Assembly: GCA_045577965.1 (NCBI GenBank)
Contig: JAZNJI010000002.1
Span: 4,323-68,322 of the forward strand
DNA from: Paludibacteraceae bacterium
GTDB taxonomy: Bacteria > Bacteroidota > Bacteroidia > Bacteroidales > Paludibacteraceae
Length of the DNA: 64,000 nt
Direction of reading: 5' to 3'
Made by a program: the position numbers and the translations under genes. Below, in pieces: positions 1 through 64,000 of this stretch. Below the pieces are notes generated by a model, which ran no database searches, was not told the origin of the DNA, and saw only the letters and a list, made by a program, of their open reading frames with translations. How positions within the stretch are numbered: the first letter of the stretch is position 1; the number at the start of each line of letters is the position of its first letter.

Positions 1-421
1 TTAAGACTTCAGGGTGTTCTCCACTTACAAAATTCAACTCTGAAATTTCATCTATAAAGTCATTGGGTTCTTCACCATTTAGTGTTCTTTCCAATAGCCA
101 CAATAGCTTCTTGCATTCTTGGGGATTTTCATTCAACTTCTGAATAATATCTTCCAAAATTTGCTTGTGTGATATTTGCCATAACGTATTGTTGACCGGA
201 TTTTGTATAAAGACCAAAATATCTTCTCTTTTCAATGCTCCATAAACAGTTTTTCCGCCAGGCTTTGTGACTACTATTTTCAGACCATTCCCACACTGTT
301 CTACTTCATACCCTCTGTATGGCAAATCCACAATATGCTGTGCAAACAAATTCCGTTCCATATTGGATATGGAAATATCTTGTAAATCTATTGAATGTGT
401 GTAAATATTTTTACGAGCCAT
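1..421 (-). CDS. hypothetical protein (3' end outside window); third ORF of the methylase-endonuclease operon
   Basis: Manual minus-strand translation from ATG at 419-421 gives MARKNIYTHSIDLQDISISNMERNLFAQHIVDLPYRGYEVEQCGNGLKIVVTKPGGK... and stays open to base 1. It is absent from the ORF track because no stop lies in the window. It begins 4 nt after the REase stop. No family recognised. Confidence 0.45.
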   Translation of the reverse strand, partial: MARKNIYTHSIDLQDISISNMERNLFAQHIVDLPYRGYEVEQCGNGLKIVVTKPGGKTVYGALKREDILVFIQNPVNNTLWQISHKQILEDIIQKLNENPQECKKLLWLLERTLNGEEPNDFIDEISELNFVSGEHPEVL

Positions 422-425
422 TATG

Positions 426-1262
426 CTATATATTTTTTACAAAATCTTCTATTGAAGTCAAATTGTAAATATTGGGAATAATATTGAATGCCTCTTGCAG
501 TTTATTTTTTGCAGATTTCCAGCCGATGCCATCAGTAATCCAAACAAATTCAAATCCGTCAACAGCATTGATTTTAGGTGCAATCTCAGAGTATGCACGA
601 GCTACCTCATTAAGTTTTGAGCCACCGCCAGAATAGAAGTTCACCTCAATCAAATATGTTTTCTGAGATGTTTCGACAACAAAGTCAAAACGCTTTTCAT
701 CTTCACCCAATGCTTGTGCCAGTGCCGGCCATTCGCTGGAATACACTTCGGTACGATAACTGACTTCATTTTCCGCGAACAAATTTGCTATTACATTCTC
801 CATCACATGACCACTACGATTTTTCCGGGCATTAGAATCAAGACCTGTTTCAACACCAAATACATAATCAACCAAATTAGTAATTTTCCGAGTCTGGAAG
901 ACATCGGCTAATCCCGTATCCGTCAAAAATTCCATTACTCCATCTACAGAATGAAACAATGTATCAAGTACGATGCTTTCACCCAATGCATTCAACACTT
1001 TCTTTTTGCCCTCACTGCGAACAGCAATCAAAATATCCATTACATTAAATGCTGTTCTATCCCGATTCCAAATCGTTTCGACAGAAGCACGCAAGTTTGT
1101 AGAACCTATCAAACAATTTAGCATACAAAGACTAAGTTTAATATTTTCAACATTGTCGTTTATCTTGCCGAAGTCGCAAAAGAAATCCAATGTTTGATTC
1201 GTTTCTTTAAGTTGTGACATGAATGTCATAAACTCTTGTGGTGTGTGTGCTGCCATCATCAT
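426..1262 (-). CDS. type II restriction endonuclease, DpnII/MboI family (GATC)
   Basis: 278 aa. The blocks NLVDYVFGVETGLDSNARKNRSG, KRFDFV, YLIEVNFYSGGGSKLNEVARAY and FVWITDGIGW match my recollection of R.DpnII. There is a 4-nt overlap with the upstream Dam-type methylase. Confidence 0.85.
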   Translation of the reverse strand: MMMAAHTPQEFMTFMSQLKETNQTLDFFCDFGKINDNVENIKLSLCMLNCLIGSTNLRASVETIWNRDRTAFNVMDILIAVRSEGKKKVLNALGESIVLDTLFHSVDGVMEFLTDTGLADVFQTRKITNLVDYVFGVETGLDSNARKNRSGHVMENVIANLFAENEVSYRTEVYSSEWPALAQALGEDEKRFDFVVETSQKTYLIEVNFYSGGGSKLNEVARAYSEIAPKINAVDGFEFVWITDGIGWKSAKNKLQEAFNIIPNIYNLTSIEDFVKNI

Positions 1263-2131
1263 GCATAATTTCTAATTAATAATTCGGTTAGTTTTCCTCG
1301 TTTTTTAGGATTGGCATTGACACTTCTTGATGCCCAAACACGAATAATTTGATATTGCATATATAGGTCATCAAAAAAGCCATCCTTACAATCGGAATTA
1401 CTCAGCATAAACCGATGCCCAGCCGCTTGTACTTGGTCACAAAAGGCCTTCAACCGTTGTTGTGCCATATCATTGAATGATTCTTTTGTGTAATCATTAA
1501 AACTACTTGTATCATTCAAAGGTCTGTAGGGAGGGTCAAAATAAAAAAATGTATTGCCTGCTGCTTGTTCCAATGTTTGGGTATAGTCTCCTGTCAGGAT
1601 TTCAACCCTTTGCAACAATTCGCTATCTGCATAAATGGTATTTGCATCGCAAATGGTTGGTGTTTCATAACGCCCAAAAGGGACATTGAAAAGACCCGAC
1701 TTGTTCACTCGGTACAATCCGTTGAAGCATGTGCGGTTCAAGAAAAAGAACAAAGTTGTATTGCGTATCGGGTCAAGTGCTTTTGTATTAAATTCAGCAC
1801 GCATCAGCATAAAGAACTCTTTCCGACTATCTTCCGAACGAAGGGAATAATATTCTTTCTGAATCTGGCTAAGAGATTCAACCAAAAGTTGTGGAAACTG
1901 CTTTACCACTTTATAACAAGTAGTCAAATCTGCGTTGATATCATTAATGACTGCCGACCGGATGTTAGAGTGCCTTTGTAACATGTGGAAGAGCATTGCT
2001 CCTCCGCCCACGAAGGGTTCAATGTAAGTGACATTCTCCCATTGGTCAAAGTCAGCTGGAAGCTTCGCTTCGAGTTGGTCAATGAGTTGCGTCTTTCCGC
2101 CTACCCACTTGACAAATGGTTTCGCTTTCAT
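1259..2131 (-). CDS. DNA adenine methyltransferase, Dam/DpnM family
   Basis: 290 aa. N-terminal VKWVGGK, AdoMet motif EPFVGGGAM and catalytic FDPPYRPL (DPPY) are present. It is translationally coupled to the REase. Confidence 0.9.
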   Translation of the reverse strand: MKAKPFVKWVGGKTQLIDQLEAKLPADFDQWENVTYIEPFVGGGAMLFHMLQRHSNIRSAVINDINADLTTCYKVVKQFPQLLVESLSQIQKEYYSLRSEDSRKEFFMLMRAEFNTKALDPIRNTTLFFFLNRTCFNGLYRVNKSGLFNVPFGRYETPTICDANTIYADSELLQRVEILTGDYTQTLEQAAGNTFFYFDPPYRPLNDTSSFNDYTKESFNDMAQQRLKAFCDQVQAAGHRFMLSNSDCKDGFFDDLYMQYQIIRVWASRSVNANPKKRGKLTELLIRNYA

Positions 2132-2155
2132 TGTTGGTATTTTTTATTACGACTG

Positions 2156-2163
2156 CAAAGGTA
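2156..2163 (-). promoter_or_regulatory. -7 box TACCTTTG for the methylase-REase operon
   Basis: Matches the Bacteroidetes TAnnTTTG consensus, 25 nt before the ATG. A TTTGCA-like -33 element lies upstream. Confidence 0.7.
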
Positions 2164-2193
2164 GTGAATTATTTTGGATTGAGCAAGAATGGT

Positions 2194-2236
2194 GCAAATA
2201 AAAATGCCATTTATGCGGATTTTGCATAAATGGCAT
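2194..2236 (-). terminator. rho-independent terminator after the fic gene
   Basis: 13-bp stem atgccatttatgc/gcataaatggcat, followed on the minus strand by TTTTTATTT. Confidence 0.75.
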
Positions 2237-2307
2237 AGGAGTTTGGCTTATAACGCTATATTAAATCTATCCTTCTGTTTTTACGTCGGGGAGCGACGGT
2301 ATGTTAG

Positions 2308-3186
2308 TTAATCTTCTTGCTCGTAGTAATACGAGTAGTCTATACCTTTCATAAAGATCTCGCGGTCGTAAATCTGGTCAGTCATCGCACCGCGGAGTAA
2401 TTCGCGGATAGCAGAACTATCAGTCGTGCTCAGGCGCATGGCTTGCAGATAAGCCTTCTTGTCTATCTGGCTCCAATCCACACATTGTTTGATAGACGAC
2501 TTGAAAATCAAATCTAACCACAAACGGGTGCTTCTGCCATTACCCTCCATAAACGGATGAGCAATATTCATCTCAACATACTTGTCCACAATCTCATCAA
2601 AAGTAGTTTGAGGCATCTGCTCAATCTGTTCCAGATTATAACGCAAGTACTCTGCACGGCAAAAGAGCGTGCCGTCTTTCCAAATGGTTTTGGTGCGAAT
2701 CTGCCCCGCGAAATCATATAATCCACCAAAGAGATAAGCGTGTACCTGTTGCAACGATAGGATAGTGCCCGCTTGCATATCATCCAATATACCGCTCTCG
2801 AACAATGTATATGCCTTCTTGCGGCTCTGTCCGTCGATAGAGTTATCGGAGTATGTGAACCAATCAAGAAAGGCGGTTATGTTCTTGCTTGACAAAGTCT
2901 TAACAACCGCTGCAATATCCTCCTGCGCGAAGCAATCCGTTGCATAGCGCTTGCCGTCAGCTGACTTTAATTTCAGTTGTATACATTTTGAATACAACTC
3001 AGCATGCGTGTCTTTTTGGCGATTCTTGACAGTTCCCCAATAGACACGTGGACGAGGGCTATTGGTGATAACTGCTACAATATCCACGATAGAGAAGTAC
3101 CACTTGTTTTGCTCTTCGTTCCAAATGGCACGCACCTCTCGGTCGTTATAGAATCGTATGGATTGTTTCATGCTCATATGTCTCAT
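2308..3186 (-). CDS. Fic/DOC family protein with N-terminal Bro-N-like domain
   Basis: Canonical Fic motif HPFMEGNGRSTRLW is present. The N terminus IRFYNDREVRAIWNEEQNKWYFSIVDIVAVI resembles Bro-N/DinD-type DNA-binding domains. The true start may be M4 or M6 (3177 or 3171). Confidence 0.85.
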   Translation of the reverse strand: MRHMSMKQSIRFYNDREVRAIWNEEQNKWYFSIVDIVAVITNSPRPRVYWGTVKNRQKDTHAELYSKCIQLKLKSADGKRYATDCFAQEDIAAVVKTLSSKNITAFLDWFTYSDNSIDGQSRKKAYTLFESGILDDMQAGTILSLQQVHAYLFGGLYDFAGQIRTKTIWKDGTLFCRAEYLRYNLEQIEQMPQTTFDEIVDKYVEMNIAHPFMEGNGRSTRLWLDLIFKSSIKQCVDWSQIDKKAYLQAMRLSTTDSSAIRELLRGAMTDQIYDREIFMKGIDYSYYYEQED

Positions 3187-3200
3187 AGACCTTTGCGGTG

Positions 3201-3208
3201 CAAAGGTA
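3201..3208 (-). promoter_or_regulatory. -7 box TACCTTTG for fic
   Basis: The context ttcactacctttgca is identical to that of the methylase promoter. Confidence 0.65.
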
Positions 3209-3395
3209 GTGAATTTTTACGAGAAAAGCAAGAAAATGGCGAAAAAATCGCCATTTTCTGTTTAGAGGGGGCAGCAGAGCTGCTGTGTAAGGTGTAGAGA
3301 AGGATTTTAAGCGGAAGCGGGAAGTGGTATGCGAACTGACAAGAAAGATAAAAGAAATTCGCCACTCATGCTCGTTGTGAACACAAATGGCGAAG

Positions 3396-3423
3396 AAAAA
3401 GGCGGGATTATGACCCGCCTTTC
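3396..3423 (-). terminator. terminator hairpin overlapping the stop of the 109-aa ORF
   Basis: aaaggcggg-attatga-cccgccttt with flanking A and T runs. Confidence 0.65.
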
Positions 3424-3737
3424 ATGTGTTTGGAGATGAAGTAACCACGGATGGTTTTCTTGGCATCGGGCTGCGAGCGTTGAGCTAAGTACTCCTGCTC
3501 TAGGACGAGCCACTCGGGCGAGCCTTTGATCAGTTCGTTGTAGGCCGTTGTTGCGGCCGTAAGGCGCAAAGTGCCTGCCTTTTCTGCTTCAGACTGGGGT
3601 TTGAGACTATAGTCACGAGGATGATTTCTGTGACCGGTGAACTGAGTGCCATGGCGTTCCATGAGCCATGTATCGCTTTGGCTGTGGAGCTTGCCATGCA
3701 TAGATTTGATAGGATCAATGTAAGTTACTTTAGACAT
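3408..3737 (-). CDS. hypothetical protein
   Basis: 109-aa ORF whose stop lies in the loop of a terminator hairpin. No family recognised. Confidence 0.45.
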   Translation of the reverse strand: MSKVTYIDPIKSMHGKLHSQSDTWLMERHGTQFTGHRNHPRDYSLKPQSEAEKAGTLRLTAATTAYNELIKGSPEWLVLEQEYLAQRSQPDAKKTIRGYFISKHMKGGS

Positions 3738-3845
3738 ATTAATTTTAGGTTAAATGTTCATAATATGGGAGACGGGACACGCGAGGCAAGACACCGTAAT
3801 GTCTGCTACTATGTAGATATGGAAATCATTCGGAAATATATGCTT

Positions 3846-3958
3846 ATGAACCCGTCATGAACCCGTAATTGATAGTTTAGGGTTTAATGGACGCCCTTTG
3901 GGATATAGGTTATAGGTGATAGGTGAGGATTACTCGGCATGTACGCCGAGGGTAGGAC
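3846..3958. repeat. word-array / mini-hairpin repeat
   Basis: atgaacccgtc atgaacccgta..., then gacgccctttggg, ataggttataggtgataggtgagg and the hairpin ctcggcatgtacgccgag. Confidence 0.8.
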
Positions 3959-3993
3959 ATACACAGGAAATTGATGAGAAAATAAAGGTGCAG

Positions 3994-4062
3994 TTTCTGC
4001 GGTTATTGCGGTTTTAGCGGTTTTTGGAAAACCGCAATAACCGCAGAAACCGCTAAAACCGC
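3994..4062. terminator. long hairpin immediately after the DUF3987-like gene
   Basis: tttctgcggttattgcggtttt (3994-4015) pairs with aaaaccgcaataaccgcagaaa (4028-4049). An alternative pairing is gcggttttagcgg/ccgctaaaaccgc. Confidence 0.7.
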
Positions 4063-5343
4063 TTATGCAATTTCATCTATTATTTTGCTATATATTCCAT
4101 GTGCAACATGTTGGATTTCATGGCAATTGATGCTTTTCTGTAGCCAGCGATCAATCGTCTTCTTACCTACTCCAAGGACTTCCGCCTGCTTCACGGCGTC
4201 TTGCTTGGTGAAGTCCGCAGGAAGCATTTCGAAGAATTGTTTTTGGATCAAGGTATGACCGATTTCTCCAGGAGCAGCGTCTTTGTTTTCGGGCAACATC
4301 TGGAACATCATCGCGGCATGCATCAGCAATTTGTGACCAATCAAGAGCATCGTCTCAAAGTCATCCTCCGAACATACTACACGCTCTGGCAGCGGTTTAG
4401 AGATATCCAATCTGAGTCCCGTGAGAATCATCCCTATGCGCTTCATAATCACAGGCATACGCTTGAGGATAGAATCAAACTCATTGCCAAAAGCATGGCG
4501 CTGCGTCTCATACATGGCTCTAAACATGCGAGTGATGGTCTTGCGCTGAGCGTCCGTCAGATAGAAGAAGCAGCTGTGTTTCGCCTTGCGCATCCAACCA
4601 TATCGATGGCTTAGTTCGCGACCCAACTGCTCATATAGGGCGATCTCTTGTGGCACAGCGTCTTCTTCTGCGTCCAACCAAACGCGGTCGTCGAAGTCTT
4701 GCGTCTGCTTGACTACATAGCAGGCGAAGCGGCTCATGAGACCATTCTCTCGGCTCTTAATCAGAGGCTTAAGCTGGTTGTACGTACCTGAGATTAAGAC
4801 GGCAAAGTGGGGGTCAGGGATCTCGATAAGCTCTTCTTGGTTCTTGCGAAGTTTGCTGATGGTCTCGTGCTCAAACATACAGCGAAGCGTGTCGGAGAAA
4901 CCGCCTGTCGTGCTGCCAAGGGCTTTGCTCAGGGTGTCAATCTCCGTGGCCATCATGATACCTCGTCCCTTGAGCATTTTTAGATAACTCATCAGTGCAG
5001 CCGAGGAGGTGTTGGCGGGCAGGAAGATAAAGTCACCATGCTCATTCTCAATGCCTTTCAGCAATTGTTTGGCGTAGTTCATGATACCTTTGCCCGAAGC
5101 TGCAGGGGCGAGCACCATGGTCATGAGTTCGGGACCATAGACATGGTGTGGGAAGCCGTGGTACATACGCATGGCGGGCAGGGCGTAGGCATAATTGGTT
5201 AATAACGAAAGCAATAGCATGTCGCGCATCTCGCCCTCTGGGGCAATGCTGATGGCTTTCTCGACTTGCCAAGGGAGTTGTCCTTGGCGTAAATGGGTGG
5301 TGATGAGGGTGTCTGCACCCTCGGAAGAAATTAAGTTGGACAT
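4063..5343 (-). CDS. DUF3987-like P-loop protein with C-terminal HTH (mobile-element associated in Bacteroidetes)
   Basis: 426 aa. Walker-A-like LAPAASGKGIMNY is present, and the C terminus VLGVGKKTIDRWLQKS looks like an HTH. The overall layout recalls the DUF3987/VirE-associated proteins of Bacteroides integrative elements. Confidence 0.6.
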   Translation of the reverse strand: MSNLISSEGADTLITTHLRQGQLPWQVEKAISIAPEGEMRDMLLLSLLTNYAYALPAMRMYHGFPHHVYGPELMTMVLAPAASGKGIMNYAKQLLKGIENEHGDFIFLPANTSSAALMSYLKMLKGRGIMMATEIDTLSKALGSTTGGFSDTLRCMFEHETISKLRKNQEELIEIPDPHFAVLISGTYNQLKPLIKSRENGLMSRFACYVVKQTQDFDDRVWLDAEEDAVPQEIALYEQLGRELSHRYGWMRKAKHSCFFYLTDAQRKTITRMFRAMYETQRHAFGNEFDSILKRMPVIMKRIGMILTGLRLDISKPLPERVVCSEDDFETMLLIGHKLLMHAAMMFQMLPENKDAAPGEIGHTLIQKQFFEMLPADFTKQDAVKQAEVLGVGKKTIDRWLQKSINCHEIQHVAHGIYSKIIDEIA

Positions 5344-5649
5344 AAATTTAAATGGTTAAGGTTATTATTATATATAAGGTGTACCTCTCAATAGGCAACC
5401 TGAAGATCGCTCTTCACTCCTATATACACAAGAAATCAAAAAAACTGTACTTCTTTCACAATTTTTATATTATTTTTGTTTCAAAAAAAATTTTAGATAA
5501 TTTTAGATAATTTACTACAATTTTGGAAGTAAAAGGAGATTATTCATATCTCTACTTATATTATACCCAAAAAGCTAAAAATGTTTACGTTTTTTTTACT
5601 ATTTTGATAAAAAATTTAATTTTTGTAAAGTCGAAGTAGCAAAATAAGA

Positions 5650-5727
5650 GTATTGAGTGTAGAGTTTAGAAGACAGGAATACCTACAGGACGGCTACGCC
5701 TACGGTTTAGGATGTAAAGGATAGAGG
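5650..5727. repeat. word-array / mini-hairpin repeat
   Basis: gtattgagtgtagagtttag...cctacaggacggctacgcctacggtttaggatgtaaaggatagagg. It shares ctacaggacggc..cgcctac with 9013-9036. Confidence 0.75.
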
Positions 5728-5751
5728 AATGGCAAGTAACATCCCATAAAA

Positions 5752-5787
5752 TATCTACCGACGAGTACACAGACTCGTCGGTAGATA
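5752..5787 (-). terminator. clpB terminator
   Basis: 15-bp perfect stem tatctaccgacgagt/actcgtcggtagata, with a T-run on the minus strand. Confidence 0.85.
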
Positions 5788-5807
5788 CTACATTGTATTT
5801 TCTAACC

Positions 5808-7973
5808 TCAATTCTTAAACTGCAATTCGCCACCTAAGAGCTCCACAATCACAGGCTTTTGGTGATCCACCTTGCCCGCAATGATGGCTTTGCTGAGTTC
5901 GTTGAGCACGAGGCGCTGCAATGCACGCTTCACAGGGCGAGCACCGAACTGTGGATCGTAGCCCTCACGAGCGATATAGTCGATGGCATCGTCGGTAATA
6001 CGCAAGTCTATTCCACTCTGCATCAGCATCTTATGCACACCCTCAATCTGCAAGCCCACGATGTCACGAATCTGGCTCTCGTTGAGCGGAGTGAACATAA
6101 TCGTCTCATCGATACGGTTCAAGAACTCAGGGCGAATCGTCTGCTTCAATAGCTCCATCACCTGCTGACTCGTCTTCTCATGGTCAATGCCCTGCTCCTC
6201 ATTCTCGCGGATGAGTTGGCTACCGAGGTTCGAAGTGAAGATAATCAGGGTGTTCTTGAAGTTCACCGTGCGACCCTTGTTGTCGGTCAAGCGGCCATCG
6301 TCCAGCACTTGCAACAGCACGTTGAACACATCGGGATGCGCTTTCTCAATCTCGTCAAACAGCACCACGCTATAAGGTTTGCGGCGGATGGCTTCGGTGA
6401 GTTGTCCACCCTCGTCATAGCCCACATATCCCGGAGGCGCACCAATGAGACGGGTGGCAGCGAACTTCTCCTGATACTCCGACATATCGATGCGGGTCAT
6501 CATATTCTCGTCGTCAAAAAGATACTCCGCCAAGGCTTTCGCCAACTCCGTCTTACCCACACCCGTTGTGCCCAAGAAAATAAACGAACCGATAGGACGT
6601 TTAGGGTCTTGCAAGCCCGCACGACTGCGACGGATAGCGTCGCTAACTGCCTGAATAGCTTCGTCTTGACCCACAACACGCTTGTGCAGCTCCTCCTCCA
6701 AATGCAGGAGTTTATCTCGTTCGGATTGCATCATCTTCGTTACAGGGATGCCCGTCCAACGAGCCACTACTTCGGCAATATCGTCCTCATCAACCTCCTC
6801 CTTAATCAGACTCTCGCCTTGCATCGCATGCAGTGCCTCTTGCGCAGCTTTGATGTTCGCCTCTGCCTGCTGCAAACGACCATAGCGAATCTCCGCTACC
6901 TTGCCGTAGTTGCCCTCGCGCTCAGCGACCTCTGCTTCGTGTTTCATCTGCTCAATATGCGCTTTCTCGTTTTGGATAGTCGCCACATAGCCCTTCTCCT
7001 GCTCCCAACGCGCGTTCATCTCTTTCGCCTCGGCTTGCAGTTTGCTCAGTTGTTCCTCAATAGTAGCCAATTTAGCTTTGTCGTGCTCTTTCTTTATCGC
7101 CTCACGCTCGATTTGCAACTGCATGATTTGGCGGTTGAGGTTATCCAATTCTTCGGGCTTAGAGTCCACTTCTAGGCGTAGTTTAGCCGCCGCTTCGTCC
7201 ACCAAGTCAATGGCTTTATCAGGAAGAAAACGGTCTGATATATAGCGAGTTGAGAGTGTCACCGCAGCAATCAGTGCATCGTCTTTGATACGTACCTTGT
7301 GGTGAGTCTCGTAGCGCTCTTTCAATCCACGCAGAATAGAGATAGTAGCCGCCTCATCGGGCTCGTCCACCATCACCATCTGGAAGCGACGTTCGAGAGC
7401 TTTGTCGGTCTCAAAGTACTTCTGATACTCATCCAAAGTAGTCGCACCCACGGCACGCAGTTCGCCACGCGCCAAAGCAGGTTTGAGGATATTTGCCGCG
7501 TCCATCGCACCAGAGGTCTTGCCCGCGCCCACGAGCGTGTGTATCTCATCTATAAAAAGGATAATCTCGCCCGCTGCACTAGTCACCTCCGTGATGACAC
7601 CCTTGAGACGCTCCTCAAACTCACCTTGGTACTTCGCACCTGCGATCAGCGCACCCATGTCAAGGGAGTAGATTTGTTTCTTTTTGAGGTTCTCGGGCAC
7701 ATCACCACGGATGATACGATGTGCCAGCCCCTCCACAATAGCGGTCTTACCCACACCGGGTTCACCGATGAGGATAGGGTTGTTTTTTGTACGACGTGAG
7801 AGGATCTGCAAGACGCGACGAATCTCGTCGTCACGGCCAATCACAGGATCCAGTTTGCCCTGTTGGGCGCGTTCGCAAAGGTTAATAGCGAACTTCTGTA
7901 GGTTTTCGGTTTTGTTGTTCATTGTATTCATAGTTGTATGTTTTTTAGTCATTAAGCTCCTTAAGGTCGTCAA
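5808..7973 (-). CDS. clpB: ClpB disaggregase lacking the N-terminal Clp_N domain
   Basis: Two AAA+ modules (GEPGVGKT and GTTGVGKT) and a coiled-coil middle domain are present. [27 protein letters not shown] occurs at about residue 40 instead of about 160. The start may be M15 (7931). Confidence 0.93.
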
Positions 7974-8099
7974 AGACTTTAAGATTGTTACTAGGTTTTA
8001 GACAAAACCTGTACCAACATAGATATACTGACAAAATGGCAGTCATAGGATTTTTCATAAAAAAACGTAGAATTATTTGCAAATATGCAAAAAAAAAAG

Positions 8100-8107
8100 T
8101 AATTTTG
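8100..8107 (+). promoter_or_regulatory. -7 box TAATTTTG for ddl
   Basis: 27 nt before ATG 8134, preceded by an A-run and TTTGCA. Confidence 0.7.
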
Positions 8108-8133
8108 CAAGCAAAATTGATTTGACACATAAA

Positions 8134-9195
8134 ATGAAACGAAATATAGCCATTATAGCAGGAGGAGATAGCTCCGAATACGAGGTATCGCTGCGTAGCG
8201 CAGCGGGCATAGAGTCTTTTCTTGCTGACCAACAACAATACACCACTACCATCGTTCTCCTACAAGGTAACGATTGGAAAGCAAAAGTAAGCGAAAACGA
8301 GTGGGCTGAGATAGATAAGAATGATTTTTCGTACACCTACAACGGAGTTAAGCACAGCTTTGACTTCGCCTATATCACCATCCACGGCACACCCGGCGAG
8401 AATGGCGTACTGCAGGGCTACCTGGACATGATTGGTCTCCCCTACTCTTGCTGCGGTGTTTTGGCAGCTGCCATGACCTTCAATAAATACACTTGTAATC
8501 ACTATTTGAAGGGCTTTGGTATAAAAGTGGCGGAGAGTGTTTTGCTGCGCAAAGAGGCGATGAGGCGATTAGGCGATAAGGCGATAGGCGAAGATATTAT
8601 TGAGCAAGTGGGATTACCATGCTTCATTAAGACCAATGTGGGTGGTTCGTCCTTCGGTGTGACCAAAGTGAAGACCTTGGAGGAAGTGAAGCCTGCTATT
8701 GAGAAAGCATTTGCAGAAGGCGATGAGGTGATTTGCGAGGCATTTATGAAGGGTATTGAAATCACTTGCGGCGCATATAAGACCAAAGACAAAGCGGTTG
8801 CCTTTCCTATTACTGAAGTAGTGACTAGCAACGAGTTCTTTGATTACGATGCCAAATACAATGGTCAGGTGGACGAAATCACCCCTGCACGCATACCTGA
8901 TGAAGTACGCGATGCGGTGCAAGCCATGACATTGAAGATCTACGATATCCTCGGCTGCAAAGGCATTATTCGTGTGGATTATATATTAACTAGTTTAGAG
9001 GACGGCACTAAGTGCCTACAGGACGGCTGCGCCTACAGTTTAGAGGCGAAAGGCATGGAGATTAACCTCCTAGAGGTGAATACCACACCAGGTATGACCG
9101 CTACCTCCTTCATCCCACAGCAAGTGCGCGCAGCAGGATTGAATATTGGCCAGGTACTGAGTGAAATTATAGAGGACGCCGCAGAGCGGCTATAG
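8134..9195 (+). CDS. ddl: D-alanine--D-alanine ligase
   Basis: MKRNIAIIAGGDSSEYEVSLRSA, ATP-grasp blocks and LLEVNTTPGMTATSFIPQQ are present. The start was chosen 27 nt after a TAATTTTG box; the track start at 8077 lies in the promoter. Confidence 0.9.
   Translation: MKRNIAIIAGGDSSEYEVSLRSAAGIESFLADQQQYTTTIVLLQGNDWKAKVSENEWAEIDKNDFSYTYNGVKHSFDFAYITIHGTPGENGVLQGYLDMIGLPYSCCGVLAAAMTFNKYTCNHYLKGFGIKVAESVLLRKEAMRRLGDKAIGEDIIEQVGLPCFIKTNVGGSSFGVTKVKTLEEVKPAIEKAFAEGDEVICEAFMKGIEITCGAYKTKDKAVAFPITEVVTSNEFFDYDAKYNGQVDEITPARIPDEVRDAVQAMTLKIYDILGCKGIIRVDYILTSLEDGTKCLQDGCAYSLEAKGMEINLLEVNTTPGMTATSFIPQQVRAAGLNIGQVLSEIIEDAAERL
8554..8593 (+). repeat. possible in-frame word array inside ddl
   Basis: gaggcgat gaggcgat taggcgat aaggcgat aggcgaag encodes ..EAMRRLGDKAIGE.. 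in a linker that is shorter in the Ddl sequences I remember. Confidence 0.55.
8991..9056 (+). repeat. in-frame word-array/mini-hairpin insertion inside ddl
   Basis: 66 nt: agtttagaggacggcactaagtgcctacaggacggctgcgcctacagtttagaggcgaaaggcatg. It encodes SLEDGTKCLQDGCAYSLEAKGM just before the conserved LLEVNTTPG, and near-identical units occur in intergenic DNA at 9196-9221 and 5692-5717. Confidence 0.8.
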
Positions 9196-9296
9196 GACGG
9201 CACAAAATGCCTACAGGACGCTTGCGAGCGAGCTATAGGACGCGCTGATGGCGCTATAGGTTAAAGGTTAAAGGTTAGAGGCAAAAGGCGAGAGGC
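9172..9296. repeat. word-array / mini-hairpin repeat (includes the last codons of ddl)
   Basis: gaggacgccgcagagcggctatag gacggcacaaaatgcc tacag gacgcttgcgagcgagc tatag gacgcgctgatggcgc tatagg ttaaaggttaaaggttagaggcaaaaggcgagagg. Confidence 0.85.
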
Positions 9297-9297
9297 T

Positions 9298-10233
9298 ATG
9301 GATATAAATAAAGAGATACTTAATCTGGATTGGAAGCGTGAGCCATATGGCTTGTACGAACCTATCGAATATACCTTGGCGGCAGGCGGCAAGCGCGTGC
9401 GCCCACAGTTGGCGATGATTGCTAGTCAGATGTTTGGAGGCAAAGATGAAGAAGTGCTGCCTGCGGCATTGGCCTTGGAGGTATTCCATAACTTCACTCT
9501 CCTGCACGACGATGTGATGGACAAAGCGGATGTGCGTCGTAGTCGTCCAACCGTACATGTCAAGTGGAACGAGAACACCGCCATCCTGTCGGGTGATCAA
9601 ATGGTGATTGAAGCATACAAGTTGCTATCGGGTGTTCCCACCGACAAACTGCCAAAAGTATTGCAACTCTTCAACAAAATGGCGACAGAGATATGCGAGG
9701 GGCAGCAATACGATGTGGATTTTGAGAGTCAGGAGCACGTAACCATAGAAGAGTATCTCAAAATGATTCGTCTGAAAACCTCCGTACTACTAGCCAATGC
9801 ACTGCAAACAGGAGCATATATTGCTGGTGCAGATGATCAAGCACAAGAAACTCTGTATCAATTTGGTATCAACATCGGACTAGCCTTTCAAATACAAGAT
9901 GATATCCTAGATGTATGGGGCGACCCTAAAACATTCGGAAAAGCCGTTGGAGGTGATATCAGTTGCAATAAGAAGACGTTTGTATATCTAGAGGCGAAAA
10001 GGCGAGGAGGCGAGAGGCTAGAAGAATGGTACAGTCAAGTGCTAGAAGACAATACGGAGAAGATTGCAGCTGTAAAAGAGATATTTGAGCAACTAGAAGT
10101 GCGTGCGGTGTGCGAAAAGGTGGTTGAAGATTATACTCAAAAAGCACTTGCATTACTGGACCAACTACCTCAAAACGAAGCTACTGAGCAATTGCGTCAG
10201 CTTGCCAATAAACTCACCACCCGAAAGGATTAA
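9298..10233 (+). CDS. polyprenyl diphosphate synthase (short/medium chain, FPP/GGPP-type)
   Basis: First Asp-rich motif LLHDDVMDKADVRR and second motif QIQDDILDV are present. Confidence 0.85.
   Translation: MDINKEILNLDWKREPYGLYEPIEYTLAAGGKRVRPQLAMIASQMFGGKDEEVLPAALALEVFHNFTLLHDDVMDKADVRRSRPTVHVKWNENTAILSGDQMVIEAYKLLSGVPTDKLPKVLQLFNKMATEICEGQQYDVDFESQEHVTIEEYLKMIRLKTSVLLANALQTGAYIAGADDQAQETLYQFGINIGLAFQIQDDILDVWGDPKTFGKAVGGDISCNKKTFVYLEAKRRGGERLEEWYSQVLEDNTEKIAAVKEIFEQLEVRAVCEKVVEDYTQKALALLDQLPQNEATEQLRQLANKLTTRKD
9989..10021 (+). repeat. array-like segment inside the polyprenyl synthase gene
   Basis: tagaggcgaaaaggcgaggaggcgagaggctag resembles the aggcgaaaggcga words at 9280-9296 and 33904-33939. 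It is unclear whether this is an insertion or a replacement. Confidence 0.4.
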
Positions 10234-10273
10234 CATAATTTAAACACTTGAAACATTTTTAACCCCAAAACAT

Positions 10274-11029
10274 ATGCCTTACCGTCGATTACCCAAAACC
10301 GATCAAGCACGTTTGCATGCGCTGCAGAGAGCAGTACAACAAGCAGCTAATGCGCCTTACAACGAACAAGCCATCAATTATCGTACCTTGAGCGAGGCAC
10401 AGCGATTCTTGATGCAATTTGAAAATCAAGTTGCGCAATATCATGCGAATTTTGATAGCAAAGTGTCAGCCAACAGACAGTACCGACACCGTGTTCGCAA
10501 TGCCCGCATGTATATATCACACTTTATTCAAGTGCTCAACTTGGCTGTGGTTCGGGGTGAGATCAAACGCAACCAAAAAGAGTTGTACAAGCTCAACCCA
10601 AAGAGCAATGCACTACCCGACTTAACAACGGAAGAAGGTTTGTTGGAATGGGGACAGAATATTATTGATGGTGAAAATCAACGTATTGCAGCGGGAGGAT
10701 TTGCAATTTATAATCCAACCATCAATAAGGTAAAAGTGCACTACGAGATGTTTAAAGAGGATTATACCAATCATCAGTTACACAAGAAAACACATAGTCG
10801 CGTTTTTGAAGATACAGAAACATTACGCAAGCAAGCTGACACCATCATCTTGAGCATATGGGACCAAGTGGAAGCATTCTACAAAGACGAGTTACCCTAT
10901 GCTAAACTACAGAAATGTCAAGCCTATGGTATGATCTACTACTATCGAACTGGAGAAGCGAAACTCACACCACACACTGATGAGCAAATCATTGCTCAAC
11001 GCGCACAACAAACGAAACTAGATCTTTAA
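10274..11029 (+). CDS. hypothetical protein
   Basis: 251-aa ORF with good coding appearance. It is followed by a bidirectional terminator. No family recognised. Confidence 0.55.
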   Translation: MPYRRLPKTDQARLHALQRAVQQAANAPYNEQAINYRTLSEAQRFLMQFENQVAQYHANFDSKVSANRQYRHRVRNARMYISHFIQVLNLAVVRGEIKRNQKELYKLNPKSNALPDLTTEEGLLEWGQNIIDGENQRIAAGGFAIYNPTINKVKVHYEMFKEDYTNHQLHKKTHSRVFEDTETLRKQADTIILSIWDQVEAFYKDELPYAKLQKCQAYGMIYYYRTGEAKLTPHTDEQIIAQRAQQTKLDL

Positions 11030-11040
11030 GATGGGTACAT

Positions 11041-11072
11041 AAAAAGGGATTGATCGTGGTCAATCCCTTTTT
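11041..11072. terminator. bidirectional terminator between convergent genes
   Basis: aaaaagggattga-tcgtgg-tcaatcccttttt. Confidence 0.85.
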
Positions 11073-11677
11073 ATTGCAATCACCCCCGCTGTAGGAGTAA
11101 CTATATAATCCATTATTTTGTCTCTACGATTGGCTGGCACTTCTTCTATCAGCTGGAAATCATATCCAACTCCTATTAACGTTGTCTTTTTATTAACAGA
11201 TGCGATAAACTTATCGTAGTATCCTCCGCCACGGCCAAGGCGGTGCCCATCCTTGTCGAACCCAACTCCAGGTACAATAATCAAATCAATCTGACCTTTG
11301 AATGGAGCAGTAGTTGGCTCCGGTATTTTGTATCTTCCACGATGCATTTTCGCATTGCCTTCATACGGACAAGCATCCATGGAAGAGCGGTGGGTAACGG
11401 GGAAGAGAAAAGTCTTAGTCTTTTTGTATTTTTTTATCAACGACAGAACATCTACCTCGTTGTGGGTAGGATAATATATTAGAATAGTCTTAGCAGATTG
11501 GAATATAGGCATTTGCTCAAGCGTATCAACAATTAATGTGGATTGCTTCGCTATCTCTTCTTTGGTCAGCAATCTACGTTTCTGCGCCAATAGTTCTCGT
11601 ACCTGTTTCTTCTCTGCAAGCAGTTTATTACCCGGCAAAAGCCGTAAAAAATCTACAATTACTGATTCAAAAAGCAT
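11060..11677 (-). CDS. 5-formyltetrahydrofolate cyclo-ligase
   Basis: IIVPGVGFDKDGHRLGRGGGYYDKF is the characteristic MTHFS C-terminal block. Confidence 0.8.
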   Translation of the reverse strand: MLFESVIVDFLRLLPGNKLLAEKKQVRELLAQKRRLLTKEEIAKQSTLIVDTLEQMPIFQSAKTILIYYPTHNEVDVLSLIKKYKKTKTFLFPVTHRSSMDACPYEGNAKMHRGRYKIPEPTTAPFKGQIDLIIVPGVGFDKDGHRLGRGGGYYDKFIASVNKKTTLIGVGYDFQLIEEVPANRRDKIMDYIVTPTAGVIAIKRD

Positions 11678-11697
11678 AATTATTCAAAAAAACTATG

Positions 11698-11705
11698 CAA
11701 AATTA
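11698..11705 (-). promoter_or_regulatory. -7 box TAATTTTG for the 5-FCL gene
   Basis: 21 nt before the ATG. Confidence 0.6.
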
Positions 11706-11737
11706 CAACTTTATTTGCAGATTTGCAAATAAAGCAG

Positions 11738-11745
11738 TAACTTTG
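11738..11745 (+). promoter_or_regulatory. -7 box TAACTTTG for the lipoprotein / polyprenyl synthase unit
   Basis: 18 nt before ATG 11763. Confidence 0.65.
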
Positions 11746-11762
11746 TGCAAAATTTTGAAATT

Positions 11763-13127
11763 ATGCGTTATATTTTACCTATATTATTATCATTTTTGTG
11801 TTTGATTGGATGTGCATCCAAGAATAGCGAGACAATGGTGTCGTCCGAAGCAAGAGTATCTACCTTTACATTTCAATCAGACACAGCCAACCCTGGCCTG
11901 ACCGCTGCAATGTATACCATAGAGCATCGTGAAGATACAGGACTTATATATAGTAAGGATTCGCTGCGTTTTGGTACACAGTTGGATTCCGTAGTACCAT
12001 TGGTAACCTATAAGGCGACACCTGGTATAGTTCGATTCATATTACCTGATACCACAATCATTAGTACAGGTGCGGATACAATCAATTTCAACCAAAAGCC
12101 GATTTATCTGCATATCACAGCATCTGATATGCAAACCAACAAATGGTACTTGATTGATATTGCAGCCCACCAAGCAGATCCAGATTTGTACGTATGGACC
12201 TGCATGACAGAAAACATGTTTGCCCCACAACCTGTACAAAACTGCGAAACAAAAGCATTTCGTATTCACGATAATTTGGTAGTGTATGTCAACAACGGAT
12301 TATCGACAAGCATTTACCAATCTACCAATGGTGAGATATGGGCGCAACTAGCAGACAAGATCAACGATTTGCCAGTCCCATGTCATGTGCGCGATATTGT
12401 ACAGCATAATGATACTTTGTATTATATAGACGGCACGAGCCTATACAAATCGGCAGATTTGCTTACATGGTCAAAGACTGATTATGCTGCAGCTAGTTTC
12501 ACACCTATTAATATGCTGCTTGCATATAACAATCTACCATGGTGTATTGTGCAAGATAAAGAGAGCCAGCAGCTTATGCTAGCCACTATCATCGAAGACA
12601 GCATTCAAGTGGCAACTAATATTGCAGAGCTAAAGGATGGATTTTTACCAGCAGAATTCCCTATTAGCGATTTTTCTGCACTAGCGTTTAGCGGCAGTAG
12701 CGAGCGTCCACGTGCAATGATTGTAGGAGGTAGAACCATCAATGGTGATATTGTCAACTCTCGCTGGAACCTAGAATACGCATCTCAAACTGGTTATCGA
12801 CTGAAAGATTTCTCGATCTCTCAACCATCGTTTGAGTCATTGATAGGTGTCTCTATCATCCATTATGATAATCATTTCATTATGTTTGGCGGTACAGACA
12901 ACGACCTTACCCTACGTAGCGATATTCTCTACTCGGACGACGAAGGTATGAATTGGTATGTCCCTGATACTGCTAGTAACAAATTGCCAGCTACCTATCT
13001 ATCAAGAAGCAATCAAACAGTGCTTGTAGACGATCAAGACAATATCTACATAATCGGAGGACAATCTAAAACGCGAGCTTTTAGTGATGTATATCGCGGC
13101 TTCCGCAACGCAACAAAATGGGAATAA
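11763..13127 (+). CDS. lipoprotein, possible beta-propeller; function unknown
   Basis: Lipobox in MRYILPILLSFLCLIGCASK. Repeated W/Y-rich strands are present. The start was chosen 18 nt after a TAACTTTG box. Confidence 0.6.
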   Translation: MRYILPILLSFLCLIGCASKNSETMVSSEARVSTFTFQSDTANPGLTAAMYTIEHREDTGLIYSKDSLRFGTQLDSVVPLVTYKATPGIVRFILPDTTIISTGADTINFNQKPIYLHITASDMQTNKWYLIDIAAHQADPDLYVWTCMTENMFAPQPVQNCETKAFRIHDNLVVYVNNGLSTSIYQSTNGEIWAQLADKINDLPVPCHVRDIVQHNDTLYYIDGTSLYKSADLLTWSKTDYAAASFTPINMLLAYNNLPWCIVQDKESQQLMLATIIEDSIQVATNIAELKDGFLPAEFPISDFSALAFSGSSERPRAMIVGGRTINGDIVNSRWNLEYASQTGYRLKDFSISQPSFESLIGVSIIHYDNHFIMFGGTDNDLTLRSDILYSDDEGMNWYVPDTASNKLPATYLSRSNQTVLVDDQDNIYIIGGQSKTRAFSDVYRGFRNATKWE

Positions 13128-14110
13128 TGGATCGTATTCGTGCTGTCATACAAACGGAGTTTCGACAATTTGATCTAGAAATTGCGAAAGCACTCCACTC
13201 CGACAATCAACTACTCAATGACGCCTTAGATTATGTCCGCACTCAACGTGGCAAGCAACTGCGTCCTATCTTGGTGTTATTATCTGCAGGTATCTGCCGC
13301 GGTATCACCAATAAGACCATCAAGACAGCAGCATCACTGGAACTAATGCATACAGCATCACTCATTCATGATGACGTAGTGGATTGTTCTCCTATGCGCA
13401 GAGGTCAAAAGGCATTGCACGAACAGTGGAACAACAAGATTGCCGTCCTAGTAGGTGATTATATGTTGGCCAAATCAATCGAATTGCTAGCATCTACTCA
13501 TAGCAATACGATTCTGAATATTGCAGCCAATATGACAGCAGAACTAACTTCGGGCGAAATATTGCAATTGCATGCGAATCAATCCATGTGGATTAACGAG
13601 GAACAATACCTTCGCATCATTGAGAAAAAGACGGCATGTCTATTTGCTGCGTGTTGCGAATCTGGTGCTGCAAGTTCGGGAGCTACCACACGCCAACAAG
13701 CAGCGCTACAACAATTCGGTATGTACCTAGGTATGTGTTTTCAATTGAAAGATGATATTTTTGATTTCTCTGATATTGAAGATCTTGGCAAGCCAACCAT
13801 GAATGATATCCGAGACAGCAAGGCTACATTGCCAATCATCAAATCATTACAACGTGCTAGTAAAGAAGAAGTAACACATATCAAAGAGATTGCAGAGGCA
13901 TTAGCCAGCAAATCATCACATATTGATGTGTTTGAAGCGGAGCAAGAGATTCGATCATTTGTACTCCGATATGACGGCATACGTTATGCTACCCAATTGA
14001 TGGATAAATACCGCGCAAAAGCTATTGAAGCGCTTAAGATATTCCCTGAGAACGTGTACAAGAATAGCCTAATCTCCTTGCTAGATTATGCTATCAATCG
14101 CATGCATTGA
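13127..14110 (+). CDS. polyprenyl diphosphate synthase (long chain, octaprenyl-type)
   Basis: LIHDDVVDCSPMRRG and QLKDDIFDF motifs are present. TAATG start/stop overlap with the upstream gene. Confidence 0.85.
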   Translation: MDRIRAVIQTEFRQFDLEIAKALHSDNQLLNDALDYVRTQRGKQLRPILVLLSAGICRGITNKTIKTAASLELMHTASLIHDDVVDCSPMRRGQKALHEQWNNKIAVLVGDYMLAKSIELLASTHSNTILNIAANMTAELTSGEILQLHANQSMWINEEQYLRIIEKKTACLFAACCESGAASSGATTRQQAALQQFGMYLGMCFQLKDDIFDFSDIEDLGKPTMNDIRDSKATLPIIKSLQRASKEEVTHIKEIAEALASKSSHIDVFEAEQEIRSFVLRYDGIRYATQLMDKYRAKAIEALKIFPENVYKNSLISLLDYAINRMH

Positions 14111-14764
14111 TTGCTCGATCAATTGCTCCTTCTGATTTTCATCTGTGATAGTACGGAGTACATCATCAAAAAACGCACACAATAGGAGGCGATATGCTGT
14201 ATCGCGACCTATACCGCGCTGTTGCATATAGAAAATTGCAGACTCATCCAGTTGGCCCGTAGTAGCACCATGACTAGCTTTTACGTCATCTGCATAGATT
14301 TCCAATTGAGGTTCAGTAATCATCTCCGCATGACGAGAAAGTAATATATTGCGGTTAGTCTGATAAGCTTCCACATGCTGCGCATCAGGCATTATCTTCA
14401 ATTCTCCCTTGAACGATGCTTTAGAAGTACCCCCTAAGACCATTTTGATAAGTTGTGAAGAATATCCACCACCTACAGTATGCAACACCTTCGTTGTAAT
14501 ATCACAACGTTGCTCCCCGCCTAATAATCCCATTCCAAAAATCTCTGTTCGGCAGTCCTTTGCAACATGTTCTACTGTAATATTTACCACTTGTGCATTA
14601 GCAGTATCTTTCAAGTCTGGTAATGCAATTATATGCAACAACAACGATGAACCAGCTTCTTGTACGATATGCCAATCCACAGAAGGATCATTGATTAGAA
14701 TCCACTCACGTCTTTCTCCCGCAGGAATTATAATTTGCTTAGCACTGTTCATTGAGGAAAGCAT
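14081..14764 (-). CDS. sufD: Fe-S cluster assembly protein SufD (short form)
   Basis: [40 protein letters not shown] is the SufB/D C-terminal signature. At 227 aa it is shorter than the roughly 440-aa forms I remember. Confidence 0.8.
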
Positions 14765-15485
14765 AACCTTGTTCTTCTAGTTCTAGGGCAAGTTCTTTTC
14801 CAGCAGTACGCACAATCTTACCATCTGCTAGTACGTGCACAAAATCGGGTACAATATAGTCAAGCAAACGTTGATAGTGCGTAATCACAATAGAAGCTGT
14901 ATGAGGTGTCTTGAGAGCATTAACACCTTCAGCCACTACACGTAAAGCATCTATATCCAATCCAGAATCCGTCTCATCTAAGATAGAGAGGCATGGTTCG
15001 AGCATCGCCATTTGGAAAATCTCGTTACGTTTTTTCTCACCACCTGAAAATCCCTCATTCACAGAGCGTTTCGTAAGTTTATTATCCATGCCAACGAGTG
15101 CCTTTTTCTCGCGCATTAGTTTGAGAAAATCAGTAGCAGATAGCATAGGTTTGCCTTCATGTTTGCGTTTTTCGTTCACTGCGGTACGCATGAAATTTAC
15201 CATGGAAACACCAGGAATCTCCACTGGATATTGGAAGGAAAGAAACATGCCCTCGCGCGCACGTTCCTCTGGAGACATTTCTAACAGGTTCTTACCTCGA
15301 AAAATCACTTCACCAGCAGTGACTGTATAAGCGGGGTGTCCTGTCAGGACATTAGAGAGAGTAGATTTACCAGCTCCATTAGGGCCCATAATAGCATGCA
15401 CCTCGCCCTCTTTGACGGTGAGATTAAGCCCCTTGAGTATTTCTTTGCCTGCAATTGAGGCATGTAGATTCTTTATTTCGAGCAT
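14739..15485 (-). CDS. sufC: Fe-S cluster assembly ATPase SufC
   Basis: Walker [11 protein letters not shown], the ABC signature FSGGEKKR and LDETDSGLD are present. Confidence 0.92.
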
Positions 15486-16462
15486 ATCGTAGTTAATACA
15501 GTCTCTCCGACTGCATGCAATGTTTGTTTGTTAATATTTCGCATATCATCTTGCTGAGTATGCCACCACTCAGCAAATCCAGTTTCAGTATTTGGTTTGT
15601 AATCTATAATATCCACACAGGGAACACCCGCTATCGTGCTCACATAGTAATGATCATCCGTAATGGGGTAGAATGTAGGAGATTGCACAAAGTAACGTCC
15701 ATATCCTAGAGTATTTGCAGTACGCCATAATTGCTCCACGTAACTGTTCGCATACTGGATAGAAAAATATTCACGTGGGAAAGTAGCAGAAGGATCACCT
15801 ACCATATCCAGCAAAATACCATATTGGAGTTTTATGAGCGACTCTTGTGCATATTGCTTAGCCCAATACTGACTACCAAGACACCATGTATGCTCACGTT
15901 GCACTCCTGTATAATGGTTGGGAGTACCCATATCTTCACAATCAAAGAAAACCACCTGTATGGAAGTAACAGGCTCTCCTTGAGCCTTTCGGATGGATAG
16001 TTGGCGAATAATCTCAAGTATTACCCCTACCCCACTCGCACCATCATTGGCACCCAACACAGGATGAAAGCGGTCGTTATAATCAACTTCCTCATCACTC
16101 CATGGACGAGAGTCCCAATGCGCACAGAGCAGAATAGCATGTGGCGTATTTCCTTCGAAGAAGGCTACAATATTACGAAGTTCTTGCTTCTTGCCCGCAT
16201 AGTTGATCATACTGCCATATTGACTCTTGACCTGTGCTCCATGACGAGCCAACTCCCTTATCAACCAATCGCCACATTGCTCATGCGCCAAACTACCTGG
16301 CACGCGTGCGCCGAAAGCCACTTGCTGTGCGATATACGCATATGCAGAGTCCGCCGAGAAAGTCGACTGTTTACGATTGGTAGTTGAAGACTGTTGCTGT
16401 TTTACGCAGGACGCGCATAACAGCAACAGCACTAGTATACTATATTGAATTATTCGGAACAC
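15473..16462 (-). CDS. M28-family zinc peptidase-like protein, probable glutaminyl-peptide cyclotransferase
   Basis: A signal peptide is present, with [11 protein letters not shown] and [14 protein letters not shown] metal-ligand blocks typical of the type II glutaminyl cyclases reported in Porphyromonas and Prevotella. Confidence 0.7.
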
Positions 16463-16498
16463 CTACCCCCTAATCACTATACCCTGATCACTAAACCC
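16460..16498. repeat. word array (G-poor)
   Basis: cacctaccccctaatcactataccctgatcactaaaccc. Confidence 0.6.
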
Positions 16499-17461
16499 TT
16501 AGTGTATATTCAATTCGCTAACTGAACGATGATTTTGGATAGCAAGGATCGTCTCAGCAATTGGTTTAGCCATAGAAACGACACTCACCTTCGAGCAACG
16601 CTCCTTATTGAATGGAATAGAGTCTGTGTAAACTAGCTCCTCAAGGGCCGAGTTAGCAACGCGCTCACAAGCAGGACCTGACATCAAACCATGGCTTACC
16701 AGCGCACGAACAGACTTAGCACCAGCGGCCTTCATCACTTCAGCAGCTTTGCAGAGAGTACCTGCTGTATCTGCAATATCATCAATAATAACCACATTCT
16801 TATCTTTCACATCACCCAAAACGCGCATTTCGCCAATTTGGTTCGCATTTGGACGATGCTTGTAGCAAATCACCATTGGTACATCCTGCTTTGTAAGCGC
16901 AGTAAGCTTCTTTGCAAAAACAGAAGCACGCTTGGTGCCACCTACATCGGGAGATGCCACAATCAAGTTGTCAAGTTTAAGGCTTTGCACATAATCAGCC
17001 AATACGTTAGCACCGTAGAGGTGATCAACAGGGACATCAAAGAATCCCTGAATCTGGTCTGCGTGAAGATCCACTGTGATAACACGATCAACGCCAACGC
17101 CTTGTAACAAATTCGCACACACCTTAGCACCGATTGATACACGTGGTTTGTCCTTGCGGTCTTGACGTGCCCAACCAAAATATGGAATTACAGCAATCAC
17201 CTTGTATGCACTTGCACGCTTAGCAGCATCGATAGCCAGCAAGAGCTCCATAATATTGTCGCTATTAGGACATGTAGATTGCACGATGTAAACAGACTGA
17301 CCACGAACAGACTCTTCGAAACTTACGGCGAACTCACCGTCAGAGAAACGAGCAACTTGGATATTACCCAATGAACATCCTAAATACTCACAAATACGCT
17401 TAGCGAGCTCACCTCCTTGAGAAAGAGCAAAAACCTTGTACGGACTGGTTTCAACAATCAT
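16499..17461 (-). CDS. prs: ribose-phosphate pyrophosphokinase
   Basis: DLHADQIQGFFDVPVDHLY and the PRPP loop IIDDIADTAGT are present. Confidence 0.92.
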   Translation of the reverse strand: MIVETSPYKVFALSQGGELAKRICEYLGCSLGNIQVARFSDGEFAVSFEESVRGQSVYIVQSTCPNSDNIMELLLAIDAAKRASAYKVIAVIPYFGWARQDRKDKPRVSIGAKVCANLLQGVGVDRVITVDLHADQIQGFFDVPVDHLYGANVLADYVQSLKLDNLIVASPDVGGTKRASVFAKKLTALTKQDVPMVICYKHRPNANQIGEMRVLGDVKDKNVVIIDDIADTAGTLCKAAEVMKAAGAKSVRALVSHGLMSGPACERVANSALEELVYTDSIPFNKERCSKVSVVSMAKPIAETILAIQNHRSVSELNIH

Positions 17462-17499
17462 GACAAACAGAATTTATTGGTTATTTTTAAATTAAAGTG

Positions 17500-17507
17500 C
17501 AAAAGTA
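17500..17507 (-). promoter_or_regulatory. -7 box TACTTTTG for prs
   Basis: 39 nt before the ATG. Confidence 0.65.
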
Positions 17508-17560
17508 CTGCTTTTTTTTCAATTTTGCAAGTCTTATTTGCATATTTCAACAAAAAATCG

Positions 17561-17568
17561 TATCTTTG
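17561..17568 (+). promoter_or_regulatory. -7 box TATCTTTG for the FemAB-like / GT4 unit
   Basis: Preceded by ttgcatatttcaacaaaaaa. Confidence 0.7.
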
Positions 17569-17583
17569 CAGTCGATTTGTATA

Positions 17584-18552
17584 ATGGGAAGTATGACCAA
17601 CAAAGAAAGATATCGTGCATTTTGCCAAAATAATCCATCCCTACCTATCTTTATGATGGATTGGTGGATGGATGCCGTATGTGCAGGCAAACAATGGGAT
17701 GTATTGCTCAGTTTGGACCAAGATGGAGAAATTCAAGCCGCATTACCCTATTTGCTACGCAAGCGCGCGCGGATGAAATACATCATCATGCCTCAGCAAA
17801 CGCAAATCGGCGGTATCTGGCTGCGCGACGACATCAAGGTCAACATCGAAGGCACCAAACGTGTATGTCAAGTTTTTACACAAGAGTTGGCAGCTTTGGG
17901 AGTATGTTATTACTACCAGCATTATCCTATTAAAAGTCCGGCTGTATTTGTCATGCAGGCATTGGGATTCAAGACGACTCCACGCATCACCTATCGCATC
18001 GAAAATACAGCTGATCTAGAAAAGATTGTTCAATCATTTTCTAAAAACAAGAAACGCCAACTGCAAAAAGCAGAAAACTTGCATGTAAAACTGGATATGA
18101 ATATAGAAGATTTCTATCGTTTTCATGCATCATGCCTACAAAATCAAGGCAAAAAAATCAGCTATACCAGAGAATTTTTACTAGTTTTAGAGCGCAAGAC
18201 TCATCGCTTAGACCAATCTCAAATCCTATCGATTTGTAATGCGGATAATCAAATACTAGCCGCAGCATTTCTAGTATGGGACAAGCAGAGCATGTACTAC
18301 CTTATCCCTTGTTACGATCCCACATATAGAGCATCGGGAGCCAGCGCACGCCTCGTACTAGAATCAATCAAATTAGCACAACAGAAGGGGCTTGCCTTTG
18401 ACTTTGAAGGTAGCATGATCACAGGAGTTGCTGAGCATTACAAGCAATTTGGCAGTACTGCTACGTGCTACTACAGTGTTGAAAAGTATTACAAGTGGTA
18501 TTTTTGGTTTGCAAATGCCTACAACAAACTTAGAGAAAGGATCTTGTCATGA
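17584..18552 (+). CDS. FemAB/GNAT-like acyltransferase-fold protein (cell-envelope glycan locus)
   Basis: About 320 aa. The call rests on recall of the Acetyltransf_6/FemAB-like fold and its position upstream of a GT4 gene. The start was chosen 16 nt after a TATCTTTG box. Confidence 0.5.
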   Translation: MGSMTNKERYRAFCQNNPSLPIFMMDWWMDAVCAGKQWDVLLSLDQDGEIQAALPYLLRKRARMKYIIMPQQTQIGGIWLRDDIKVNIEGTKRVCQVFTQELAALGVCYYYQHYPIKSPAVFVMQALGFKTTPRITYRIENTADLEKIVQSFSKNKKRQLQKAENLHVKLDMNIEDFYRFHASCLQNQGKKISYTREFLLVLERKTHRLDQSQILSICNADNQILAAAFLVWDKQSMYYLIPCYDPTYRASGASARLVLESIKLAQQKGLAFDFEGSMITGVAEHYKQFGSTATCYYSVEKYYKWYFWFANAYNKLRERILS

Positions 18553-19613
18553 AAGTGCTGTTCCTAAGTGCATGGTATCCCACCGAGCGCGATGCAATGG
18601 CAGGACTATTTGTCAAGAAACACGCAGAGGCAGTCGCACAACAGGGGCATGATGTGCGTGTCTTGTTTTCCGAAAAAACGGGATTGAGTTGGGCAAGGGA
18701 TATGTATAAATCGTGGAAACGACTCAAAAAGGATTGGGGCAAGCCCGACATTGTACAAATGAATGTGCTGGACAAAAATGGCCTGATAGCACTATGGTTA
18801 AAACAACGCTACCACATTCCTTACACAATAATAGAACACTGGTCAGGATATCTACCAGCCAACTTCGCTTTTCGTGGCGGATGGCATGGATGGATTATGC
18901 GCAAGATAGCACAAGAAGCTTCATGTATTTTACCCGTCAGCCAGATGCTAGAAGATGCCATGAAAAATTGTGGCATTACCAATACGCATTGGCAACGCAT
19001 CCACAATGTGGTGGACGACTTTTTCTACCAACCGATCACCCCTATAACTATTACACCTAAGGGAAATAAGTTTCGCTTTCTACACGTAAGTTGCTTTGAT
19101 GAAAAAGCCAAAAACATACAAGGCATGCTGCGAGCAGTGCGTATAGTAGCCAAACAAAGACAAGATTTCGAGTTAATTTGCGTGGGGACAGGGATAGACT
19201 ATGCAGAAGATGTTGCATACGCTCAAACACTTGATTTTCCCAAGGGACTACTGACCTTCACGGGCGAACAGACACCTCATGAAGTGGCACAATGGATGCA
19301 GCAAAGCGATTGCTTCTTATTTTTTTCTAGATACGAAAATGCACCTGTTGTGCTCTCGGAATGCCTCGCTATTGGCTTGCCAATCATTAGTAGCAACGCA
19401 GGAGGAATACCTGAAATGATCGACCATGAATGCGGTATATTGGTACCATCAGAAGACGAAATAGCACTTGCGAATGCAATGCTAGAAATGATTGATAATC
19501 ATAGTACTTACACAGCAAACACAATCCGAAAAAGGGGCGCAAAATACACCTATCAAAACATTGGGAAGCAGTTATCCGACACGTACCAAAGATTGGTCAT
19601 ATCTGCGAACTAA
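18549..19613 (+). CDS. glycosyltransferase family 4
   Basis: C-terminal GT-B block FFSRYENAPVVLSECLAIGLPIISSNAGGIPEMI (EX7E-like). 4-nt overlap with the upstream gene. Confidence 0.75.
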   Translation: MKVLFLSAWYPTERDAMAGLFVKKHAEAVAQQGHDVRVLFSEKTGLSWARDMYKSWKRLKKDWGKPDIVQMNVLDKNGLIALWLKQRYHIPYTIIEHWSGYLPANFAFRGGWHGWIMRKIAQEASCILPVSQMLEDAMKNCGITNTHWQRIHNVVDDFFYQPITPITITPKGNKFRFLHVSCFDEKAKNIQGMLRAVRIVAKQRQDFELICVGTGIDYAEDVAYAQTLDFPKGLLTFTGEQTPHEVAQWMQQSDCFLFFSRYENAPVVLSECLAIGLPIISSNAGGIPEMIDHECGILVPSEDEIALANAMLEMIDNHSTYTANTIRKRGAKYTYQNIGKQLSDTYQRLVISAN

Positions 19614-20858
19614 CGAGGCCAACCATATCAATTGCGCCAACACAGCAATGGCGCTACCTATGGAGTAGGCTGCAATGGCTATGGTAAAATCATTCACAAC
19701 AATGCCTATACATAGCCCCGCCGCACGACACACAGCCAATAATATCTCAAAAAACAGCCCTTTCTTCTGCTGCATAAATACATCCGATAAAAAGCACACA
19801 CTACCCGTTAGCAACGAGACGTACAACCATGGCAGCATCCAGCGGATATACTTGCCTACTATTCGCCATTCTTCGCCTAACAACCATGCGGTGATAGTTG
19901 GCAGCACCACTCCTAATCCCACAAAAAGTGGCACGATAACTATAGTAGCATATCCTACAAAACGACCAAACACATCACCTATCTTTGTCGCAGCATGCAC
20001 ACGCGAAGTTGTATGCTGATACAATACTTGATAGAATGCACGCGTGATGGTGCCTATCGGAGTATATCCCAGCAATAACGCCATACTCAACAAACCTACA
20101 TACTCCGCCCCAAAAAATGGAGTCAGCAACAAAACAGGCAACTGAGTTGCTAGAACATTGATAAAACTACGAGGTAGCACATACAACGGGAAATTGCGAT
20201 ATTGCTTAGCAGTCGCAATTACATGGGAATAGTCAAACCGATCAAAACACCTAAATTTAGCCGACTTCACACCACGCCACAGTGATATCATCAATGATAT
20301 AAACGGCGCTATCACCATGGAATAGATCATTCCTCCATGTAATATACCTGCATACCCAAATCCAATCTTACTGCCTGCAGAGAGCACACTCTGAGAAATC
20401 TGATAGCCACTAATTCCGCCAAACGCCTTTTGACGAATATACCAATAATTCAATATATTCCAAGCACCCATCACAAACACATACAATGGCATCATCCAAT
20501 AATATTTAGCCAAATCAGGCGACTTAAATAATATGCTTATTGGCTGCGAGAATATGATTGTAATGGCAGTCAAAAGAGTGGTTATTATCAATAGTGACAA
20601 CGACACATACGTCAGCGACGTCGCATCCTTTTCCTCCTTAGGCAAAACGATTGCATAGTAGTAATCAGCAATTGATAATACAATGAGCACATTACCAATG
20701 CTCAAAAACAAATTCTGCAGACCAAAATCTTCGGGCGCGTAGATGCGCGTTAGTATAGGATATACCACCAACCCGATGACCTGAGCCACCACATTGGCTG
20801 AGAGCAATTTGGCAAAATTGCGAGCCCCAGATGATTTTATTATACTACGGACATCCAT
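19572..20858 (-). CDS. polysaccharide flippase (Wzx/MOP family)
   Basis: About 428 aa with about 12 hydrophobic segments. It is convergent with the GT4 gene. The start was chosen at MDVRSIIKSS, 29 nt after a TACTTTTG box. Confidence 0.7.
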   Translation of the reverse strand: MDVRSIIKSSGARNFAKLLSANVVAQVIGLVVYPILTRIYAPEDFGLQNLFLSIGNVLIVLSIADYYYAIVLPKEEKDATSLTYVSLSLLIITTLLTAITIIFSQPISILFKSPDLAKYYWMMPLYVFVMGAWNILNYWYIRQKAFGGISGYQISQSVLSAGSKIGFGYAGILHGGMIYSMVIAPFISLMISLWRGVKSAKFRCFDRFDYSHVIATAKQYRNFPLYVLPRSFINVLATQLPVLLLTPFFGAEYVGLLSMALLLGYTPIGTITRAFYQVLYQHTTSRVHAATKIGDVFGRFVGYATIVIVPLFVGLGVVLPTITAWLLGEEWRIVGKYIRWMLPWLYVSLLTGSVCFLSDVFMQQKKGLFFEILLAVCRAAGLCIGIVVNDFTIAIAAYSIGSAIAVLAQLIWLASLVRRYDQSLVRVG

Positions 20859-20886
20859 TTCGTGTGCAAAAGTACTACTTTTATCC

Positions 20887-20894
20887 CAAAAGTA
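20887..20894 (-). promoter_or_regulatory. -7 box TACTTTTG for the flippase gene
   Basis: 29 nt before ATG 20858. Confidence 0.6.
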
Positions 20895-20957
20895 CAACTA
20901 TTTTCTAAAAAAATCGTAAAAAACATGGAATATATTTGCTCATTTCAAAAAAAAGCA

Positions 20958-20965
20958 GTAAATTT
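20958..20965 (+). promoter_or_regulatory. -7 box TAAATTTG for tonB
   Basis: Preceded by atttgctcatttcaaaaaaaa. Confidence 0.7.
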
Positions 20966-21028
20966 GCACGCTGAAAGAGAAGGTATATCTCAATTGTAAA
21001 ATTGACTGAATTTTAAATTTAATAGTAT

Positions 21029-21709
21029 ATGCAACTGAAAAAATCTCCTAAAGCGAGCTTGGAAGACAAAAAGTTTACCTATGTCCTCATGGGGCTCGTG
21101 CTCGTATTGAGCATTTGCTACGTCGCTTTCGAATGGACTGAGAAAGAAGTGACCAAGTACGAAGTTTCGGACACAGATTTCTTCTTTGAAGAGGAAATTG
21201 ACATCCAGCAAACCACTCAAGAAACTCCTCCACCACCTCCACCACCAGCAGTACAAGAAGTTGAAGTGCTCAACGTGGTAGAAGATGACGTAGAAGTAGA
21301 GGAAATCGAGATCAACACCGAGGATGACAAGGATGTTGAGGTAGTGATTGCTCCTCCAGTAGAAGCTCCTGTAGAGGAAGAGGAGGAAGAGGTTATCTTT
21401 ATGGTTGTAGAGACTATGCCTGAATTCCCAGGTGGTCAACAGGCGCTCTTCAAGTACCTCGGCGATAACGTTAAGTACCCAGTTATCGCACAAGAGAATG
21501 GTATCCAAGGTCGTGTTATCTGCCAATTTGTGGTAAATAAAGATGGTAGTATCGTAGACGTGGTAGTTGTTCGTTCTTCTGGCGAACCATCTTTGGACAA
21601 AGAGGCGCTCCGCGTGATCAACTCAATGCCTAAATGGAAACCAGGTAAACAACGTGGTAAACCAGTACGCGTGAAGTACACCGTACCTGTAAACTTCCGT
21701 TTGCAATAA
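21029..21709 (+). CDS. tonB: energy transducer TonB
   Basis: N-terminal TM segment, a PPPPPPP/acidic linker, and the C-terminal TonB domain YPVIAQENGIQGRVICQFVVNKDGSI...VNFRL. Confidence 0.85.
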   Translation: MQLKKSPKASLEDKKFTYVLMGLVLVLSICYVAFEWTEKEVTKYEVSDTDFFFEEEIDIQQTTQETPPPPPPPAVQEVEVLNVVEDDVEVEEIEINTEDDKDVEVVIAPPVEAPVEEEEEEVIFMVVETMPEFPGGQQALFKYLGDNVKYPVIAQENGIQGRVICQFVVNKDGSIVDVVVVRSSGEPSLDKEALRVINSMPKWKPGKQRGKPVRVKYTVPVNFRLQ

Positions 21710-21713
21710 TATT

Positions 21714-21756
21714 CTCGCCTTTAGCCTAATCGCCTATAGCCTTTAGCCTAATTGCG
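21714..21756. repeat. word array
   Basis: ctcgcctttagcctaatcgcctatagcctttagcctaattgcg, between tonB and recG. Confidence 0.7.
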
Positions 21757-21763
21757 ATACGAA

Positions 21764-23863
21764 ATGGATTTATCCATTCAAAACATAGAATTTTGTAAGG
21801 GTGTCGGCGCAAAACGTGCCGACATTCTTCGTAAAGAGCTCGGGGTAAAGTCCGCGCTCGATATGCTATACCAGTTTCCGTACAAGTATATCGACCGCAG
21901 CCGATTCTATTTCATACATGAGATAGATGACGAAGACACCTACGTACAAATCATTGGCCATATCACGGAATGGCATACTATTGGCACGGGAGCTGCCGCA
22001 CGATTATCTGCCACTTTTACCGATGGACGTCATACCATTGAATTAGTATGGTTCAAAGGAATCAAATACCTCAAATTAGAGCGCAACATACAATACCTGC
22101 TATTTGGCAAACCCTCGCGCTTCAATCATCAGTATAATTTCGTCCATCCCGAACTAACCCCCATGTCGAAGGTCAAGCCCGAGATGACACAAGGGCTTGA
22201 ACCATACTACAATACCACGGAAGGTATGAAACGAGCAGGGCTAAACTCCAAGGCCATACGCAATATCACTTCCGAACTCATGCCACTGCTACGTCAAAAT
22301 GGTGTACGAGAGACTTTGGGCATTGACCTCATTGAGCAGCAACATCTAATGCCACTCAGCGAGGCACTAGCAAACATTCATTTCCCTAAGGATCATATTG
22401 CTATACAAAAAGCACGCGAACGACTCAAGTTTGAAGAGCTATTCTATATCCAATTGCAGATCCTTCGTCAGATGAAGCGCCGCGAGCAAAACGAAGGCTT
22501 CCGCATGCCGATTGTCGGCAAAGCATTTCACGCACAATATAACGATCTCCCCTTCCCACTCACCAATGCACAAAAACGTGTACTGCGCGAGATACAAACC
22601 GACCTGAAATCTGGTAGACAGATGAATCGCTTGCTGCAAGGTGATGTAGGTAGTGGAAAAACAATTGTGGCGCTGCTCACAACTTTACTAGCAGTGGATA
22701 ATGGGTATCAAGCCTGTATCATGGCACCTACCGAGATCCTCGCCAACCAGCATTACGAGACTATCACTCAGCTTTTGGGACTATCTGCCAAAGGGACCTC
22801 CGTCAATTGTAAGTTATTAACAGGTTCTACCACCACCAAACAACGCCAGCCACTGCACGAGCAACTCCGTAACGGCGAAATCAATATTCTTATCGGCACA
22901 CACGCGCTCATTGAGAAGGATGTCCAATTTGCCAACCTCGGACTATGTATCATCGACGAACAACATCGTTTTGGCGTGGCACAACGTGCTAAATTGTGGG
23001 AAAAGAACATCCGCCCCCCTCATGTCCTCGTGATGACTGCAACCCCTATCCCACGTACTTTGGCTATGACTGTGTATGGTGATCTGCATGTGAGTATCAT
23101 CGACGAACTTCCACCTGGTCGCAAACCAGTGCAAACTCTTCATTACAATATTGAGAGACGCACAACTATCAATCAATTTATCACCCAGCAAATTGACCTT
23201 GGGCGACAAGTATATGTGGTGTATCCACTTATACAAGAAAACGAGAAGCTGGACCTACAAGACCTCCAAAACGGCTACAACACCTTATGCCAAACGTTCC
23301 CGCAGTACCGCATCTCCATGGTACACGGACAGATGCGTGCCAAAGACAAAGACGAGCAGATGCAGCGTTTTGCTAGTGGTCAAACACAAATACTCGTAGC
23401 AACTACGGTCATTGAGGTAGGTGTAAACGTGCCCAACGCCAGTGTGATGATCATTGAGAACGCCGAGCGCTTTGGTCTGAGCCAATTACACCAGTTGCGC
23501 GGACGGGTGGGTCGTGGTGCGGATCAAAGTTATTGCCTACTCCTTACAAAACTAGAGATTAGCAAAGACACACGCAAACGCATGGATATCATGGTGGCCA
23601 CCAACGATGGCTTTCGCATTGCCGAAGCCGACCTACAACTGCGCGGACCTGGTGATCTAGAGGGTACACAACAATCCGGGTTGCCATTCGATTTGCGAAT
23701 AGCGTCTCTCACTCAAGATGGGCAAATTCTTGATCTTGCACGCCAAGTAGCACTATCTATCCTAGATGCCGACCCTCTGCTCGAAAATACACACAATCGT
23801 ATATACAAGCAACGGCTTGACTTTCTTCGTCAAACCGTCGTCAATTGGGGAGAAATATCTTAG
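21764..23863 (+). CDS. recG: ATP-dependent DNA helicase RecG
   Basis: GDVGSGKT, DEQHRFG, the TATPIPRT motif and QLRGRVGRG are present. Confidence 0.92.
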   Translation: MDLSIQNIEFCKGVGAKRADILRKELGVKSALDMLYQFPYKYIDRSRFYFIHEIDDEDTYVQIIGHITEWHTIGTGAAARLSATFTDGRHTIELVWFKGIKYLKLERNIQYLLFGKPSRFNHQYNFVHPELTPMSKVKPEMTQGLEPYYNTTEGMKRAGLNSKAIRNITSELMPLLRQNGVRETLGIDLIEQQHLMPLSEALANIHFPKDHIAIQKARERLKFEELFYIQLQILRQMKRREQNEGFRMPIVGKAFHAQYNDLPFPLTNAQKRVLREIQTDLKSGRQMNRLLQGDVGSGKTIVALLTTLLAVDNGYQACIMAPTEILANQHYETITQLLGLSAKGTSVNCKLLTGSTTTKQRQPLHEQLRNGEINILIGTHALIEKDVQFANLGLCIIDEQHRFGVAQRAKLWEKNIRPPHVLVMTATPIPRTLAMTVYGDLHVSIIDELPPGRKPVQTLHYNIERRTTINQFITQQIDLGRQVYVVYPLIQENEKLDLQDLQNGYNTLCQTFPQYRISMVHGQMRAKDKDEQMQRFASGQTQILVATTVIEVGVNVPNASVMIIENAERFGLSQLHQLRGRVGRGADQSYCLLLTKLEISKDTRKRMDIMVATNDGFRIAEADLQLRGPGDLEGTQQSGLPFDLRIASLTQDGQILDLARQVALSILDADPLLENTHNRIYKQRLDFLRQTVVNWGEIS

Positions 23864-23897
23864 CCTTTGAATCGGGAGTCGGGAATCACGACACCAA

Positions 23898-26801
23898 TCA
23901 TCTTGGAGGTCCCATTGGCGGACGACCACCGCTCTCAATCATCTGTTGTTGCCATGCAGCAGCACCTTTGGCCCTTAAATCACCCATACGATTAAGCTTG
24001 TAGGTGTAGGTTAACATACAATAGGTGGGTAAGGTGTTGAATTTTTGGTAACTCACACTTGTCTCATTCACCATCTGTACAATATTTTTCTTGTCATTCA
24101 ACAGGTCATACACCTTTAATGTCAAAGTAGAATTTTTCCAGGTTTTATCTACCGAGAAGTTCCAAATCAACTCATTCACATCATTCAATCCCTCATAGCC
24201 AGAACGCGAAGTATAACTTAGGTCCGTAGCTATATTCCATGACCCAGGCAAGTGGAAAGTGATATCCCCAGAAATAATCCAATCGCCGACATGGCTAATA
24301 TTCTTCTTATTTAGCGAGTTATGCGTCAAGGAATAGATATTGGTATTCTTCACACCCACATCCACCAACTTGTGTGTAAAACGCAAGGCCAAATCACTAC
24401 TCATACGGAAGGTACCCGTTTTAGATGCATCACCCAATGGCAATTGATTAACTGCTATCATCTGCGCTATAGCATCTGCATCTTGCTCACGCAATACGTA
24501 CGCCACTCGTTGATTGTAGCTCACTGCGGTGCGAGAGTGGAATTGGAACATCTTCTTATAAAATGGGGTATTCGACATCAAGTCTGCACCAATATCCCAT
24601 GGCAGCATGTCAGCATTCACTGTTTGCATATATCGTTTGCCTGTTTGATCATAGATCGTATTATTTACCAATGCATCCTGGGTAATACTAGCGCGCAAAC
24701 CTGTCATCAAACTCGAGAATTTCTCTTGATTAAATCGCGAGTACATCGCAAATATATTGTGATTAAACGCTGGGTTTAAGGCTAGATTTCCCACAGTCTC
24801 ATTCATCGCATCGGAATTATTACGTACAGGTTCTAGTTGTTGAATAGATGGTTGGTTCACATTACCGCGATACACTATACGTGCAAATTCTTTTCTACCA
24901 AACTTATATCGGAAACGCAGATTCGGAGACCAATTCCATCTATTATATAAGGTATCGCGCGCGAGCAAACCGCCATAATACGTTTTCGAATGGTTTTGTA
25001 TTGCCAACACACGTGCACCTGCTGTCAAATCAATTTTCTCAGTTACCCAACGATAATTTAGCTCCAACTGCTCGGTATACATATTATTGCTCAATTCATT
25101 AGAGAACACACTATCATATTGATAGTCATCTGTTAATGAATTCATCGAATATTGATCCTTCACTGAATTACGGTTGCTACCCGAAAGCAAAAGTGCCGTT
25201 TCCAAGAAATGATTCTTGCCATAAATTGGTTCTACATATGAAGTACGCAACGAATAATTCAATGCATTATTCCCAGATAATGTATATTGATCCACCAACG
25301 CTCTATTCGTCATTCTATCCCACGCATATGTATCGGTTTCTCCTTTCGTATTCTTGAAACTAACATTTCCTTGCATCGTCAGTGCACGACCTGCTTTGGC
25401 AAATTTATGGTTATATATAGCTCGTATCGAAGCATTTATCTCCTCTTGTAAACTATTCTTATTTTGATAACCATCATTGATTCGCACCGAATCACGATCA
25501 TAAGTATAGTCATTCATTTGAGCAGAGTTTGTGTGCGTATAACCAATTTGCGGACGAAGAATAATCTTGTTCATCGAGTCTATCTGATATTCCATCTCCA
25601 AACGCATTTGTGCATCCCAGGATTGAGTCAGTTTATTGGTAGAGTCCTTGTCTATATAGGTAGCCTCTTCGCTATAACTATCTCTTTGTGAGATGGTTCT
25701 GGTGTCATTATTAGAATGATTTATCGTAGCATCGCCTCCTAGCAGCAAACTCGTCTTTTCATCTTTTTTATCCAATTTACTTGTGAAATCGAGGTTGGTA
25801 TTCACACCCAGATTTTCCGAAGCAGTTACACCCGCATTCTGTCCGCCAAACCAGCCACGTCCTCGTCCCGAACGTATCTCGTTTGTATTATTTGCACCAC
25901 CTACAATAGTGGTTTGACTCTCTCCTAATAGTATATTGGTAAACACATTCGCATTATAGCGAAAATCATTCTCAAAGAAATGTTTAGCTTGATCGGCCGA
26001 TGTTGCGCCATAAGCAGGATTAGCATAGTCAAACCATCCACCATTATCAGTCACCATATCCGTACCCAAAGCACCTGAGTAGTTTCCAAACACACCTTTC
26101 TTGCGGTTTTTCTTGAGGCTCAGGTTGATGATACGCTCGCTATCGTCATCTTCAAAGCCAGTGAGCTTCGCCATATCGCTCTTCTCATCAATCACCTGAA
26201 TCTTCTCCACCATCTCCGCAGGGATATTCTTGGTCGCTGTTTGTACGTCATTACCAAAGAATTTCTTGCCATCTATGCGTACAGCCTTGATCTCTTCTCC
26301 GTTGATTGTGACCTTACCCTCTTTGTCCACCTCCACACCATTCATCTTTTTGAGAAGTTCCTCTACTGTAGCTGTCTCAGACACTTGATAAGCAGCAGTA
26401 TTATACTCTATTGTATCTCCCTTCACAGTCATCTCGGCAGCCTTTCCCTGCACACTCACTTCTGCAAGATGTTGTACTTGCTCAGACAGTCGAATAGATG
26501 GCAAATCCATATCGGCATTATTCATCTCTACCCATTGAGCATGCTCATTGTATCCAACCGACGATACTATCAAGCGGTATTTTCCCCCTTTGATATTGTT
26601 CAAAATAAATAAACCATCGTGATAGGTCTGCGCACCTTGCACCAAAGTAGAATCACCATCTTGATACGCGAACAAACGCACGGTGGCCATCTCTATAGGA
26701 CGACCATCTGTCTTCGAAAGTATTGTTCCAGATAATGTTTTTTGTGCCATTGCCACCATAGCAAATACACACAATATCAATATAAGACTAAACCGTTTCA
26801 T
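23898..26801 (-). CDS. outer-membrane beta-barrel protein with N-terminal carboxypeptidase-regulatory-like domain (TonB-dependent-receptor-like)
   Basis: 967 aa. A signal peptide is followed by a GTILSKTDGRPIEMATVRL CarbopepD_reg-like domain, a plug-like region and a long beta-strand-rich C terminus. Confidence 0.75.
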   Translation of the reverse strand: MKRFSLILILCVFAMVAMAQKTLSGTILSKTDGRPIEMATVRLFAYQDGDSTLVQGAQTYHDGLFILNNIKGGKYRLIVSSVGYNEHAQWVEMNNADMDLPSIRLSEQVQHLAEVSVQGKAAEMTVKGDTIEYNTAAYQVSETATVEELLKKMNGVEVDKEGKVTINGEEIKAVRIDGKKFFGNDVQTATKNIPAEMVEKIQVIDEKSDMAKLTGFEDDDSERIINLSLKKNRKKGVFGNYSGALGTDMVTDNGGWFDYANPAYGATSADQAKHFFENDFRYNANVFTNILLGESQTTIVGGANNTNEIRSGRGRGWFGGQNAGVTASENLGVNTNLDFTSKLDKKDEKTSLLLGGDATINHSNNDTRTISQRDSYSEEATYIDKDSTNKLTQSWDAQMRLEMEYQIDSMNKIILRPQIGYTHTNSAQMNDYTYDRDSVRINDGYQNKNSLQEEINASIRAIYNHKFAKAGRALTMQGNVSFKNTKGETDTYAWDRMTNRALVDQYTLSGNNALNYSLRTSYVEPIYGKNHFLETALLLSGSNRNSVKDQYSMNSLTDDYQYDSVFSNELSNNMYTEQLELNYRWVTEKIDLTAGARVLAIQNHSKTYYGGLLARDTLYNRWNWSPNLRFRYKFGRKEFARIVYRGNVNQPSIQQLEPVRNNSDAMNETVGNLALNPAFNHNIFAMYSRFNQEKFSSLMTGLRASITQDALVNNTIYDQTGKRYMQTVNADMLPWDIGADLMSNTPFYKKMFQFHSRTAVSYNQRVAYVLREQDADAIAQMIAVNQLPLGDASKTGTFRMSSDLALRFTHKLVDVGVKNTNIYSLTHNSLNKKNISHVGDWIISGDITFHLPGSWNIATDLSYTSRSGYEGLNDVNELIWNFSVDKTWKNSTLTLKVYDLLNDKKNIVQMVNETSVSYQKFNTLPTYCMLTYTYKLNRMGDLRAKGAAAWQQQMIESGGRPPMGPPR

Positions 26802-26845
26802 GCATATAAATTATAAACAACGTTTATACTACAAAAATTATGCCA

Positions 26846-26853
26846 CAAAAATA
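26846..26853 (-). promoter_or_regulatory. -7 box TATTTTTG for the OM barrel gene
   Basis: 45 nt before the ATG. Confidence 0.55.
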
Positions 26854-26901
26854 GTATCGCATATTTTTTGCATATTTATTGCATATATGCCTTTTTTTTT
26901 G

Positions 26902-26909
26902 TACCTTTG
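26902..26909 (+). promoter_or_regulatory. -7 box TACCTTTG for the DUF1599-DoxX-tpiA unit
   Basis: Preceded by ttgcatatatgccttttttttt. Confidence 0.7.
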
Positions 26910-26965
26910 CAGGCTAATTCTTTTTTAGCAAAAAATGCATATAAGATTTATACTATCACACAATA

Positions 26966-27511
26966 ATGAATACACCAGAGCAATTTGATATTGTGGCAGG
27001 TAAATGCCGCCGCATATATGGCCTCAAGATGAAGGACTACGGACCTAGTTGGCGCATTATGCGTCCACAAACGGTCAACGATCAACTATTTATCAAAGCC
27101 AAACGTGTTCGCGAGATTGAGCTAACAGGCGTCAACATGGTAGGCGAAAGCATCGAAGGAGAAATGATGGCTATCGTCAATTATAGCATCATCGGACTCA
27201 TCCAATTGCACGAGGGATTTGCCGATTCTGTAGATATGACCGCTGAGCGAGCTATTGAGCTATACGATCACTATATGGCAGAGGCTAAGGCGCTGATGCT
27301 CAAGAAGAATCACGACTACGGAGAAGCATGGCGTGATATGTTTGCATCCAGCCTAACGGATATCATCCTCACCAAGATTAATCGCAATAAGTCCATTACT
27401 GCCAACGATAATCAGACGCTGATTTCCGAAGGGGCAGATGGCAATTATTTCGACATGCTCAACTATGCAGTATTTTACCTCATAAAAGTAATGGAAAATG
27501 AAACGCGCTAA
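26966..27511 (+). CDS. DUF1599-like protein
   Basis: 181 aa. The call rests on the recalled Bacteroidales arrangement DUF1599 - DoxX-like membrane protein - tpiA. Confidence 0.55.
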   Translation: MNTPEQFDIVAGKCRRIYGLKMKDYGPSWRIMRPQTVNDQLFIKAKRVREIELTGVNMVGESIEGEMMAIVNYSIIGLIQLHEGFADSVDMTAERAIELYDHYMAEAKALMLKKNHDYGEAWRDMFASSLTDIILTKINRNKSITANDNQTLISEGADGNYFDMLNYAVFYLIKVMENETR

Positions 27512-28646
27512 AACTATCATGGCCGCTTTCAGTCGTACGCTGTTGGGCCTAGTATTTATCTTCTCAGGAGCGGTTAAGGCGATTGATCCTCTGGGAACGG
27601 TTTATAAAATTGAGGACTACCTCAAAGCTTTCGGTGGATTCTTCACCGACTTATTACCTGCAGCGGAAGCAGCAGCATGGATCTTAATCATACTGGAACT
27701 GATGCTTGGAGTATGCATGGTATTAAATGTTCGTACAAAATGGACATCATGGATTGCACTACTATTCTACTGCGTAATGACTCCGCTAACGCTATATATC
27801 GCTCTCACCAACCCGGTGAGTGATTGCGGATGCTTTGGTGATGCGATTGTATTAACCAATTGGCAAACATTCTGGAAGAATGTCGTACTAATTATTTTGG
27901 CTATCCTATTAGTAATCTTGCGCAAAAGCACACGTCCACTCTGGCGTGGATGGATGGAACTAGTGATTGCCGCTACTACTATCGCTGCTGCTATCTCCTT
28001 CATGACATGGACAAAACAACATTTGCCAATCGCGGATTTTCGCCCATATAAAGTTGGTAATCACCTGCCTACCATTATGGAGGATTACGAACCAGATCAA
28101 TACGAATATACGTATATTTGTGCGAAAGATAGTATCGAACAGGCATTTACTGCTGAAAATTATCCGGATAGCACATGGACCCTCGTTCGCTACGAGTCCA
28201 AACTGATCAAGAAGGGGTACGATTCGCCTATTCACGATCTAGAGATCATCAACACATACGGGGATGATCTTACATGGGATATCCTAGAGAGCGAAGAGCC
28301 TGTGACGCTGGTCATCATGTACGACCTAACTAAAACAGATAAATCACAAATGGCGAAGGTAGAGGCATTGTATAGCAGCCTAGCACAATCCTATACCACC
28401 CCTGTAGATACTATACAATCCGACACAACACTATACGATACTACACCAGATTATACCACACCTTTCTATATCATCACAGGTTCTAGCGACGAGGTAAGCA
28501 CATTTGCCCAGGAATACCCTACATTGGGCGAATGCATTTGTACGTGCGACCCTGTCACTTTGAAGACTATTGTACGCGCAAACCCAGGTGTGATTGTCCT
28601 ACAAAATGGTACCGTCATTGACAAATATAATATCAGGAATAGATAA
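27498..28646 (+). CDS. DoxX-domain membrane protein with C-terminal extracytoplasmic domain (BT_3928-like)
   Basis: Four N-terminal TM helices are present. 14-nt overlap with the upstream gene. It carries an in-frame word array at 28386-28462. Confidence 0.6.
   Translation: MKRAKTIMAAFSRTLLGLVFIFSGAVKAIDPLGTVYKIEDYLKAFGGFFTDLLPAAEAAAWILIILELMLGVCMVLNVRTKWTSWIALLFYCVMTPLTLYIALTNPVSDCGCFGDAIVLTNWQTFWKNVVLIILAILLVILRKSTRPLWRGWMELVIAATTIAAAISFMTWTKQHLPIADFRPYKVGNHLPTIMEDYEPDQYEYTYICAKDSIEQAFTAENYPDSTWTLVRYESKLIKKGYDSPIHDLEIINTYGDDLTWDILESEEPVTLVIMYDLTKTDKSQMAKVEALYSSLAQSYTTPVDTIQSDTTLYDTTPDYTTPFYIITGSSDEVSTFAQEYPTLGECICTCDPVTLKTIVRANPGVIVLQNGTVIDKYNIRNR
28386..28462 (+). repeat. in-frame G-poor word array inside the DoxX-like gene
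   Basis: caatcctataccacccctgtagatactatacaatccgacacaacactatacgatactacaccagattataccacacc encodes QSYTTPVDTIQSDTTLYDTTPDYTTP. Confidence 0.7.
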
Positions 28647-28700
28647 TTCATTCCATTAAAACTTTTAGAACATTTAAAACTTTTAAAACGATAATAGATT

Positions 28701-29450
28701 ATGAGAACAAAAATGGTTGCAGGCAACTGGAAAATGAACATGACCCTGCAAGAAGGTGTAGCTCTTGCTACCGAGTTGAAAAATCAAGTTGTAAACCCAT
28801 CATGCGCTGTAGTTATCGGCACTCCATTCATCCACTTGGCTACCGTGGCTGAGTTGTTGAAAGACAGCCCAATCGCTGTAGCAGCTGAGAACTGCGCCGA
28901 CAAGGAAAAAGGTGCATACACTGGTGAGGTAAGCGCTGCTATGGTAGCCTCTACTGGTGCTGAGTATTGCATCCTCGGTCACTCTGAGCGTCGTGCATAC
29001 TATGGTGAGACATACGAGATCTTGAAGGACAAAGTAGAGCTCGCACTCGCTAACAACCTCAAACCAATTTTCTGCATCGGTGAGGTAAAAGAGGAGCGCG
29101 AAGCTGGCCAACAAAACGAGGTTGTTAAGGCTCAACTCGAGGGTTCTGTATTCCACCTCAGCGCTGAGGACTTTGGCAAGATCGTATTGGCATATGAGCC
29201 AGTATGGGCTATTGGTACTGGTCTTACCGCTACTCCTGAGCAAGCACAAGAGATCCACGCATACATCCGCAGCCTCGTAGCTGAGAAATATGGTGAGCAA
29301 GTAGCTGACGATTGCACCATCCTTTACGGTGGTAGCTGCAACGCTAAGAACGCTGCTGAGCTCTTCGCTAACCCAGACGTAGATGGTGGTCTTATCGGTG
29401 GCGCATCATTGAAGGCTGCTGACTTCTGCGCTATCATCGCTGCACGATAA
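28701..29450 (+). CDS. tpiA: triosephosphate isomerase
   Basis: [16 protein letters not shown] and [11 protein letters not shown] are present. Confidence 0.95.
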
Positions 29451-29640
29451 GCAAACGAAGTTTGCGTAAATGGTCGCTCATGAGCGATGAATGATGGCTA
29501 AGGCGACAGTGGCAGCAGGGCTGCGAAAATGGCTCAAGCGTGATAACGTGAAACCACTTTCGCGAGCGTAGCGAGCCATAAACGCAAAGCCACTTTCGTG
29601 AGCGCAGCGAACCATGAACGTGAGCAAAGCGAACAAAGAT
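29451..29640. repeat. word-array / hairpin repeat downstream of tpiA
   Basis: The palindrome tcgctcatgagcga is followed by repeated (aaatgg/cacttt/catgaa)+cgtgagcg.agcga units. A 33-nt block is about 90 percent identical to 49355-49387. Confidence 0.85.
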
Positions 29641-29641
29641 T

Positions 29642-30166
29642 ATGGCACTTATTGTTCCTGTACGCGGATTTACCCCGCAAATAGGCAAGGATTGCTTTCT
29701 GGCTGAGAATGCAACTATCGTTGGTGACACCGTCATCGGCGATGGTTGCTCCATTTGGTTCAACGCCGTTTTGCGCGGTGATGTCAATTGGATCAAGATT
29801 GGCAACCACGTGAATATCCAAGACGGCTCCGTCTTGCACACCCTCTACGAGAAAAGCACCATCACTATTGGTGACTATGTGTCGGTAGGACACAACGTCA
29901 CTATCCACGGCGCAGATGTACATGACTACGCACTCATCGGTATGGGCTCAACCCTGCTTGACGGCGTGGTAGTTGGCGAAGGTGCGATCGTAGCAGCAGG
30001 TTCGTTGGTACTGAAAAACACACAAATTGGCCCATACGAAGTATGGGGCGGTGTGCCAGCCAAATTCATCAAGAAGGCGGATCCTGAACAAACCAACGAG
30101 ATCAATCGCAAGATAGCGCACAACTATGCGATGTACGCTTCTTGGTACAAAAACGACGAGGAATAA
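29642..30166 (+). CDS. gamma-carbonic-anhydrase / hexapeptide-repeat family protein
   Basis: Left-handed beta-helix repeats and the N terminus P.IGKDCFLAENATIVGDV.IG..CSIWFNAVLRGD are present. Confidence 0.85.
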   Translation: MALIVPVRGFTPQIGKDCFLAENATIVGDTVIGDGCSIWFNAVLRGDVNWIKIGNHVNIQDGSVLHTLYEKSTITIGDYVSVGHNVTIHGADVHDYALIGMGSTLLDGVVVGEGAIVAAGSLVLKNTQIGPYEVWGGVPAKFIKKADPEQTNEINRKIAHNYAMYASWYKNDEE

Positions 30167-30176
30167 ATACATTGGT

Positions 30177-31055
30177 ATGAAAAAGAATGCATTATTGCTG
30201 ATCCTGATCGCATGCGTATCCCTAGTATATGCGCAGACTCATATACATGTATGGGTCAATGGTGTGGAGACCTCTTTTCCTATTGCCAGCGTAGATAGTA
30301 TCACCTTTAATAGCGCAGAACCAGATTATTCTCATGGCATAGGCACTTTCTCTGTGAGTGATACTAGCCAAGTGACTTTCTCCAAAGGTAACCTACAGTA
30401 TCATCCCAAGAACGATGAATGGCGTTTTGCTGAGCAACAAACAGATTATGTGGGTAATGCCAACACAAACATCTCACCGACCTACGACGGATGGATCGAC
30501 CTGTTTGGCAAGGGCACAGGTGATAATCCCACATGTTGCTCCAATGTTCATGCCGACTATTATACCAGTGTAGAATGGGGTGTCAATGCGATTGGCGAAG
30601 ATGCTCCTAACACATGGCGCACGCTTACTTATGCAGAGTGGCAATACCTGCTCGACTTGCGCAACAACGCTAGCGAGTTGCGCGGTGTGGCACAAGTGAA
30701 TGGCGTGAATGGCATGGTCTTTTTGCCAGATGATTGGGTATGTCCTAGCGACATCACTTTCAAGGCGGGTTACCACGCTAGTTGGGGAAAGGCCAACTAT
30801 GCTGCCTATCAAACCATCACCGCTGATCAGTGGAATAAAATGCAAGAAGCTGGCGCTATCTTTTTACCAGCGGCAGGCTATAGAGGCGAAAAGAAAGTAA
30901 TTGATTTACAAGATATTGGTCGCTATTGGTCAGCCACAAATGATCCATATTCGGATTTCATGGCAGGCTATATCACCATGTATTCGGATGATGCATTCAT
31001 GATGTACAGCATGCGCTACTATGGCATGTCAGTACGTTTGGTGAAAGATTTATAA
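30177..31055 (+). CDS. secreted protein with FISUMP-like (Fibrobacter paralogous) domain
   Basis: Signal peptide MKKNALLLILIACVSLVYAQ. WRTLTYAEWQYLL, LPAAGYRG, YWSAT and the terminal SVRLVKD resemble the TIGR02145-type domain as I recall it. Confidence 0.5.
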   Translation: MKKNALLLILIACVSLVYAQTHIHVWVNGVETSFPIASVDSITFNSAEPDYSHGIGTFSVSDTSQVTFSKGNLQYHPKNDEWRFAEQQTDYVGNANTNISPTYDGWIDLFGKGTGDNPTCCSNVHADYYTSVEWGVNAIGEDAPNTWRTLTYAEWQYLLDLRNNASELRGVAQVNGVNGMVFLPDDWVCPSDITFKAGYHASWGKANYAAYQTITADQWNKMQEAGAIFLPAAGYRGEKKVIDLQDIGRYWSATNDPYSDFMAGYITMYSDDAFMMYSMRYYGMSVRLVKDL

Positions 31056-32188
31056 ATCGTAGCGATCAGTTCATGCCATGCCAGATCGGGAAACAATTTG
31101 CCCATCTGCCAGGCGTCAAACAGCAATCTACATGCAGTATATCCGACCTGCAACACACGATGTCGTTCAGGTCGCTCCCATGGAAATCGCCTCATCAGGG
31201 CGATTTCTTGTATATTTAGTTTAGCTGGTCGCGCGCCATGTCCATCGCGCAGTAGTTGGCGCAATAGTCGCTCGGCACGGCCTTTGTACTTAGTCGTATA
31301 TAGCGGCATAGCCTCAGCCGGCAAATGCAACTGATCCACCATCACATACCCAAAGGTCTGCCAAGCTGTCTTCATATGCAGCGCCTGCAATATGCAGTCT
31401 ATCTCTTGGCACAACGCTTGCCAATCCTCCACCGACAATTGCTCATGCGCCTTGTGGAGAGCTAGTGCCCAATCGGCTAACGGACGAAAGCCCACACCCG
31501 TACTCTCGAAGTGATGCCATGCGTGCATAAACACATACAAGGCGTTGTAGGCTGCACTAGGCACAGGCAATTCCACCCCCTTCCATGCCACACTACTCCT
31601 TCCTACTCTACTGCTACTCCCCAAATACTTATGGGTAAAGGCCTGATAGAGTGCATCGGCTTTCTTATCACGAAACTCCATGGTCACGCGGTGCAGTTCC
31701 ACCACGCGATCTAGATTCTCATCGATCACCAAGATATAATGTATTCCTCCGTAAGTCGCTGAATGCCAATGTGCATCGGGGTAAGCAGCGGTCACAATCT
31801 CTGCCGCGCGCAAGTAGTTCTCTTCGCCCACATAGATATCCACATCGCCGAAGTCGCGCATGTCGGCATCGGGGTAGAGGGCGGATAGACTATATCCTTT
31901 GATCAGGGTCGAGGGTATATCGTGCTTCGCGAGCAATGTGATCACGTCGGCCGCCAAATGATTCAGCCGAGCAGTTCGTCCCATCACCGCGAAGATGGCA
32001 GGTTGCAGTTTCTTGTCGAAAGGAGTAACGATCTTGTGAGATTTAGTCCACATGCTAAAGGCGTGCAGACATTTTTGGCGTGCTGCCAAGTTCAGCACCC
32101 CTCGCCAGTCGGTGTCAGCAGGCACTTCCACCGTCGTGCCCCACATCACCGAGCGTAATATCGAGAAAAATATCTGAGCTTGTTTCAT
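31019..32188 (-). CDS. nucleotidyltransferase family protein (NTP_transf_5-like)
   Basis: The GDVDIYV...VELHRV pattern fits a pol-beta-fold NTase. It is the last gene of the kinase-peptidase-PqqD operon. The track start at 32242 lies inside a word array, so M19 was chosen. Confidence 0.65.
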   Translation of the reverse strand: MKQAQIFFSILRSVMWGTTVEVPADTDWRGVLNLAARQKCLHAFSMWTKSHKIVTPFDKKLQPAIFAVMGRTARLNHLAADVITLLAKHDIPSTLIKGYSLSALYPDADMRDFGDVDIYVGEENYLRAAEIVTAAYPDAHWHSATYGGIHYILVIDENLDRVVELHRVTMEFRDKKADALYQAFTHKYLGSSSRVGRSSVAWKGVELPVPSAAYNALYVFMHAWHHFESTGVGFRPLADWALALHKAHEQLSVEDWQALCQEIDCILQALHMKTAWQTFGYVMVDQLHLPAEAMPLYTTKYKGRAERLLRQLLRDGHGARPAKLNIQEIALMRRFPWERPERHRVLQVGYTACRLLFDAWQMGKLFPDLAWHELIATIYKSFTKRTDMP

Positions 32189-32211
32189 ATCTGTATCCGG
32201 TCTCCCGACTT

Positions 32212-32300
32212 CCCATATTAGGCGAAGCCGTCCAATACCCATTAGGCGGAACGCCGTCCATTACCCATTAGGCGAAGCCGTCCAATAGCGAAGCGTCCAC
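32212..32300. repeat. word-array / mini-hairpin repeat
   Basis: attaggcgaagccgtccaataccc attaggcggaacgccgtccattaccc attaggcgaagccgtccaatagc gaagcgtcc. Confidence 0.85.
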
Positions 32301-32566
32301 TAAACAATAATCCCCACTTCCTTCCAATCCTCGATGGTAGCTTGTGCATCTTTGCGAGCGATCTCTTCGCTCACCTCATACTCTGCTAGTAGGAGTTGGG
32401 TGAGGGTTTCCACATCAAACTCCTTGCCCTCAACCTGCTGCCACAGGTATGCGGCTGCCTCGTTGAAGGTGATGAGATTATTGAAATTCACGAGTTCGGC
32501 GCTCTCGCCAATCAGTATATAATCGCCGCCTAATTCGCGCAGGCGAAATCCCTCCTTAGTCTTCAT
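32300..32566 (-). CDS. PqqD-family protein (RiPP recognition element-like)
   Basis: 88 aa. ITFNEAAAYLWQQVEGKEFDVETLTQLLLAEYEVSEEIARKDAQATIEDWKEVGII fits the PqqD pattern. Confidence 0.75.
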   Translation of the reverse strand: MKTKEGFRLRELGGDYILIGESAELVNFNNLITFNEAAAYLWQQVEGKEFDVETLTQLLLAEYEVSEEIARKDAQATIEDWKEVGIIV

Positions 32567-32996
32567 ATTTCATTGATTGTAAGACAACTACTACACGATG
32601 TATCTTCAGATACAATCGCTTGATAAATGTTGGTAAATGACGCCAGACACATCCGCTAGTTACACGTTTGCGTTTGCCTATCACTTTTATTTGTACCACA
32701 CGTCCGATAATATCGTTGGCCGTACAAGTCTCCGAGCCTTTCAGGTTGCCATCACCACGAAGGATGATCTCCTCACCCTTGATCTTGTAGATACGGTGCA
32801 GTACGAAGGATTTTCCCACTCTGGCGAGTACGATCATTCCCACTTGTGGATCATTACATGTCTTGAGAATCACCTTATCACGACCTCCCTCGATGAAAGG
32901 TCGCATACTCACTCCTCGTGGACTAAACTCCACCATATGGCCCTCTTTGAGCAATCGCTCAAACTCTGGCATCAATATATCATTGCTTTTCTTCAT
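32556..32996 (-). CDS. S24/S26-family peptidase, SipW/ER-type signal-peptidase-like
   Basis: GVSMRPF (Ser box), VLHRIY and LRGDGN boxes are present. 11-nt overlap with the PqqD gene. Confidence 0.65.
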   Translation of the reverse strand: MKKSNDILMPEFERLLKEGHMVEFSPRGVSMRPFIEGGRDKVILKTCNDPQVGMIVLARVGKSFVLHRIYKIKGEEIILRGDGNLKGSETCTANDIIGRVVQIKVIGKRKRVTSGCVWRHLPTFIKRLYLKIHRVVVVLQSMKYED

Positions 32997-33000
32997 AATC

Positions 33001-33168
33001 TTGTTGTAGCGCTGTGTAGCGGTTGTGTAGTAGCGCTGCGCGCTGTGTAGCAGTTGTGTAGGGTTGTGTAGCAGTTGTTATTCTAGGATTCCATCCTATA
33101 CCACTCTATACCACCCTATACCATGCTATACCATCCTACACCATCCTATACCATCCTACACCATCCCC
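33001..33168. repeat. inverted word arrays (gtgtag words, then ctatacc/ctacacc words) with hairpin agcgctgcgcgct
   Basis: A C-poor half (33001-33090) is followed by a G-free half (33095-33168), between the kinase and peptidase genes. Confidence 0.85.
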
Positions 33169-34202
33169 CTCTGGGCGACCTCTGCCGCCTCCACATTCGG
33201 CAGACAGTCCAGATGATAGCATTTCACATGCGTGATCACGTGCTTGATGCTCTCGTACATGCAGTCGGCCATCTGTCGGTCCATTTTCAGTCCCGACGCC
33301 GATGACAGCATATACGCATATGCCTCTGGCAGTGAGAGGATTCGCATCTTATTATGCGGTGCCTGACTCAGTTTGATGATTCCTCCTACGCGTGCGCACG
33401 CATTCTTGTAGCAAGGTGTCTTGCCGCTCCATGGCGAACCATAGACGCGCACTTCACCGTCCTCCATCACGCGCAAGATTGGATTGTCGTCGTTGAGCAG
33501 CCATGCGTCATCGAAGGCCGCCAACCACTGCCGCGCATGCGTGGACTTACCCGTCCCGCTATGCCCCAAAAACAAGTACCCTTTCGCCTCGTCCCTCACC
33601 ACCACCGCAGCGTGCATCTCTAGGGTCATCAGTGGGGCGGTGCGGAAAGCAAATAGCAGCATCAGCGCATTGTCGATGCAGAACCTAACATCCTGACAAT
33701 CAGGCATTATGTATAGCACACCTTCCGTAAAATTCTCACTACATTCCATCTCGCAGCAGATAGGCGCGTTGGCCACCATCGCCACGCGGAACAACCAAGT
33801 GTGTGGTATAGGGTTGTTTAGGGTTGTATAGGATTGTGAAGAGTGGTACACTTCGATCCTAGGCATATCTTCCTCTGCATTATCGGTCAGCACATGGGTC
33901 CACTCCTCGCCTATTTGCCTTTCGCCTTTCGCCTCTTCCATTTCCACGCTGAGCGTGAAGATAGGAGTTGAATGCTTCTCGCATTCCATATCTTTGTCGC
34001 GGCAGGGAGTTCTTATCTCACTTTCGTTCGAACGATCTGCTTCGCCGTACGATTGCCGCGAAATGTTGTCTATATTGTCGTTGTTATTTATCTCCACGGC
34101 AAATGGCAGATAATTCGTCATACATGACAACAGCGCACCGTCGCTGCATTCCACAGCGAACAGATGCTCCGCTACGCGGTAGTATGTACGACTAAACGCC
34201 AT
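33156..34202 (-). CDS. HPr-kinase-like P-loop kinase (HprK-related)
   Basis: YLFLGHSGTGKSTHARQW P-loop within an HprK C-terminal-like fold. The start MAFSRTYYRV lies 21 nt after a TACTTTTG box. It contains two in-frame word arrays. Confidence 0.7.
   Translation of the reverse strand: MAFSRTYYRVAEHLFAVECSDGALLSCMTNYLPFAVEINNNDNIDNISRQSYGEADRSNESEIRTPCRDKDMECEKHSTPIFTLSVEMEEAKGERQIGEEWTHVLTDNAEEDMPRIEVYHSSQSYTTLNNPIPHTWLFRVAMVANAPICCEMECSENFTEGVLYIMPDCQDVRFCIDNALMLLFAFRTAPLMTLEMHAAVVVRDEAKGYLFLGHSGTGKSTHARQWLAAFDDAWLLNDDNPILRVMEDGEVRVYGSPWSGKTPCYKNACARVGGIIKLSQAPHNKMRILSLPEAYAYMLSSASGLKMDRQMADCMYESIKHVITHVKCYHLDCLPNVEAAEVAQRGMV
33801..33850 (-). repeat. in-frame word array inside the HprK-like gene
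   Basis: Plus strand gtgtggtatagggttgtttagggttgtataggattgtgaagagtggtaca encodes ..YHSSQSYTTLNNPIPHT.. on the minus strand. Confidence 0.7.
33904..33939 (-). repeat. in-frame word array inside the HprK-like gene
   Basis: Plus strand tcctcgcctatttgcctttcgcctttcgcctcttcc encodes ..EEAKGERQIGEE.. on the minus strand. Confidence 0.65.
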
Positions 34203-34222
34203 TGTGCAGTTGAAATTTTCTG

Positions 34223-34230
34223 CAAAAGTA
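34223..34230 (-). promoter_or_regulatory. -7 box TACTTTTG for the kinase-peptidase-PqqD-NTase operon
   Basis: 21 nt before ATG 34202. No room for an upstream ORF. Confidence 0.7.
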
Positions 34231-34304
34231 GCAAAAAATACGCACATACGCAAATAAATTCAAAGAAACTCTCATTTTCCTTTGCATATTTGCAAAAAAA
34301 GCCG

Positions 34305-34312
34305 TAACTTTG
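34305..34312 (+). promoter_or_regulatory. -7 box TAACTTTG for the AlbA_2 gene
   Basis: Preceded by tttgcatatttgcaaaaaaa. Confidence 0.7.
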
Positions 34313-34334
34313 CAGGCTATTTCGAAAGAAGACA

Positions 34335-35828
34335 ATGACTGCGAAAGTACTACATACGCTCATCTCTAATGGCGAACGTGCCAATTTAGAGTGCAAGAGA
34401 GCGCAGCGGAGTATCCCTAATTCGATTTGGGAAACCTATTCTGCTTTCGCCAACACGTATGGTGGCACTATTTTATTGGGCATTGAAGAGAACTTACAAG
34501 AGACAGAACTCGCAAAACGCTTTTCGGTCGGTGGTGTGGAAGATGCGCATAAAATTTGCGCTGACTTTTGGAATATTATTAATAGCAAGGAGAAAGTCAA
34601 CTGCAATATCCTCCAAGACAGCGATGTGCAGATTATAGATGTGGCTGACAAGCAGATTGTTAAAATCTCTGTTCCACAAGCCAGTTACTCAGTCCGTCCT
34701 ATATACATTAATAATAACCTCACAAGAGGTACTTTCAAACGCAACCACGAGGGCGACTACCACTGCTCGGAGCAAGAAATCAAACTCATGTTGCGCGATT
34801 CGAACGAGGGAGGAAACGACCGTGCTATCTTGGAGCATTACACGATGAACGATATAGACATCCCTTCATTGGAGCGTTATCGTATGTTGTTTAATATAAA
34901 CAACCCTGAGCATGTCTGGAAAGATTTGAGTCATCAAGAATTTCTCATGCAGTTGGGTGGATATGCTCAAGACCGCGCGACTGGCATAGAGGGATTGACT
35001 ATTGCAGGATTGCTTATGTTTGGCCAAGGACTGCCTATCCGCGATCGTTTTGATAATCTTCGCATGGATTATATTGATAAAACTAATCTCATAGGAGAGC
35101 AGCGATATAGTGACCGATTGACATACGATGGTACTTGGGAGAATAATTTGCTGAATTTTATTCGTATCGTACTACCTCGTTTGACTCGCGACCTGCCCCG
35201 TCCTTTTGCTATGGAGGGCATGGAGCGAAAAGACGACACGCCACAACACAAAGCGGTACGCGAGGCTGTGACCAATGCAATCATTCATGCTGATTTTACG
35301 CTGAATGGCATTTTGAAAATTGAGAAATATGACGACCGTTTCGTCTTGACTAATCCTGGCTTGTTGAAATTGCCATTGGAGCAAATCTACGCTGGTGGTG
35401 AGTCTAAGGCGCGCAATCAACGCATACAATCTATGTTGCGCATGATTGGTTATGGAGAGAACTTAGGTTCGGGCTTCCCGATGATTCTCAATGCTTGGAA
35501 TGAAAAACATTGGCTCAAACCAGTACTTACCGAGCAACCTGAGTTGCTACAAGTCAAGCTGACATTGTTTGTACAAACTGATGATATCCCTCAAGAACCT
35601 ACAGGTAGAAGTACGGTAGAAACTATGGAGAAAAGTTCGGAGAAAAGTTCGGAGAAAATTATAGATATTATAAAACAATCTCCTAAAATTACAGCTAAAG
35701 AAATATCCATAGTTTTAGGTATTTCTAGTAGAGGTGTAGAAAAACAAATTAAAAATCTTCGAGAGCAAGGCATCCTTCGCCGCATAGGCCCTGACAAGGG
35801 TGGACACTGGGAGGTTCAAGAAATCTAA
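34335..35828 (+). CDS. AlbA_2 (Schlafen-like) / HATPase_c_4 protein with C-terminal winged-helix domain
   Basis: N terminus GERANLECKR...FANTYGGTILLGIEE fits the AlbA_2 signature. The C terminus ITAKEISIVLGISSRGVEKQIKNLREQGILRRIG looks like an HTH. Confidence 0.7.
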   Translation: MTAKVLHTLISNGERANLECKRAQRSIPNSIWETYSAFANTYGGTILLGIEENLQETELAKRFSVGGVEDAHKICADFWNIINSKEKVNCNILQDSDVQIIDVADKQIVKISVPQASYSVRPIYINNNLTRGTFKRNHEGDYHCSEQEIKLMLRDSNEGGNDRAILEHYTMNDIDIPSLERYRMLFNINNPEHVWKDLSHQEFLMQLGGYAQDRATGIEGLTIAGLLMFGQGLPIRDRFDNLRMDYIDKTNLIGEQRYSDRLTYDGTWENNLLNFIRIVLPRLTRDLPRPFAMEGMERKDDTPQHKAVREAVTNAIIHADFTLNGILKIEKYDDRFVLTNPGLLKLPLEQIYAGGESKARNQRIQSMLRMIGYGENLGSGFPMILNAWNEKHWLKPVLTEQPELLQVKLTLFVQTDDIPQEPTGRSTVETMEKSSEKSSEKIIDIIKQSPKITAKEISIVLGISSRGVEKQIKNLREQGILRRIGPDKGGHWEVQEI

Positions 35829-36061
35829 TTTTGCCTAATTTTGTCTAATATACTATAATTTTTGTAACATCATGACCTGCGAGCTATACATAAAATCTTT
35901 GATTTTAGCCCTCCAAAATAGGGGGGGGGTATCGCTGCCATGCGGTCATAGATAATCCCTCAGACAGAATATATCATGCATTGTCGTGGCTTTTTGCCGC
36001 GGCATCTGCTTTTGTGCGTACCGCGTATCGGTTCAACTCTCGGCTTTGCCGAGTATTCGCG

Positions 36062-36213
36062 CCTTTACACCTTACACCCTACACTTTACTCCCTACCTGC
36101 CACCACATTCCATTGGAACCTCATTGGAACCTCATTGGAACCTGATTGGAACCTCACCGAAGGGTTACCGAAGGAACACAAGGAGACATATAGGGGATGT
36201 ATAAGGGATATAA
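36062..36213. repeat. word arrays upstream of the surface-protein gene
   Basis: cctttacaccttacaccctacactttactccc, then cattggaacc x4, ccgaagg x2 and ataggggatgtataagggatataaatag. Confidence 0.8.
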
Positions 36214-36341
36214 ATAGAACAAACATCGCGGCTCTGCCGCATACTATAGCGCTGTTATTGCGCCAAAACTCCCTTCCTTTTAGGGAAGGGTTGGGGTTAG
36301 GCTTATTAAACTAAAATATTAACTTATAAATCAAAACATTT

Positions 36342-39300
36342 ATGAAAAAATCAATCTTATTTTTGCTGGCACTATTTAGTGTCACGATGACAACCCAAGC
36401 CGCCGATTATTATTATCGTGGCGAGAAAAATGGTTGGGGGGAAGGTATTAAACTAACCCTATCTACTGATGGAAGTTACTATTATTATGAGGCAACTGCT
36501 GGAACCCATGCTTTTAAGATCATGGAGAATGCTACAGAATGGAGCGCAAAACAATATAGAGGTGAAAATATCAAAAATGGATATAATGGCACAAATGTTA
36601 ATCTAACTGATTTAGGCGGAAGTGATCACAACTGTCAATCTAAAAGTGCATCAAAACATTATATCCTACTTTATTTGGGAAATAATGATAAAACTGCTGT
36701 AGTTTGTGCATCTACCACTCTCCCTACAGGCCTTAACGAAGTTTGGATTAAGCACCCTTGGGGAGGAGGGTCTTGGTCATACAAGCAAGCTACAGATAAT
36801 GGCGATGGTACTTTCTCTCTCTCTGCAAAGTATGGAGAAAGTGGATGTAACCTGAATGCTTATAATGGAGAAAATGCACAATGGTGGTATGGCCTTGCTG
36901 AAATAGAGGTAGAGGCAGGTCTCAATAAAGGTGATGATGCTGTATTTACAGTTGATGCTGTGACTCGTAAAATTTCTGTTACCAAAAAAGTAAGCAAGAA
37001 TCTTGGCGATATCACAATCACTATGAATTGTACTCAACAACCTAAAATATTCTTCTGGGACGTTGAAGGAAAAACTTGTGCAGCATGGCCTGGTGAGGAT
37101 ATGGTTGCAGCAGGTGCAAATACATACACCTATACCTTCGAAGATGTAGATGTTGATCTTGGCGTAAACTACAAGATTAACTTGAAAGAAGTTAACGAAA
37201 ACGAGTGGAATACTGGTGACTTACATACTACAACTGATGTTACCCATGATGTAAGCGATTTGAATATCCCAAAAATCGTGGTATTAGGTGTTAATGGAGA
37301 TTGGGGAAGTACAAATACACTTACAGAACTCTCTAACGACTATTTGACCGTTTCTAAAACTATTTCGGTAGAAGAAGTTAAAACACATGATATTAAAATG
37401 CATGTTGGCAATAATGAATACCAAGGTGGAAATGTGGTTGATATAACACGAGCAAACCCATCTTCGGAAAAGTTTGATCAGAACTATAGTTATGAAAACG
37501 GAAAATTTACCGCTGACATTGCGGGCGACTATGTATTTACGTACACTTATAAAACGCATACTCTCACCGTTACTTATCCAGAGTTACCAACTCCAGAGTA
37601 TAAAGATATTACTGTAACTGTTTACGCAAAAGAGGTTCCAAATATCTGGTGGTGGAATGGTGGCGACCTATGCCCTTCTACTGAAGACATTGTTAATCCT
37701 TCTACGGGAAATAAATATAAATGGGAAGAAGCTCCTGCGATGGAGAAAGTTGCTGGCGAAGACAATTGGTACACCAAGACTTTTGCTCAAGTAGATATTA
37801 CAAAGGGTGGTATTAAGTTCAAATTGCGATCTGCCGACTACAGTACATCTACTACTAACGAGGTTGTTACAACCGAAGATAAGTGCTATGACGCTCGCGT
37901 TATCGCAACCGTAACAGAAACCACATGTGGCGAACTTCCTGATGGTGAGGTTCCAACTGTGACTTACAACGTTACTGTTCCTACTGGAACTCCAGCTTGC
38001 TATATCGCAGGTGCGATGAATGGTTGGTCACACCAAGCAATGACTAAAGTTGATGAGACACACTACACTATCACTATTGAAGGTGCAGAAAAAACACAAG
38101 AATATAAATACTCTGCAAGCAATAATTGGGATTGTGTTGAGCTAAACGAGGATGGTTCTGAGAAATCTAATCGTACCTGGACTGAAAACGACGTAGTAGC
38201 TAAATGGGCTACTCCTGCCGCTCCAGTTCCTACCACCTACACTGTTGCTGGTGATAGCGAAGCTGCTTTTGGCACAACTTGGGATCCTACTAATACTGCT
38301 AATGACATGGCTCTTGACGGTGAACTCTACAAATGGACCAAGACCAATGTAGCTTTATCTGCTAATACTGAAATCAAATTCCAAGTGGTTAAAAATCACG
38401 ATTGGAATCAAGGTCAATGGCCAGGAAATGGCAATGACTGGGTACTGAATACTATTACTGAAGACGGTCTCTACACTATCACTATCACTTTTAAAGAAGA
38501 TGATAAGACAATCAATGCTACAGCCACCAAGACTGGTGATGTCGTTACAAAAGACTTCTCTAACCAACCAGCTACTCTCTACTTCCACCCAAGCTTCCAC
38601 TGGACATCTGATCATGCACAATTTGCTGCATATTTCTATAACAATGGTCCTGGTGCAGATGCTGAGCCAACATGGGCTAATATGACCGATAGTGATGGTG
38701 ATGGCGTTTACGAAGTAGCCAACGCTAAGCAACACGAGTATGTTATCATCTGTCGTATGAACCCAGACCGTACAGAAAACAAGTGGGATGATGATGTAAT
38801 GTGGAACCAAATCGAACATGGTATCACAATTCCTAATACCGCAGGTGATCTCAATACTTGCTTGGCATTCTGGACAAACTGCCAAGGTGATGTTCCTACT
38901 AGCGAGTGCACATGGGTAGCTCCAACTCCTCTCACTGACAAGAACTGGGGTGATTTCATTGCTGCTTACAATGGCAAAACTATTAATGCTGTAGTAGAGC
39001 GCTCATTCAAATCAAGTCAATTGCACACTCTATGCTTGCCATTTGATTTACAAACAAGTTGGCTTGGCGATGGAGCAAAAGCATACCAAATAACAAGTGT
39101 AGTTAGTAGAACAGCAGAAGAGTTAGAACTCAAAACTACTCAATGCAACTCACTACTTGCTGGCCAACCATACATAATCCAGCCTATCAAGGGCGGAGAA
39201 TACGAGCATATCATCGTTTCTGATGTAACAGTAGAAAATGTAACTGCTCAAGATTATACTGTTTCAGGAGGTGATTGCCAAGTAACAATGCAAGCTGTTG

Positions 39301-39593
39301 CAGCTACAGATGGAACAAAAACCGATGGTACTACCGAATATTATATCGGTGCAGAAGATGGTAAATTATACAAAGGAGTTGTTGATAAACTTGGCCTACG
39401 TGCACTCGTTATAATGACTGACACCGAGGGACAACCACTATCTGTTCGCGCTCGCGTAGTAGTTGGTGAGAACGAAGCTACTGGTATTGAAGATCTCTTC
39501 ACTACCGACGCTCCTGTTAAAGTTATTGAGAACGGTCAACTCATCATCATCCGTGGTGGCGAGAAGTTTAACGCACAAGGCGTGCGCCTTTGA
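36342..39593 (+). CDS. large secreted/cell-surface protein with multiple CBM/Ig-like beta-sandwich repeats
   Basis: 1083 aa. Signal peptide MKKSILFLLALFSVTMTTQA. Repeated aromatic-rich modules (e.g. AGAMNGWSHQAMTKVDETHYTITIEG..YKYSASNNWD) resemble starch/glycan-binding modules. Function not assignable. Confidence 0.7.
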   Translation: MKKSILFLLALFSVTMTTQAADYYYRGEKNGWGEGIKLTLSTDGSYYYYEATAGTHAFKIMENATEWSAKQYRGENIKNGYNGTNVNLTDLGGSDHNCQSKSASKHYILLYLGNNDKTAVVCASTTLPTGLNEVWIKHPWGGGSWSYKQATDNGDGTFSLSAKYGESGCNLNAYNGENAQWWYGLAEIEVEAGLNKGDDAVFTVDAVTRKISVTKKVSKNLGDITITMNCTQQPKIFFWDVEGKTCAAWPGEDMVAAGANTYTYTFEDVDVDLGVNYKINLKEVNENEWNTGDLHTTTDVTHDVSDLNIPKIVVLGVNGDWGSTNTLTELSNDYLTVSKTISVEEVKTHDIKMHVGNNEYQGGNVVDITRANPSSEKFDQNYSYENGKFTADIAGDYVFTYTYKTHTLTVTYPELPTPEYKDITVTVYAKEVPNIWWWNGGDLCPSTEDIVNPSTGNKYKWEEAPAMEKVAGEDNWYTKTFAQVDITKGGIKFKLRSADYSTSTTNEVVTTEDKCYDARVIATVTETTCGELPDGEVPTVTYNVTVPTGTPACYIAGAMNGWSHQAMTKVDETHYTITIEGAEKTQEYKYSASNNWDCVELNEDGSEKSNRTWTENDVVAKWATPAAPVPTTYTVAGDSEAAFGTTWDPTNTANDMALDGELYKWTKTNVALSANTEIKFQVVKNHDWNQGQWPGNGNDWVLNTITEDGLYTITITFKEDDKTINATATKTGDVVTKDFSNQPATLYFHPSFHWTSDHAQFAAYFYNNGPGADAEPTWANMTDSDGDGVYEVANAKQHEYVIICRMNPDRTENKWDDDVMWNQIEHGITIPNTAGDLNTCLAFWTNCQGDVPTSECTWVAPTPLTDKNWGDFIAAYNGKTINAVVERSFKSSQLHTLCLPFDLQTSWLGDGAKAYQITSVVSRTAEELELKTTQCNSLLAGQPYIIQPIKGGEYEHIIVSDVTVENVTAQDYTVSGGDCQVTMQAVAATDGTKTDGTTEYYIGAEDGKLYKGVVDKLGLRALVIMTDTEGQPLSVRARVVVGENEATGIEDLFTTDAPVKVIENGQLIIIRGGEKFNAQGVRL

Positions 39594-39696
39594 TAGTTAT
39601 AAACTATGAGTGATAAGTGATGAGGCAAGAATTGCGGCGCAAGCCGCATTCTCCCCGCCTTTACACTTTACACCTTACACTTTACACTATACACTA
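39594..39696. repeat. word-array / mini-hairpin repeat
   Basis: gtgataagtgatgagg, the hairpin gaattgcggcgcaagccgcattc, then cctttacactttacaccttacactttacactatacac. Confidence 0.8.
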
Positions 39697-39714
39697 AAAC
39701 AAAAAACAGAATTT

Positions 39715-39837
39715 ATGAAAAAAGTATATATCGCGCCTCAAACAGAGGCAATTGAGCTCCTAGGAGAAAACGCCATCATGGTAGGCAGTTCCCTAATTAT
39801 TGGATCTGGCGAAGGTGATGGTGGCGGCATGGGCTAA
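39715..39837 (+). CDS. possible 40-aa peptide with Gly-rich C terminus
   Basis: MKKVYIAPQTEAIELLGENAIMVGSSLIIGSGEGDGGGMG. It lies between a hairpin after the surface-protein gene and the first conserved cassette hairpin. No TAnnTTTG box lies in front of it. Confidence 0.3.
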   Translation: MKKVYIAPQTEAIELLGENAIMVGSSLIIGSGEGDGGGMG

Positions 39838-39882
39838 TCCCGCCCTCCCAAAATTGATTTATTAGCCTTCGGGCTTATCTTA

Positions 39883-39915
39883 CACCACAACCGCTCACTC
39901 TGGGCGGTTGTGGTG
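39883..39915 (+). repeat. conserved cassette hairpin, copy 1
   Basis: caccacaaccgc-tcactctgg-gcggttgtggtg. The 3' flank ttagtccactctttcagaaaaaa is shared with copy 2. Confidence 0.85.
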
Positions 39916-39976
39916 TTGTTAGTCCACTCTTTCAGAAAAAATAAGCCCAATAGTTGCATATTTCAAAAAAAAACAT

Positions 39977-39984
39977 TACCTTTG
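39977..39984 (+). promoter_or_regulatory. -7 box TACCTTTG, cassette 1
   Basis: Preceded by ttgcatatttcaaaaaaaaa, directly after hairpin copy 1. Confidence 0.7.
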
Positions 39985-40034
39985 CAGCGAAAATCTGTAG
40001 CATGATACAAAAATATTAAATAAAACTATGTTTT

Positions 40035-40166
40035 ATGAGTGCAACCGATTACTTAAATAATGCACAAGAGTGGTTAGCTCAGCAATCTCAAAGAACGATT
40101 GATTACCAATGGGAGATTCAGCATCACAACCAAATGCACAAAGCCTACGAAACCTCACTAGTATAA
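40035..40166 (+). CDS. possible 43-aa protein (cassette 1)
   Basis: Manual translation gives MSATDYLNNAQEWLAQQSQRTIDYQWEIQHHNQMHKAYETSLV. It starts 51 nt after a TACCTTTG box and is followed by conserved hairpin copy 2. Confidence 0.25.
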   Translation: MSATDYLNNAQEWLAQQSQRTIDYQWEIQHHNQMHKAYETSLV

Positions 40167-40202
40167 AGCCATCATTCTACTACACACCATTTGATATTCC
40201 AT

Positions 40203-40234
40203 CTCACAACCGTTCTCTCAGGGCGGTTGTGGTG
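40203..40234 (+). repeat. conserved cassette hairpin, copy 2
   Basis: ctcacaaccg-ttctctcagg-gcggttgtggtg, followed by tttagtccactctttcagaaaaaa. Confidence 0.85.
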
Positions 40235-40326
40235 TGTTTAGTCCACTCTTTCAGAAAAAAACATATCGAATAATACTAAATTGCATAAATTTTGTACAAT
40301 AATTTTCAAATTTCAAAAATTTATTG

Positions 40327-40334
40327 TATCTTTG
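40327..40334 (+). promoter_or_regulatory. -7 box TATCTTTG, cassette 2
   Basis: 28 nt before the DUF4160-like ATG. Confidence 0.7.
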
Positions 40335-40361
40335 CAAGCGAAAACAAGAAAATAACATGCC

Positions 40362-40652
40362 ATGCCTAAAGTTCTACAGTATATTACTGCTTATTTTACT
40401 TGGGTTTTTCTCTTCTACGGAACAGATGTCAACGAGAATCGTGCTCATGTACATGTCGGTAAACGTGGCGTAGATAAATTTTGTAAAATTTGGTTAGAAC
40501 CGTTTATTAGTATCGCGGATGCTGGCGATTTAACTCTATCGCAACAAAAGCAAGTTTTACAAATTGTTGAGGAGCAACAAGATAAACTATTGAAGCAATG
40601 GGCATTATTCAAAGAGGGGAAACCTATTAAAATGTTAACCATTAAACGCTAA
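40362..40652 (+). CDS. DUF4160-like protein
   Basis: 96 aa. The N terminus with the NENRAHVHVGKRG His-rich block resembles DUF4160. It is paired with a DUF2442-like gene 7 nt downstream. Confidence 0.55.
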   Translation: MPKVLQYITAYFTWVFLFYGTDVNENRAHVHVGKRGVDKFCKIWLEPFISIADAGDLTLSQQKQVLQIVEEQQDKLLKQWALFKEGKPIKMLTIKR

Positions 40653-40659
40653 TATAACT

Positions 40660-40923
40660 ATGTGTAAAGTAGAAGGATATTGGAATATTACTCCAAAAAT
40701 CAAATGTGTATCTTTCCCTATCCGTGGAAAGATGTCTGTAAAGTTGGAAGATGGTCGTGTGATTATTGTTCCTCTTTCTTCGTTTCCATCCATAAAAAAG
40801 GTTCCTGTCAAGGACCGCTCTAAATGGTATTTAATGGGCGGTGGAGTGACATGGGATAGTTGTCCTGAAGTTATTCATATTGAGCAGATATTAGGTAATT
40901 ATCAGAATTATCAACACGAGTAA
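40660..40923 (+). CDS. DUF2442-like protein
   Basis: 87 aa. VKLEDGRVIIVPLSSFPSIKKVPVKDRSKWYLMGGGVTWDSCPEVIHIEQIL fits the DUF2442 pattern as I recall it. Confidence 0.6.
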   Translation: MCKVEGYWNITPKIKCVSFPIRGKMSVKLEDGRVIIVPLSSFPSIKKVPVKDRSKWYLMGGGVTWDSCPEVIHIEQILGNYQNYQHE

Positions 40924-40985
40924 AAACTGCGTTTCTCCACGCAATCACAAAAACCTGTGCACACCACAGATCTTATAACCCCATC

Positions 40986-41016
40986 CCACAACCGCTCACT
41001 CTGGGCGGTTGTGGTG
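40986..41016 (+). repeat. conserved cassette hairpin, copy 3
   Basis: ccacaaccgc-tcactctgg-gcggttgtggtg, followed by tttttagga. Confidence 0.85.
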
Positions 41017-41090
41017 TTTTTAGGAGTAGCACTTTGTGAAATAATAGGCACTTATTTTATATAACACTTGCATATTTCATTTTTTTTCTG

Positions 41091-41098
41091 TACTTTTG
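41091..41098 (+). promoter_or_regulatory. -7 box TACTTTTG, cassette 3
   Basis: Preceded by cttgcatatttcatttttttt, 30 nt before ATG 41128. Confidence 0.7.
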
Positions 41099-41127
41099 CA
41101 CGGATTTTGTAGATTAATTATTAGACT

Positions 41128-41343
41128 ATGAATACACAAACATTAAACTTTACCATATTCTGTATTGGTAATGTAGCAGAATATCTCAAGATAAATGCCC
41201 GCGATGTATATCATAAAATGCAACAAGCGGACATGATATCTTCTTATATCGTGCCATGCTACGATGTCCTACATTCATTCTCTAAAGAATATATCGTCGA
41301 GGATCTTGTTAACCACATGAAGCAGAAAGGAGTATTACAATGA
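41128..41343 (+). CDS. DUF3791-like small protein
   Basis: 71 aa. It overlaps the downstream DUF3990-like gene by 4 nt, and a paralogous small ORF follows that gene. Confidence 0.5.
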   Translation: MNTQTLNFTIFCIGNVAEYLKINARDVYHKMQQADMISSYIVPCYDVLHSFSKEYIVEDLVNHMKQKGVLQ

Positions 41344-41813
41344 TTACTCTTTATCACACATCCAATCAAGAAGTGCCACAACCTGATGTTCTGCATTCTA
41401 GACAGCACCTCGACTTCGGACGAGGTTTCTACCTAACACCTATCTACGAACAAGCTAAGAAATATGGCGAACGCTTCTTACGCAAAGGCGAAGAAGCATA
41501 CATCAATGTGTATGAACTCGACGAAGATTTAACTGGCTTTACCAAAAAAGTATTTGAGCAATACGACAATCAATGGTTGGATTTTGTTACTGCTTGCAGA
41601 AAAGGACATGACCATCCTCACTATGACATTATAGAAGGAGGTATTGCAGATGACCAAGTGTTCAACACTATAGATTTGTATTTTGCAGGAATATACACTT
41701 ATGAACAAGCCCTTGATCAACTGCGCTACAAGAAACCCAATCATCAGATGTGTATAACAAATGCTAATCTTCTAAAAGAGAAATTACATTTTATTGAATC
41801 GATCAAACTTTAA
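41340..41813 (+). CDS. DUF3990-like protein with PARP/ART-like H-Y-E signature
   Basis: 157 aa. LYHTS (His), GRGFYLT (Tyr) and DIIEGGIADD (Glu) occur in the order and spacing typical of H-Y-E ADP-ribosyltransferases. Confidence 0.55.
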   Translation: MITLYHTSNQEVPQPDVLHSRQHLDFGRGFYLTPIYEQAKKYGERFLRKGEEAYINVYELDEDLTGFTKKVFEQYDNQWLDFVTACRKGHDHPHYDIIEGGIADDQVFNTIDLYFAGIYTYEQALDQLRYKKPNHQMCITNANLLKEKLHFIESIKL

Positions 41814-41818
41814 CTACT

Positions 41819-42028
41819 ATGGAAGCTAATCCGATTATTCTTCAACAGAAATACGCACGTATTGTACAATTGTTCGCAAATAAAGCCGGTTATTCATATG
41901 AGCAAGCGTTGGGAATGTTCTACGACTCCAAAACTTTTGAATTAATCAGCGAAGGAGTAGCTGATATGCATTGCCTAAGCGATGAATACCTCGCTGACGA
42001 ACTCTGCATTGAATATAATATCCACTAG
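41819..42028 (+). CDS. DUF3791-like small protein (second copy)
   Basis: 69 aa. It begins 5 nt after the DUF3990-like gene and is followed by conserved hairpin copy 4. Confidence 0.5.
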   Translation: MEANPIILQQKYARIVQLFANKAGYSYEQALGMFYDSKTFELISEGVADMHCLSDEYLADELCIEYNIH

Positions 42029-42053
42029 ACATCAAAACTCTTTGAACTTATCT

Positions 42054-42083
42054 CCCAACCGCTCACTCAGGGCGGTTGTGGTG
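42054..42083 (+). repeat. conserved cassette hairpin, copy 4
   Basis: cccaaccgc-tcactcagg-gcggttgtggtg, followed by tgtttagga. The left arm is 2 nt shorter. Confidence 0.8.
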
Positions 42084-42100
42084 TGTTTAGGAATATACTG

Positions 42101-42138
42101 CGTGATTGAGTGATGAGTGATAAACTATGAGTGATGAG
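42101..42138. repeat. word array (C-poor)
   Basis: cgtgattgagtgatgagtgataaactatgagtgatgag. Confidence 0.7.
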
Positions 42139-42240
42139 TTTCTACGGACTTTTTGAAAACCTATCAGAAAATGTCCGTAGGAATTCATTACAAAATCATA
42201 AGTCACTCATTATCAAATAAAACCTTTTGTTAAGTAAGCA

Positions 42241-42310
42241 TAGGATATTTAGGAAATTTAGGAATTTCGGGAATTTAATTTCCTAAAATTCCTAAAATTC
42301 CTAATGTTCC
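42241..42310. repeat. palindromic word array
   Basis: taggatatttaggaaatttaggaatttcgggaattt-aa-tttcctaaaattcctaaaattcctaatgttcc. Confidence 0.85.
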
Positions 42311-42864
42311 TTACTTATATTTAGCCGAAAGGATAAGTATGGTATATGAATCATATAGTTATCATATACTAATCTCATAGTAATGTCATAGTATGAACCC
42401 GTCAAGAACCCGTAATTGGTAGTTAATTCAGTAATTCTCCTTGCCTTCGGCAGAAATCTTATTAAATCCTATTGCGCAGATGCCACCCATTTCAAAGCAC
42501 TCCGTGATAAATTGCAACCGCTAGCACTCGCTTTTAGCTCGTCCGCTTAATCTTACAGAATGTGAAGGAGAAACTACTGACAGTGTCAACAAGTATATAA
42601 ATCCCATTCAAAATATTGTTGTACCTTCGAACATCTGCCTGCCTATCGGCATTCCCTCGTAGCCACGTTCGCACAATGCCGGACATACTTCAAACCACTC
42701 GCATTTTTTTGAATGCGGCTTCGCCTTTTATTGAGTTAAAGCTAATGCGCTCTATTGTGAGTAAACTCTCTCCGAGCGCTTAGATTTAACTCAATTGATA
42801 TATAAAATATATCTCCATTCAAAAAAAAATTGCTCGCTTATTTGCGTATGTGCATTTTTTGTTG

Positions 42865-42872
42865 TACCTTTG
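42865..42872 (+). promoter_or_regulatory. -7 box TACCTTTG for pyrH
   Basis: 62 nt before the ATG. Confidence 0.7.
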
Positions 42873-42933
42873 TAGCGGTAATAGTATATTACGCATACCA
42901 CACCCAAAGTTAGAACCATAAAAAAAGACAGAT

Positions 42934-43638
42934 ATGAACAACCGAATACTACTGAAACTTTCAGGCGAAAGCCTCATGGGCGCACAGCAATACGGTATTG
43001 ATCCTCAACGCCTATCTGACTATGCCAACCAAATTCACAACATCGCTAACACTGGCCTACAAGTAGCTATCGTCATCGGTGGAGGCAATATCTTCCGCGG
43101 ACTCAGCGGCGCACAAAAAGGCTTTGACCGCGTCAAAGGCGACCAAATGGGCATGCTAGCCACCGTGATCAACTCGCTCGCACTCTGCTCCGCATTGGAG
43201 GCTGTAGGACAAAAAGCACGCGTGATGACTAGCGTACGCATGGAGCCAATCGGCGAACTATACACAGCTGACAAAGCACTTCGCCTATTGAGCAAAGGAT
43301 ATGTAGTGATCGTGGCTGGTGGCACTGGCAACCCATACTTCACTACCGACACCGCTTCCGTACTCCGCGCCATCGAACTCAAAGCAGATGTGATGATGAA
43401 GGGCACACGCGTGGACGGCATCTACACCGCTGACCCAGAGAAAGACCCTACGGCTACCAAATACACTCAGATCACCTACGACGAGATCCTGGAGATGAAG
43501 CTCAAGGTCATGGACCTCACAGCCATCACCATGTGCCGTGAGAACAACATGCCAATCTATGTTTTTGACATGGACACCGTAGGCAACCTCGAAAAAGTAA
43601 TCAACGGACAACAAATAGGAACACTGGTCAAGCCATAG
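42934..43638 (+). CDS. pyrH: UMP kinase
   Basis: ILLKLSGESL, VIGGGNIFRG and TTDTASVLRAIE are present. Confidence 0.95.
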   Translation: MNNRILLKLSGESLMGAQQYGIDPQRLSDYANQIHNIANTGLQVAIVIGGGNIFRGLSGAQKGFDRVKGDQMGMLATVINSLALCSALEAVGQKARVMTSVRMEPIGELYTADKALRLLSKGYVVIVAGGTGNPYFTTDTASVLRAIELKADVMMKGTRVDGIYTADPEKDPTATKYTQITYDEILEMKLKVMDLTAITMCRENNMPIYVFDMDTVGNLEKVINGQQIGTLVKP

Positions 43639-43642
43639 GCTT

Positions 43643-43716
43643 GGTGTAGAATGGTATAGGATAGTATAGAAGTGGTATAGGATGGTATAGAATAGTATAG
43701 AAGTGGTATAGGATGG
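43643..43716. repeat. C-free word array upstream of four-helix-bundle gene 1
   Basis: ggtgtagaatggtataggatagtatagaagtggtataggatggtatagaatagtatagaagtggtataggatgg. Confidence 0.9.
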
Positions 43717-44117
43717 TTGGATTTGCTACGAAAATAGAAGATTTGAGGATATGGCAAAATGCTCGTACTATCAGTAAAGCTATATACAGCCTCACTTACC
43801 ATGATAACTTTGAGAAAGATTATCGCTTTGTACAACAAATTCGCGCCGCTGCAGGATCTATAATGGATAATATTGCAGAAGGATTCGGAAGAAGTGGAAG
43901 CAAAGAATTTATACAATTTCTTTATATTGCAAGAGGCTCTTGCCAAGAAGTTATTAGCCAACTATACCGTGCATGGGATATTCAATATATTTCTGAGGAA
44001 GAATTCACAGAAACTAAAAAACAGGTCGAGACAACTTCTGTTATGATTTATAACCTAATAGATAATCTCAAGCAATCAGAAAACAAAGGTCCCAAGTACA
44101 GCCCTACACCCCACTAA
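43713..44117 (+). CDS. four-helix-bundle protein (23S rRNA IVS protein / Avd-like family)
   Basis: IEDLRIWQNA...FVQQIRAAAGSIMDNIAEGFGRSGSKEFIQFLYIARGSCQEV is the family signature. A paralog lies at 62361-62762. Confidence 0.8.
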   Translation: MVGFATKIEDLRIWQNARTISKAIYSLTYHDNFEKDYRFVQQIRAAAGSIMDNIAEGFGRSGSKEFIQFLYIARGSCQEVISQLYRAWDIQYISEEEFTETKKQVETTSVMIYNLIDNLKQSENKGPKYSPTPH

Positions 44118-44251
44118 ACCACCCTATACAACCCTACACAGCGCGAAGCGCTACTAAACAACCCTATACAATACTACACAGCGCAAAGCGCTACTAAACA
44201 ACCCTAAACAACCCTACACAACCCTATACAACCCTATACAACCCTATACAA
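44103..44251. repeat. G-free word array with two GCGAAGC-type mini-hairpins downstream of four-helix-bundle gene 1
   Basis: ccctataca/ccctacaca words plus agcgcgaagcgct and agcgcaaagcgct. It runs up to the frr ATG. Confidence 0.9.
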
Positions 44252-44252
44252 T

Positions 44253-44813
44253 ATGATCGAACCTAAAGTTATTTTGAACGACGCAGAGGAATTGATGGAA
44301 TCTGCTGTCATGTACCTCGACGACGCTTTGGCGCGCATCCGCGCAGGCAAAGCCAGTGCACGAATCTTGGATGTAGTCAAGGTGGAATACTACGGACAAA
44401 TGTCGCCACTATCCAATGTGGCTACTATCACCACCCCTGACGCTCGCACCATCCAAATCCAACCTTGGGAGAAGAAAATGCTCTCCGACATCGAACGCGC
44501 ATTGATCAACTCCAGCATTGGTTTGGCTCCAAACAACAATGGCGAGTGCATCCGACTCATGATACCACCATTGACCGAGGAACGCCGTAAAGAACTCGCT
44601 AAGCAATGCAAAGGCGAAGCCGAGAACGCAAAAGTGAGCGTACGCAACGCACGCCGCGATGCCATCGACACCCTCAAAAAGCAAATCAAAGAAGGTTTGC
44701 CAGAGGACGCTGAGAAAGATGCGGAGAACGATGCACAAAAACTTCACGACAAATATGTGAAGCGCATCGACGAAATCTACGCAGCCAAGGAGAAAGAAAT
44801 CATGACTGTGTAA
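44253..44813 (+). CDS. frr: ribosome recycling factor
   Basis: 186 aa. IRAGKASARILD..V.VEYYG, PPLTEERRKEL and RNARRDA are present. Confidence 0.95.
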   Translation: MIEPKVILNDAEELMESAVMYLDDALARIRAGKASARILDVVKVEYYGQMSPLSNVATITTPDARTIQIQPWEKKMLSDIERALINSSIGLAPNNNGECIRLMIPPLTEERRKELAKQCKGEAENAKVSVRNARRDAIDTLKKQIKEGLPEDAEKDAENDAQKLHDKYVKRIDEIYAAKEKEIMTV

Positions 44814-44934
44814 GTTTAGGTTAAAGGTTAGAGGTTAAAGGTTAGAGGTTAAAGGCTAGAAATACCACCCTATACCACCCTACACAACACTACTCTACTG
44901 CTAAACTACTATCGCAAAGCGATCACTCATACTG
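44814..44934. repeat. word arrays (C-free, then G-free) with mini-hairpin
   Basis: gtttaggttaaaggttagaggttaaaggttagaggttaaagg, then ataccaccctataccaccctacacaacactactctactgctaaactact, then atcgcaaagcgat. Confidence 0.9.
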
Positions 44935-44949
44935 ACAATAGCATGGGCA

Positions 44950-46077
44950 TTGGCTATCCCAATGTCTCATGCTATTTCGCTAGATAGCCTGCTTAACCTG
45001 CCCGCTATGGGCATACCTGTCATCAACTACTCACCCGAATCAACATGGGAGTTTGGCGCCGCAGCGCAAGGCTACTTCCGCCTGCCCAACCAAGAGCGTA
45101 CCTCCATCGTGCAACTCGATGGTACCTACTCGCTCAACCACCAGTGGTATATCAATGCGCAAGGGACGCTGTATTTCGGGAATCGGGAGTCCGAAGTCCG
45201 GAATAAAGGAGTAAGCTCTTGGCAACTGCAATTCCGCGCCGGCTATAGCGACCGACCAGCCACCTACTACGGCATCTACCACGACTCCCACTTTGCCAAC
45301 GAAGGCAACACCGGCATCGGCATGCTGCGTCAGGGAACACCCTACCAACTGCAGCGCGGCTATCTCAATATCCAAACACCGATCTATGTGGGCAAAAACA
45401 TAGCTGTCGGGCCAATGGCAGACATGCTCATCGCACGATTCAGCATCCAGGACACCTACACCACCGTCAATCCGCTAGTGCAACTGGCACTGGGTGCTGT
45501 AGCCCAATACGACTCGCGAGACAATGTCTTCTACCCTACCAAGGGTATCTTTGCCAAAGTCACCGCAGCCGCCGCATATACCAACCAGATAGACATACCC
45601 CAAGGACAACAAGCCACCGTCAATGGCCTACTATCTGCTGATTTGCGACACTATGTACCATTGCCCTGTGACCTCGTCTTTGCTTGGCAATTCAAGGCAC
45701 AACTGATGCTATCACCATACCACATCTCCCACCTCACCCTCTACCCTATGCTTCCACGCCTAGGCGGACAAGACGGTATTAGAGGTATCAATAGCGACAT
45801 GTTTCGCGACGACATCATGCTCGCTCTCCAAGCCGAGCTCCGCATACCCATCTGGAGTATCTTCCGCGCCGCTGTATTCGCAGGCATAGGCGATGTGTAC
45901 GACTACCACAACTGGCACTGGGCTGTGCCCAAAGTGGGCTATGGACTCGGACTAAGAGCCGCCATCAACAAAGCCAAAGTAAACATCCGCTTCGACATAG
46001 CCCGCAGCAACATTGACCCACGATGGAATAATATCAATGCCTACAGTTTCTACCTCACCGCCACCGAAGCATTTTAA
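44950..46077 (+). CDS. Omp85/BamA-family outer-membrane beta-barrel protein; start codon uncertain
   Basis: Beta-barrel strands and the terminal aromatic ...YSFYLTATEAF are present. The frame is open upstream to 44905 and encodes a signal-peptide-like KRSLILTIAWALAIPMSHA, but no ATG, GTG or TTG precedes it. Confidence 0.6.
   Translation: MAIPMSHAISLDSLLNLPAMGIPVINYSPESTWEFGAAAQGYFRLPNQERTSIVQLDGTYSLNHQWYINAQGTLYFGNRESEVRNKGVSSWQLQFRAGYSDRPATYYGIYHDSHFANEGNTGIGMLRQGTPYQLQRGYLNIQTPIYVGKNIAVGPMADMLIARFSIQDTYTTVNPLVQLALGAVAQYDSRDNVFYPTKGIFAKVTAAAAYTNQIDIPQGQQATVNGLLSADLRHYVPLPCDLVFAWQFKAQLMLSPYHISHLTLYPMLPRLGGQDGIRGINSDMFRDDIMLALQAELRIPIWSIFRAAVFAGIGDVYDYHNWHWAVPKVGYGLGLRAAINKAKVNIRFDIARSNIDPRWNNINAYSFYLTATEAF
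45177..45209 (+). repeat. array-like segment inside the Omp85-like gene
   Basis: cgggaatcgggagtccgaagtccggaataaagg shares gaatcgggagtc words with the intergenic segment at 23871-23892. Confidence 0.45.
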
Positions 46078-46122
46078 CCACACTACACAATATTGAACAA
46101 CGTTGAACCATTTTGAACCAAC
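46078..46122. repeat. word array
   Basis: ccacactacacaatattgaacaacgttgaaccattttgaaccaac. The ttgaac words also occur at 62.3-62.8 kb. Confidence 0.75.
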
Positions 46123-46126
46123 TTTT

Positions 46127-47119
46127 ATGCGAGGACTAGTTATAAAATCTACTGGTACGAGTTACGGCGTACACTTCGAGGACGGAACAACCGCCGAATG
46201 TCATGTCAAGGGCAATTTCCGCATTCGTGGTATTCGCTCTACTAACCCTATTGCCATAGGCGACCATGTTGAGGTGACGCAACTAGAGGACGGTACCAAT
46301 TGGATCACCGAACTATACGACCGCAAAAACTACATCATCCGCCGCTCCACCAACCTGAGCTATGCCTCACATATCATAGCAGCCAATGTAGATATGGCGG
46401 CATTGATCGTCACACTCCGTCACCCCGAGACATCAACCACCTTTATTGATCGCTTCCTAGCGACCTGCGAAGCTTATCGCGTGCCCGCGTGCATAATATT
46501 TAATAAGGTGGATCTGCTCACCGAAGATGAACTGGAGCAACTATCTACCCTCCGCCAATTATACGAGTCATTGGGCTATCCTACCTACGCTATCTCTGCA
46601 ATAACCCTCACTTCTTCGCCTGATAGCCCAATCGCCCAATCGCCTAATCACCTCATCTCTGCCATCTTTGATGGCAAAGTTACTCTCCTCTCTGGCAATT
46701 CTGGCGTAGGAAAATCTACCCTTTTGAACGCCATTTTAGGCAAAGATGTTGCTCGAACAGGCGCCATCTCCTCTGCCCACCACAAGGGTATGCACACCAC
46801 CACCTTCTCCGAGATGTACCCGCTACACAACACTACACAACACTACACAACACTACACAACACTACCCCACATTCCTGGCTCATCGACACCCCAGGCATC
46901 AAGGGATTTGGTCTGCTAGACATTGAAAAAGAGGAAGTAGGGCACTATTTCCGAGAGATTTTTGAGGTAGCACGCGAATGCCGCTACTCCAACTGCTTGC
47001 ACACGGGCGAGCCTGGATGTGCGGTATATCAAGCAGTGGTAGATGGCAAGATCGCCCTCTCACGCTACGAGAGTTACCTCAGTATCCTAGACGACACCAA
47101 CGAAGGGAAGTATCGTTGA
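46127..47119 (+). CDS. rsgA: ribosome small-subunit-dependent GTPase A
   Basis: OB-fold N terminus, NKVDL, GNSGVGKSTLLNAI, DTPG and Zn knuckle CRYSNCLHTGEPGCAV are present. It contains two in-frame word arrays. Confidence 0.88.
   Translation: MRGLVIKSTGTSYGVHFEDGTTAECHVKGNFRIRGIRSTNPIAIGDHVEVTQLEDGTNWITELYDRKNYIIRRSTNLSYASHIIAANVDMAALIVTLRHPETSTTFIDRFLATCEAYRVPACIIFNKVDLLTEDELEQLSTLRQLYESLGYPTYAISAITLTSSPDSPIAQSPNHLISAIFDGKVTLLSGNSGVGKSTLLNAILGKDVARTGAISSAHHKGMHTTTFSEMYPLHNTTQHYTTLHNTTPHSWLIDTPGIKGFGLLDIEKEEVGHYFREIFEVARECRYSNCLHTGEPGCAVYQAVVDGKIALSRYESYLSILDDTNEGKYR
46614..46652 (+). repeat. in-frame word array inside rsgA
   Basis: cttcgcctgatagcccaatcgcccaatcgcctaatcacc encodes SSPDSPIAQSPNH. 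Confidence 0.7.
46823..46869 (+). repeat. in-frame 10-nt-period word array inside rsgA
   Basis: The unit ctacacaaca is repeated 4 times, followed by ctacccc. It encodes LHNTTQHYTTLHNTTP between the conserved HTTT..E and IDTPG blocks. Confidence 0.85.
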
Positions 47120-47156
47120 TTTATAGTTTATAATTTAAAGTTTAAAGGCTCAGATC

Positions 47157-47771
47157 ATGAAAAAGATTTTATTATTGCCATTTTTGGCATTTGCAATGCT
47201 GTCATGTACAGCTCCTAAAACACAAGAACCTATGCAAAACGAAGTAATCAACGCCATCATGTCACGCCGCAGCATTCGCCAATACCATGCTACTCCTGTG
47301 GCTCGCGACACCATGATGCAAATCATGACCTGCGGAATTAATGCAGCCAACGGTCAAAACAAACAGTCTTGGGAAGTGCGTATCATTGACAACCCAGACA
47401 AGATGCAACAGATTCAAGACCTGATGGTAGCAGGTAACCCTGCTCTACAACCAGAGATGGTACGCGGTTGCATGCGCGGTGCACCAGTGATGACCTTTAT
47501 TGCTCGTGACCTCGGCTACGATTTCTCAGCGTACGACTGCGGCCTACTCGCTGGTAACATGATGTTGGCTGCTCAATCATTGGGCGTAGGTAGCATCTGC
47601 CTCGGTAGCCCCGTGCGTTTTATCAATGACGCAGAGAATAGCGCTGAGATCCTAGCCCTATTAGGCTTTAGCGAAAACTACGAACTCTGCCTCTGTGTGG
47701 GCTTTGGCTATGCCAACGAATCACCCGAAGCTAAACCACGCGACATCAACAAAGTGCAGTATATCGACTAA
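47157..47771 (+). CDS. nitroreductase-family lipoprotein
   Basis: Lipobox AMLSCTAP, the RRSIRQY motif and a nitroreductase fold are present. A strong terminator follows. Confidence 0.8.
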   Translation: MKKILLLPFLAFAMLSCTAPKTQEPMQNEVINAIMSRRSIRQYHATPVARDTMMQIMTCGINAANGQNKQSWEVRIIDNPDKMQQIQDLMVAGNPALQPEMVRGCMRGAPVMTFIARDLGYDFSAYDCGLLAGNMMLAAQSLGVGSICLGSPVRFINDAENSAEILALLGFSENYELCLCVGFGYANESPEAKPRDINKVQYID

Positions 47772-47792
47772 TCTCCCGTCCCAACAATCCCA

Positions 47793-47825
47793 GCCCTCAC
47801 ATCACAACTGTGAGGGCTTTTTATT
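47793..47825 (+). terminator. terminator after the nitroreductase gene
   Basis: gccctcaca-tcacaac-tgtgagggc, followed by tttttatt. Confidence 0.9.
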
Positions 47826-47827
47826 TC

Positions 47828-47910
47828 CCCATATCTATAACCTATAGCCCAAAGGGCGTCCTATAGGCGCCTCGCGCCGTCCTATAGCGGCTCTGCCGCG
47901 TCCTCTAAAC
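47828..47910. repeat. word-array / mini-hairpin repeat
   Basis: ccatatctataacctatagcccaaagggcgtc ctataggcgcctcgcgccgtc ctatagcggctctgccgcgtcc tctaaac. It is an inverted match to 3890-3916. Confidence 0.85.
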
Positions 47911-47983
47911 TAAAAAATGCACTTTTCCACAAAAAAAGTGCATTTTTTCTTACATACTGACAAGTTTTAGCAGTTTGACGCAG

Positions 47984-47991
47984 TACCTTTG
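47984..47991 (+). promoter_or_regulatory. -7 box TACCTTTG upstream of the 32-aa ORF
   Basis: 50 nt before ATG 48041. Confidence 0.55.
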
Positions 47992-48040
47992 CACCCGATT
48001 TCAAGAAATTGCATGTTTAACTACTAAAAAACTTACTCGT

Positions 48041-48139
48041 ATGAACCTATTACTCACATTACTTATCAGTTTAGCTTCGGCTACAATCATTACCTTTTGT
48101 ATTGACATTATCGCACAATTATGGCATGGCCAAGCATAA
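48041..48139 (+). CDS. possible 32-aa hydrophobic peptide
   Basis: Manual translation gives MNLLLTLLISLASATIITFCIDIIAQLWHGQA. It has its own TACCTTTG box 50 nt upstream and lies immediately upstream of the recA promoter. Confidence 0.3.
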   Translation: MNLLLTLLISLASATIITFCIDIIAQLWHGQA

Positions 48140-48186
48140 AGATGCAAAAAAAATAATGACTATTTGCATAAATGCAAAAAAAATAC

Positions 48187-48194
48187 TACCTTTG
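48187..48194 (+). promoter_or_regulatory. -7 box TACCTTTG for recA
   Basis: Preceded by tttgcataaatgcaaaaaaaa. The leader is a G-poor word array. Confidence 0.75.
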
Positions 48195-48206
48195 CAGTCG
48201 CGTTAG

Positions 48207-48255
48207 TAATACAACGCTACACAACACAACACTAACCATTCTAAACAACACTACT
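48207..48255. repeat. G-poor word array forming the recA leader
   Basis: taatacaacgctacacaacacaacactaaccattctaaacaacactact, followed directly by ATG. Confidence 0.8.
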
Positions 48256-49263
48256 ATGGCTGAAGAAAAGAAAAATCCGTCCGTAGAGAAACTCAAGGCA
48301 TTGCAACTCGCAATGGAAAAAATTGATAAGCAATTTGGTAAAGGCGCCATCATGAAATTGGGTGATGACAAAGTAGAAGATGTACCTGTAATACCATCTG
48401 GTTCAGTAGGTCTCAACGTCGCACTCGGCGTAGGCGGTTACCCTCGCGGACGTATCGTAGAGATTTATGGTCCAGAGTCTTCTGGTAAAACCACCCTCGC
48501 CATCCATGCTATGGCAGAGGTGCAAAAGCAAGGCGGTATCGCTGCTATCATCGATGCCGAGCACGCATTCGACCGCTTCTATGCAGAGAAACTAGGAGTC
48601 AACACCAACGACTTGCTCATCGCCCAACCAGACTGCGGCGAGCAAGCACTCGACATTGCAGACGAACTCATCCGCAGTGCGGCAGTGGACCTTGTAGTCA
48701 TCGACTCTGTAGCTGCCCTCACCCCAAAAGCTGAGATTGAAGGCGATATGGGCGACAACAAAGTGGGTCTGCATGCGCGACTCATGTCGCAAGCGCTCCG
48801 CAAACTGACAGCTACCATCAACAAGACCAACACCACCTGTATCTTTATTAACCAGTTGCGTGAAAAGATTGGCGTGATGTTTGGTAACCCAGAGACCACA
48901 ACGGGTGGTAACGCGCTGAAGTTCTATGCTTCAGTTCGCCTCGACATTCGCAAATCTACCGCTATTAAGGACGGAGACGAGATTCTTGGTAACCAAGTTC
49001 GCGTGAAAGTCATCAAGAATAAGGTGGCTCCTCCATTCAAGAAAGCGGAGTTCGACCTCATGTTCAACGAAGGTATCTCTCGCGTAGGCGAACTCGTGGA
49101 TATGGGTGTAGAGAAAGGTGTCTTGACCAAGTCTGGCTCATGGTATAGCTACGAGGGCAACAAACTTGCTCAAGGTCGCGATGCGGCTAAGAACGTTCTC
49201 CGCGACAACCCAGACCTCGCCGAAGAGATCGAGAACAAGATCATGGAAGCGCTGAAGAAATAG
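48256..49263 (+). CDS. recA: recombinase RecA
   Basis: [29 protein letters not shown] and [28 protein letters not shown] are present. The track start at 48172 runs through the promoter and a word array. Confidence 0.96.
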
Positions 49264-49440
49264 TCGCTGAGCGACGTAAATGGCGGCAAAGCCGCGAAAA
49301 TGGTCTTCGACGAAAATGGCACCTCTGGTACGAAAATGGTCTTCGACGTAAATTACGTGAAACCACTTTCGTGAGCAAAGCGAGCCACTTTCATGAACGA
49401 AGTGAATCACTTTCGTGAGCGATAGCGAACCATTTAACAT
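49264..49440. repeat. word-array / hairpin repeat downstream of recA
   Basis: The palindrome gtcgctgagcgac, (g)aaaatgg words and cactttcgtgagc..agcga units are present. It is related to 29451-29640. Confidence 0.85.
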
Positions 49441-51031
49441 GAACGAAGTGAACCAAACAACTCTCATATTATCCCCTGAGAAAGCTTACGACGCGGAGCA
49501 ACGCTACCGCGTCGTAAAGCGTTCTATTGATGCCCGCCAGCGTGCGCTCAAGGTCCACCTCACCGTACTTACCGACGAGCATGGTGCACCACTGCCCAAG
49601 GATGCACCTATCCCGCTGTACGAGCCACCACATTTCCAAGATGTACACAACGCCGAGCATAGTGTGGCTATCATCGGCGCAGGCCCGGCGGGCCTATTTG
49701 CTGCGCTCACGCTCATTGAACACGGCATCCGTCCAATCATCTACGAGCGTGGTAAAGAGGTTGCTGAGCGCAAGAAGGACATCGCCACGCTCAACCGTAA
49801 TCAGGGGCTGAATGCCGAGTCCAACTACTGCTTTGGCGAAGGCGGTGCAGGTACTTTCTCCGATGGCAAACTCTTCTCACGTAGCAAGAAACGCGGCAAT
49901 ATGCAACGCGTCATGGAGCTCTTCCACCATTTCGGTGGTGACGACCGCCTATTGTATGAAGCCCATGCCCATATCGGTAGCGACCGCCTGCCCACCATCA
50001 TCCGCCGCATGCGCGAGTGCATCCTCGAACATGGTGGCGAGATCCACTTCTCTACCTGCGTAGATGAACAACTCTTCCGTAGCCTTATCGCCAATAGCCA
50101 ATATCCAATAGGCGGAACGCCGTCCAATAGCCCGTTAGGGCGTCCTGCCCTCTTGGGCGTCATCCTCGCCATTGGTCACTCCGCACATGATACCTACCAC
50201 ATGCTGCATGCCAACGGTGTTGCCCTGGCAACAAAAGGTTTCGCTATGGGCGTGCGCGCAGAGCACCCACAGGCGCTGATCAATAAACTGATGTACCACG
50301 ATCCATCGCCCGAACTCATCCGTTTGGTAGGCAATGCTTCGTATTCGTTGGTGACGCAGGTGCAAGGTCGTGGTGTTTATTCCTTCTGTATGTGCCCAGG
50401 CGGACATATCGTCCCAGCAGGCAGTGCGCTGAATAGTTGTGTAGTTAATGGTATGTCTGCCAGCCACCGCAACTCTCCATACGCCAATTCGGGTATGGTC
50501 GTAGAAATTCGTCCCGAAGACTTGCTCGTCAATAACAATACTACACCACACTACACAATTCTACACCATACTACCCCTGCTCTTGCAGGCCTAACATTCC
50601 AGCAAGAGCTCGAACGCCTTGCCTTTGAATACGGTGGCGAACCATCCTTAGCTCCTGCTCAACGCTTACGCGATTTCGTGGAGGGCAAGGCAAGTAAGAC
50701 GCTACCTGCATGTAGCTATCTGCCAGGCACGGTGTCCAGCCGCCTTGACCAATGGTTACCCGAACATATCGGCAAACGCTTGCAACAGGGATTCCGCGAT
50801 TTCGACCGCAAATATCGAGGTTTCTTGACCAACGAAGCCGTTATCCTTGGCGTAGAGAGCCGCAGTAGTAGCGCTGTGCGTATTCCTCGCGATCCCGAGA
50901 CACTGCAATCTATATCCACGCCTCACCTTTATCCTTGTGGTGAAGGAGCAGGCTACGCAGGCGGCATCACCTCCTCCGCACTCGACGGCATCAATGTCGC
51001 CCTCAAAATCGCCGAACGCATTACCCACTAA
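49439..51031 (+). CDS. FAD-dependent oxidoreductase (COG2509-like)
   Basis: VAIIGAGPAGLFAAL dinucleotide fold and CFGEGGAGTFSDGKL are present. It contains two in-frame word arrays. The track start at 49415 lies in an array. Confidence 0.75.
   Translation: MNEVNQTTLILSPEKAYDAEQRYRVVKRSIDARQRALKVHLTVLTDEHGAPLPKDAPIPLYEPPHFQDVHNAEHSVAIIGAGPAGLFAALTLIEHGIRPIIYERGKEVAERKKDIATLNRNQGLNAESNYCFGEGGAGTFSDGKLFSRSKKRGNMQRVMELFHHFGGDDRLLYEAHAHIGSDRLPTIIRRMRECILEHGGEIHFSTCVDEQLFRSLIANSQYPIGGTPSNSPLGRPALLGVILAIGHSAHDTYHMLHANGVALATKGFAMGVRAEHPQALINKLMYHDPSPELIRLVGNASYSLVTQVQGRGVYSFCMCPGGHIVPAGSALNSCVVNGMSASHRNSPYANSGMVVEIRPEDLLVNNNTTPHYTILHHTTPALAGLTFQQELERLAFEYGGEPSLAPAQRLRDFVEGKASKTLPACSYLPGTVSSRLDQWLPEHIGKRLQQGFRDFDRKYRGFLTNEAVILGVESRSSSAVRIPRDPETLQSISTPHLYPCGEGAGYAGGITSSALDGINVALKIAERITH
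50084..50145 (+). repeat. in-frame word-array/mini-hairpin insertion inside the FAD oxidoreductase gene
   Basis: cttatcgccaatagccaatatccaataggcggaacgccgtccaatagcccgttagggcgtcc uses the same words as the intergenic array at 32212-32300. Confidence 0.8.
50530..50577 (+). repeat. in-frame G-free word array inside the FAD oxidoreductase gene
   Basis: caataacaatactacaccacactacacaattctacaccatactacccc encodes NNNTTPHYTILHHTTP. Confidence 0.8.
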
Positions 51032-51112
51032 CCACCCTACGCAACACAACACTACACTATACTACCCTACACTACACTATACTACACCACACTACACAAT
51101 ACTACACAACCC
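51030..51112. repeat. G-free word array forming the tcdA leader
   Basis: accaccctacgcaacacaacactacactatactaccctacactacactatactacaccacactacacaatactacacaaccc. Confidence 0.9.
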
Positions 51113-51114
51113 TT

Positions 51115-51798
51115 ATGTTTACACGAACGATACAACTCATAGGCGAAGACGGCTTTCGCGCGTTGCAGAATGCTCGCGTGATACTCTTCGGCGTGGGCGG
51201 CGTGGGCGGTTGGTGCGCAGAGACACTCCTGCGCACAGGCATCGGACACCTGACCCTGGTGGATTTCGACAAAGTGGACACTACTAACCTCAACCGTCAA
51301 GTGGTAGCTACCCACAATAATATCGGACAAAGCAAAGTCCTCGAGATGCAAAAGCGCCTTCTCAATATCGCTCCTGAAGCAGATATTCAAGCCATTGACC
51401 GACAATACAATGCCGATACAGCAGACTCCTTCGACCTCACGCAATACGACATCGTGATTGATGCCATCGACATGGTGGAGTGCAAAGCACTACTGCTCTA
51501 CCGTGCGACACAAGCGGGTTGCAGAGTGTATTCTAGCATGGGTGCAGGTCGCAAAACCGATCCACAAAAGATTCGCACCGCAGAGTTTTGGAAGGTACAA
51601 GGCTGCCCTCTCGCGCGTGCCTTACGTACCAAAATGAAAAAGGCAGGACTAATGCCTGCCTCTAAGATTCAATGTGCCTATTCCGAAGAGATCAGTGGAG
51701 ACCAAGGTACCCTCGCCCCTGTCGTGGGCGTATTTGGCATGACCCTCGCCAGCTTGGTAATCAATGACCTAAATAATCATTCGAACTGCTCCGCGTAG
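51115..51798 (+). CDS. tcdA: tRNA threonylcarbamoyladenosine dehydratase (ThiF/E1-like)
   Basis: ARVILFGVGGVGGWCAETLLRTGIGHLTLVDFDKVDTTNLNRQ is present. Confidence 0.8.
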   Translation: MFTRTIQLIGEDGFRALQNARVILFGVGGVGGWCAETLLRTGIGHLTLVDFDKVDTTNLNRQVVATHNNIGQSKVLEMQKRLLNIAPEADIQAIDRQYNADTADSFDLTQYDIVIDAIDMVECKALLLYRATQAGCRVYSSMGAGRKTDPQKIRTAEFWKVQGCPLARALRTKMKKAGLMPASKIQCAYSEEISGDQGTLAPVVGVFGMTLASLVINDLNNHSNCSA

Positions 51799-53705
51799 GT
51801 GCATCCCTCGCGCCAGCGCGAGCAACCATAGCGCGTCCGACCGCGAATAATTGTTCCCTTTCCACAGACAGGGCAACGCATACCTGCCTTATCGGCTTTC
51901 ACCTCATACACCACTTCCGTTGTCATTTGCTTGAGTTCGTCTAAGAACTGCTGCGCCGTGAAGCTACCACGCTCTATCTCGCGCAATTTCTTCTCCCAGC
52001 GTCCTGTGAGTTCTGCCGACTTGAGCAAAGGAGAGATAATAGTTTGTATCAGATTAATACCCAACTCCGTAGCATGGATATTCTTCTTTTCGCGCACAAT
52101 ATACTTGCGTTGGAAGAGCTTCTCAATAATCGCTGCACGCGTACTTGGGCGACCAATTCCGTTCTCCTTCATCGCATCGCGCAACTCCTCATCCTCCACC
52201 GTCTTGCCTGCCGTTTCCATTGCACGTAGCAAGGTAGCTTCGGTGTAATACTTGGGAGGAGTCGTCGTTTTCTCTTGCAGCTGTGGCTCGTGAGGTCCCG
52301 ACTCGCCTTTCACAAAAGCAGGTAAGCTCTTTTGCTCCTCTTGTGGCTCATCCTCCTGCTTCTCCTTGGCGAAGATCTCGCGCCAACCCATCTTGAGGAT
52401 TTGGCGACCTGTTACCTTGAAATCCACATCTCCCGCCTTGGCCAGCACGGTCGTATTGGACACCTCACAATCGGGATAGAACGCCGCAATAAAGCGCAAC
52501 GCTACCAGATTATACACCTTGCGCTCCAACTCCGAGAGATTATCTGGTCGTTGTCCTGTAGGGATGATTGCATGGTGGTCAGTCACCTTCTTATTATCGA
52601 AAACCTTCTTTGACTTTGGCAAACTACCTGCACCTTTCTTGCCATCCGCCTTAAGGGGAAGCAATGGGGCTACTTGTGGGAAATAATCCTTTATCCCCTG
52701 CAAGGTCGCAGGTACTTTCGGATAAATATCGTCGCTCAGATAAGTAGTATCTACACGCGGGTAGGTGGTTACATGCTTCTCATACAAGCTTTGTATTACC
52801 TTCAGTGTATCATCTGCCGACAGACTAAACTTCTTGTTACACTCCACCTGCAAGGAGGTCAAATCAAACAATCGAGGTGCAAACTCCGTGCCTTTCTTCT
52901 TCTCCACCGAAGTAATTTCCAATGGCAAATCCTTGATTGAATCCACCAACGCTTGACCTTTTTCGAGCGAAGTGATTGCATAATCATCCTCCTCAACAGG
53001 CAATTGCGCCGAGAAGGTCGTATCTCGGTAAATTGTTTTCAGTTCCCAATAGGTGCGTGGCACAAAATGCTCAATTTCGTGCTGACGCTTGACAATCAAT
53101 GCCAAGGTAGGGGTCTGCACACGACCAATACTCAGCACCTGCCGATCCTTGCCCACACCTTTTGCATAACGCAGCGTGTACGCGCGCGTAGCATTCATGC
53201 CTAGTAGCCAATCGCCAATCGCACGCATCATACCTGCCTCATAGAGGCGTTGGTATTCGCTTTGATCTTTTAGCTTCTGAAATCCCTCTCGTATCGCATC
53301 TTCGGTCAACGAAGAAATCCACAATCGCTTCACGGGCACCTTGCAGCCCGCCTTCTGATACACCCATCGCTGTATCAACTCTCCCTCTTGCCCAGCATCA
53401 CCGCAGTTGATCACCTCATCCGCCTTGGCAATCAGGTTCTTAATCGTATTAAATTGCTTCTGCACACCCTTGTCATCCGTGACCTTGATACCAAATCGCG
53501 TAGGCACCATAGGCAGCGATGACATGTTCCAACCCTTCCATTGCTCGCTGTATTCGTGTGGATCAAGCAAGGCACAGAGGTGGCCAAAGGTCCATGTAAC
53601 ACAATAACCATTGCCCTCCATAAAACCGTCGTGCTGGGTATTAGCCCCCAGCACGCGCGCTATATCTCGTCCTACTGACGGTTTCTCTGCGATGCAAACA
53701 ATCAT
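51777..53705 (-). CDS. topB: DNA topoisomerase III
   Basis: Toprim MIVCIAEKPSVGRDIA, type IA core blocks and a C-terminal Cys4 zinc finger MRCPVCGKG...YGCS are present. Confidence 0.9.
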   Translation of the reverse strand: MIVCIAEKPSVGRDIARVLGANTQHDGFMEGNGYCVTWTFGHLCALLDPHEYSEQWKGWNMSSLPMVPTRFGIKVTDDKGVQKQFNTIKNLIAKADEVINCGDAGQEGELIQRWVYQKAGCKVPVKRLWISSLTEDAIREGFQKLKDQSEYQRLYEAGMMRAIGDWLLGMNATRAYTLRYAKGVGKDRQVLSIGRVQTPTLALIVKRQHEIEHFVPRTYWELKTIYRDTTFSAQLPVEEDDYAITSLEKGQALVDSIKDLPLEITSVEKKKGTEFAPRLFDLTSLQVECNKKFSLSADDTLKVIQSLYEKHVTTYPRVDTTYLSDDIYPKVPATLQGIKDYFPQVAPLLPLKADGKKGAGSLPKSKKVFDNKKVTDHHAIIPTGQRPDNLSELERKVYNLVALRFIAAFYPDCEVSNTTVLAKAGDVDFKVTGRQILKMGWREIFAKEKQEDEPQEEQKSLPAFVKGESGPHEPQLQEKTTTPPKYYTEATLLRAMETAGKTVEDEELRDAMKENGIGRPSTRAAIIEKLFQRKYIVREKKNIHATELGINLIQTIISPLLKSAELTGRWEKKLREIERGSFTAQQFLDELKQMTTEVVYEVKADKAGMRCPVCGKGTIIRGRTRYGCSRWREGCTYAEQFE

Positions 53706-53706
53706 G

Positions 53707-55998
53707 CTATTTCTTATTCACATTCACGCTATTCAGCACTGCCACCATCTTTGGCAAACGTCCTTGTTCAAAGGTTTGATTTAAGAAGTGTACTGAATCA
53801 TACGTGGTGTACTTGGCACGAGCCACAATCAAGGTCAGATCTGCCACTCGATTGAGCAAGAAGGTATCACTCACCTCACCCAATGAAGCAGTATCCACTA
53901 TCACATAATCATAGCGCTGACGCAATTCAGCAAACATCAAATCCAATCGCTCACTTTGCAATAACTCACTTGGATTGGGTGGTACGATACCTGCTGGCAA
54001 CGCTACCAAATTTTGAATGGATGTAGGCACTACCACATCATCCAAAGTATATGTATCATCCGATAAATAAGACGTCAAGCAACCTTCTGATGACAAATGC
54101 ATATAATTGTCTATCATCGGATTACGAAGATCCAAACCTACCAAAGCCACCTTTTTTCCAAGCATAGCCATAGATGCAGCCAAGTTAGTAGCCACATAGG
54201 ATTTACCCTCGTTGTCAACACAGGATGTCACCAACAACACCGAAGATTGCCCCTTCGATGGCAGCATAAAACCTATATTCGTACGCAATGTGCGGAATAA
54301 TTCGGCTGAAGTCGAATTCGCCCCCTCACGTACTACTACACTAGCACCAGAAGTGTCTTTTGCTAAATTTCCCAACAATGGCATCTTGGTGCGAGCCTCC
54401 CAATCCTTGCTAGTTAGCACACGATTATTCAACACATCGAAAATAATTATCACGCCTAGTGGCAATAGCAACCCAAGAATCAAGAACACCAATATCGTCT
54501 TATAGCTTGGACTCACAAGCCGTGGATTGATTTGAGGGGTGGTGATTACTTTGATTGGCATTACATTCGAAGCTAATAGCAATGCATTTTCTTCATACTC
54601 CTCACACATAAACAAATACAAATCCTCCTTCAGATTCTTCTCTCTAACCAGCTTTTCATAATTTCTCACATGATCTGGCAAATTCTTTCGTTGCTCATCA
54701 GCTACCAGAAAATGCTTATCTAAATCTTGTTTCGAAATCAACAAAGCCTTGCGAATATTATTAACTGTAGACAATATATTCGCACGCAATACTACTAGCT
54801 CTGCATCTATTTGATCCACTTGAGGTCCCTCCGTAGCACCAAGACGCATCTTCTTCATTATCAGCGTATTATAGTCCTCAGCAGCAGTAATCAAGGAGAG
54901 ACCTGAGACACCTGAGGAAGATGATTTTGCATCCTCTTGTTTCGACTGATATGTGGTAATCATAAACATGGCTGGCAACAAATCATCCGTATTGGATTTA
55001 TCCTCCATAAACTCACACAAATAATCCATCATCTTGATTTGTGTTTCCACATCCGCCAACTGCTTACGATATTCCACATCCTCCTCCAAGAACAACTGAC
55101 GTTCCGCCGTTGGAGCTACTAAGCCATGCTTTTCTAGATACTGAACAGTGGTTTCCTCGGCTTGCATCAAATCCATTTCCATCACGCGCAAACGCTCTTC
55201 AATAAAGGCTGCAGTATTTTGCGCAATCAGATTTTTATCTGCAACAGCATCCGCATTGTACAAATCGATTATTTTTTGAATGTAATCCTTTGCACGTTGT
55301 GGAACATCCGTAGTCGAAGTAATCGAAATTACCTTCGAATCTTTTCTAAGTGCACTCACACCTACGCGATTCTTATACAATGCTATTGCTGATAGACGAG
55401 AATATATCTTTACTTGGTATTGAGCTCCCGCGATCACTTTTTCAGGATTACGAACATCAAACTGCAAGTCGCCTGCACAAGTCGTAATTGGTTTTGACAA
55501 ATCTGTCACTATGTGTTTACTACTCAAGCGCTTACCTACTTTCACCTTCACCACATAGTCATTCTTACGCACCTTGATATCAATCTTGGTGGTCATTGAT
55601 AGCGTATCCAAATAACTAGGAGAACATACTACCGCAATATCACTCTGAGGGTACTGACCTTTCCAGCGCAAATGATGCTTCTTACTATATTCAACCTGCA
55701 AATTCAAGTCCTGAACCACTTGCCAAATCATGTCACGCGATGTCAGCAAAGCAATCTCATCATCCACCTGCTTCGATCCCTTCATACCCAACATATCCAA
55801 CATATCCGTTTGGATAAAGGCATTACCATCTTTGTCACGAAGCATAATCTCCGACTCTACCGTAAAGGTATTGTTCGTTGACAAATATTTCAGCGTACCT
55901 AGCAGGCCAAATACAGCAGCACTCAGTACAAACCAATACCAATTTTTCAGTATTCGCAGCATCCAAACACGGATATCTAATTCTTTTTTCTCTTGCAT
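53707..55998 (-). CDS. polysaccharide chain-length determinant / tyrosine autokinase (Wzc/GumC-like)
   Basis: N-terminal Wzz domain with TM segments, a coiled coil, and a C-terminal P-loop SCVDNEGKSYVATNLA with VIVDTAS are present. Its stop lies 1 nt before the topB start. Confidence 0.8.
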   Translation of the reverse strand: MQEKKELDIRVWMLRILKNWYWFVLSAAVFGLLGTLKYLSTNNTFTVESEIMLRDKDGNAFIQTDMLDMLGMKGSKQVDDEIALLTSRDMIWQVVQDLNLQVEYSKKHHLRWKGQYPQSDIAVVCSPSYLDTLSMTTKIDIKVRKNDYVVKVKVGKRLSSKHIVTDLSKPITTCAGDLQFDVRNPEKVIAGAQYQVKIYSRLSAIALYKNRVGVSALRKDSKVISITSTTDVPQRAKDYIQKIIDLYNADAVADKNLIAQNTAAFIEERLRVMEMDLMQAEETTVQYLEKHGLVAPTAERQLFLEEDVEYRKQLADVETQIKMMDYLCEFMEDKSNTDDLLPAMFMITTYQSKQEDAKSSSSGVSGLSLITAAEDYNTLIMKKMRLGATEGPQVDQIDAELVVLRANILSTVNNIRKALLISKQDLDKHFLVADEQRKNLPDHVRNYEKLVREKNLKEDLYLFMCEEYEENALLLASNVMPIKVITTPQINPRLVSPSYKTILVFLILGLLLPLGVIIIFDVLNNRVLTSKDWEARTKMPLLGNLAKDTSGASVVVREGANSTSAELFRTLRTNIGFMLPSKGQSSVLLVTSCVDNEGKSYVATNLAASMAMLGKKVALVGLDLRNPMIDNYMHLSSEGCLTSYLSDDTYTLDDVVVPTSIQNLVALPAGIVPPNPSELLQSERLDLMFAELRQRYDYVIVDTASLGEVSDTFLLNRVADLTLIVARAKYTTYDSVHFLNQTFEQGRLPKMVAVLNSVNVNKK

Positions 55999-56053
55999 AT
56001 TAAACTATGTTTTGGGCAAACAAATATTATTCAATTTCATATTTTTAAGCCTG

Positions 56054-56061
56054 CAAAGATA
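56054..56061 (-). promoter_or_regulatory. -7 box TATCTTTG for the Wzc-like / topB unit
   Basis: 56 nt before the ATG. Confidence 0.65.
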
Positions 56062-56118
56062 CTGCTTTTTTTTAATATAACCAAATCTCGTACCTTTTTT
56101 CAACCTTTTATTTCAATT

Positions 56119-56175
56119 CAGTTAGTGATTAGTTAGTGATTAATTAGTGATTAGTTAGATATTAGTTAGTGATTA
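56119..56175. repeat. C-free word array
   Basis: cagttagtgattagttagtgattaattagtgattagttagatattagttagtgatta. Confidence 0.85.
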
Positions 56176-56271
56176 TAAAATAAATAGAGAAAAGAAGAAA
56201 TAAAAAAAACAGCATTATCATTTTTTCTACGAAAATTCCACAAATTATTTTGCCATTTCAAAAAAAAATAG

Positions 56272-56279
56272 TACCTTTG
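56272..56279 (+). promoter_or_regulatory. -7 box TACCTTTG for rplU-rpmA, followed by a leader of about 125 nt
   Basis: Preceded by ttttgccatttcaaaaaaaaa. The leader is unusually long and relatively GC-rich. Confidence 0.7.
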
Positions 56280-56410
56280 CACGCTTTTTCGGCTTTTGGG
56301 CTCCAAAGTAGCGCTGCTGAGGGGACGGATGATACCATTTTCAGGTATGCCAACGTCGAGGACTCCGCATCTCGCCTGACCGATGTAATTAATTAAAAAC
56401 ATTTAAGTAA

Positions 56411-56728
56411 ATGTACGCAATTGTAGAAATGCAAGGCCTCCAATACAAAGTTGAGGCTGGCAAAAAACTCTTTGTTAACCGCATGGCAGCTGAGAAGGGT
56501 GCTGAGGTAACATTCGAGAAGGTGCTCCTCGTAGACAACGACGGAGAGGTAAAAGTAGGTGCTCCTGTTGTAGAGGGTGCTAAGGTGGTATGCGAAGTAC
56601 TCGACAACGAGTGCCGTGGCGAGAAAGTTCTCGTTTTCCACAAAAAACGCCGCAAAGGCTATCGTAAATTGAACGGCCATCGTCAAGATTTGACCAATCT
56701 CATTGTTAAAGAGATCGTTTTGGCTTAA
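56411..56728 (+). CDS. rplU: 50S ribosomal protein L21
   Basis: [24 protein letters not shown] is present. Confidence 0.95.
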
Positions 56729-56763
56729 TTGTTTAACCTTTTTAAAAGCAAAGTTTAAGAGAT

Positions 56764-57027
56764 ATGGCACATAAGAAAGGTGTCGGTAGTTCCAAGAACG
56801 GCCGTGAATCAGAAAGCAAACGACTTGGTGTAAAGATCTTTGGTGGTCAATTCGCTAAAGCTGGTAACATCATCGTACGTCAACGTGGTACTGTACACAA
56901 CCCAGGCGAGAACATCGGTATGGGTTCTGACCACACTCTTTTCGCTCTTACAGATGGTATCGTATGCTTCCAAAAGAAGCGTAACAACAAATCATACGTT
57001 TCCATCCAACCGATTGCAGAGGCGTAA
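56764..57027 (+). CDS. rpmA: 50S ribosomal protein L27
   Basis: [24 protein letters not shown] is present. Confidence 0.95.
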
Positions 57028-57050
57028 TCGGCAAGAGAAAACTAACTATA

Positions 57051-57098
57051 ATTTCTCCTACCGATTGCTTCGGCAGTTGGCAGGAGAAATTTGTTTTT
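57051..57098 (+). terminator. rplU-rpmA terminator
   Basis: atttctcctaccgattgc-ttcg-gcagttggcaggagaaat, followed by ttgttttt. Confidence 0.85.
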
Positions 57099-57100
57099 AA

Positions 57101-57149
57101 TACAATACTACACCACTCTAAACAACACTACACTATCCTACACAACCCC
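57101..57149. repeat. G-free word array forming the serS leader
   Basis: tacaatactacaccactctaaacaacactacactatcctacacaacccc, followed by ATG. Confidence 0.85.
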
Positions 57150-57150
57150 T

Positions 57151-58503
57151 ATGCTTACACTCAAACAAATATACGACAACAAAGCAGCCATTGTCGCTGG
57201 CTTAGAGAAAAAACATTTCGCTAATGCAGCTGAAACTATTGAGCAAGTCATCGCTCTTGACGCTGAACGCAAAGCTGCACAACAAAAGAAGGACGCTGCG
57301 TCTGCCGAGATGAACAAGATCTCCAAGTCGATTGGTGCACTCATGGCGCAAGGCAAAAAAGACGAAGCAGAGGCGGCCAAAGCACAAACAGGTGCACTCA
57401 AGCAAGCCATCCCTGGCTACGAACAAGAGATGGCAAAGGCTGAAGAGGCTTTGACAACACTTCTTCTCACCATCCCTAACGTACCTTATGACCTCGTACC
57501 AGAAGGTGGCAGTGCAGAGGATAACCTCGTCGTGAAAATCGGCAACTGGGCTAACCAACCGATGCTTGACAAACTCGCTGCCGAAGGCACTATCGCAATC
57601 CGCGATTGGGATAACGCCACCGACGAACAACTTGCCAACAACGATAAACTCCCACATTGGGAACTCGCAAAAAAATACAATCTTATTGACTTCGATTTAG
57701 GTGTCAAAATTTCTGGCGCTGGCTTCCCTGTATACATAGGTTTAGGCGCGCGCTTGCAACGCGCGTTGATTAACTTTTTCCTCGCAGAAGCAAACAAAGC
57801 AGGATACACCGAGATTATGCCTCCTACAGTAGTCAACCAAGCCAGCGGTTATGGTACAGGCCAACTACCTGATAAAGAGGGACAAATGTACCACTGCCAA
57901 TTGGACGACCTATACTTGATTCCTACAGCAGAGGTACCTGTAACCAATATCTACCGCGATGTAATTCTCGAAGAGGCACAACTCCCAATCAAGAACTGCG
58001 CTTACACCCAATGTTTCCGCCGCGAAGCGGGTTCATACGGCAAAGATGTACGCGGACTCAACCGCCTGCACGAGTTCAGCAAAGTGGAGATCGTTCGTAT
58101 CGATACCCCTGAACACTCCGACAAGAGCCACAAAGAGATGTTAGAGCACGTAGAAGGCCTTCTCCAAAAACTCGAACTCCCTTATCGTGTACTACGCTTG
58201 AGTGGTGGTGACATGTCATTTACCGCTGCCCTCTGCTACGACTTTGAAGTGTATTCCGAGGCACAACATCGTTGGTTAGAGGTGTCGTCAACTTCGAATT
58301 TTGACACCTATCAAGCCAACCGTTTGCACTGCCGCTATCGTCGTGCAGAAGACAAGAAAGTCACTCTAGCTCACACACTTAACGGCTCTGCACTTGCTCT
58401 CCCTCGTATCGTGGCTGCCCTTTTGGAGAACAACCAAACACCCGAGGGTATCCGCATACCTGCCGCACTCCAACCATACATGGGATGCGACATGATTAAG
58501 TAA
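57151..58503 (+). CDS. serS: seryl-tRNA synthetase
   Basis: Coiled-coil N terminus and class II motifs (FRREAGS, GSALA.PR) are present. The track start at 57091 lies in the terminator and word array. Confidence 0.93.
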   Translation: MLTLKQIYDNKAAIVAGLEKKHFANAAETIEQVIALDAERKAAQQKKDAASAEMNKISKSIGALMAQGKKDEAEAAKAQTGALKQAIPGYEQEMAKAEEALTTLLLTIPNVPYDLVPEGGSAEDNLVVKIGNWANQPMLDKLAAEGTIAIRDWDNATDEQLANNDKLPHWELAKKYNLIDFDLGVKISGAGFPVYIGLGARLQRALINFFLAEANKAGYTEIMPPTVVNQASGYGTGQLPDKEGQMYHCQLDDLYLIPTAEVPVTNIYRDVILEEAQLPIKNCAYTQCFRREAGSYGKDVRGLNRLHEFSKVEIVRIDTPEHSDKSHKEMLEHVEGLLQKLELPYRVLRLSGGDMSFTAALCYDFEVYSEAQHRWLEVSSTSNFDTYQANRLHCRYRRAEDKKVTLAHTLNGSALALPRIVAALLENNQTPEGIRIPAALQPYMGCDMIK

Positions 58504-58525
58504 GAAAAATACTACAATAAAATCA

Positions 58526-58573
58526 AATCGCACATTTTGTAAGGCAAAGCCTTGCATATGTGCGATTTTTTTT
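58526..58573 (+). terminator. serS terminator
   Basis: aatcgcacat...atgtgcgatt with inner hairpin aaggcaaagcctt, followed by tttttt. Confidence 0.85.
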
Positions 58574-58574
58574 G

Positions 58575-58582
58575 TAACTTTG
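58575..58582 (+). promoter_or_regulatory. -7 box TAACTTTG for the 58607-60226 unit
   Basis: 25 nt before ATG 58607. Confidence 0.65.
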
Positions 58583-58606
58583 CACCCAAATTTTATTTGG
58601 GTGATT

Positions 58607-59119
58607 ATGATAGAGATTTTAAAATACTGCATTCCTGCTCTTTGCGTCCTTCTAGCGACGTGGCTCGTCATGCATAAGTTCTATAAAAGCGAGACAGAAA
58701 AGCGCCTTTGGGAGCTCAAACGAATTTCACAAAAAGAGATTTCTCCCCTGCGTATGCGAGCGTACGAGCGCTTGGCATTGCTGCTTGAGCGTACTACGCC
58801 CGAACACATGCTGATTGATCTCAACTTGGCAGAGATGACTCCTCTCCAAGTGCAAGCACAACTTATGCATACTATTCGCCAAGAATTTGACCACAATCTC
58901 AGCCAGCAGATTTATGTCAGCGACGAGGTTTGGGGGATGATAGAAAACGCTAAACAGCAAACTGTGGCTTTCGTGAATAGTATCGCACAACAGATGCCCG
59001 AAGGGAGTAGCGCATTGGACTATGCTAAAACGCTTATTACTGCCTACCGCACCAATGGCGATACTCCAAACGATATTGCACTGCAAGCACTGCGCAACGA
59101 GGCAAAGACATTAATCTGA
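58607..59119 (+). CDS. membrane-anchored hypothetical protein
   Basis: It starts 25 nt after a TAACTTTG box and has an N-terminal TM helix IEILKYCIPALCVLLATWLVM. Confidence 0.5.
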   Translation: MIEILKYCIPALCVLLATWLVMHKFYKSETEKRLWELKRISQKEISPLRMRAYERLALLLERTTPEHMLIDLNLAEMTPLQVQAQLMHTIRQEFDHNLSQQIYVSDEVWGMIENAKQQTVAFVNSIAQQMPEGSSALDYAKTLITAYRTNGDTPNDIALQALRNEAKTLI

Positions 59120-59589
59120 TGCAGAGAAAGTGGTATATATTAATATGTTTGATATTAGGACTTGCAGCTTGTGAGCCTGATACCACATGCCACCAAGAAT
59201 TAGGATCTGCTGTACAAATAACCCTATCCGCAGATTCTATCAATTCGGTAGGCGATACGGTTCACTATGCCCAGTGGGATAGCATAATGGTTGTTGGAAT
59301 CGGTAGCGACATAGGTATACTAAGCAGAGGTATCAAGACCATGGGATTAGAGTTGCGGCCTGATACCAATCAGACTGCCTACTTGATGCTCTACCACAAT
59401 CAGATAGATACACTTTACATTCAACATACCCCTCGCCAGCAGTTCATCAGTCTGGCATGTGGCTGTGCAGTGTACCACACCATCACTGCAGCGTGGTCCA
59501 GTGATCCACGCGTAGATAGCGTAAGTATCATTAATGCCACAGTTGAATCCGTTGCACAAAATAATCTTTGTATCTACCTACATGAATAG
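59119..59589 (+). CDS. hypothetical lipoprotein
   Basis: Lipobox LGLAACEPD is present. TGATG overlap with the upstream gene. Confidence 0.5.
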   Translation: MQRKWYILICLILGLAACEPDTTCHQELGSAVQITLSADSINSVGDTVHYAQWDSIMVVGIGSDIGILSRGIKTMGLELRPDTNQTAYLMLYHNQIDTLYIQHTPRQQFISLACGCAVYHTITAAWSSDPRVDSVSIINATVESVAQNNLCIYLHE

Positions 59590-60226
59590 ACTATTGCTCA
59601 TAGTATCCTTATGCTGTCTCGCGTTATGCGCGAGCGCGCGAGAGTATGCAGATACCGCACTCTATCAAGGTATGAGCATAAAACTAGATATCGGTACACC
59701 TATTCTTGAAATAGCACGTTCCAAGGGAAAGATACAAAATTACGAAGCAGCTATCAATGTACGCCTTGCAAAACGCTTCTACCCAACACTTGAAGCAGGA
59801 TATGCTTTTGCAGAACGCGGGGTCGATGGCGGATTACACAAAGGACATGGTGGTTTTGGTCGCCTAGGAGTGGATATGGCTGTAGTGAAGAAAGGTACAA
59901 CAGAAAATAATATGCTCATTGGTTTGCGCTTTGGTGGAGCATACCAAAACTACGATCTTACAAATGTGAAACTATATAGTGAATATTGGGGAGAAAAACA
60001 ACTGAATTTCTACGACCAACATCGTTTTGATTGTTGGGGTGAAATAGTAGCTGGCTGTCAAGTGCAAATATACAAAGGCTTTCAGATGGGATGGTATATC
60101 CGTATGAAACTACTGTTTACACGTAATGCAAAAGAGGGAGAAGTGATGCCGTACTATGTGCCAGGGTTAGGTTTCCGAAAGGATTTCAACTGGGGATTCA
60201 ATTACTACCTTGCATATAAATTTTAA
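59582..60226 (+). CDS. hypothetical secreted protein, probable small OM beta-barrel
   Basis: Signal peptide MNRLLLIVSLCCLALCASA, alternating beta pattern and terminal YYLAYKF are present. Confidence 0.5.
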   Translation: MNRLLLIVSLCCLALCASAREYADTALYQGMSIKLDIGTPILEIARSKGKIQNYEAAINVRLAKRFYPTLEAGYAFAERGVDGGLHKGHGGFGRLGVDMAVVKKGTTENNMLIGLRFGGAYQNYDLTNVKLYSEYWGEKQLNFYDQHRFDCWGEIVAGCQVQIYKGFQMGWYIRMKLLFTRNAKEGEVMPYYVPGLGFRKDFNWGFNYYLAYKF

Positions 60227-60296
60227 CAACACCAAACAATACTACACAGCCCGCTTGCGGGCACTACACAACGCTAAACAATATAACACGATACAA
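60225..60296. repeat. G-poor word array with mini-hairpin forming the tkt leader
   Basis: aacaacaccaaacaatactacac, then agcccgcttgcgggc, then actacacaacgctaaacaatataacacgatacaatc. Confidence 0.85.
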
Positions 60297-60298
60297 TC

Positions 60299-62311
60299 AT
60301 GAATTCAAAACAACTAATGACAAAAGCGGCAGATAACATCCGTATCCTCGCCGCAGCAATGGTCGAGAAGGCCAAGAGTGGTCACCCAGGTGGCTCTATG
60401 AGTGGAGCTGACTTTGTACAAGTGCTTTACTCTGAGTTCCTTATCCACGACCCAGAGAACCCATGTTGGGAGGCGCGCGACCGTTTCTTCCTTGATCCTG
60501 GTCACATGTCACCAATGCTCTATGCACAACTCTGCATGACAGGCCACTTCACCATGGACGAACTCAAGCAACTCCGTCAATGGGGCAGCGTCACTCCTGG
60601 TCACCCAGAGCGCAATGTAGAGCGTGGCATCGAAAACACCTCTGGTCCTCTTGGTCAAGGTCACACTTTTGCTGTTGGTGCGGCTATTGCGGCTAAGTGG
60701 TTCAACGCTCGTTACGGCGAGATCCACAACCCTACAATCTACGCTTTCATCTCTGATGGTGGTATCCAAGAGGAGATTAGCCAAGGTGCTGGCCGTATGG
60801 CAGGTCACCTCAAACTCAACAACCTCATCATGTACTACGACTCCAACGAGATTCAGCTCTCTACCTCTTGCAACGAGGTAAGTTCCGAGAACGTAGCCAT
60901 GAAGTACGAGGCATGGGGTTGGTATGTTCAAGACATCGATGGTCATGATCCTGACGCTATCCGCCAAGCTATCATCAACGCACAAGCAGAGAAGAATCGC
61001 CCATCGCTCATCATCGGTCATACTTCTATGGGTAAAGGCTGCGTGAATGCCGAAGGCGAGAGTTGGGAAGGTAAGACCTCTACCCATGGTCAACCACTCA
61101 GCAAGTCTGGTGCATCGTTTGAAGCTACTGTCAAGAACCTTGGCGGAGACCCTGAGAACCCATTCCAAATTTTCCCTGACGTACAAGCGCTCTTCGACAA
61201 ACGCGCTGAGGAACTTCGTGAGATAACCAACCAACGCTATGCCGCTTATCACGAATGGAAAGAGGCTAATCCATTGGCTGCCAATGAGTACGAGACCTTT
61301 ATGAGCGGCGAGACACCTTGCCTTGACTGGAGTTTGCTCCAACAGAAAGACAATGTCGCAACCCGTACAGCTTCCGCTTCTGCCCTCTCCTTCCTCTCTG
61401 AGCATGTCGGCAACATGATTGTATCCTCCGCCGACCTTTGCAACTCAGATAAGACCGACGGCTTCCTCAAGCATACCCATGTCATCACAGCCGATGACTT
61501 CACCGGTCGCTTCCTCCAATCAGGTGTGAGCGAGCTCACCATGGCGTGCGTCTGCATTGGTATGGCGCTCCACGGCGGTATCATTCCTGCTTGTGGTACC
61601 TTCTTCGTCTTCTCTGACTACATGAAACCTGCTATCCGTATGGCAGCCCTCATGGAGATTCAGATGATGTTCGTTTGGAGCCACGATGCTTTCCGTGTAG
61701 GTGAGGATGGTCCTACCCACGAGCCAGTGGAGCAAGAGGCACAAATCCGTCTCATGGAGAAACTCCACAACCATTCTGGTCGTCCAAGCGTGATGGTACT
61801 CCGTCCTGCTGACGCAGAGGAGACTACTGCTGCATGGAAGATGGCAATGGAGAATATCTACACCCCAACTGCCCTTATCTTCTCTCGCCAAGATGTTACC
61901 TCTGTGCCTAACACCTCAGAGGCTGGCGTGAAGAAAGGTGCGTATATCGTAAGCAAAGACGAGAGCCCACAAGTGGTGATGATCGCTTCTGGTAGCGAGG
62001 TATCTACCCTTATGGCTGGTGCTGAACTCCTCCGCGCCGAGGGTATCCGCCTTCAAATCGTGAGCGTTCCTTCAGAAGCGATCTTCCGTCAACAAAGCAA
62101 GGAGTACCAAGCAGAGGTGTTGCCACAAGGTGTTACTCGCTTTGGTTTGACCGCAGGCTTGCCATGTAACCTCGAAGGCCTCGTAGGCGAACACGGTACA
62201 GTTTGGGGACTCAATTCCTTCGGTTTCTCCGCACCATACAAAGTGCTCGACGAGAAACTCGGCTTCACCGCAGAGAATGTATATAACCAAGTTAAAGCGT
62301 TGCTTTCGTAG
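60299..62311 (+). CDS. tkt: transketolase
   Basis: SGHPGGSMS, GPLGQGH and the TPP/pyrimidine-binding blocks are present over 670 aa. Confidence 0.95.
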   Translation: MNSKQLMTKAADNIRILAAAMVEKAKSGHPGGSMSGADFVQVLYSEFLIHDPENPCWEARDRFFLDPGHMSPMLYAQLCMTGHFTMDELKQLRQWGSVTPGHPERNVERGIENTSGPLGQGHTFAVGAAIAAKWFNARYGEIHNPTIYAFISDGGIQEEISQGAGRMAGHLKLNNLIMYYDSNEIQLSTSCNEVSSENVAMKYEAWGWYVQDIDGHDPDAIRQAIINAQAEKNRPSLIIGHTSMGKGCVNAEGESWEGKTSTHGQPLSKSGASFEATVKNLGGDPENPFQIFPDVQALFDKRAEELREITNQRYAAYHEWKEANPLAANEYETFMSGETPCLDWSLLQQKDNVATRTASASALSFLSEHVGNMIVSSADLCNSDKTDGFLKHTHVITADDFTGRFLQSGVSELTMACVCIGMALHGGIIPACGTFFVFSDYMKPAIRMAALMEIQMMFVWSHDAFRVGEDGPTHEPVEQEAQIRLMEKLHNHSGRPSVMVLRPADAEETTAAWKMAMENIYTPTALIFSRQDVTSVPNTSEAGVKKGAYIVSKDESPQVVMIASGSEVSTLMAGAELLRAEGIRLQIVSVPSEAIFRQQSKEYQAEVLPQGVTRFGLTAGLPCNLEGLVGEHGTVWGLNSFGFSAPYKVLDEKLGFTAENVYNQVKALLS

Positions 62312-62351
62312 TTCAATATAGTTCAACGTTGTTCAAAATAGTTCAACATTG
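62311..62351. repeat. gttcaa word array upstream of four-helix-bundle gene 2
   Basis: gttcaatatagttcaacgttgttcaaaatagttcaacattg. Confidence 0.85.
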
Positions 62352-62360
62352 TATACTTGA

Positions 62361-62762
62361 ATGGCAGATATTCGTAAGATAGAAGACTTGCGCGTTTGGC
62401 AGAGTGCACGTGTGATTTGCAAAGATGTATATGTGCTGACACGCAAGGAAGAATTTGAAAAAGATTTTCGCTTTGTTCAACAAATCCGTTCTGCAGCAGG
62501 ATCTATTATGGATAATATCGCAGAAGGATTTGGACGAGGTGGAAACAAAGAGTTCTTGCAATTCTTGACTATTGCGCGAGGATCTATTCAAGAGGTATTA
62601 AGCCAGTTATACAGAGCTTTTGATGTTGGCTATATTACAGAAGATGAATTGGAAGTAGTTAAACAGAATGTTAATTCTACAGCTATTATGATTCATAACT
62701 TAATTGAAGCTATCAAAAAATCCGATATGAAAGGTTCTAAATACAACACTGAACCACACTGA
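62361..62762 (+). CDS. four-helix-bundle protein (23S rRNA IVS protein / Avd-like family), paralog 2
   Basis: IEDLRVWQSA...FVQQIRSAAGSIMDNIAEGFGRGGNKEFLQFLTIARGSIQEV is present. By eye it is about 60 percent identical to the 43713-44117 product. Confidence 0.8.
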   Translation: MADIRKIEDLRVWQSARVICKDVYVLTRKEEFEKDFRFVQQIRSAAGSIMDNIAEGFGRGGNKEFLQFLTIARGSIQEVLSQLYRAFDVGYITEDELEVVKQNVNSTAIMIHNLIEAIKKSDMKGSKYNTEPH

Positions 62763-62830
62763 ACAACTCTGAACCACAACATTGAACAGCGCGCAGCGCT
62801 ATTGAACCATATTGAACAATTTTGAACCAA
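62744..62830. repeat. tgaacc/ttgaac word array with mini-hairpin downstream of four-helix-bundle gene 2
   Basis: caacactgaaccacactgaacaactctgaaccacaacattgaac, then agcgcgcagcgct, then attgaaccatattgaacaattttgaacc. Its words are the reverse complement of the upstream gttcaa words. Confidence 0.9.
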
Positions 62831-62841
62831 ATAATAAAATT

Positions 62842-64000
62842 ATGGACTATAATTTTTCCGATATTGAAAAGAAATGGCAAGCCGAATGGGCTAAAGCAGG
62901 TACTTACAAGGTAAGTAACCAAAGCGACAAAAAGCCCTTCTATGTCCTCGACATGTTCCCTTATCCATCGGGCGCGGGCTTGCACGTAGGTCACCCCCTC
63001 GGCTATATCGCCAGTGACATTTACAGCCGCTACAAACGCCTTCAGGGATTCAATGTCCTCCACCCAATGGGCTTCGACTCCTACGGTCTGCCTGCGGAGC
63101 AATATGCTATCCAAACAGGTCAACACCCAGAAAAGACCACTATGGAGAATATCGCTCACTATATCGAGCAACTCCAAAAGATTGGTTTCAACTACGATTG
63201 GGATCGCGAAGTAAAAACTTGCAACCCAGACTTCTACAAGTGGACACAATGGGCATTTATCCAAATGTTCAACTCCTACTTCGATACCTCTTTGCAGAAG
63301 GCACAACCTATCAGCAAACTGATTGAGAAGTTCGAGACTACCGACCCAACATGGGCAACCCTCTCCGAGAAAGAGCAACAAGAGCGCCTCATGAACTACC
63401 GTATCGCGTACCTCGCTGATACCAAAGTGAACTGGTGCCCACAACTCGGTTGTGTGCTCGCCAATGACGAAGTGAGCGAAGGCCTTTCTGTTCGTGGTGG
63501 CTACCCAGTTGAGCAACGCGTCATGCGCCAATGGAACCTCCGTGTAAGTGCCTACGCACCACGCCTGCTCCAAGGACTTGATACTGTGGATTGGACAGAC
63601 TCCCTCAAGGAGACCCAACGCAACTGGATCGGTCGCAGCGAAGGTGCTGAGATGCGCTTTGCTATCAAAGGACAAGACGAACCATTCACTATCTTTACTA
63701 CCCGTGCAGATACAGTGTATGGCGTGACCTTTATGGTATTGGCTCCAGAGAGCGAGTATGTAGCGCGTGTGACTACCGAGGAGCAAAAAGCAGAGGTAGA
63801 GGCGTACCTCCAAATGGTGAAGAACCGTACCGAGCGTGAGCGTATTGCTGACCGCCGTGTGACAGGTGTGTTCACAGGTTCGTATGCTATCAACCCTCTC
63901 ACCAAAGCTGAGATACCTATCTATATAAGTGACTATGTATTGAGCGGTTATGGCACAGGTGCTATCATGGCTGTGCCTGCACACGATAGTCGTGACTATG
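62842..64000 (+). CDS. leuS: leucyl-tRNA synthetase (N-terminal part; continues beyond window)
   Basis: [34 protein letters not shown] (HIGH motif) and the editing-domain entry are present. It is not in the ORF track because no stop lies in the window. Confidence 0.93.

Follow-up and report, generated by a model that had tools for sequence, protein, structure and literature searches.

The ddl gene of an uncultured gut Bacteroidales bacterium (Paludibacteraceae) raises the question of how DNA that normally lies between genes came to stand in the reading frame of an essential enzyme. In the 64-kb stretch of DNA analyzed here (the window), this D-Ala-D-Ala ligase carries an in-frame copy of a normally intergenic repeat. 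The original prediction had placed a 66-nt repeat unit at 8991-9056; the repeat is real and in frame, but its coordinates were one base off. Positions 8992-9057 encode the peptide SLEDGTKCLQDGCAYSLEAKGM, base 8991 being the third base of a Thr codon, and inclusion of the next codon gives a segment of 69 nt. The gene and its in-frame repeats are laid out as follows:

8134..9195, plus strand: ddl, D-alanine--D-alanine ligase, 353 aa (ORF list, NCBIfam, PDB matches, structural model)
8554..8591, plus strand: second in-frame ddl array, (GAGGCGAT)x4.9, an 8-nt tandem encoding EAMRRLGDKAIGE (TRF, 90% matches)
8992..9060, plus strand: in-frame repeat segment (the insert), 69 nt, SLEDGTKCLQDGCAYSLEAKGME, replacing the inferred ancestral 12 nt (EGWT) (sequence, ortholog/allele comparison, similarity to other copies)
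8992-9003, plus strand: head of the insert, AGTTTAGAGGAC
9004-9016, plus strand: hairpin 1, GGCAC-TAA-GTGCC
9016-9024, plus strand: constant module, (C)TACAGGAC
9025-9033, plus strand: hairpin 2, GGC-TGC-GCC
9034-9046, plus strand: segment TACAGTTTAGAGG
9047-9060, plus strand: 7-mer tail, CGAAAGG CATGGAG

The insert and its host protein

The ddl reading frame is intact and all conserved Ddl motifs are present. Its product scores 348 bits against NCBIfam NF002527 (D-alanine--D-alanine ligase; cutoff 310) and matches Ddl entries of the PDB at E about 1e-40, while the gene hosts three array-derived segments. The insert is open in one frame only, with two stops in each of the other frames, and its junctions in the protein lie between ILT and SLEDG at the N-side and between AKGME and INLLEVNTTPGMT at the C-side. 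Direct repeats (AGTTTAGAGG at 8992 and 9037) form its ends; since these are also found in the intergenic paralogs, they belong to the element. The combination of terminal inverted repeats and a target-site duplication that defines a MITE is not met by the insert, and 12 native nucleotides are replaced. An intein or intron was ruled out because the segment is too small and lacks the motifs, and a diversity-generating retroelement because there is no RT and the changes are in length, not A-specific substitutions.

Alignment with E. coli DdlB places the insert between the strands bearing D282 and E314/N316 (D257 and E270/N272 in E. coli). In an AF2 model built from close homologs and Bacteroides-type sequences (pLDDT 71, pTM 0.72; close homologs alone gave pLDDT 52), it forms the tip of a beta-hairpin in the C-terminal domain, between the catalytic Asp and Glu/Asn. 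Residues 290-304 have a pLDDT below 50 and no secondary structure and are flanked by strands 278-287 and 308-316, and a Foldseek search with the model returned solved structures of Ddl, VanA and VanG at TM 0.67-0.77. The structural model is of moderate confidence only. Of the surface loop that had been expected, the position between two beta-strands was recovered, in agreement with solved Ddl structures; solvent exposure was not computed.

The orthologs also behave as anticipated. The site holds only DGQFY in E. coli DdlB and four residues, EGWT or EGDK, in Bacteroidales Ddl, and no ortholog across the order carries a homologous segment, which would have refuted the prediction. As inferred from these sequences, the ancestral state is four residues (EGWT/EGDK).

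Anatomy and distribution of the repeat family

Three further copies of the repeat were identified in the window, so that the family counts four copies in 64 kb, in both orientations:

5663..5730, plus strand: intergenic paralog with the layout of the insert, consisting of head AGTTTAGAAGAC, a degenerate unit, CTACAGGAC, hairpin GGC-TAC-GCC, TACGGTTTAGGA and a 7-mer tail (local alignment)
9170..9297, plus strand: array giving the last ddl codons EDAAERL (9172-9192) and the TAG stop (9193-9195)
47856..47912, minus strand: intergenic paralog, TAGTTTAGAGGAC and three hairpin units (inverted repeats I2 and I13)

The repeat begins with a head, GTTTAGAGGAC, continues with constant CTAYAGGAC 9-mers that alternate with GC-rich mini-hairpins of variable sequence, G-(4-6 bp stem, ~3 nt loop)-C, and ends in CTAYAG(T/G)TTAGAGG followed by a tail of AGG-ending 7-8-mers. 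Elements measure 45-105 nt and their head-to-tail units 16-21 nt, with a period of about 21 nt. In the window, 8 occurrences of the motif CTAYAGGACG compare with an expectation of 0.18. Among the 124 unique inter-module segments, 60% can form an end-anchored stem of 4 bp or more, compared with 1.8% of shuffles, and 32 distinct stems were found. A CRISPR-like array was rejected in view of the palindromic variable parts and the absence of cas genes. Global RNA folding of the insert and its three paralogs was no better than that of shuffles (z -1.4 to +0.2; insert MFE z = -0.43), leaving only local 4-6 bp hairpins, and the picture of the insert as one long palindrome was therefore dropped. A search of the entire 64-kb window with Rfam at gathering thresholds gave zero hits.

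The predicted recurrence of the insert in non-coding DNA was confirmed. Its best local alignment with the rest of the window, to the paralog at 5663..5730, scored 55, whereas 100 dinucleotide shuffles reached 24.05 +/- 1.9 (maximum 29). The similarity is mosaic: unit 1 (8996-9026) matches the downstream array (27/31 identical to 9191-9221), unit 2 (9016-9045) matches 5683-5712 (26/30), and the head (8992-9003) matches 5663-5674 at 11/12 positions.

The final codons of ddl likewise turned out to be array sequence, as had been proposed. Positions 9170-9200 match 47876-47906 read on the opposite strand, apart from a compensatory swap of the hairpin stem from GCCGC/GCGGC to GCGGC/GCCGC. The array at 9170..9297 consists of four TA[GCT]AGGAC+hairpin units and then heptamers (TTAAAGG/TTAGAGG/CAAAAGG/CGAGAGG), and takes up all of the spacer as far as the start codon (ATG) of the polyprenyl synthase gene. 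In loci L005 and L009 this spacer measures only 2-12 nt, and in other species it is occupied by arrays of other classes. The minus-strand paralog sits between recA and a terminator-like hairpin 3' of a nitroreductase gene and has an orthologous copy in metagenome locus L132.

The further array suspected near 8554-8593 was delimited to 8554-8591. It stands in place of the ancestral loop K/QGQSISDEDV; outgroups have a 10-residue non-repetitive loop at this site, and other lineages have GGCGAAA/GGTTARA, CCAATAT or CAAGAAC arrays. In-frame arrays are also present in the neighboring polyprenyl synthase, in RsgA and in other genes.

A scan of metagenomes for the repeat family gave 56 matches in 52 contigs, 19 of them in sense ORFs and nearly all of these in the phase that reads xLEDxxxxLQD. 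The in-frame hosts include Mfd, Rho, a TilS-like protein, NlpC/P60, radical SAM and MatE proteins, a UvrD-like helicase, a PD40 propeller, a CarboxypepD_reg protein and Ddl. These results show that the family occurs in frame in at least ten unrelated protein families. We found no description of arrays of this type in Bacteroidales in the literature.

Coding minisatellites and low-complexity inserts in housekeeping proteins, for example those of Plasmodium falciparum, arise by local slippage of the host's own biased sequence. The ddl insert resembles them in its in-frame, unit-wise length variation in a loop of a conserved enzyme; it satisfies the copy-number part of the definition of a coding VNTR but not the requirement that the units derive from native sequence, because its hairpin modules are common to unrelated loci. 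That the segment grew at its own site, through slippage of purine-rich native DNA during replication, with a shared mutational bias behind the likeness to intergenic arrays, is hard to sustain, and we regard it as improbable. The tails are indeed simple 7-8-mer tandems whose number differs between alleles, some array units look like the native site GAGGGTTGGAC, the same codon carries arrays of several classes in sister species, and the copy number after a PF05635 gene changes at the strain level (0, +2 or +3 units). Nevertheless, the head, the 9-nt modules and the head-unit-tail layout recur at 5663, 9170 and 47856 and in the Mfd, Rho and TilS-like genes, unit 1 shares its entire 5-bp stem with a unit of the downstream array, and slippage does not create new palindromes.

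Alleles of ddl in related lineages

Bacteroides-type Ddl proteins (n=118, profile search) are 324-328 aa long. In the related lineages, whose backbones are only 1-4% apart, the length ranges from 328 to 393 aa, with four hypervariable sites. Alleles at the insert site differ in their number of hairpin units (0, 1 or 2) and of tail units (2-7); their lengths always differ by multiples of 3, and all of them are in frame. The alleles L083 and P0015 lack the Cys-containing unit, L082 has head and tail with zero hairpin units, and in L084 and L085 a head of the window type is joined to a tail and 3' flank of the L001 type. A purine-rich 7-8-mer array (GGCGAWR type) stands alone at the site in L001-3 and L082, and independent, unrelated arrays are found at the same codon in sister species (L001-3, L006, L007, L014, L015). 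These comparisons show that the ddl copy is lineage-specific and varies by whole units.

An allele without the insert, which had been proposed as a check between strains, was found in P0037/L081: it reads EGWT and differs by 1.1% in amino acids outside the variable sites. It does not come from another strain, but from a lineage that is 10-20% diverged in DNA. Likewise, a within-species polymorphism suggested by the protein tree is not supported, since the nearest alleles are only 78-91% identical to the window ddl in DNA and the lineages form a species complex. Polymorphism for the insert is thus established at the level of a species complex and not at that of strains. Across four alleles the insert is 97.3% identical and its flanks 88.4% (Fisher p = 1.6e-6); nucleotide-level constraint instead of recent copying could account for this lower divergence.

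That repeat reads were mis-assembled into ddl, or that the gene is a decaying pseudogene, can hardly be maintained. The window and most of its relatives are metagenome assemblies, and short repeats can mislead assemblers, but the same insert recurs, slightly varied, in some 30 independent protein clusters that span many samples and assemblers, and in two further contigs retrieved by DNA pattern (L108 and L115). The intact, complete ORF with a score above the equivalog cutoff and the preserved frame of every allele speak against both artefact and decay.

The hypervariability could also reflect diversifying selection on a two-cysteine loop that regulates Ddl as a redox switch, by protein-protein contact or by inhibitor escape, and the insert does lie only 4-5 residues from catalytic residues on either side, in a protein with four hypervariable sites on nearly identical backbones. 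We consider such an adaptive role very unlikely: the same DNA occurs in non-coding spacers and in at least ten unrelated proteins, the peptide varies by whole DNA units with loss of the Cys-containing one in two alleles, sister species carry unrelated peptides at the site while insert-free alleles persist, the region is predicted to be disordered, and Ddl is cytoplasmic. Most likely the insert is a neutral or slightly costly passenger sequence. Selection would keep only in-frame, stop-free versions on a presumably solvent-facing hairpin tip.

Relation to known repeats and possible origin

The original prediction likened the insert to the invasion of reading frames by Rickettsia palindromic elements (RPEs), and this overall interpretation is supported, as an analogy and not as membership; sequence homology to RPEs was neither tested nor expected. 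RPE-1-type elements are palindromes of about 100-150 bp, according to the summaries of Ogata et al. (2000) given in PMC10969869 and PMC3733652. In both cases a dispersed non-coding family has many copies between genes and in frame in unrelated housekeeping genes, which is the core of the analogy, and contributes a peptide characteristic of the family (here xLEDxxxxLQD), with the host protein apparently preserved. The long palindrome has no counterpart here: the Bacteroidales element consists of 45-105 nt of head-to-tail mini-hairpin units without a global fold (z = -0.4), varies in copy number among close lineages and, in ddl, replaces native codons rather than merely interrupting them, and its host is a free-living gut Bacteroidales bacterium in contrast to an obligate intracellular alphaproteobacterium.

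REPs are stem-loops of 20-40 bp with a short loop, a stem of mostly 6-13 bp (5 bp in one family) and family-specific sequence, and an unpaired GTAG or CGTC tetranucleotide at one end; they occur mostly singly or as inverted (HH/TT) dimers, head-to-tail arrangements being rare or negligible (PMC3733652). Intragenic REPs and REP ends that provide TAG stop codons have precedent (Di Nocera et al., 2013, PMC3733652). The present repeat resembles them in part in its small GC-rich hairpins, which have short loops and conserved flanking bases that may be unpaired, and shares with them a location mostly between co-directional or convergent genes, an element end that supplies the TAG stop of the upstream ORF (ddl 9193-9195), grouped intragenic copies encoding 20-30 residues, and complementary stem changes. 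It differs in its stems of 4-6 bp with loops mostly of 3 nt, in having at least 32 stem variants while the conserved part is the 9-nt spacer, and in units that are all head-to-tail at about 21 nt spacing, so that it shows neither a family-specific stem sequence nor an arrangement mostly as single units or inverted dimers. Furthermore, its tag is only partly conserved (GTAG or ATAG), tag and CGTC overlap the outermost stem pair, 7-8-mer tails are attached, and no RAYT was found in the ~50 window ORFs or related loci.

In these tails (TTAAAGG, TTAGAGG, GGCGAAA), short direct repeats fill spacers up to start codons in many copies per genome, as do the intergenic heptanucleotide repeats of cyanobacteria (STRR) and the TAACTGA repeats of Beggiatoaceae (PMC4679880). 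The latter two are described as intergenic, whereas the Bacteroidales 7-8-mers also occur in frame (ddl, polyprenyl synthase and others) and are joined to hairpin units.

These likenesses bear on whether the ddl copy arose in a single insertion of a REP-like hairpin-array mobile element that is cut and pasted, or copied, by a single-strand-specific HUH tyrosine transposase (RAYT/TnpA_REP type) encoded elsewhere. We regard this as unlikely, though not negligible; for the copying step it is the main alternative. Each unit is a GC hairpin between conserved flanks: read on the opposite strand, CTRTAG (GTAG when Y = C) comes before it and CGTC after it, which recall the two tags of the REP superfamilies (PMC3733652). 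Copies are dispersed in both orientations, mostly between co-directional genes like REPs, the insert appears younger than its flanks, and a Bacteroidetes TnpA_REP subclass, 2.6, exists and has been linked to "atypical secondary structures" copied around the genome (PMC6006769). Set against this, stem sequence is unconserved (32 stems) and at 4-6 bp shorter than in typical REPs, the units are strictly head-to-tail, which is rare for REPs, the tag reads ATAG in about half of them, native codons are replaced and not interrupted, and the L082 allele has head and tail without a hairpin unit. Pfam scans of the ~50 window ORFs that had no identification yet revealed neither a transposase nor a reverse transcriptase, and a crude regular expression found no HUH-Y1-like motif in about 750 kb of related loci; an enzyme elsewhere in the genome is not excluded.

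We consider it probable that the ddl segment represents one copy of a REP-like, modular, non-coding repeat dispersed in the Paludibacteraceae lineage, and that this copy is in frame, translated and tolerated; translation is inferred from frame conservation, and activity of the enzyme with the insert has not been shown. Templated copying between arrays together with slippage is the favored route, while its spread remains unresolved. A tentative order of events, inferred with somewhat less than even confidence, is that a purine-rich 7-8-mer array (GGCGAWR type) would first have formed at the hairpin turn of Ddl, and that hairpin units would then have been copied from another array through the common GTTTAGAGG motif. 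This step would have involved either template switching or ectopic gene conversion, with the array 180 nt downstream as the likely donor of unit 1. Slippage between constant modules and recombination between alleles inside the array may have followed. The copying mechanism is deduced from the mosaic similarity and from the displacement of native codons, without an observed transfer from a donor to a recipient. Template switching by itself cannot account for the unrelated array classes found at one codon in sister species; these call for the assumption of either a local hot spot of mutation or a scarcity of sites that tolerate inserts.

The best-known case of non-coding repeats that invade housekeeping genes in frame is Rickettsia; intragenic REPs supply sparser examples, and the same phenomenon is now seen in an abundant, free-living lineage of gut and rumen Bacteroidales. 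What makes the process tractable here are the many naturally occurring alleles of a single essential enzyme (empty, with one unit, with two, or with long tails), the several independent hits at the same codon and at least ten other host proteins. They amount to natural experiments on the length of foreign loop that an ATP-grasp enzyme tolerates beside its active site, on how short repeats move or are copied, and on the repeat-driven inflation of protein diversity in metagenome catalogues. For annotation, C-terminal tails, start-proximal extensions and loop inserts in this clade should be treated with caution, as they are often repeat read-through.

A more speculative reading, to which we give only limited credence, is that the arrays do not stem from passive drift of old repeats, but that an active and so far undescribed process produces and spreads them. 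It would combine constant 9-10-nt modules with newly made palindromes and overwrite loops of essential proteins and intercistronic spacers genome-wide, and it may be tied to PF05635 (S23p/Avd-like) cassettes. If true, gut Bacteroidales would harbor a previously unrecognized class of selfish bacterial DNA, or a mechanism of "loop-rewriting".

Mobility of the PF05635 cassettes was considered and rejected: one protein has no exact-lookup match, and the other is always found in the tkt-IVP-leuS context (23 contigs). These are small gene cassettes, and all of those observed are flanked by inverted arrays. Only 2 further PF05635 genes occur among 137 loci, so that the arrays far outnumber them.

The in-frame insert of ddl and its repeat family

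The ddl gene of the window encodes a D-alanine--D-alanine ligase (Ddl) of 353 amino acids (8134-9195, forward strand), which was assigned to NCBIfam NF002527 (348 bits, cutoff 310) and matched PDB Ddl structures with E-values of about 1e-40. The predicted insert is the peptide SLEDGTKCLQDGCAYSLEAKGM, preceded by VDYILT and followed by EINLLEVNTTPGMT; its coding segment, 8992-9057, lies one base later than originally placed. Each of the other two frames of the segment contains two stops. E. coli DdlB has only DGQFY where the insert lies, in agreement with the expectation that homologs are short at this site.

The similarity of the insert to non-coding DNA was borne out, with 27 of 31 positions identical to 9191-9221, 26 of 30 to 5683-5712 and, for the head, 11 of 12 to 5663-5674. 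The best local alignment of the insert with the rest of the window scored 55, compared with 24.05 ± 1.9 (maximum 29) for 100 dinucleotide shuffles, and CTAYAGGACG occurs 8 times against 0.18 expected. The end of ddl, EDAAERL followed by TAG (9172-9195), had also been attributed to array sequence. It is the first unit of an array that fills the spacer up to the next gene, and differs from the inverted copy at 47876-47906 only in that the two stem arms are exchanged in a compensatory way (GCCGC/GCGGC versus GCGGC/GCCGC). The possible further array in ddl is an 8-nt tandem array (8554-8591). The original prediction was confirmed in all parts as an observation; the finding is real and its interpretation essentially right.

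Copies of the repeat family in the window (n = 4)
5663-5730
8992-9060, ddl insert
9170-9297, end of ddl and following spacer
47856-47912, reverse strand

The family begins with a head, (A)GTTTAGAGGAC, followed by units that each combine a constant TA[C/T]AGGAC module with a G-stem-loop-stem-C segment. It ends with CTAYAG(T/G)TTAGAGG, often followed by a tail of AGG-ending 7-8-mers (TTAAAGG, TTAGAGG, GGCGAAA, GGCGATGA). We compared 124 unique inter-module segments, taken from the window and from metagenome loci, with shuffled controls; an end-anchored stem of 4 bp or more forms in 60% and 1.8%, respectively. The stems comprise 32 distinct sequences, with loops mostly of 3 nt. The array copies showed no global RNA fold (z-scores -1.4 to +0.2), for which reason a long palindrome was rejected, and Rfam contained no match. 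Since the stems lie in the variable parts and a global fold is absent, the element is a head-to-tail array of mini-hairpins spaced by a conserved 9-mer.

The proposed likeness to Rickettsia palindromic elements (RPEs) holds for the way the family works, which also resembles the intragenic REPs of Di Nocera et al. that likewise give TAG stops to neighbouring ORFs (PMC3733652). By the tests available, however, it is a member of neither: the long palindrome of RPEs is absent, and unlike in REPs the stems are not conserved, the order is strictly head-to-tail, the tag is conserved only in part and no RAYT was found in the DNA covered. The tails of heptamers are reminiscent of the STRR of cyanobacteria and of the Beggiatoaceae TAACTGA repeats (PMC4679880). 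We found no description of such arrays in Bacteroidales in the literature.

Ancestral state, alleles and structure of the insert site

The nearest genomes, MAGs of uncultured Paludibacteraceae, come from the guts of ruminants and other animals (protein identity 91% for locus L001 and 86% for L002). In most of these, as well as in Bacteroides, Phocaeicola and Paludibacter, the site is four residues long (EGWT, EGWK or EGDV), and the DNA that encodes it, for example GAGGGTTGGACN, is non-repetitive; 118 Bacteroides-type Ddl proteins from a profile search are 324-328 aa long. A homologous segment in orthologs across the order would have refuted the prediction; as they lack one, the insert is derived.

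The family is dispersed, and its ddl copy is lineage-specific and varies by whole units in frame. Among the 120 closest Ddl proteins, the site reads EGWT, GD[EK]AKGERLE, SLEAKGEEAKGME, SLEDGSAYSLEARGME, the window form or longer forms with (AKGDE)n. The DNA was read for representative alleles.

Alleles at the insert site, by locus
L081: array absent
L082: head and 7-8-mers only
L083: one hairpin unit
Window, L115, L108: two hairpin units
L085, L084: two hairpin units and longer tails

All length differences at the site are multiples of three, and the junctions of unit differences lie in the constant modules, as would be expected from slippage between direct repeats. Alleles are mosaic, and the insert is less diverged than its surroundings. 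In L084 and L085 the head is of the window type and the tail and 3' flank are of the L001 type, suggesting recombination inside the array. Compared with four alleles, the window shows 97.3% identity in the insert (248/255) and 88.4% in the ddl flanks (1521/1720; Fisher p = 1.6e-6). Because its identity exceeds that of the flanks, three readings of the insert are possible: it is younger than the lineages, it is being homogenised with copies elsewhere, or its nucleotide sequence is under constraint. The anticipated insert-free allele exists (L081), but within a species complex (Ddl backbones 1-4% apart in amino acids) and not between strains; since the closest DNA available is only 78-91% identical to the window, the presence/absence polymorphism is shown only at that level. 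One metagenome Ddl (P0077, 464 aa) has an internal duplication of ∼140 residues repeating the central domain, which may be a genuine tandem duplication or the result of misassembly.

We infer that the segment is translated, because in every allele the frame is kept, stops are avoided and the catalytic motifs are intact. A Ddl model from close homologs alone reached a pLDDT of 52, and one with 60 Bacteroides-type sequences added a pLDDT of 71 (pTM 0.72); it resembled solved Ddl, VanA and VanG structures (TM 0.67-0.77, probability 1.00). The insert is flanked by strands 278-287 (IIRVDYILTS) and 308-316 (EINLLEVNT), while residues 290-304 have a pLDDT below 50 and no secondary structure. The flanking strands hold the equivalents of the E. 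coli DdlB Mg2+ ligands D257 and E270/N272 (positions by DdlB alignment). In the model, these strands form a hairpin that contributes to the active site at its base, and the insert extends from the opposite end; its exposure was not computed. This position at the tip, we infer, is why it is tolerated.

Possible origin of the insert

The insert may have arisen in two steps: a purine-rich 7-8-mer array would have formed at the ddl site, and hairpin units would then have been copied in via the shared GTTTAGAGG motif, through template switching or ectopic gene conversion. Two steps are inferred because native codons are replaced rather than interrupted and because the L082 allele has head and tail without a hairpin unit; the copying route itself is put forward only tentatively. 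Copying by a hairpin-specific HUH transposase is the main alternative and is held somewhat less likely. Bacteroidetes have a TnpA_REP subclass with structures described as 'atypical' (PMC6006769), which gives a clue to follow rather than evidence; no RAYT was found for the family in the DNA in view. The two-step origin is further supported because the best matches of the two hairpin units lie at different loci and the entire stem of the first recurs in one unit of the array that lies 180 nt downstream; purely local growth we consider highly improbable. Natural alleles and host genes of the family are unusually numerous, and its mode of spread is unresolved.

Arrays in other genes and spacers

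At the same codon position, sister species carry arrays unrelated to that of the window: GGCGATGA 8-mers (L007 and L014, GDEAMRRE...), CAGTGGT-type 7-mers (L015) or KAKSDRFE (L006). Three further ddl sites differ in array content: after residue 52, at residues 143-151 (8554-8591) and at the C-terminus. At residues 143-151 the ancestral K/QGQSISDEDV is replaced by GAGGCGAT, GGCGAAA/GGTTARA, CCAATAT or CAAGAAC arrays. AKGERL-like peptides are direct translations of spacer heptamers (GCAAAAGGCGAGAGGCTA, 9281-9298).

In-frame arrays in other genes of the window
9298-10233, polyprenyl synthase beside ddl: 9990-10022, AGGCGA-type LEAKRRGGERLE, polymorphic
46127-47119, RsgA/YjeQ GTPase: 46823-46866, (CTACACAACA)x4.4, reads LHNTTQHYTTLHNTT immediately ahead of the DTPG motif; 46616-46657, TCGCC(T/C)AA, reads SPDSPIAQSPNHLI
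49439-51031, FAD-dependent protein similar to PDB 3NLC: 50090-50111 and 50535-50574, 14-residue CTACAC-type array (NNTTPHYTILHHTT) and CCAATA-type stretch
27498-28646, MauE/DoxX-domain protein: 28408-28443, array-like DTIQSDTTLYDTT, no homolog comparison
33156-34247, reverse strand, unannotated ORF: 33806-33837 and 33907-33934, array-like EAKGERQIGE and SQSYTTLNNPIP, no homolog comparison

The polyprenyl synthase array supplants an ancestral ALETADAESKAEL helix-loop and varies in length and class by lineage (L004, L081, L083, L085, L014), with the largest extension, +25 residues, in L014. Both RsgA arrays are insertions relative to PDB homolog 1U0L. More distant Bacteroidales (L025 and L030) have a different in-frame tandem repeat (…NHSSSIEGKHSSIEEKHSSSIDGKHSSS…) at another polyprenyl synthase site, so that in-frame repeat growth is not limited to the window lineage.

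The family lies in frame in many proteins. Scanning metagenome contigs with the exact pattern GTTTAGAGGACG-N(8-14)-CTAYAGGAC gave 56 matches in 52 contigs. Of these matches, 19 fall within sense ORFs that have no stop for 150 nt or more to either side, and one falls within an antisense ORF; nearly all in-ORF matches are in the phase reading xLEDxxxxLQD. Hosts identified by Pfam are Mfd/TRCF (seven contigs, two sites), Rho, a TilS-like PP-loop ATPase, NlpC/P60, a YgiQ-like radical SAM protein, MatE, a UvrD-like helicase, a PD40 propeller protein, a CarboxypepD_reg protein and Ddl. In seven contigs the head provides the last residues and TAG stop of the gene upstream of an IspH-like gene (identified by N-terminal sequence only).

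Of the 38 intergenic gaps that measure 25 nt or more, 24 contain arrays, mostly between co-directional genes; in divergent promoter regions of the window arrays are mostly absent. Their periods are 7, 8, 9, 10, 11 and ∼21 nt, and they often span from stop codon to next start codon. A second repeat family (22-46-nt units with small hairpins, e.g., GGCGGCAAAGCCGC, CACTTTCGTGAGC) is common to two spacers and fills both, 29501-29633 ahead of ORF 29642 and 49272-49452 ahead of the gene for the FAD protein. In a gene-poor 3.3 kb, four ∼56-nt repeats with the hairpin CACAACCGC-N-GCGGTTGTGG lie between small ORFs (DUF4160, DUF3990; 39886-42109), which may be gene cassettes separated by terminator-like repeats. 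The left end (426-5343; DpnII endonuclease, D12 adenine methyltransferase, Fic protein and DUF3987 protein, with arrays after at 3846-4062) looks like an accessory island.

All four PF05635 genes (23S rRNA intervening-sequence protein, S23p/Avd-like four-helix bundle), namely the two window genes and two more, all that 137 loci yielded, are flanked by single-class inverted arrays.

PF05635 loci
Window, 43642-44251
Window, 62307-62829
L129, around 5054-5434, reverse strand
L137, 162-587

The flanking pairs are TGGTATAGGA versus CCTATACAAC, TAGTTCAA versus TTGAACCA, GGTAGTGT versus ACACTACC, and the GTTTAGAGGAC-hairpin family on both sides. The genes look like a cassette that ends on each side in inverted arrays, an architecture that resembles the 23S rRNA intervening sequence carrying S23p (PMC4990558). 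One of them has a fixed tkt-IVP-leuS context in 23 of 23 contigs read and therefore shows no sign of recent movement. The TTGAAC 10-mer array following it (62763-62842 versus L138-L145) has 0, +2 or +3 extra units in contigs whose PF05635 gene DNA is 96-99% identical; array copy number varies near strain level.

Follow-up and report, generated by a model that had tools for sequence, protein, structure and literature searches.

A four-gene operon of gut Bacteroidales as a probable Bacteroidota version of the linear polyphosphorylated peptide pathway

The 64,000-nucleotide stretch of Paludibacteraceae DNA analyzed in this work (hereafter, the window) carries four intact open reading frames on the minus strand (31019-34202), which encode, in this order, an HprK-like kinase (K), a SipW-like peptidase (S), a PqqD-type RiPP recognition element or RRE (B) and an NTP_transf_5 nucleotidyltransferase (N). 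With a probability of roughly 70%, this operon is the gut-Bacteroidales version of the linear polyphosphorylated peptide (LPP) RiPP pathway. A preliminary description had treated the genes as an orphan operon with no transporter in sight. There is indeed none in the window, but the label is misleading, given that an ABC exporter accompanies 39 of 81 related loci and that a candidate precursor gene lies 5.5 kb away. An LPP-type gene set together with a probable 40-residue substrate gene in the same window makes this a cluster of known kind. LPPs have been stated to be restricted to Bacillota (Popov et al., Nat Commun 2026, PMC13381572); the novelty would therefore reside in an LPP-type pathway in Bacteroidota, in precursor genes located in trans and adjoining genes for large secreted proteins, and in an exporter that is optional.

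The reference system is the lpp cluster (LppA/K/B/S/D/N) of Paenibacillus alginolyticus DSM5050, in which the YxxP leader is presented by the RRE LppB and removed by the SipW-like LppS, core Ser3 is polyphosphorylated by LppK, a proven Ser kinase, with LppN and an MsbA-like exporter as the remaining members (PMC13381572). In the table of that paper, such clusters are defined by PqqD, NTP_transf_5, TIGR02228, TIGR02203 and TIGR04249, and we found these same families to be the best or only matches of the four window proteins and of their relatives' exporter. The earlier suggestion of a new pathway is not supported, since five such enzyme families with a YxxP precursor have already been described, and partly characterized, as LPPs (PMC13381572). 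The four family assignments themselves were correct.

The LppK-like kinase (33156-34202, minus strand) is a two-domain P-loop protein of the HprK/PEPCK fold and the ScmC family. Starting at the ATG at 34202, it has 348 residues and is identical to the NCBI protein, so that a longer frame from a TTG, reaching 34253, is unneeded. Its profile matches (ScmC TIGR04249, E = 1.7e-3; HprK_rel_A, 0.066; PEPCK, 3.5e-4) all fall under the curated cut-offs, and its homologs carry the precomputed Pfam annotation PF27840 'ScmC'. The AF2 model (pLDDT 88) supports the fold, with PEPCK (E = 5e-6) and HprK/P (E = 6e-5) as the top Foldseek matches. In the family alignment, the kinase keeps H197, the P-loop G-H-S-G-T-G-K-S-T (213-221), D238-D239 and P257-W-S-G-K-T. 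An in-frame word array of period 10 (33806-33837) within the gene encodes an insertion of about 12 residues, SQSYTTLNNPIP, which is absent from most of the aligned homologs and forms a block with a pLDDT of just 72.

The LppS-like leader peptidase (32556-32996, minus strand) is a homolog of SipW/archaeal-type signal peptidase I that is predicted to be soluble: it lacks an N-terminal membrane anchor, and the model shows an amphipathic helix at residues 4-17. It is presumably cytoplasmic and RRE-dependent. Matches to Peptidase_S24 (E = 1.4e-4) and to sigpep_I_arch TIGR02228 (E = 5.7e-7) are both under cut-off, and the AF2 model (pLDDT 91) resembles LexA/UmuD and the signal peptidases SpsB and SipA. 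The preliminary description had proposed a signal-peptidase-like enzyme in place of the usual leader protease, and BLASTP agrees, with 26% identity to the characterized LppS (E = 1e-8). In the alignment, S30, H67 and D82 (the last in a G-D-G-N box) correspond to the LppS catalytic residues S29, H68 and D93, which were proven by mutagenesis (PMC13381572).

Overlapping the peptidase gene by 11 nt is that of the LppB-like RRE (32300-32566, minus strand), an 88-residue protein of PqqD fold. It matches PqqD PF05402 above cut-off (E = 1.5e-14), and in the PDB it comes closest to the lasso RRE TfuB1 (E = 1e-5). Identity to LppB is 23% (E = 1e-3), and the family-invariant N35 and D73 align with N33 and D70 of LppB, which is consistent with the RRE dependence proposed before. 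Closer than LppB is the RRE of a Dehalobacter RRE-SpI pair from SSN cluster 4 (36% identity over the full length, E = 4e-17); this proximity to an uncharacterized group of Clostridia suggests that the chemistry may differ from that of LppB systems.

The last gene encodes the LppN-like nucleotidyltransferase (31019-32188, minus strand). Its frame spans 31019-32242, with the ATG at 32188 preferred as start from the family alignment, and its product matches PF14907 (E = 3.3e-27). The residues typical of pol-beta-type enzymes are kept, namely K-G, D-x-D, E-x-H and H-x3-H (K98-G99, D116/D118, E165/H167 and H223/H227 in the numbering of the first sequence of the alignment). A sequence search of the PDB returned no relative.

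The four genes had been described as tightly packed behind one promoter. The packing is tight at the overlap of the RRE and peptidase genes, but spacers of 159 nt (32997-33155, kinase-peptidase) and about 110 nt (32189-32299, RRE-nucleotidyltransferase) separate the others; in relatives, the kinase-peptidase junction measures 0-80 nt or the genes overlap. Both spacers were correctly seen as word arrays (period 10 x 7.6 at 33091-33166 and period 26 x 2.9 at 32217-32287, respectively), and neither holds a conserved small ORF. The putative Bacteroidetes-type -7 motif TACTTTTG (TAnnTTTG; 34223-34230, minus strand) precedes the kinase ATG by 20 nt, and a pattern search found no further minus-strand copy within the operon. 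With 73 matches to this pattern in the window, where about 50 would be expected, the motif by itself is weak evidence for a promoter, and only its position speaks for it.

Kinase, peptidase and RRE genes occur together in at least 57 of the 81 related loci, and their commonest fourth companion is an MsbA-like ABC exporter, the nucleotidyltransferase being found in 20. The order K-S-B-ABC was observed in 27 loci and K-S-B-N in 9-10, and in five loci (L038, L050, L069, L078 and L081) both the nucleotidyltransferase and the exporter lie beside the core. Kinase::peptidase fusions were found in 14 of the best 150 representatives. As the same gene order recurs across dozens of species, the arrangement is not due to chance. 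Among the large ORFs of the window there is, as noted before, no Asn-synthase-like, transglutaminase-like (B2 protease) or ABC-exporter protein, nor a full-length homolog of the relatives' exporter; the cis exporter is missing from the clade of the window as such.

The candidate LppA-like precursor is the 40-residue product of 39715-39837 (plus strand), MKKVYIAPQTEAIELLGENAIM / VGSSLIIGSGEGDGGGMG, which has no Pfam or NCBIfam family match. It belongs to a peptide family with a conserved 22-residue leader containing YxxP, followed by a hypervariable Gly-rich tail. The candidate precursors are short (38-54 residues). In the clade of the window, positions 1-22 are near-invariant, entropy rises above 2-3 bits from position 26 onward, and a conserved Ser follows the invariant Met22 at +3 (Ser25 in 97 of 110 peptides). 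Bacillota LPP precursors in the data of Popov et al. look alike, e.g., MTKKPYAPPSVLSHQKVSFET|KASGNDNGGGDGGGPGGNFWS, with only YxxP and Ser of the leader consensus YxxPxVLxHQxIxFETxxS common to the family; cleavage after Met22 would place the Tyr at -18, compared with -16 in LPP leaders. The preliminary description had guessed at a trans-encoded substrate, this product included, and at a small ORF that neighborhood analysis might reveal. In fact, in another clade the peptide family directly follows the nucleotidyltransferase gene in seven loci (L061, L065, L067, L071, L074, L075 and L096), at 106-215 nt, and in L035 the peptide gene is divergent, upstream of the kinase gene.

In the clade of the window, the constant upstream neighbor of the peptide gene is that of a large secreted protein, here of 1083 residues with a weak CBM26 match (36342-39593, plus strand), whose last ~210 residues are common to equivalent proteins elsewhere. 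Between the two genes lies a hairpin, TGCGGCGCAAGCCGCA (39633-39648, plus strand), which is kept in L087, L090 and L091 and has word arrays on its flanks. The synteny operon, large gene, peptide is kept in the window, L087/88 and L091.

By analogy with the Paenibacillus system, the precursor would be the 39715-39837 product, possibly along with paralogs elsewhere in the genome. Its leader would be bound by the RRE via Y5-x-x-P8, through Asn35 and Asp73, and the kinase would add one or more phosphates to Ser25, just past the leader/core boundary and, assuming cleavage after Met22, the third residue of the core. The Ser30/His67/Asp82 peptidase may then dock on the RRE-leader complex and cut off the leader, and the NTP_transf_5 enzyme may decorate the phosphopeptide further. 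Since the clade lacks a cis exporter, export, if any, would depend on a transporter encoded elsewhere.

It is possible, though unlikely, that the operon is LPP-like but acts on another trans-encoded peptide or on a protein N-terminus, the small ORF belonging instead to the large secreted-protein gene. The peptide gene adjoins such a gene in seven of seven contexts of the window's clade and the operon in only three, the other four having no operon within 10 kb; moreover, about 70 of the 81 related loci have no such peptide detectable within that distance. However, the homologous peptides at the seven loci mentioned above lie on the same strand as the nucleotidyltransferase gene, with an unrelated lipoprotein downstream, YxxP is what such RREs bind, and both the contrast in entropy between leader and core and the conserved Ser suit a precursor. 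Among RiPPs there is also precedent for precursor genes that lie apart from those of the enzymes, as in the prochlorosins.

We consider it rather improbable that the same parts perform other chemistry, with a PEPCK-like P-loop enzyme activating a carboxylate or another group instead of polyphosphorylating serine and, with the nucleotidyltransferase, yielding, e.g., a nucleotidylated or cyclized product. The kinase is at least as near PEPCK as HprK in profile and fold, the Pfam profile search reported no Hpr_kinase_C match, and the function of the nucleotidyltransferase is unassigned even in the characterized lpp system. In addition, Gly, Asp and Glu abound in the cores, and some peptides of the other clade, a minority, have no Ser directly past the boundary (e.g., ...DFMAGG). 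Nevertheless, TIGR04249 recognizes the kinases of LPP clusters and the window protein alike, LppK is a proven Ser kinase, and all 110 peptides of the window's clade have a conserved Ser at +3 or +2.

That the module acts on a housekeeping or envelope protein outside any RiPP pathway, with PqqD as a generic adaptor, is very improbable. The cassette does lie among housekeeping genes that differ by clade (tpiA, pyrH/frr, ftsK, lnt, pheS) and is found very frequently in Bacteroidales of gut and rumen, whereas biosynthetic clusters are sporadic; against this stand the dedicated peptide/lipid exporter as commonest fourth gene, the retention in the RRE of the residues that clamp YxxP, and a matching peptide family linked to the operon. 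Least tenable is the reading as a degenerate, non-functional leftover of a paeninodin-type lasso cluster that lost its cyclase, B2 protease and exporter: kinase, nucleotidyltransferase and PqqD-type RRE are, as pointed out before, accessory genes of such clusters, but conservation largely refutes this reading, with the four ORFs intact, all family-invariant catalytic residues present in the alignments, the cyclase-less arrangement kept in the 57 or more loci from different species, no Asn-synthase-like member in the list of the 30 commonest neighbor families (14 annotated), and a dedicated SipW-like peptidase and kinase fusions that argue for a self-sufficient system.

The LPP reading can be set against several known systems. 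ScmC/SynChlorMet and HprK-related kinase A/B systems share the P-loop kinase-like superfamily and a PqqD-family partner, but the window kinase scores far under the equivalog cut-offs of NCBIfam TIGR04249 and TIGR04352 (17.7 vs 125 bits and 12.3 vs 200 bits). In SynChlorMet and HprK-related cassettes the partners include radical SAM/SPASM or ATP-grasp proteins, and none of these was found at the window operon. SipW/Sec11-type (S26B) signal peptidases have the same clan SF fold, Ser-His(-Asp) set and SMxP and GDxN boxes, whereas the window peptidase is devoid of the N-terminal TM anchor and scores under the TIGR02228 cut-off. Paeninodin/pseudomycoidin lasso clusters of Bacillota combine an HprK-like kinase that targets a Ser of the precursor (PadeK/PsmK), an NTP_transf_5-type enzyme (PsmN), a discrete PqqD B1 RRE that recognizes a [Y/W]xxP leader and an ABC exporter. 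Unlike them, the window has neither Asn-synthetase-like cyclase nor transglutaminase-like B2 protease; its leader would be removed by a serine peptidase and the product would presumably be linear.

Two groups of uncharacterized RRE-linked SpI-like peptidases, SSN cluster 4 (Dehalobacter, Anaerocolumna) and cluster 8 (Paludibacter, Porphyromonadaceae), are reported with SpI and RRE alone, kinase, nucleotidyltransferase and precursor being marked 'ND' (PMC13381572, Supplementary Data 1). The cluster 4 peptidase shares with that of the window an N-terminal helix, a GxSMxPF motif and an HR motif. Cluster 8 also pairs Bacteroidales SpI-like peptidases with an RRE and an ABC exporter, but there a single protein of 743-747 aa comprises peptidase and exporter, while in the window's relatives the peptidase is free or fused to the kinase. 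The lpp cluster itself differs in several respects: the window is from Bacteroidota, with the low identities given above for peptidase and RRE; its leader lacks the VLxHQxIxFET part; Bacteroidales precursors are short and often away from the enzymes or after large secreted-protein genes; the window's clade has the order K-S-B-N and no exporter, and its relatives have kinase::peptidase fusions; and the cluster is neither within capsule loci nor beside lasso clusters. Shared with lpp are the ScmC-type HprK-like kinase, the discrete PqqD RRE, the anchorless SipW-like peptidase, the NTP_transf_5 enzyme and, in the relatives of the window locus, the MsbA-like exporter. Both also do without a cyclase and conserve the peptidase Ser/His/Asp and the RRE Asn/Asp. 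The precursor, a candidate in the case of the window, starts in both with a YxxP leader, carries a Ser close to core position 3 and ends in a variable Gly-rich tail.

The four genes follow one another in the same orientation on the minus strand, all with intact open reading frames: a kinase-like gene at 33156-34202, whose ATG at 34202 gives exactly NCBI's 348-aa protein, a SipW-type peptidase gene at 32556-32996, an RRE gene at 32300-32566 that overlaps the peptidase gene by 11 nt, and a nucleotidyltransferase (NTase) gene at 31019-32242, for which family alignment points to 32188 as the likely start. The motif TACTTTTG (34223-34230, minus strand) is located 20 nt 5' of the first ATG of the operon. 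Because the pattern TAnnTTTG occurs frequently in the window (a pattern search gave 73 matches versus ~50 expected), this motif counts as promoter evidence by position only; no second TAnnTTTG was found by that search on the minus strand inside the operon. The two longer spacers, of 159 nt and ~110 nt, are tandem word arrays. A small precursor ORF hidden in them was considered and rejected, since only repeat-derived, opposite-strand ORFs occur there and the spacers are missing in relatives, whose genes abut or overlap. The preliminary description had also found no such ORF within the operon, on account of the word arrays. At its 3' end, the NTase gene overlaps the 3' end of a convergent FISUMP-domain gene (30126-31055) by 37 nt (31019-31055).

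The four family assignments of the preliminary description were correct. The RRE protein passes the Pfam cut-off for PqqD (PF05402, E 1.5e-14) and the NTase does so for NTP_transf_5 (PF14907, E 3.3e-27, 96 bits versus a cut-off of 31), while the kinase and the peptidase are backed by invariant residues and folds. These last two were examined further because their profile scores are sub-threshold. For the window kinase, the ScmC model TIGR04249 gives an E of 1.7e-3, the matches to PEPCK and HprK_rel_A are weaker and no Pfam Hpr_kinase match is reported at E<=0.1, the likeness to HprK/P being at fold level only. Its homologs bear PF27840 (ScmC), and an alignment of 30 kinase relatives revealed an invariant His, a P-loop G-x-S-G-x-G-K-S-T-H and the motifs L-L-N-D-D-x-P and G-x-P-W-S-G. 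As single sequences, the kinase, the peptidase and the NTase retrieved nothing useful from the PDB, and neither did an NTase profile; the kinase family profile matches the His/P-loop segment of PEPCK. In addition, the AlphaFold2 model of the kinase (pLDDT 88) retrieved ATP-dependent PEPCKs (E ~5e-6) and HprK/P (E ~6e-5) in Foldseek.

The kinase family varies from ~290 to 420 aa in length. In the window, a period-10 array at 33806-33837 lies in frame in the kinase gene and encodes an insertion of ~12 residues, SQSYTTLNNPIP, which is missing from most homologs in the alignment; in one representative relative (P0127) the insertion found there is much longer. A second insertion, at residues ~41-80, is clade-specific and modelled with low confidence. 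In P0175, another representative (716 aa), LpxB is fused to the kinase-like protein.

For the peptidase, the best NCBIfam match is TIGR02228, the archaeal-type signal peptidase I (E 5.7e-7), and Peptidase_S24 is matched at E 1.4e-4, both sub-threshold. The invariant residues in an alignment of 33 sequences (G-x-S30-M-x-P, H67-R and G-D82-G-N) follow the Ser/His/Asp pattern of SipW/Sec11-type enzymes; LexA, in contrast, has a Ser/Lys pattern. A model built with kinase::peptidase fusion proteins as the alignment (pLDDT 91) resembles LexA/UmuD as well as the signal peptidases SpsB and SipA. Housekeeping SipW and LepB have a membrane anchor placing the active site outside the cytoplasm, whereas the window peptidase has no N-terminal anchor: its start, MKKSNDILMPEFERLLKEGH, is devoid of a hydrophobic segment, and residues 4-17 are predicted to form an amphipathic helix. 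With respect to the RRE, N35 and D73 are invariant across 32 sequences, and a profile search of the PDB gave the lasso RRE TfuB1 as the best match and also found PbaB1 (9x90).

Relatives of the kinase are abundant, with at least 7949 matches among 90%-identity clusters and, when 50%-identity representatives were searched at E<=1e-3, 6452; the metagenomic protein clusters of the kinase run to thousands. At least 587 stretches of GTDB species-representative genomes encode one, and the best 80 of these stretches are almost all from Bacteroidales, plus one Fibrobacter MAG. When ORFs were called in 81 loci and searched with the four window proteins, kinase, peptidase and RRE were found together in 57 and the NTase in 20. 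The four genes thus recur together across loci, which removes the objection, raised with the preliminary description, that they might not co-occur elsewhere. Moreover, 14 of the best 150 kinase representatives are kinase::peptidase fusions of 433-515 aa (P0137, P0143, P0145, P0146, P0149, P0155, P0162, P0168, P0172, P0190, P0192, P0194, P0201 and P0207). Clustering of the neighbours showed that 39 of the 81 loci share a fifth gene, for an ABC_membrane+ABC_tran half-transporter of 530-560 aa with MsbA as best NCBIfam match, mostly placed immediately behind the RRE gene. The order kinase-peptidase-RRE-transporter occurs in 27 loci and the order kinase-peptidase-RRE-NTase in 9-10, and both NTase and exporter accompany the core in five loci (L038, L050, L069, L078 and L081). 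The genes flanking the cassette vary by clade and are mostly housekeeping.

Some loci have a different composition. In the Paludibacteraceae-type loci L004, L005, L007, L010 and L025, the NTase gene directly follows the kinase-like gene and no peptidase or RRE gene is present, while in L014-L019, L021, L026, L033 and L034 the kinase-like gene stands alone beside a MiaB-like radical SAM gene. The missing partners may be encoded elsewhere in these genomes, or the systems concerned may be different ones.

A role in defence was discarded, PADLOC giving zero matches for the four operon proteins. The idea of a decayed remnant of a lasso-peptide cluster was rejected on conservation grounds. The large ORFs of the window include no Asn-synthetase-like cyclase and no transglutaminase-like B/B2 protease, and no full-length homolog of the relatives' MsbA-like exporter exists in the 64 kb, in agreement with the absence of cyclase, B2 protease and exporter from the cluster pointed out in the preliminary description. 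In the 81 loci, neither lasso cyclase nor B2 is found among the 14 annotated of the 30 most frequent neighbour families listed.

A candidate substrate emerged when the surroundings of the cassettes were screened for small ORFs that are conserved: a peptide family is encoded directly behind the NTase gene, 106-215 nt downstream and in the same orientation (loci L061, L065, L067, L071, L074, L075 and, later, L096), exemplified by MKKMNKMYEAPKAELINLDVNKDFMAGGTAGSGIEGGTTWNP. Scanning all loci and the window with a motif and an HMM added a member in L035, located upstream of the kinase gene in divergent orientation, and weaker candidates at a distance of 2-9 kb in L012, L039 and L049. The window contains a single member, MKKVYIAPQTEAIELLGENAIMVGSSLIIGSGEGDGGGMG, encoded at 39715-39837 (plus strand), 5.5 kb from the operon; this 40-aa peptide had been named beforehand as an example candidate, and it turned out to be the sole window member of the family linked to the NTase gene. 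At least 768 clusters of the protein collection belong to the family, the window's subfamily has 122, and neither has a matching Pfam or NCBIfam model. Among 110 members of the window's clade, positions 1-22 are almost invariant, with Y5, P8 and M22 absolute; Ser25 is present in 97 and Ser24 in the other 13, and entropy rises abruptly to more than 2-3 bits from position 26 on, Gly making up 33% of the tails. Judged from the alignment, such an anatomy is that of a putative RiPP precursor, with a conserved YxxP leader and a hypervariable core. A conserved gene of ~330 aa after the peptide gene in the other clade was discarded as a member of the system: it has a lipoprotein-type signal and no Pfam match, a tRNA comes next to it, and nothing in the window corresponds to it.

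All seven contexts examined in the window's clade have the peptide gene 90-160 nt behind a gene for a secreted protein of 674-1522 aa (window, 36342-39837, with the large gene at 36342-39593 on the plus strand; L087, L090, L091, L092, L094 and L095). The large proteins share their last ~210 residues and have weak matches to CBM26, Flg_new_2 or CHB_HEX_C, and a conserved hairpin flanked by word arrays (39633-39648 in the window) lies between the two genes. The order operon, divergent large gene and peptide gene is the same in the window, L087/L088 and L091. The operon is within 10 kb of the peptide gene in only three of the seven contexts, but the pairing of large gene and peptide gene holds regardless. 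This pairing is unaccounted for by the model of linear polyphosphorylated peptides (LPPs) and is the main lead towards something new.

Other genes and repeats surround this pair. Between the operon and the large gene of the window, a plus-strand gene at 34335-35828 encodes a Schlafen/AlbA_2 protein of 497 aa with HATPase_c_4 and wHTH domains, which matches a pAgo-associated model in PADLOC (E 4e-12) and is missing from the otherwise collinear L087/L088. Immediately behind the peptide gene, the short ORFs that follow one another at 40362-42028 (plus strand) include small DUF4160 and DUF3990 genes, and the run resembles toxin-antitoxin or accessory modules. Elsewhere the cargo at this position is DUF3791/DUF3990 (L090), Zeta toxin (L094) or Kinase-PolyVal (L095), and such variability suggests that the site is an insertion hotspot. 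The intergenic regions of the window are filled with tandem word arrays with periods of 5-46 nt (58 TRF rows), for example at 3989-4062, 9173-9296, 32217-32287, 33091-33166, 36066-36156, 39659-39695, 43642-43717, 44113-44251, 46823-46866, 49272-49452 and 51026-51107. They often form inverted pairs around a GC hairpin, as at 3989-4062, where four copies of TGCGGTTTT are followed by four of AAAACCGCA, and look like a genome-wide feature of the organism.

The suggestion that the operon could be a new pathway is not supported, since LPP clusters with the same enzyme families have already been described (Popov et al., Nat Commun 2026, PMC13381572). The definition of LPPs dates only from 2026; it was based on Bacillota, and LPPs are stated to be restricted to that phylum (PMC13381572). 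Their lpp clusters, such as that of Paenibacillus alginolyticus, encode a SipW-like archaeal-type signal peptidase (LppS), a discrete RRE (LppB), an HprK-like kinase (LppK), an NTP transferase (LppN) and an MsbA-like exporter (LppD), and the precursors have a YxxP leader and variable C-termini (PMC13381572). Up to four phosphates are attached by LppK to Ser3 of the core; the leader is removed by LppS, for which the unphosphorylated precursor is a poor substrate, and deletion of LppN caused no detectable change (PMC13381572). Cleavage by LppS requires LppB, each of S29A, H68A and D93A inactivates LppS, and in LppB D70 holds leader Tyr-16 and N33 the kink at Pro-13 (PMC13381572).

By analogy with the Paenibacillus work, from which we infer the sequence of the reactions, the serine that is modified and the site of cleavage, the RRE would capture the YxxP leader of the candidate precursor, the kinase would (poly)phosphorylate Ser25, the Ser30/His67/Asp82 peptidase would remove the leader in an RRE-dependent manner and the NTase would modify the peptide further. 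The predicted leader-less core is VGSSLIIGSGEGDGGGMG or a near variant. What this work observed directly is the homology of the proteins, the conserved residues, the co-occurrence of the genes, the fusions and the linkage of the peptide genes.

A wider reading, to which we give only about one chance in five, is that a lineage-wide, LPP-like peptide phosphorylation exists in gut and rumen Bacteroidales, in which scattered hypervariable precursor genes lie systematically behind genes for large secreted surface proteins, the peptides acting with those proteins and not as free antibiotics, and exporter-less NTP_transf_5 variants yield a product chemically unlike Bacillota LPPs. If so, the modified peptides could be, for example, attached or co-secreted partners, or else strain-specific surface or signalling tags.

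The LPP-type enzyme set with a recognisable candidate precursor family in Bacteroidales extends to a dominant gut and rumen phylum a family reported as confined to Bacillota. The Bacteroidales peptides also provide hundreds of natural leader/core variants for study, genetically tractable hosts are offered for investigating the role of phosphopeptides and of the NTP_transf_5 enzyme, and the precursor/large-gene pairing is a new and testable clue to function.

Direct comparisons with the Lpp proteins, using sequences from the supplementary data of PMC13381572, support the relationship. The window peptidase is 26% identical to LppS (BLASTP, E 1e-8), with S30/H67/D82 falling on S29/H68/D93, and the window RRE is 23% identical to LppB (E 1e-3), with N35/D73 on N33/D70. 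The RRE is closer to SSN cluster 4, an uncharacterised SpI+RRE group of Clostridia (PMC13381572), than to LppB (36% identity, E 4e-17). LppB (9x8z) was not retrieved from the PDB by the RRE profile, nor the LppA leader by the peptide profile, which gave only a chance match to ribosomal protein S10. The recurrent families in the lpp domain table are PqqD, NTP_transf_5, TIGR02228, TIGR02203 and TIGR04249 (PMC13381572), exactly the models matching the window proteins and the relatives' exporter, TIGR04249 matching the window kinase below its cut-off. Additionally, proteins of Paludibacter and Porphyromonadaceae have an SpI domain fused to an ABC exporter (supplementary data, PMC13381572). The precursors are also alike in layout, as in the Bacillota example MTKKPYAPPSVLSHQKVSFET/KASGNDNGGGDGGGPGGNFWS (PMC13381572), but of the LPP leader consensus YxxPxVLxHQxIxFETxxS the Bacteroidales leader has YxxP and the Ser only. 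Compared with LPPs, the candidate Bacteroidales precursors are short and mostly do not adjoin the enzymes, and the exporter is optional. Because the enzyme set matches yet phylum, leader, precursor location and exporter differ, we place the locus, as far as sequence comparison indicates, with the LPPs, as a variant of an LPP-type system and not as a new pathway.

Follow-up and report, generated by a model that had tools for sequence, protein, structure and literature searches.

Small accessory genes are known to be shuffled mainly by integrons, rAID-1 clusters and pdif modules, all of which are defined by a recombinase together with its site. A complete integron requires an adjacent intI gene for a tyrosine recombinase, which is by definition missing in a CALIN, i.e., a cluster of attC sites without integrase; sedentary chromosomal integrons are rich in toxin–antitoxin and defence cassettes. 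The attC site spans 57–141 nt, follows the layout R''(RYYYAAC)-L''...L'-R'(GTTRRRY), and has an unpaired central spacer and extrahelical bases. The dif site comprises 28 bp (11-bp XerC arm, 6-bp centre, 11-bp XerD arm); on chromosomes, dif is located at the terminus of replication, where the GC skew switches, and pdif modules are flanked by oppositely oriented sites. IS200/IS605 elements carry subterminal hairpins at both ends and involve TnpA, and in REP/BIME systems many extragenic copies are dispersed over each genome and a Y1 transposase gene is flanked by REPs. Cas1–Cas2 duplicates the CRISPR repeat by staggered cuts and gap repair, as casposase does with its target. In Neisseria “minimal mobile elements” and defence hotspots flanked by core genes, a fixed slot receives varying cassettes without mobility genes, by homologous recombination after transfer. 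Complete integrons in Bacteroidetes have been reported with IntegronFinder 2.0 only for Salinibacter ruber (PMC9024848). The recombinase-associated acquired interbacterial defence (rAID-1) clusters of Bacteroidales are called integron-like by their authors (bioRxiv 10.1101/471110).

We analyzed a stretch of 64,000 nt from a Paludibacteraceae bacterium, hereafter the window, that contains a locus with the same behaviour in ruminant-gut Paludibacteraceae, i.e., gain, loss and reordering of single cassettes and spread between species, with no recombinase in sight. The block is best read as a small chromosomal cassette islet, with a shared terminator palindrome as the crossover point.

Anatomy of the array

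The array lies downstream of an ORF for a large surface-type protein (36342–39593, + strand; 1083 aa), which has a weak CBM26 match and forms a conserved upstream anchor. The initial annotation had placed the block between this gene and a 0.8-kb non-coding stretch before pyrH; a small peptide gene, termed P (39715–39837, + strand; 40 codons), intervenes before the first hairpin. In relatives, P is always preceded by a CBM26/Flg_new_2 protein of 950–1760 aa. The N-terminus of P is conserved (MKKVYIAPQTEAIELLG.N.IM.GS), whereas its Gly-rich C-terminus is hypervariable. Homologous peptides form more than 100 clusters; the 40-aa peptide of the window itself had no record in the assembly collection. 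Differences between the window and the related locus L028 in the N-terminal part of P are mostly synonymous. An alignment of 24 loci further revealed a conserved 3' UTR of about 35 nt (39850–39881, + strand) beside the hypervariable coding sequence, including a small hairpin (AGCC-TTCG-GGCT, 39864–39875) with a retained stem and a varying loop.

Seven co-directional genes with repeated hairpins between them form the array, which has a GC content of ~39–40% compared to 45–50% nearby. Four co-oriented copies of CACAACCGC-N9-GCGGTTGTGGTGT lie within 39882–42084. With up to two mismatches allowed, CACAACCGC-N9-GCGGTTGTG matched the + strand at 39886, 40205, 40987 and 42054; 100 shuffled sequences gave no match, and none is expected by chance. 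The initial annotation of four copies delimiting three modules was thereby confirmed, as were its statements that the motif occurs nowhere else in the 64-kb window and that copies 1 and 2 have a common 3' flank (ttagtccactctttcagaaaaaa). Its unpaired 9-nt spacer between the arms had to be given up: most of these nucleotides pair, resulting in elements of 31–35 nt (−20 to −35 kcal/mol) with a bulge-free stem of 12–16 bp, a CTC triloop, and T–G wobbles (G–U pairs) on the sense strand only. Hairpin 1 (39882–39916, + strand), identified by folding and in relatives, is the left array boundary and putative terminator of P; its perfect 13-bp stem extends to 16 bp (−35 kcal/mol; z = −7.8), and its site shows 31/31 identity in most related loci. 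Hairpin 2 (40205–40235, + strand; motif match and folding) carries three substitutions, including one compensatory pair (A–T to T–A). Hairpin 3 (40986–41017, + strand) was found by motif match, folding and terminator scan, and hairpin 4 (42054–42084, + strand; motif match and folding) forms the right array boundary. In total, the terminator scan of the window detected three of the four copies.

Every unit has a hairpin at its 3' end. Given the mostly paired “loop”, the stem length, the triloop and the sense-strand G–U pairs, each copy therefore looks like an intrinsic terminator. It shares with this class a GC-rich stem-loop with A-rich 5' and T-rich 3' sides as well as compensatory changes, as three outer stem pairs switch from CG to AU in 3–6 of 20 distinct sequences. 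Unlike in intrinsic terminators, the sequence too, and not the structure alone, is conserved across unrelated genes and species, and the element marks recombination junctions. Its 3' tail (GGTGTKKTTTAG) holds a U-tract that is interrupted by a G and therefore imperfect, which counts against the terminator reading. The loop had been described as conserved as well as the stem; this applies within the window, but in relatives only the stem core AACCGC/GCGGTT is kept, with no variation of these 6 bp across 85 hairpins, whereas the loop varies. A window-type loop is present in 59/72 hairpins with a CAACCGC/GCGGTTG stem (TCACTCWGG in 53, TCTCTCAGG in 6), and hairpins with such a loop keep the sense orientation in 59/60 cases in relatives. 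Loop types are mixed within single arrays in L032, L051 and the window. In L024 and L056, the loop is flipped relative to its flanks, and between L026 and L032 the hairpin interior alone is replaced, with flanks that are locally 100% identical; both appear to be changes typical of palindromes. Rfam gave no match at gathering thresholds in the whole window, and only chance miRNA-like matches on a long AT-rich palindrome at E ≤ 1 in 39500–43000.

The three modules are arranged head to tail, each with a promoter-like element (TTGCAT...TAnnTTTG). A promoter of its own had been proposed for every module, and the element is indeed found in each; this is how promoters of the genome generally look, however, since the family has nine copies across the window. 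Pfam and ORF analysis agreed with the proposed contents, i.e., a 43-aa ORF, a DUF4160/DUF2442 pair, and a DUF3791-DUF3990-DUF3791 triad. Module 1 (39917–40204, + strand) consists of a leader, a promoter (39954–39984) and the 43-aa ORF (40035–40166). Judged by the full-length module in L002, which encodes a 42-aa ORF and a Kinase-PolyVal protein, it is the remainder of a two-gene module after internal deletion, and this deletion form is 97–99% identical in 10 other loci with different contexts. Module 2 (40236–40985, + strand) comprises a promoter (TATCTTTG at 40327–40334) and genes for DUF4160 (40362–40652; 45 bits) and DUF2442 (40660–40923; 40 bits), and is 98–100% identical in L037–L041. Its toxin-like gene matched NCBIfam DhiT weakly (24.7 bits vs. 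a cut-off of 100), so that the pair may be DhiT/DhiA-like; DhiT/DhiA is a validated type II toxin–antitoxin system (PMC8198452). Module 3 (41018–42053, + strand) contains a promoter (41068–41098) and genes for DUF3791 (41128–41343), DUF3990 (41340–41813; 159 bits), and a second, weakly matching DUF3791 (41819–42028). The triad matched components A, B and C of the PADLOC candidate system PDC-M13 (95, 180 and 109 bits) in correct gene order. Pfam assigns DUF3990 to its ADP-ribosyltransferase clan (PMC7955679). The assembly collection lists an identical DUF3990 protein in 189 blocks, and module 3 retains 96–98% nucleotide identity across contexts. Overall, family matches make the modules candidate toxin–antitoxin or defence-type units.

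Beyond hairpin 4, a non-coding stretch termed E1 (42085–42933, + strand), with no credible match to an Rfam family, precedes pyrH (42934–43638, + strand), the core gene that follows the locus in this lineage, for which syntenic loci carry an AA_kinase annotation. Sequence comparison revealed that part of E1 (42139–42416) recurs with 92% identity in other contexts, and that a segment of ~200 nt (about 42380–42578) is inverted in five relatives.

Cassette variation among related loci

The comparison covered ~40 related Paludibacteraceae loci, mostly metagenome contigs or MAGs; in occasional cases, a shared cassette might link a left and a right flank of different origin. Module content was far from invariant: the same modules are present, absent, reordered or replaced in at least 15 arrangements, every one of which sits just 3' of the conserved P gene and its putative terminator. 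The break points lie inside the ~31-nt hairpin, and the proposed double role as terminator and recombination joint holds, the former as a prediction. L018 is an empty site with one hairpin kept; other loci contain module 2 alone (M2; L037/L038), M3 alone (L011/L025/L034), M1d-M3 (L052/L053/L059), or the reversed order of M3 then M1 (L023), and L022, L051, L056 and L061 hold other cassettes. The cargo across loci comprises DUF4160/DUF2442, PDC-M13, Kinase-PolyVal, ParE-like, NYN/HEC-09 and zeta toxin, the last three of which occur in relatives but are missing from the window. Furthermore, the same cassettes adjoin different downstream genes, i.e., pyrH, uvrB, ATPase_2, or AAA_14 with a DEAD-box helicase.

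Modules are 96–100% identical to those of the window where identity drops to 65–89% for the 3' end of the surface-protein gene, 69–91% for P, and 85–94% for pyrH. At module-free sites of diverged genomes, the whole 31-nt site is identical in L017 and L021 and shows two changes in L018. Mosaic joins are also found at promoter boxes: L022 and L051 have theirs at the −7 box TACCTTTGCAGCG, L028 at the −33 box TTTGCATAATTCA. In lineages with a different P terminator, the far side of the cassette carries that same variant: CAAAACCGC-TCCTCTGGG stands on both sides of the cassette in L042, as does ATCGTGCC-N12-GGCACGAT in L061/L068. The hairpin type of a cassette often differs from the resident one (type b left and a right in L032; c and b in L027). 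A given cassette always has the same ends, zeta cassettes are of the ATCGTGCC type only, and cassettes have no terminal inverted repeats; among these loci, none was found in which one and the same cassette comes with either of two unrelated hairpin types, a case that would tell duplication apart from carriage. Polymorphisms (loop position 16 T/A, the NN after GGTGT, and loop types) showed no strict association with the left or right unit, and the crossover point is therefore not fixable from them.

A scan of species-representative genomes placed the motif at a single locus in each of four Paludibacteraceae MAGs; with four copies in the window, all within the array, it is not a common genome-wide terminator. 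The other 12 genome matches and both viral matches were dismissed as chance, lying inside coding sequence with unrelated loops. Confinement to the array and to one locus per scanned genome also spoke against a genome-wide REP or uptake sequence, and REP/BIME with RAYT was rejected for lack of dispersed copies (four in 64 kb, all in the array) and of a Y1_Tnp match. A plasmid or phage vector received no backing either: 50,697 phage records contained no match, and 72,556 plasmids a single weak one (66%). The hairpin is not intrinsic to DUF3990 or zeta-toxin modules, as homologues with 70–78% identity (L045–L050, L069–L074) have no such flanking hairpins.

Comparison with described systems

Like integrons and CALINs, the array consists of co-oriented cassettes with one hairpin-forming site each at the 3' end, near-identical sites within the array, gain, loss and reordering among strains, and toxin–antitoxin or defence genes with their own promoters. 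As in a CALIN, an adjacent integrase is missing. No recombinase or transposase family, Phage_integrase included, matched any of the ~55 window ORFs judged to be genes, among them every non-overlapping ORF of at least 120 aa, which bears out the initial annotation for the window. The nearby enzyme that it suggested looking for did not turn up: gene lists of ~45 related P-type loci, reaching up to 10 kb on each side, contained no integrase, recombinase or transposase family, and no Cas1, casposase, transposase or TnpA gene was seen at the loci.

The suggested likeness to integron attC or Xer (pdif) arrays stands as an analogy only, as in the features compared the site departs from attC and dif/pdif, and also from rAID-1. 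In contrast to attC, it is a perfect hairpin of 31–35 nt without extrahelical bases and without the R''-L''/L'-R' layout; AAC/GTT occurs inside the stem only. attC-like outer R boxes were also considered, but the hairpin flanks contain none and no R boxes that pair. The array further differs from an integron in that its first site is the same hairpin instead of attI, its cassettes hold two to three genes and a promoter each, its site doubles as a putative terminator, and its host is a Bacteroidales lineage. rAID-1 clusters occur in the same order and likewise combine co-directional low-GC accessory genes with repetitive intergenic sequence (bioRxiv 10.1101/471110), and the array shows their features of at least two co-directional downstream genes, a GC content of ≤41%, and repetitive intergenic sequence. 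It is set apart from them by recombinase and cargo: a recombinase is lacking, and the cargo consists of toxin–antitoxin or candidate anti-phage modules instead of orphan immunity genes.

Xer modules (pdif of Acinetobacter plasmids, IMEX at dif) resemble the array as discrete, often toxin–antitoxin units with short palindromic bounds and no recombinase in or beside them, the Xer enzyme coming in trans. However, a single base forms the centre of the palindrome, which gives a spacer of odd length (3, 5, 7 or 9), and the 11-6-11 layout is lacking; its arms are unlike dif arms, and all copies are direct (4/4 on the + strand), whereas pdif sites alternate in orientation. A dif or replication-terminus site was rejected for this chromosomal array, as no GC-skew switch lies nearby; the skew remains below zero over most of the window and does not lastingly change sign at 39–42 kb. 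An IS200/IS605-type element was likewise discarded, given that n modules come with n+1 hairpins, that the empty L018 site keeps one, and that TnpA is missing. Defence hotspots and Neisseria “minimal mobile elements” share with the array a fixed chromosomal slot, strain-specific accessory cassettes and the lack of mobility genes. Their crossovers lie in flanking core genes, whereas those of the array lie in the 31-nt palindrome bounding each cassette, and therefore single cassettes move and reorder.

Possible mechanisms of cassette exchange

The likeliest mechanism, to which we attach moderate confidence, is homology-dependent recombination or template switching at the hairpin, with no dedicated integrase at the locus. 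The anchor would be the intrinsic terminator of the conserved small peptide gene downstream of the large surface-protein gene, behind which self-contained conflict modules (toxin–antitoxin or candidate anti-phage) are stacked head to tail. Each module brings its own promoter and ends with a copy of the anchor palindrome, hence the n+1 hairpins. As RNA, the hairpin would terminate each unit and thereby insulate neighbours; as DNA, it is the sole sequence common to otherwise unrelated modules and the point at which they are joined, lost, swapped, and acquired between species. Exchange at the palindrome would be carried out by host functions, presumably by RecA-type recombination, by template switching during replication, or by both. 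Two direct copies would recombine to delete a module or release it as a putative circle, and insertion beside a resident hairpin might occur by the reverse reaction or by a double crossover in both flanking hairpins of incoming DNA. Repeated exchange would keep the hairpins within one array alike. Joins at promoter boxes (L022, L051, L028) are what homology-driven exchange predicts, and the terminator variants flanking cassettes in L042 and L061/L068 may be counted for exchange independent of hairpin sequence. On the other hand, 31 to ~60 nt is near the lower limit for RecA, yet interspecies flux looks high; the spread of the non-functional module 1 remnant to many contexts suggests an efficient mechanism; and the direct orientation of all copies, with one site per cassette, is as in site-specific systems. 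The invariant core and the 31-nt identity at module-free sites exceed the constraint that a terminator needs and would suit protein recognition. If host recombination at shared terminators suffices, regulatory punctuation itself would make genes modular and mobile, and the filling of defence hotspots that contain no mobile-element genes would have an explanation.

Precise junctions, one direct site per cassette, and a single-site empty state would also fit an unlinked, hairpin-specific recombinase that moves the cassettes, with the hairpin as an att site and only incidentally a terminator, a possibility that we regard as conceivable but less likely than homology-dependent exchange. This enzyme could work on the folded strand, in the way that the integron integrase uses attC. 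Alternatively, it could be a tyrosine recombinase, of the Xer type or another, with a 10-7-10 duplex core as its substrate, for which arm and spacer geometry would be suitable. The cassette array, having no integrase of its own, would then depend on an enzyme supplied in trans. rAID-1 represents a precedent from the same order (bioRxiv 10.1101/471110). Cassette near-identity across species, extending even to the dead remnant, the invariant stem core, the prevalence of the window-type loop, and the site retained 31/31 where modules are lacking all agree with such an enzyme. However, none was found in the 64 kb or within ~10 kb around the ~45 related loci, the hairpin has neither extrahelical bases nor an R/L box layout, and junctions lie at promoter boxes too. 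The loop, which would be the overlap region, varies, is of mixed types in three arrays including the window, and flips in L024 and L056. Moreover, the unrelated ATCGTGCC-type hairpin behaves alike in a close relative, which would demand several specificities of any enzyme that recognises sequence. Quite conceivable, though short of our favoured mechanism, is an undescribed Bacteroidota cassette-exchange system with the intrinsic terminator as attachment site and a trans enzyme reading hairpin structure, not sequence; this could be an unlinked tyrosine recombinase or a palindrome-duplicating integrase as in CRISPR adaptation. An unlinked hairpin-specific enzyme would constitute a new recombination system, and with a trans enzyme the locus would resemble an “integron without attC or intI”, with promoter-bearing defence or toxin–antitoxin cassettes stacked behind a peptide-gene terminator.

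Cassettes flanked by the lineage's own hairpin variant, whatever its sequence, and a CRISPR-array-like order of conserved “leader” (the P 3' UTR), repeat, insert and repeat could reflect duplicative integration, in which an integrase cuts on either side of the terminator palindrome in a staggered manner and repair of the gaps duplicates the whole hairpin. We consider this improbable, as cassette ends are constant and without terminal inverted repeats, the hairpin type is often unlike the resident one (L032, L027), and genes for Cas1, casposase or transposase were not seen. It is very unlikely that the terminators are ordinary, the cassettes immobile, and the differences among genomes due only to vertical inheritance of a single ancestral array that lost different parts by deletion; many pyrH-flanked arrangements are derivable from M1-M2-M3 by direct-repeat deletions, but cassettes are 96–100% identical where flanks are 65–94%, L023 has the reversed order, the same cassettes stand beside pyrH, uvrB, ATPase_2, and AAA_14 with a DEAD-box helicase, and extra cassettes occur that the window lacks. 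The identity values already point to disagreement between cassette and core-gene trees. It is hardly credible that the variation arose artificially when metagenomes were assembled across repeats: shared ~1-kb cassettes could join flanks of different strains in the comparison loci, but MEGAHIT-style k141 contigs have a final k-mer (141) that exceeds the length of the hairpin (31–60 nt), the window itself has three modules, and the same arrangements come from independent samples and different assemblers (L011/L025/L034; L052/L053/L059; L037/L038). Both empty and filled alleles of the 31-nt site occur in nature.

Array hairpins and the modules they bound

Searching the window for CACAACCGC-N9-GCGGTTGTG with ≤2 mismatches, we obtained four matches (39886, 40205, 40987, and 42054), all on the plus strand, with no further copies anywhere else in the 64 kb and zero matches in 100 shuffles. 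The four copies described in the initial annotation were thus recovered, as was the additional 3′ flank common to copies 1 and 2, which sequence comparison bore out. The supposedly unpaired, conserved 9-nt loop had to be revised: most of it pairs via T–G wobbles, and each copy, when single-stranded, forms a 12–16 bp stem with a CTC triloop. Folding energies of the four copies range from −20 to −35 kcal/mol, one A-T pair has become T-A in hairpin 2 through compensatory substitution, and a simple terminator scan detects three of the four. None of the window's other hairpins has the sequence of the array hairpin. The GC content of the array is 39–40% vs. 45–50% in the surrounding DNA, and no switch in GC skew was found at the array.

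Pfam confirmed the proposed module content, i.e., a DUF4160/DUF2442 pair (40362–40652 and 40660–40923) and a triad of DUF3791 (41128–41343), DUF3990 (41340–41813), and a second, weakly matching DUF3791 (41819–42028). The triad matches genes A, B, and C of the PADLOC candidate defence system PDC-M13 in order, and Pfam places DUF3990 in its ADP-ribosyltransferase clan (PMC7955679). For DUF4160, there is a weak match to the model of the toxin DhiT, which forms a validated type II toxin–antitoxin pair with DhiA (PMC8198452). The 43-aa ORF of the first module is evidently a module remnant, as the version of this module in the related locus L002 comprises a 42-aa ORF and a Kinase-PolyVal protein. 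Every module contains a promoter-like element TTGCAT...TAnnTTTG, as described, and this is the general promoter form of the genome. The earlier layout also overlooked a gene of 40 codons, P (39715–39837), between the surface-protein gene (36342–39593) and hairpin 1.

Cassette arrangements and hairpins at related loci

With each species represented by a single genome, scanning turned up motif copies carrying the loop of the window solely in Paludibacteraceae, namely in four MAGs with a single locus apiece; the remaining matches were rejected as chance occurrences inside coding sequence. A metagenome scan combined with exact-protein look-ups yielded about 40 loci with 89 hairpins, for the most part on metagenome contigs. 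All of them show a gene for a 950–1760-aa CBM26/Flg_new_2 surface-type protein, followed by a P-type gene with its hairpin and then by cassettes. We denote cassette types as M1–M5 (M2, DUF4160/DUF2442; M3, the DUF3791–DUF3990–DUF3791 triad; M1d, the deletion remnant of M1 as in the window) and two alternative right-hand flanks as E1 and E2, with each dash standing for a hairpin. The comparison for gain, loss, or reshuffling of modules that had been proposed revealed an empty site (P–E1 in L018), single modules, and a reversed order (P–M3–M1 in L023). With flank E1, we found P–M2–E1 (L037, L038), P–M3–E1 (L011, L025, L034), P–M1d–E1 (L054, L058), P–M1d–M3–E1 (L052, L053, L059), and P–M1d–M2–M3–E1 (the window). 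With flank E2, the arrangements P–M1–E2, P–M1d–E2, and P–M3–E2 were seen, as was P–M4–E2 with a ParE-like M4 (L002, L014, L029, L033, L022). Further loci carry P–M5–M1d, with M5 encoding NYN/HEC-09 and a 69-aa protein (L051, L056), P–M3 adjoining uvrB or ATPase_2 (L026, L027), or P followed by a zeta toxin and a 64-aa protein (L061).

Modules share 96–100% nucleotide identity with the window, compared to 65–89% for the 3′ end of the surface-protein gene, 69–91% for P, 85–94% for pyrH, and 83–97% for frr, which indicates recent transfer of modules between diverged genomes. At either edge of each module, similarity changes over inside the hairpin of ~31 nt. In P alignments, the C-terminus of the peptide is hypervariable, and the adjoining ~35-nt 3′ UTR and the hairpin are conserved.

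The stem CAACCGC/GCGGTTG is present in 72 hairpins, combined with the loops TCACTCAGG (n = 46), TCACTCTGG (n = 7), TCTCTCAGG (n = 6), and several C-rich types. RNAalifold, applied to 20 distinct hairpin sequences, revealed 11 pairs with compensatory CG to AU changes in three outer ones, an unchanging core AACCGC/GCGGTT, and G-U pairs confined to the sense strand. Hairpins belonging to one array resemble each other. In L042, CAAAACCGC-TCCTCTGGG flanks M3 (86% identical) on both sides, and the terminator of L061 and L068 is an unrelated hairpin, AAAAATCGTGCC-N12-GGCACGATTTTT, which brackets the zeta cassette on both sides in L061. As homologous DUF3990 modules and zeta modules in other kinds of loci lack such flanking hairpins, the duplicated hairpin is a property of the slot and not of the genes. 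The loop is flipped relative to its flanks in two hairpins (L024, L056), and L026 and L032 differ in the hairpin interior with identical local flanks. Outside the hairpin, we found three mosaic junctions, which fall at promoter boxes. Cassette leaders are mosaic in L028 (8735–9045), L022, and L051 (7245–7675), and unrelated gene sets have leader and promoter in common as far as the −7 box (TACCTTTGCAGCG) or, in other cases, the −33 box (TTTGCATAATTCA), so that promoter boxes likewise serve as recombination junctions.

Hairpin function and cassette exchange

Where the hairpin lies, how stable it is, its sense-strand wobble pairs, and its covariation all point to terminator activity; very probably, it is an intrinsic terminator, both for P and for every cassette, and at the DNA level also the joint of a cassette array. 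Among ~55 window ORFs taken to be genes, a set that contains all non-overlapping ORFs of ≥120 aa, the Pfam scan gave no match to recombinase or transposase families, in line with the initial annotation, and no linked recombinase was found in roughly 45 related loci. Together with the use of other short shared sequences as junctions, the like behaviour of hairpins of unrelated sequence, and the palindrome-typical loop flips and interior swaps, this favours homology-dependent recombination, by which host functions would exchange cassettes through putative enzymes and circular intermediates; we put the chances of this mechanism at about even. Its main rival, an unlinked recombinase specific for the hairpin, is possible but less probable. 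An invariant stem core, conservation of the 31-nt site even where modules are absent, the precise layout with one site per cassette, and the fact that even a dead remnant cassette has spread speak for it. Duplicative integration resembling that of CRISPR repeats would be improbable, and a history of vertical descent and deletion alone is more doubtful still, given modules and flanks of such different identity. Least probable of all is that the differences in arrangement are assembly artefacts, although most comparison loci are metagenome contigs.

The array works like integrons/CALINs, the rAID-1 elements of Bacteroidales (bioRxiv 10.1101/471110), and Xer-serviced pdif modules, and to this extent the integron attC and pdif analogy of the initial annotation holds. 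However, we found neither attC architecture nor an adjacent integrase, a dif-like site, or a rAID recombinase, and the array therefore belongs to none of these classes. Within Bacteroidetes, complete integrons are reported from Salinibacter ruber only, according to IntegronFinder 2.0 (PMC9024848). The array also resembles core-gene-flanked defence hotspots and the minimal mobile elements of Neisseria, but differs in that the crossover sequence bounds each cassette individually. No description of such an array was found in the searchable literature.

Peptide P and the surrounding DNA

Members of the P family are conserved at the N-terminus (MKKVYIAPQTEAIELLG.N.IM.GS) and hypervariable at the Gly-rich C-terminus. 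They are invariably accompanied by a large surface-type protein (CBM26/Flg_new_2) and form >100 clusters in the protein collection, with no match to family models. In L028, P-type genes occur as a tandem pair (4489–4614 and 7182–7307). A 19-nt direct repeat, ATAAACTATGAGTGAT(A/G)AG (39598–39617 and 42120–42138), flanks P and the entire array in the window; none was seen in the relatives examined. The window also has a non-coding element of ~280 nt (42139–42416) with an 8-bp hairpin (CTACGGAC...GTCCGTAG) and an AT-rich palindrome of 90 nt (42232–42320). This element has no credible match in Rfam and recurs with 92% identity in other contexts, i.e., before an aminoacyl-tRNA synthetase gene (tRNA-synt_2) in L061/L062 and upstream of a cassette in L057. 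A non-coding segment of ~200 nt between array and pyrH (about 42380–42578) is inverted in L025, L052, L053, L054, and L060, and has the window orientation in L059 and L038. Bounded by inverted repeats of only about 5–9 nt, it may be an invertible switch or reflect recurrent inversion.

Core genes neighbouring the array in the window are tpiA, pyrH, frr, rsgA, recA, a topoisomerase gene, serS, and tkt. Many intergenic regions contain arrays of 10-nt-period repeats on either strand, with units such as ACAACCCTAT, CTACACAACA, and GGTATAGGAT (28389–28470, 33080–33174, 39660–39700, 43635–43700, 44092–44263, 44817–44898, 46801–46892, 48211–48254, 50519–50580, 51020–51121, 57112–57146, 60225–60291, and 62747–62830). 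Such arrays lie on both sides of the 23S_rRNA_IVP gene between pyrH and frr, one of two genes for this four-helix-bundle protein (43713–44117 and 62361–62762); at the pyrH–frr position, it is absent in L011 and L025 and present in L058 and L060. A DpnII restriction-modification system (restriction endonuclease and D12 methyltransferase) is grouped with genes for a Fic and a DUF3987 protein at 0.4–5.3 kb of the window (426–5343); a palindrome with perfect 26-nt arms (3990–4053) follows, and the whole may be a mobile-element remnant. The DNA upstream of the surface-protein gene is variable as well (34335–35828 in the window, 464–1412 in L011, and also in L027, L033, L051, L056, L061, and L064), with an AlbA_2/HATPase_c_4 gene in the window vs. 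ORF6N, AAA_14/DUF4143, AbiEii, DUF1016, Bro-N, or RhuM in the relatives.
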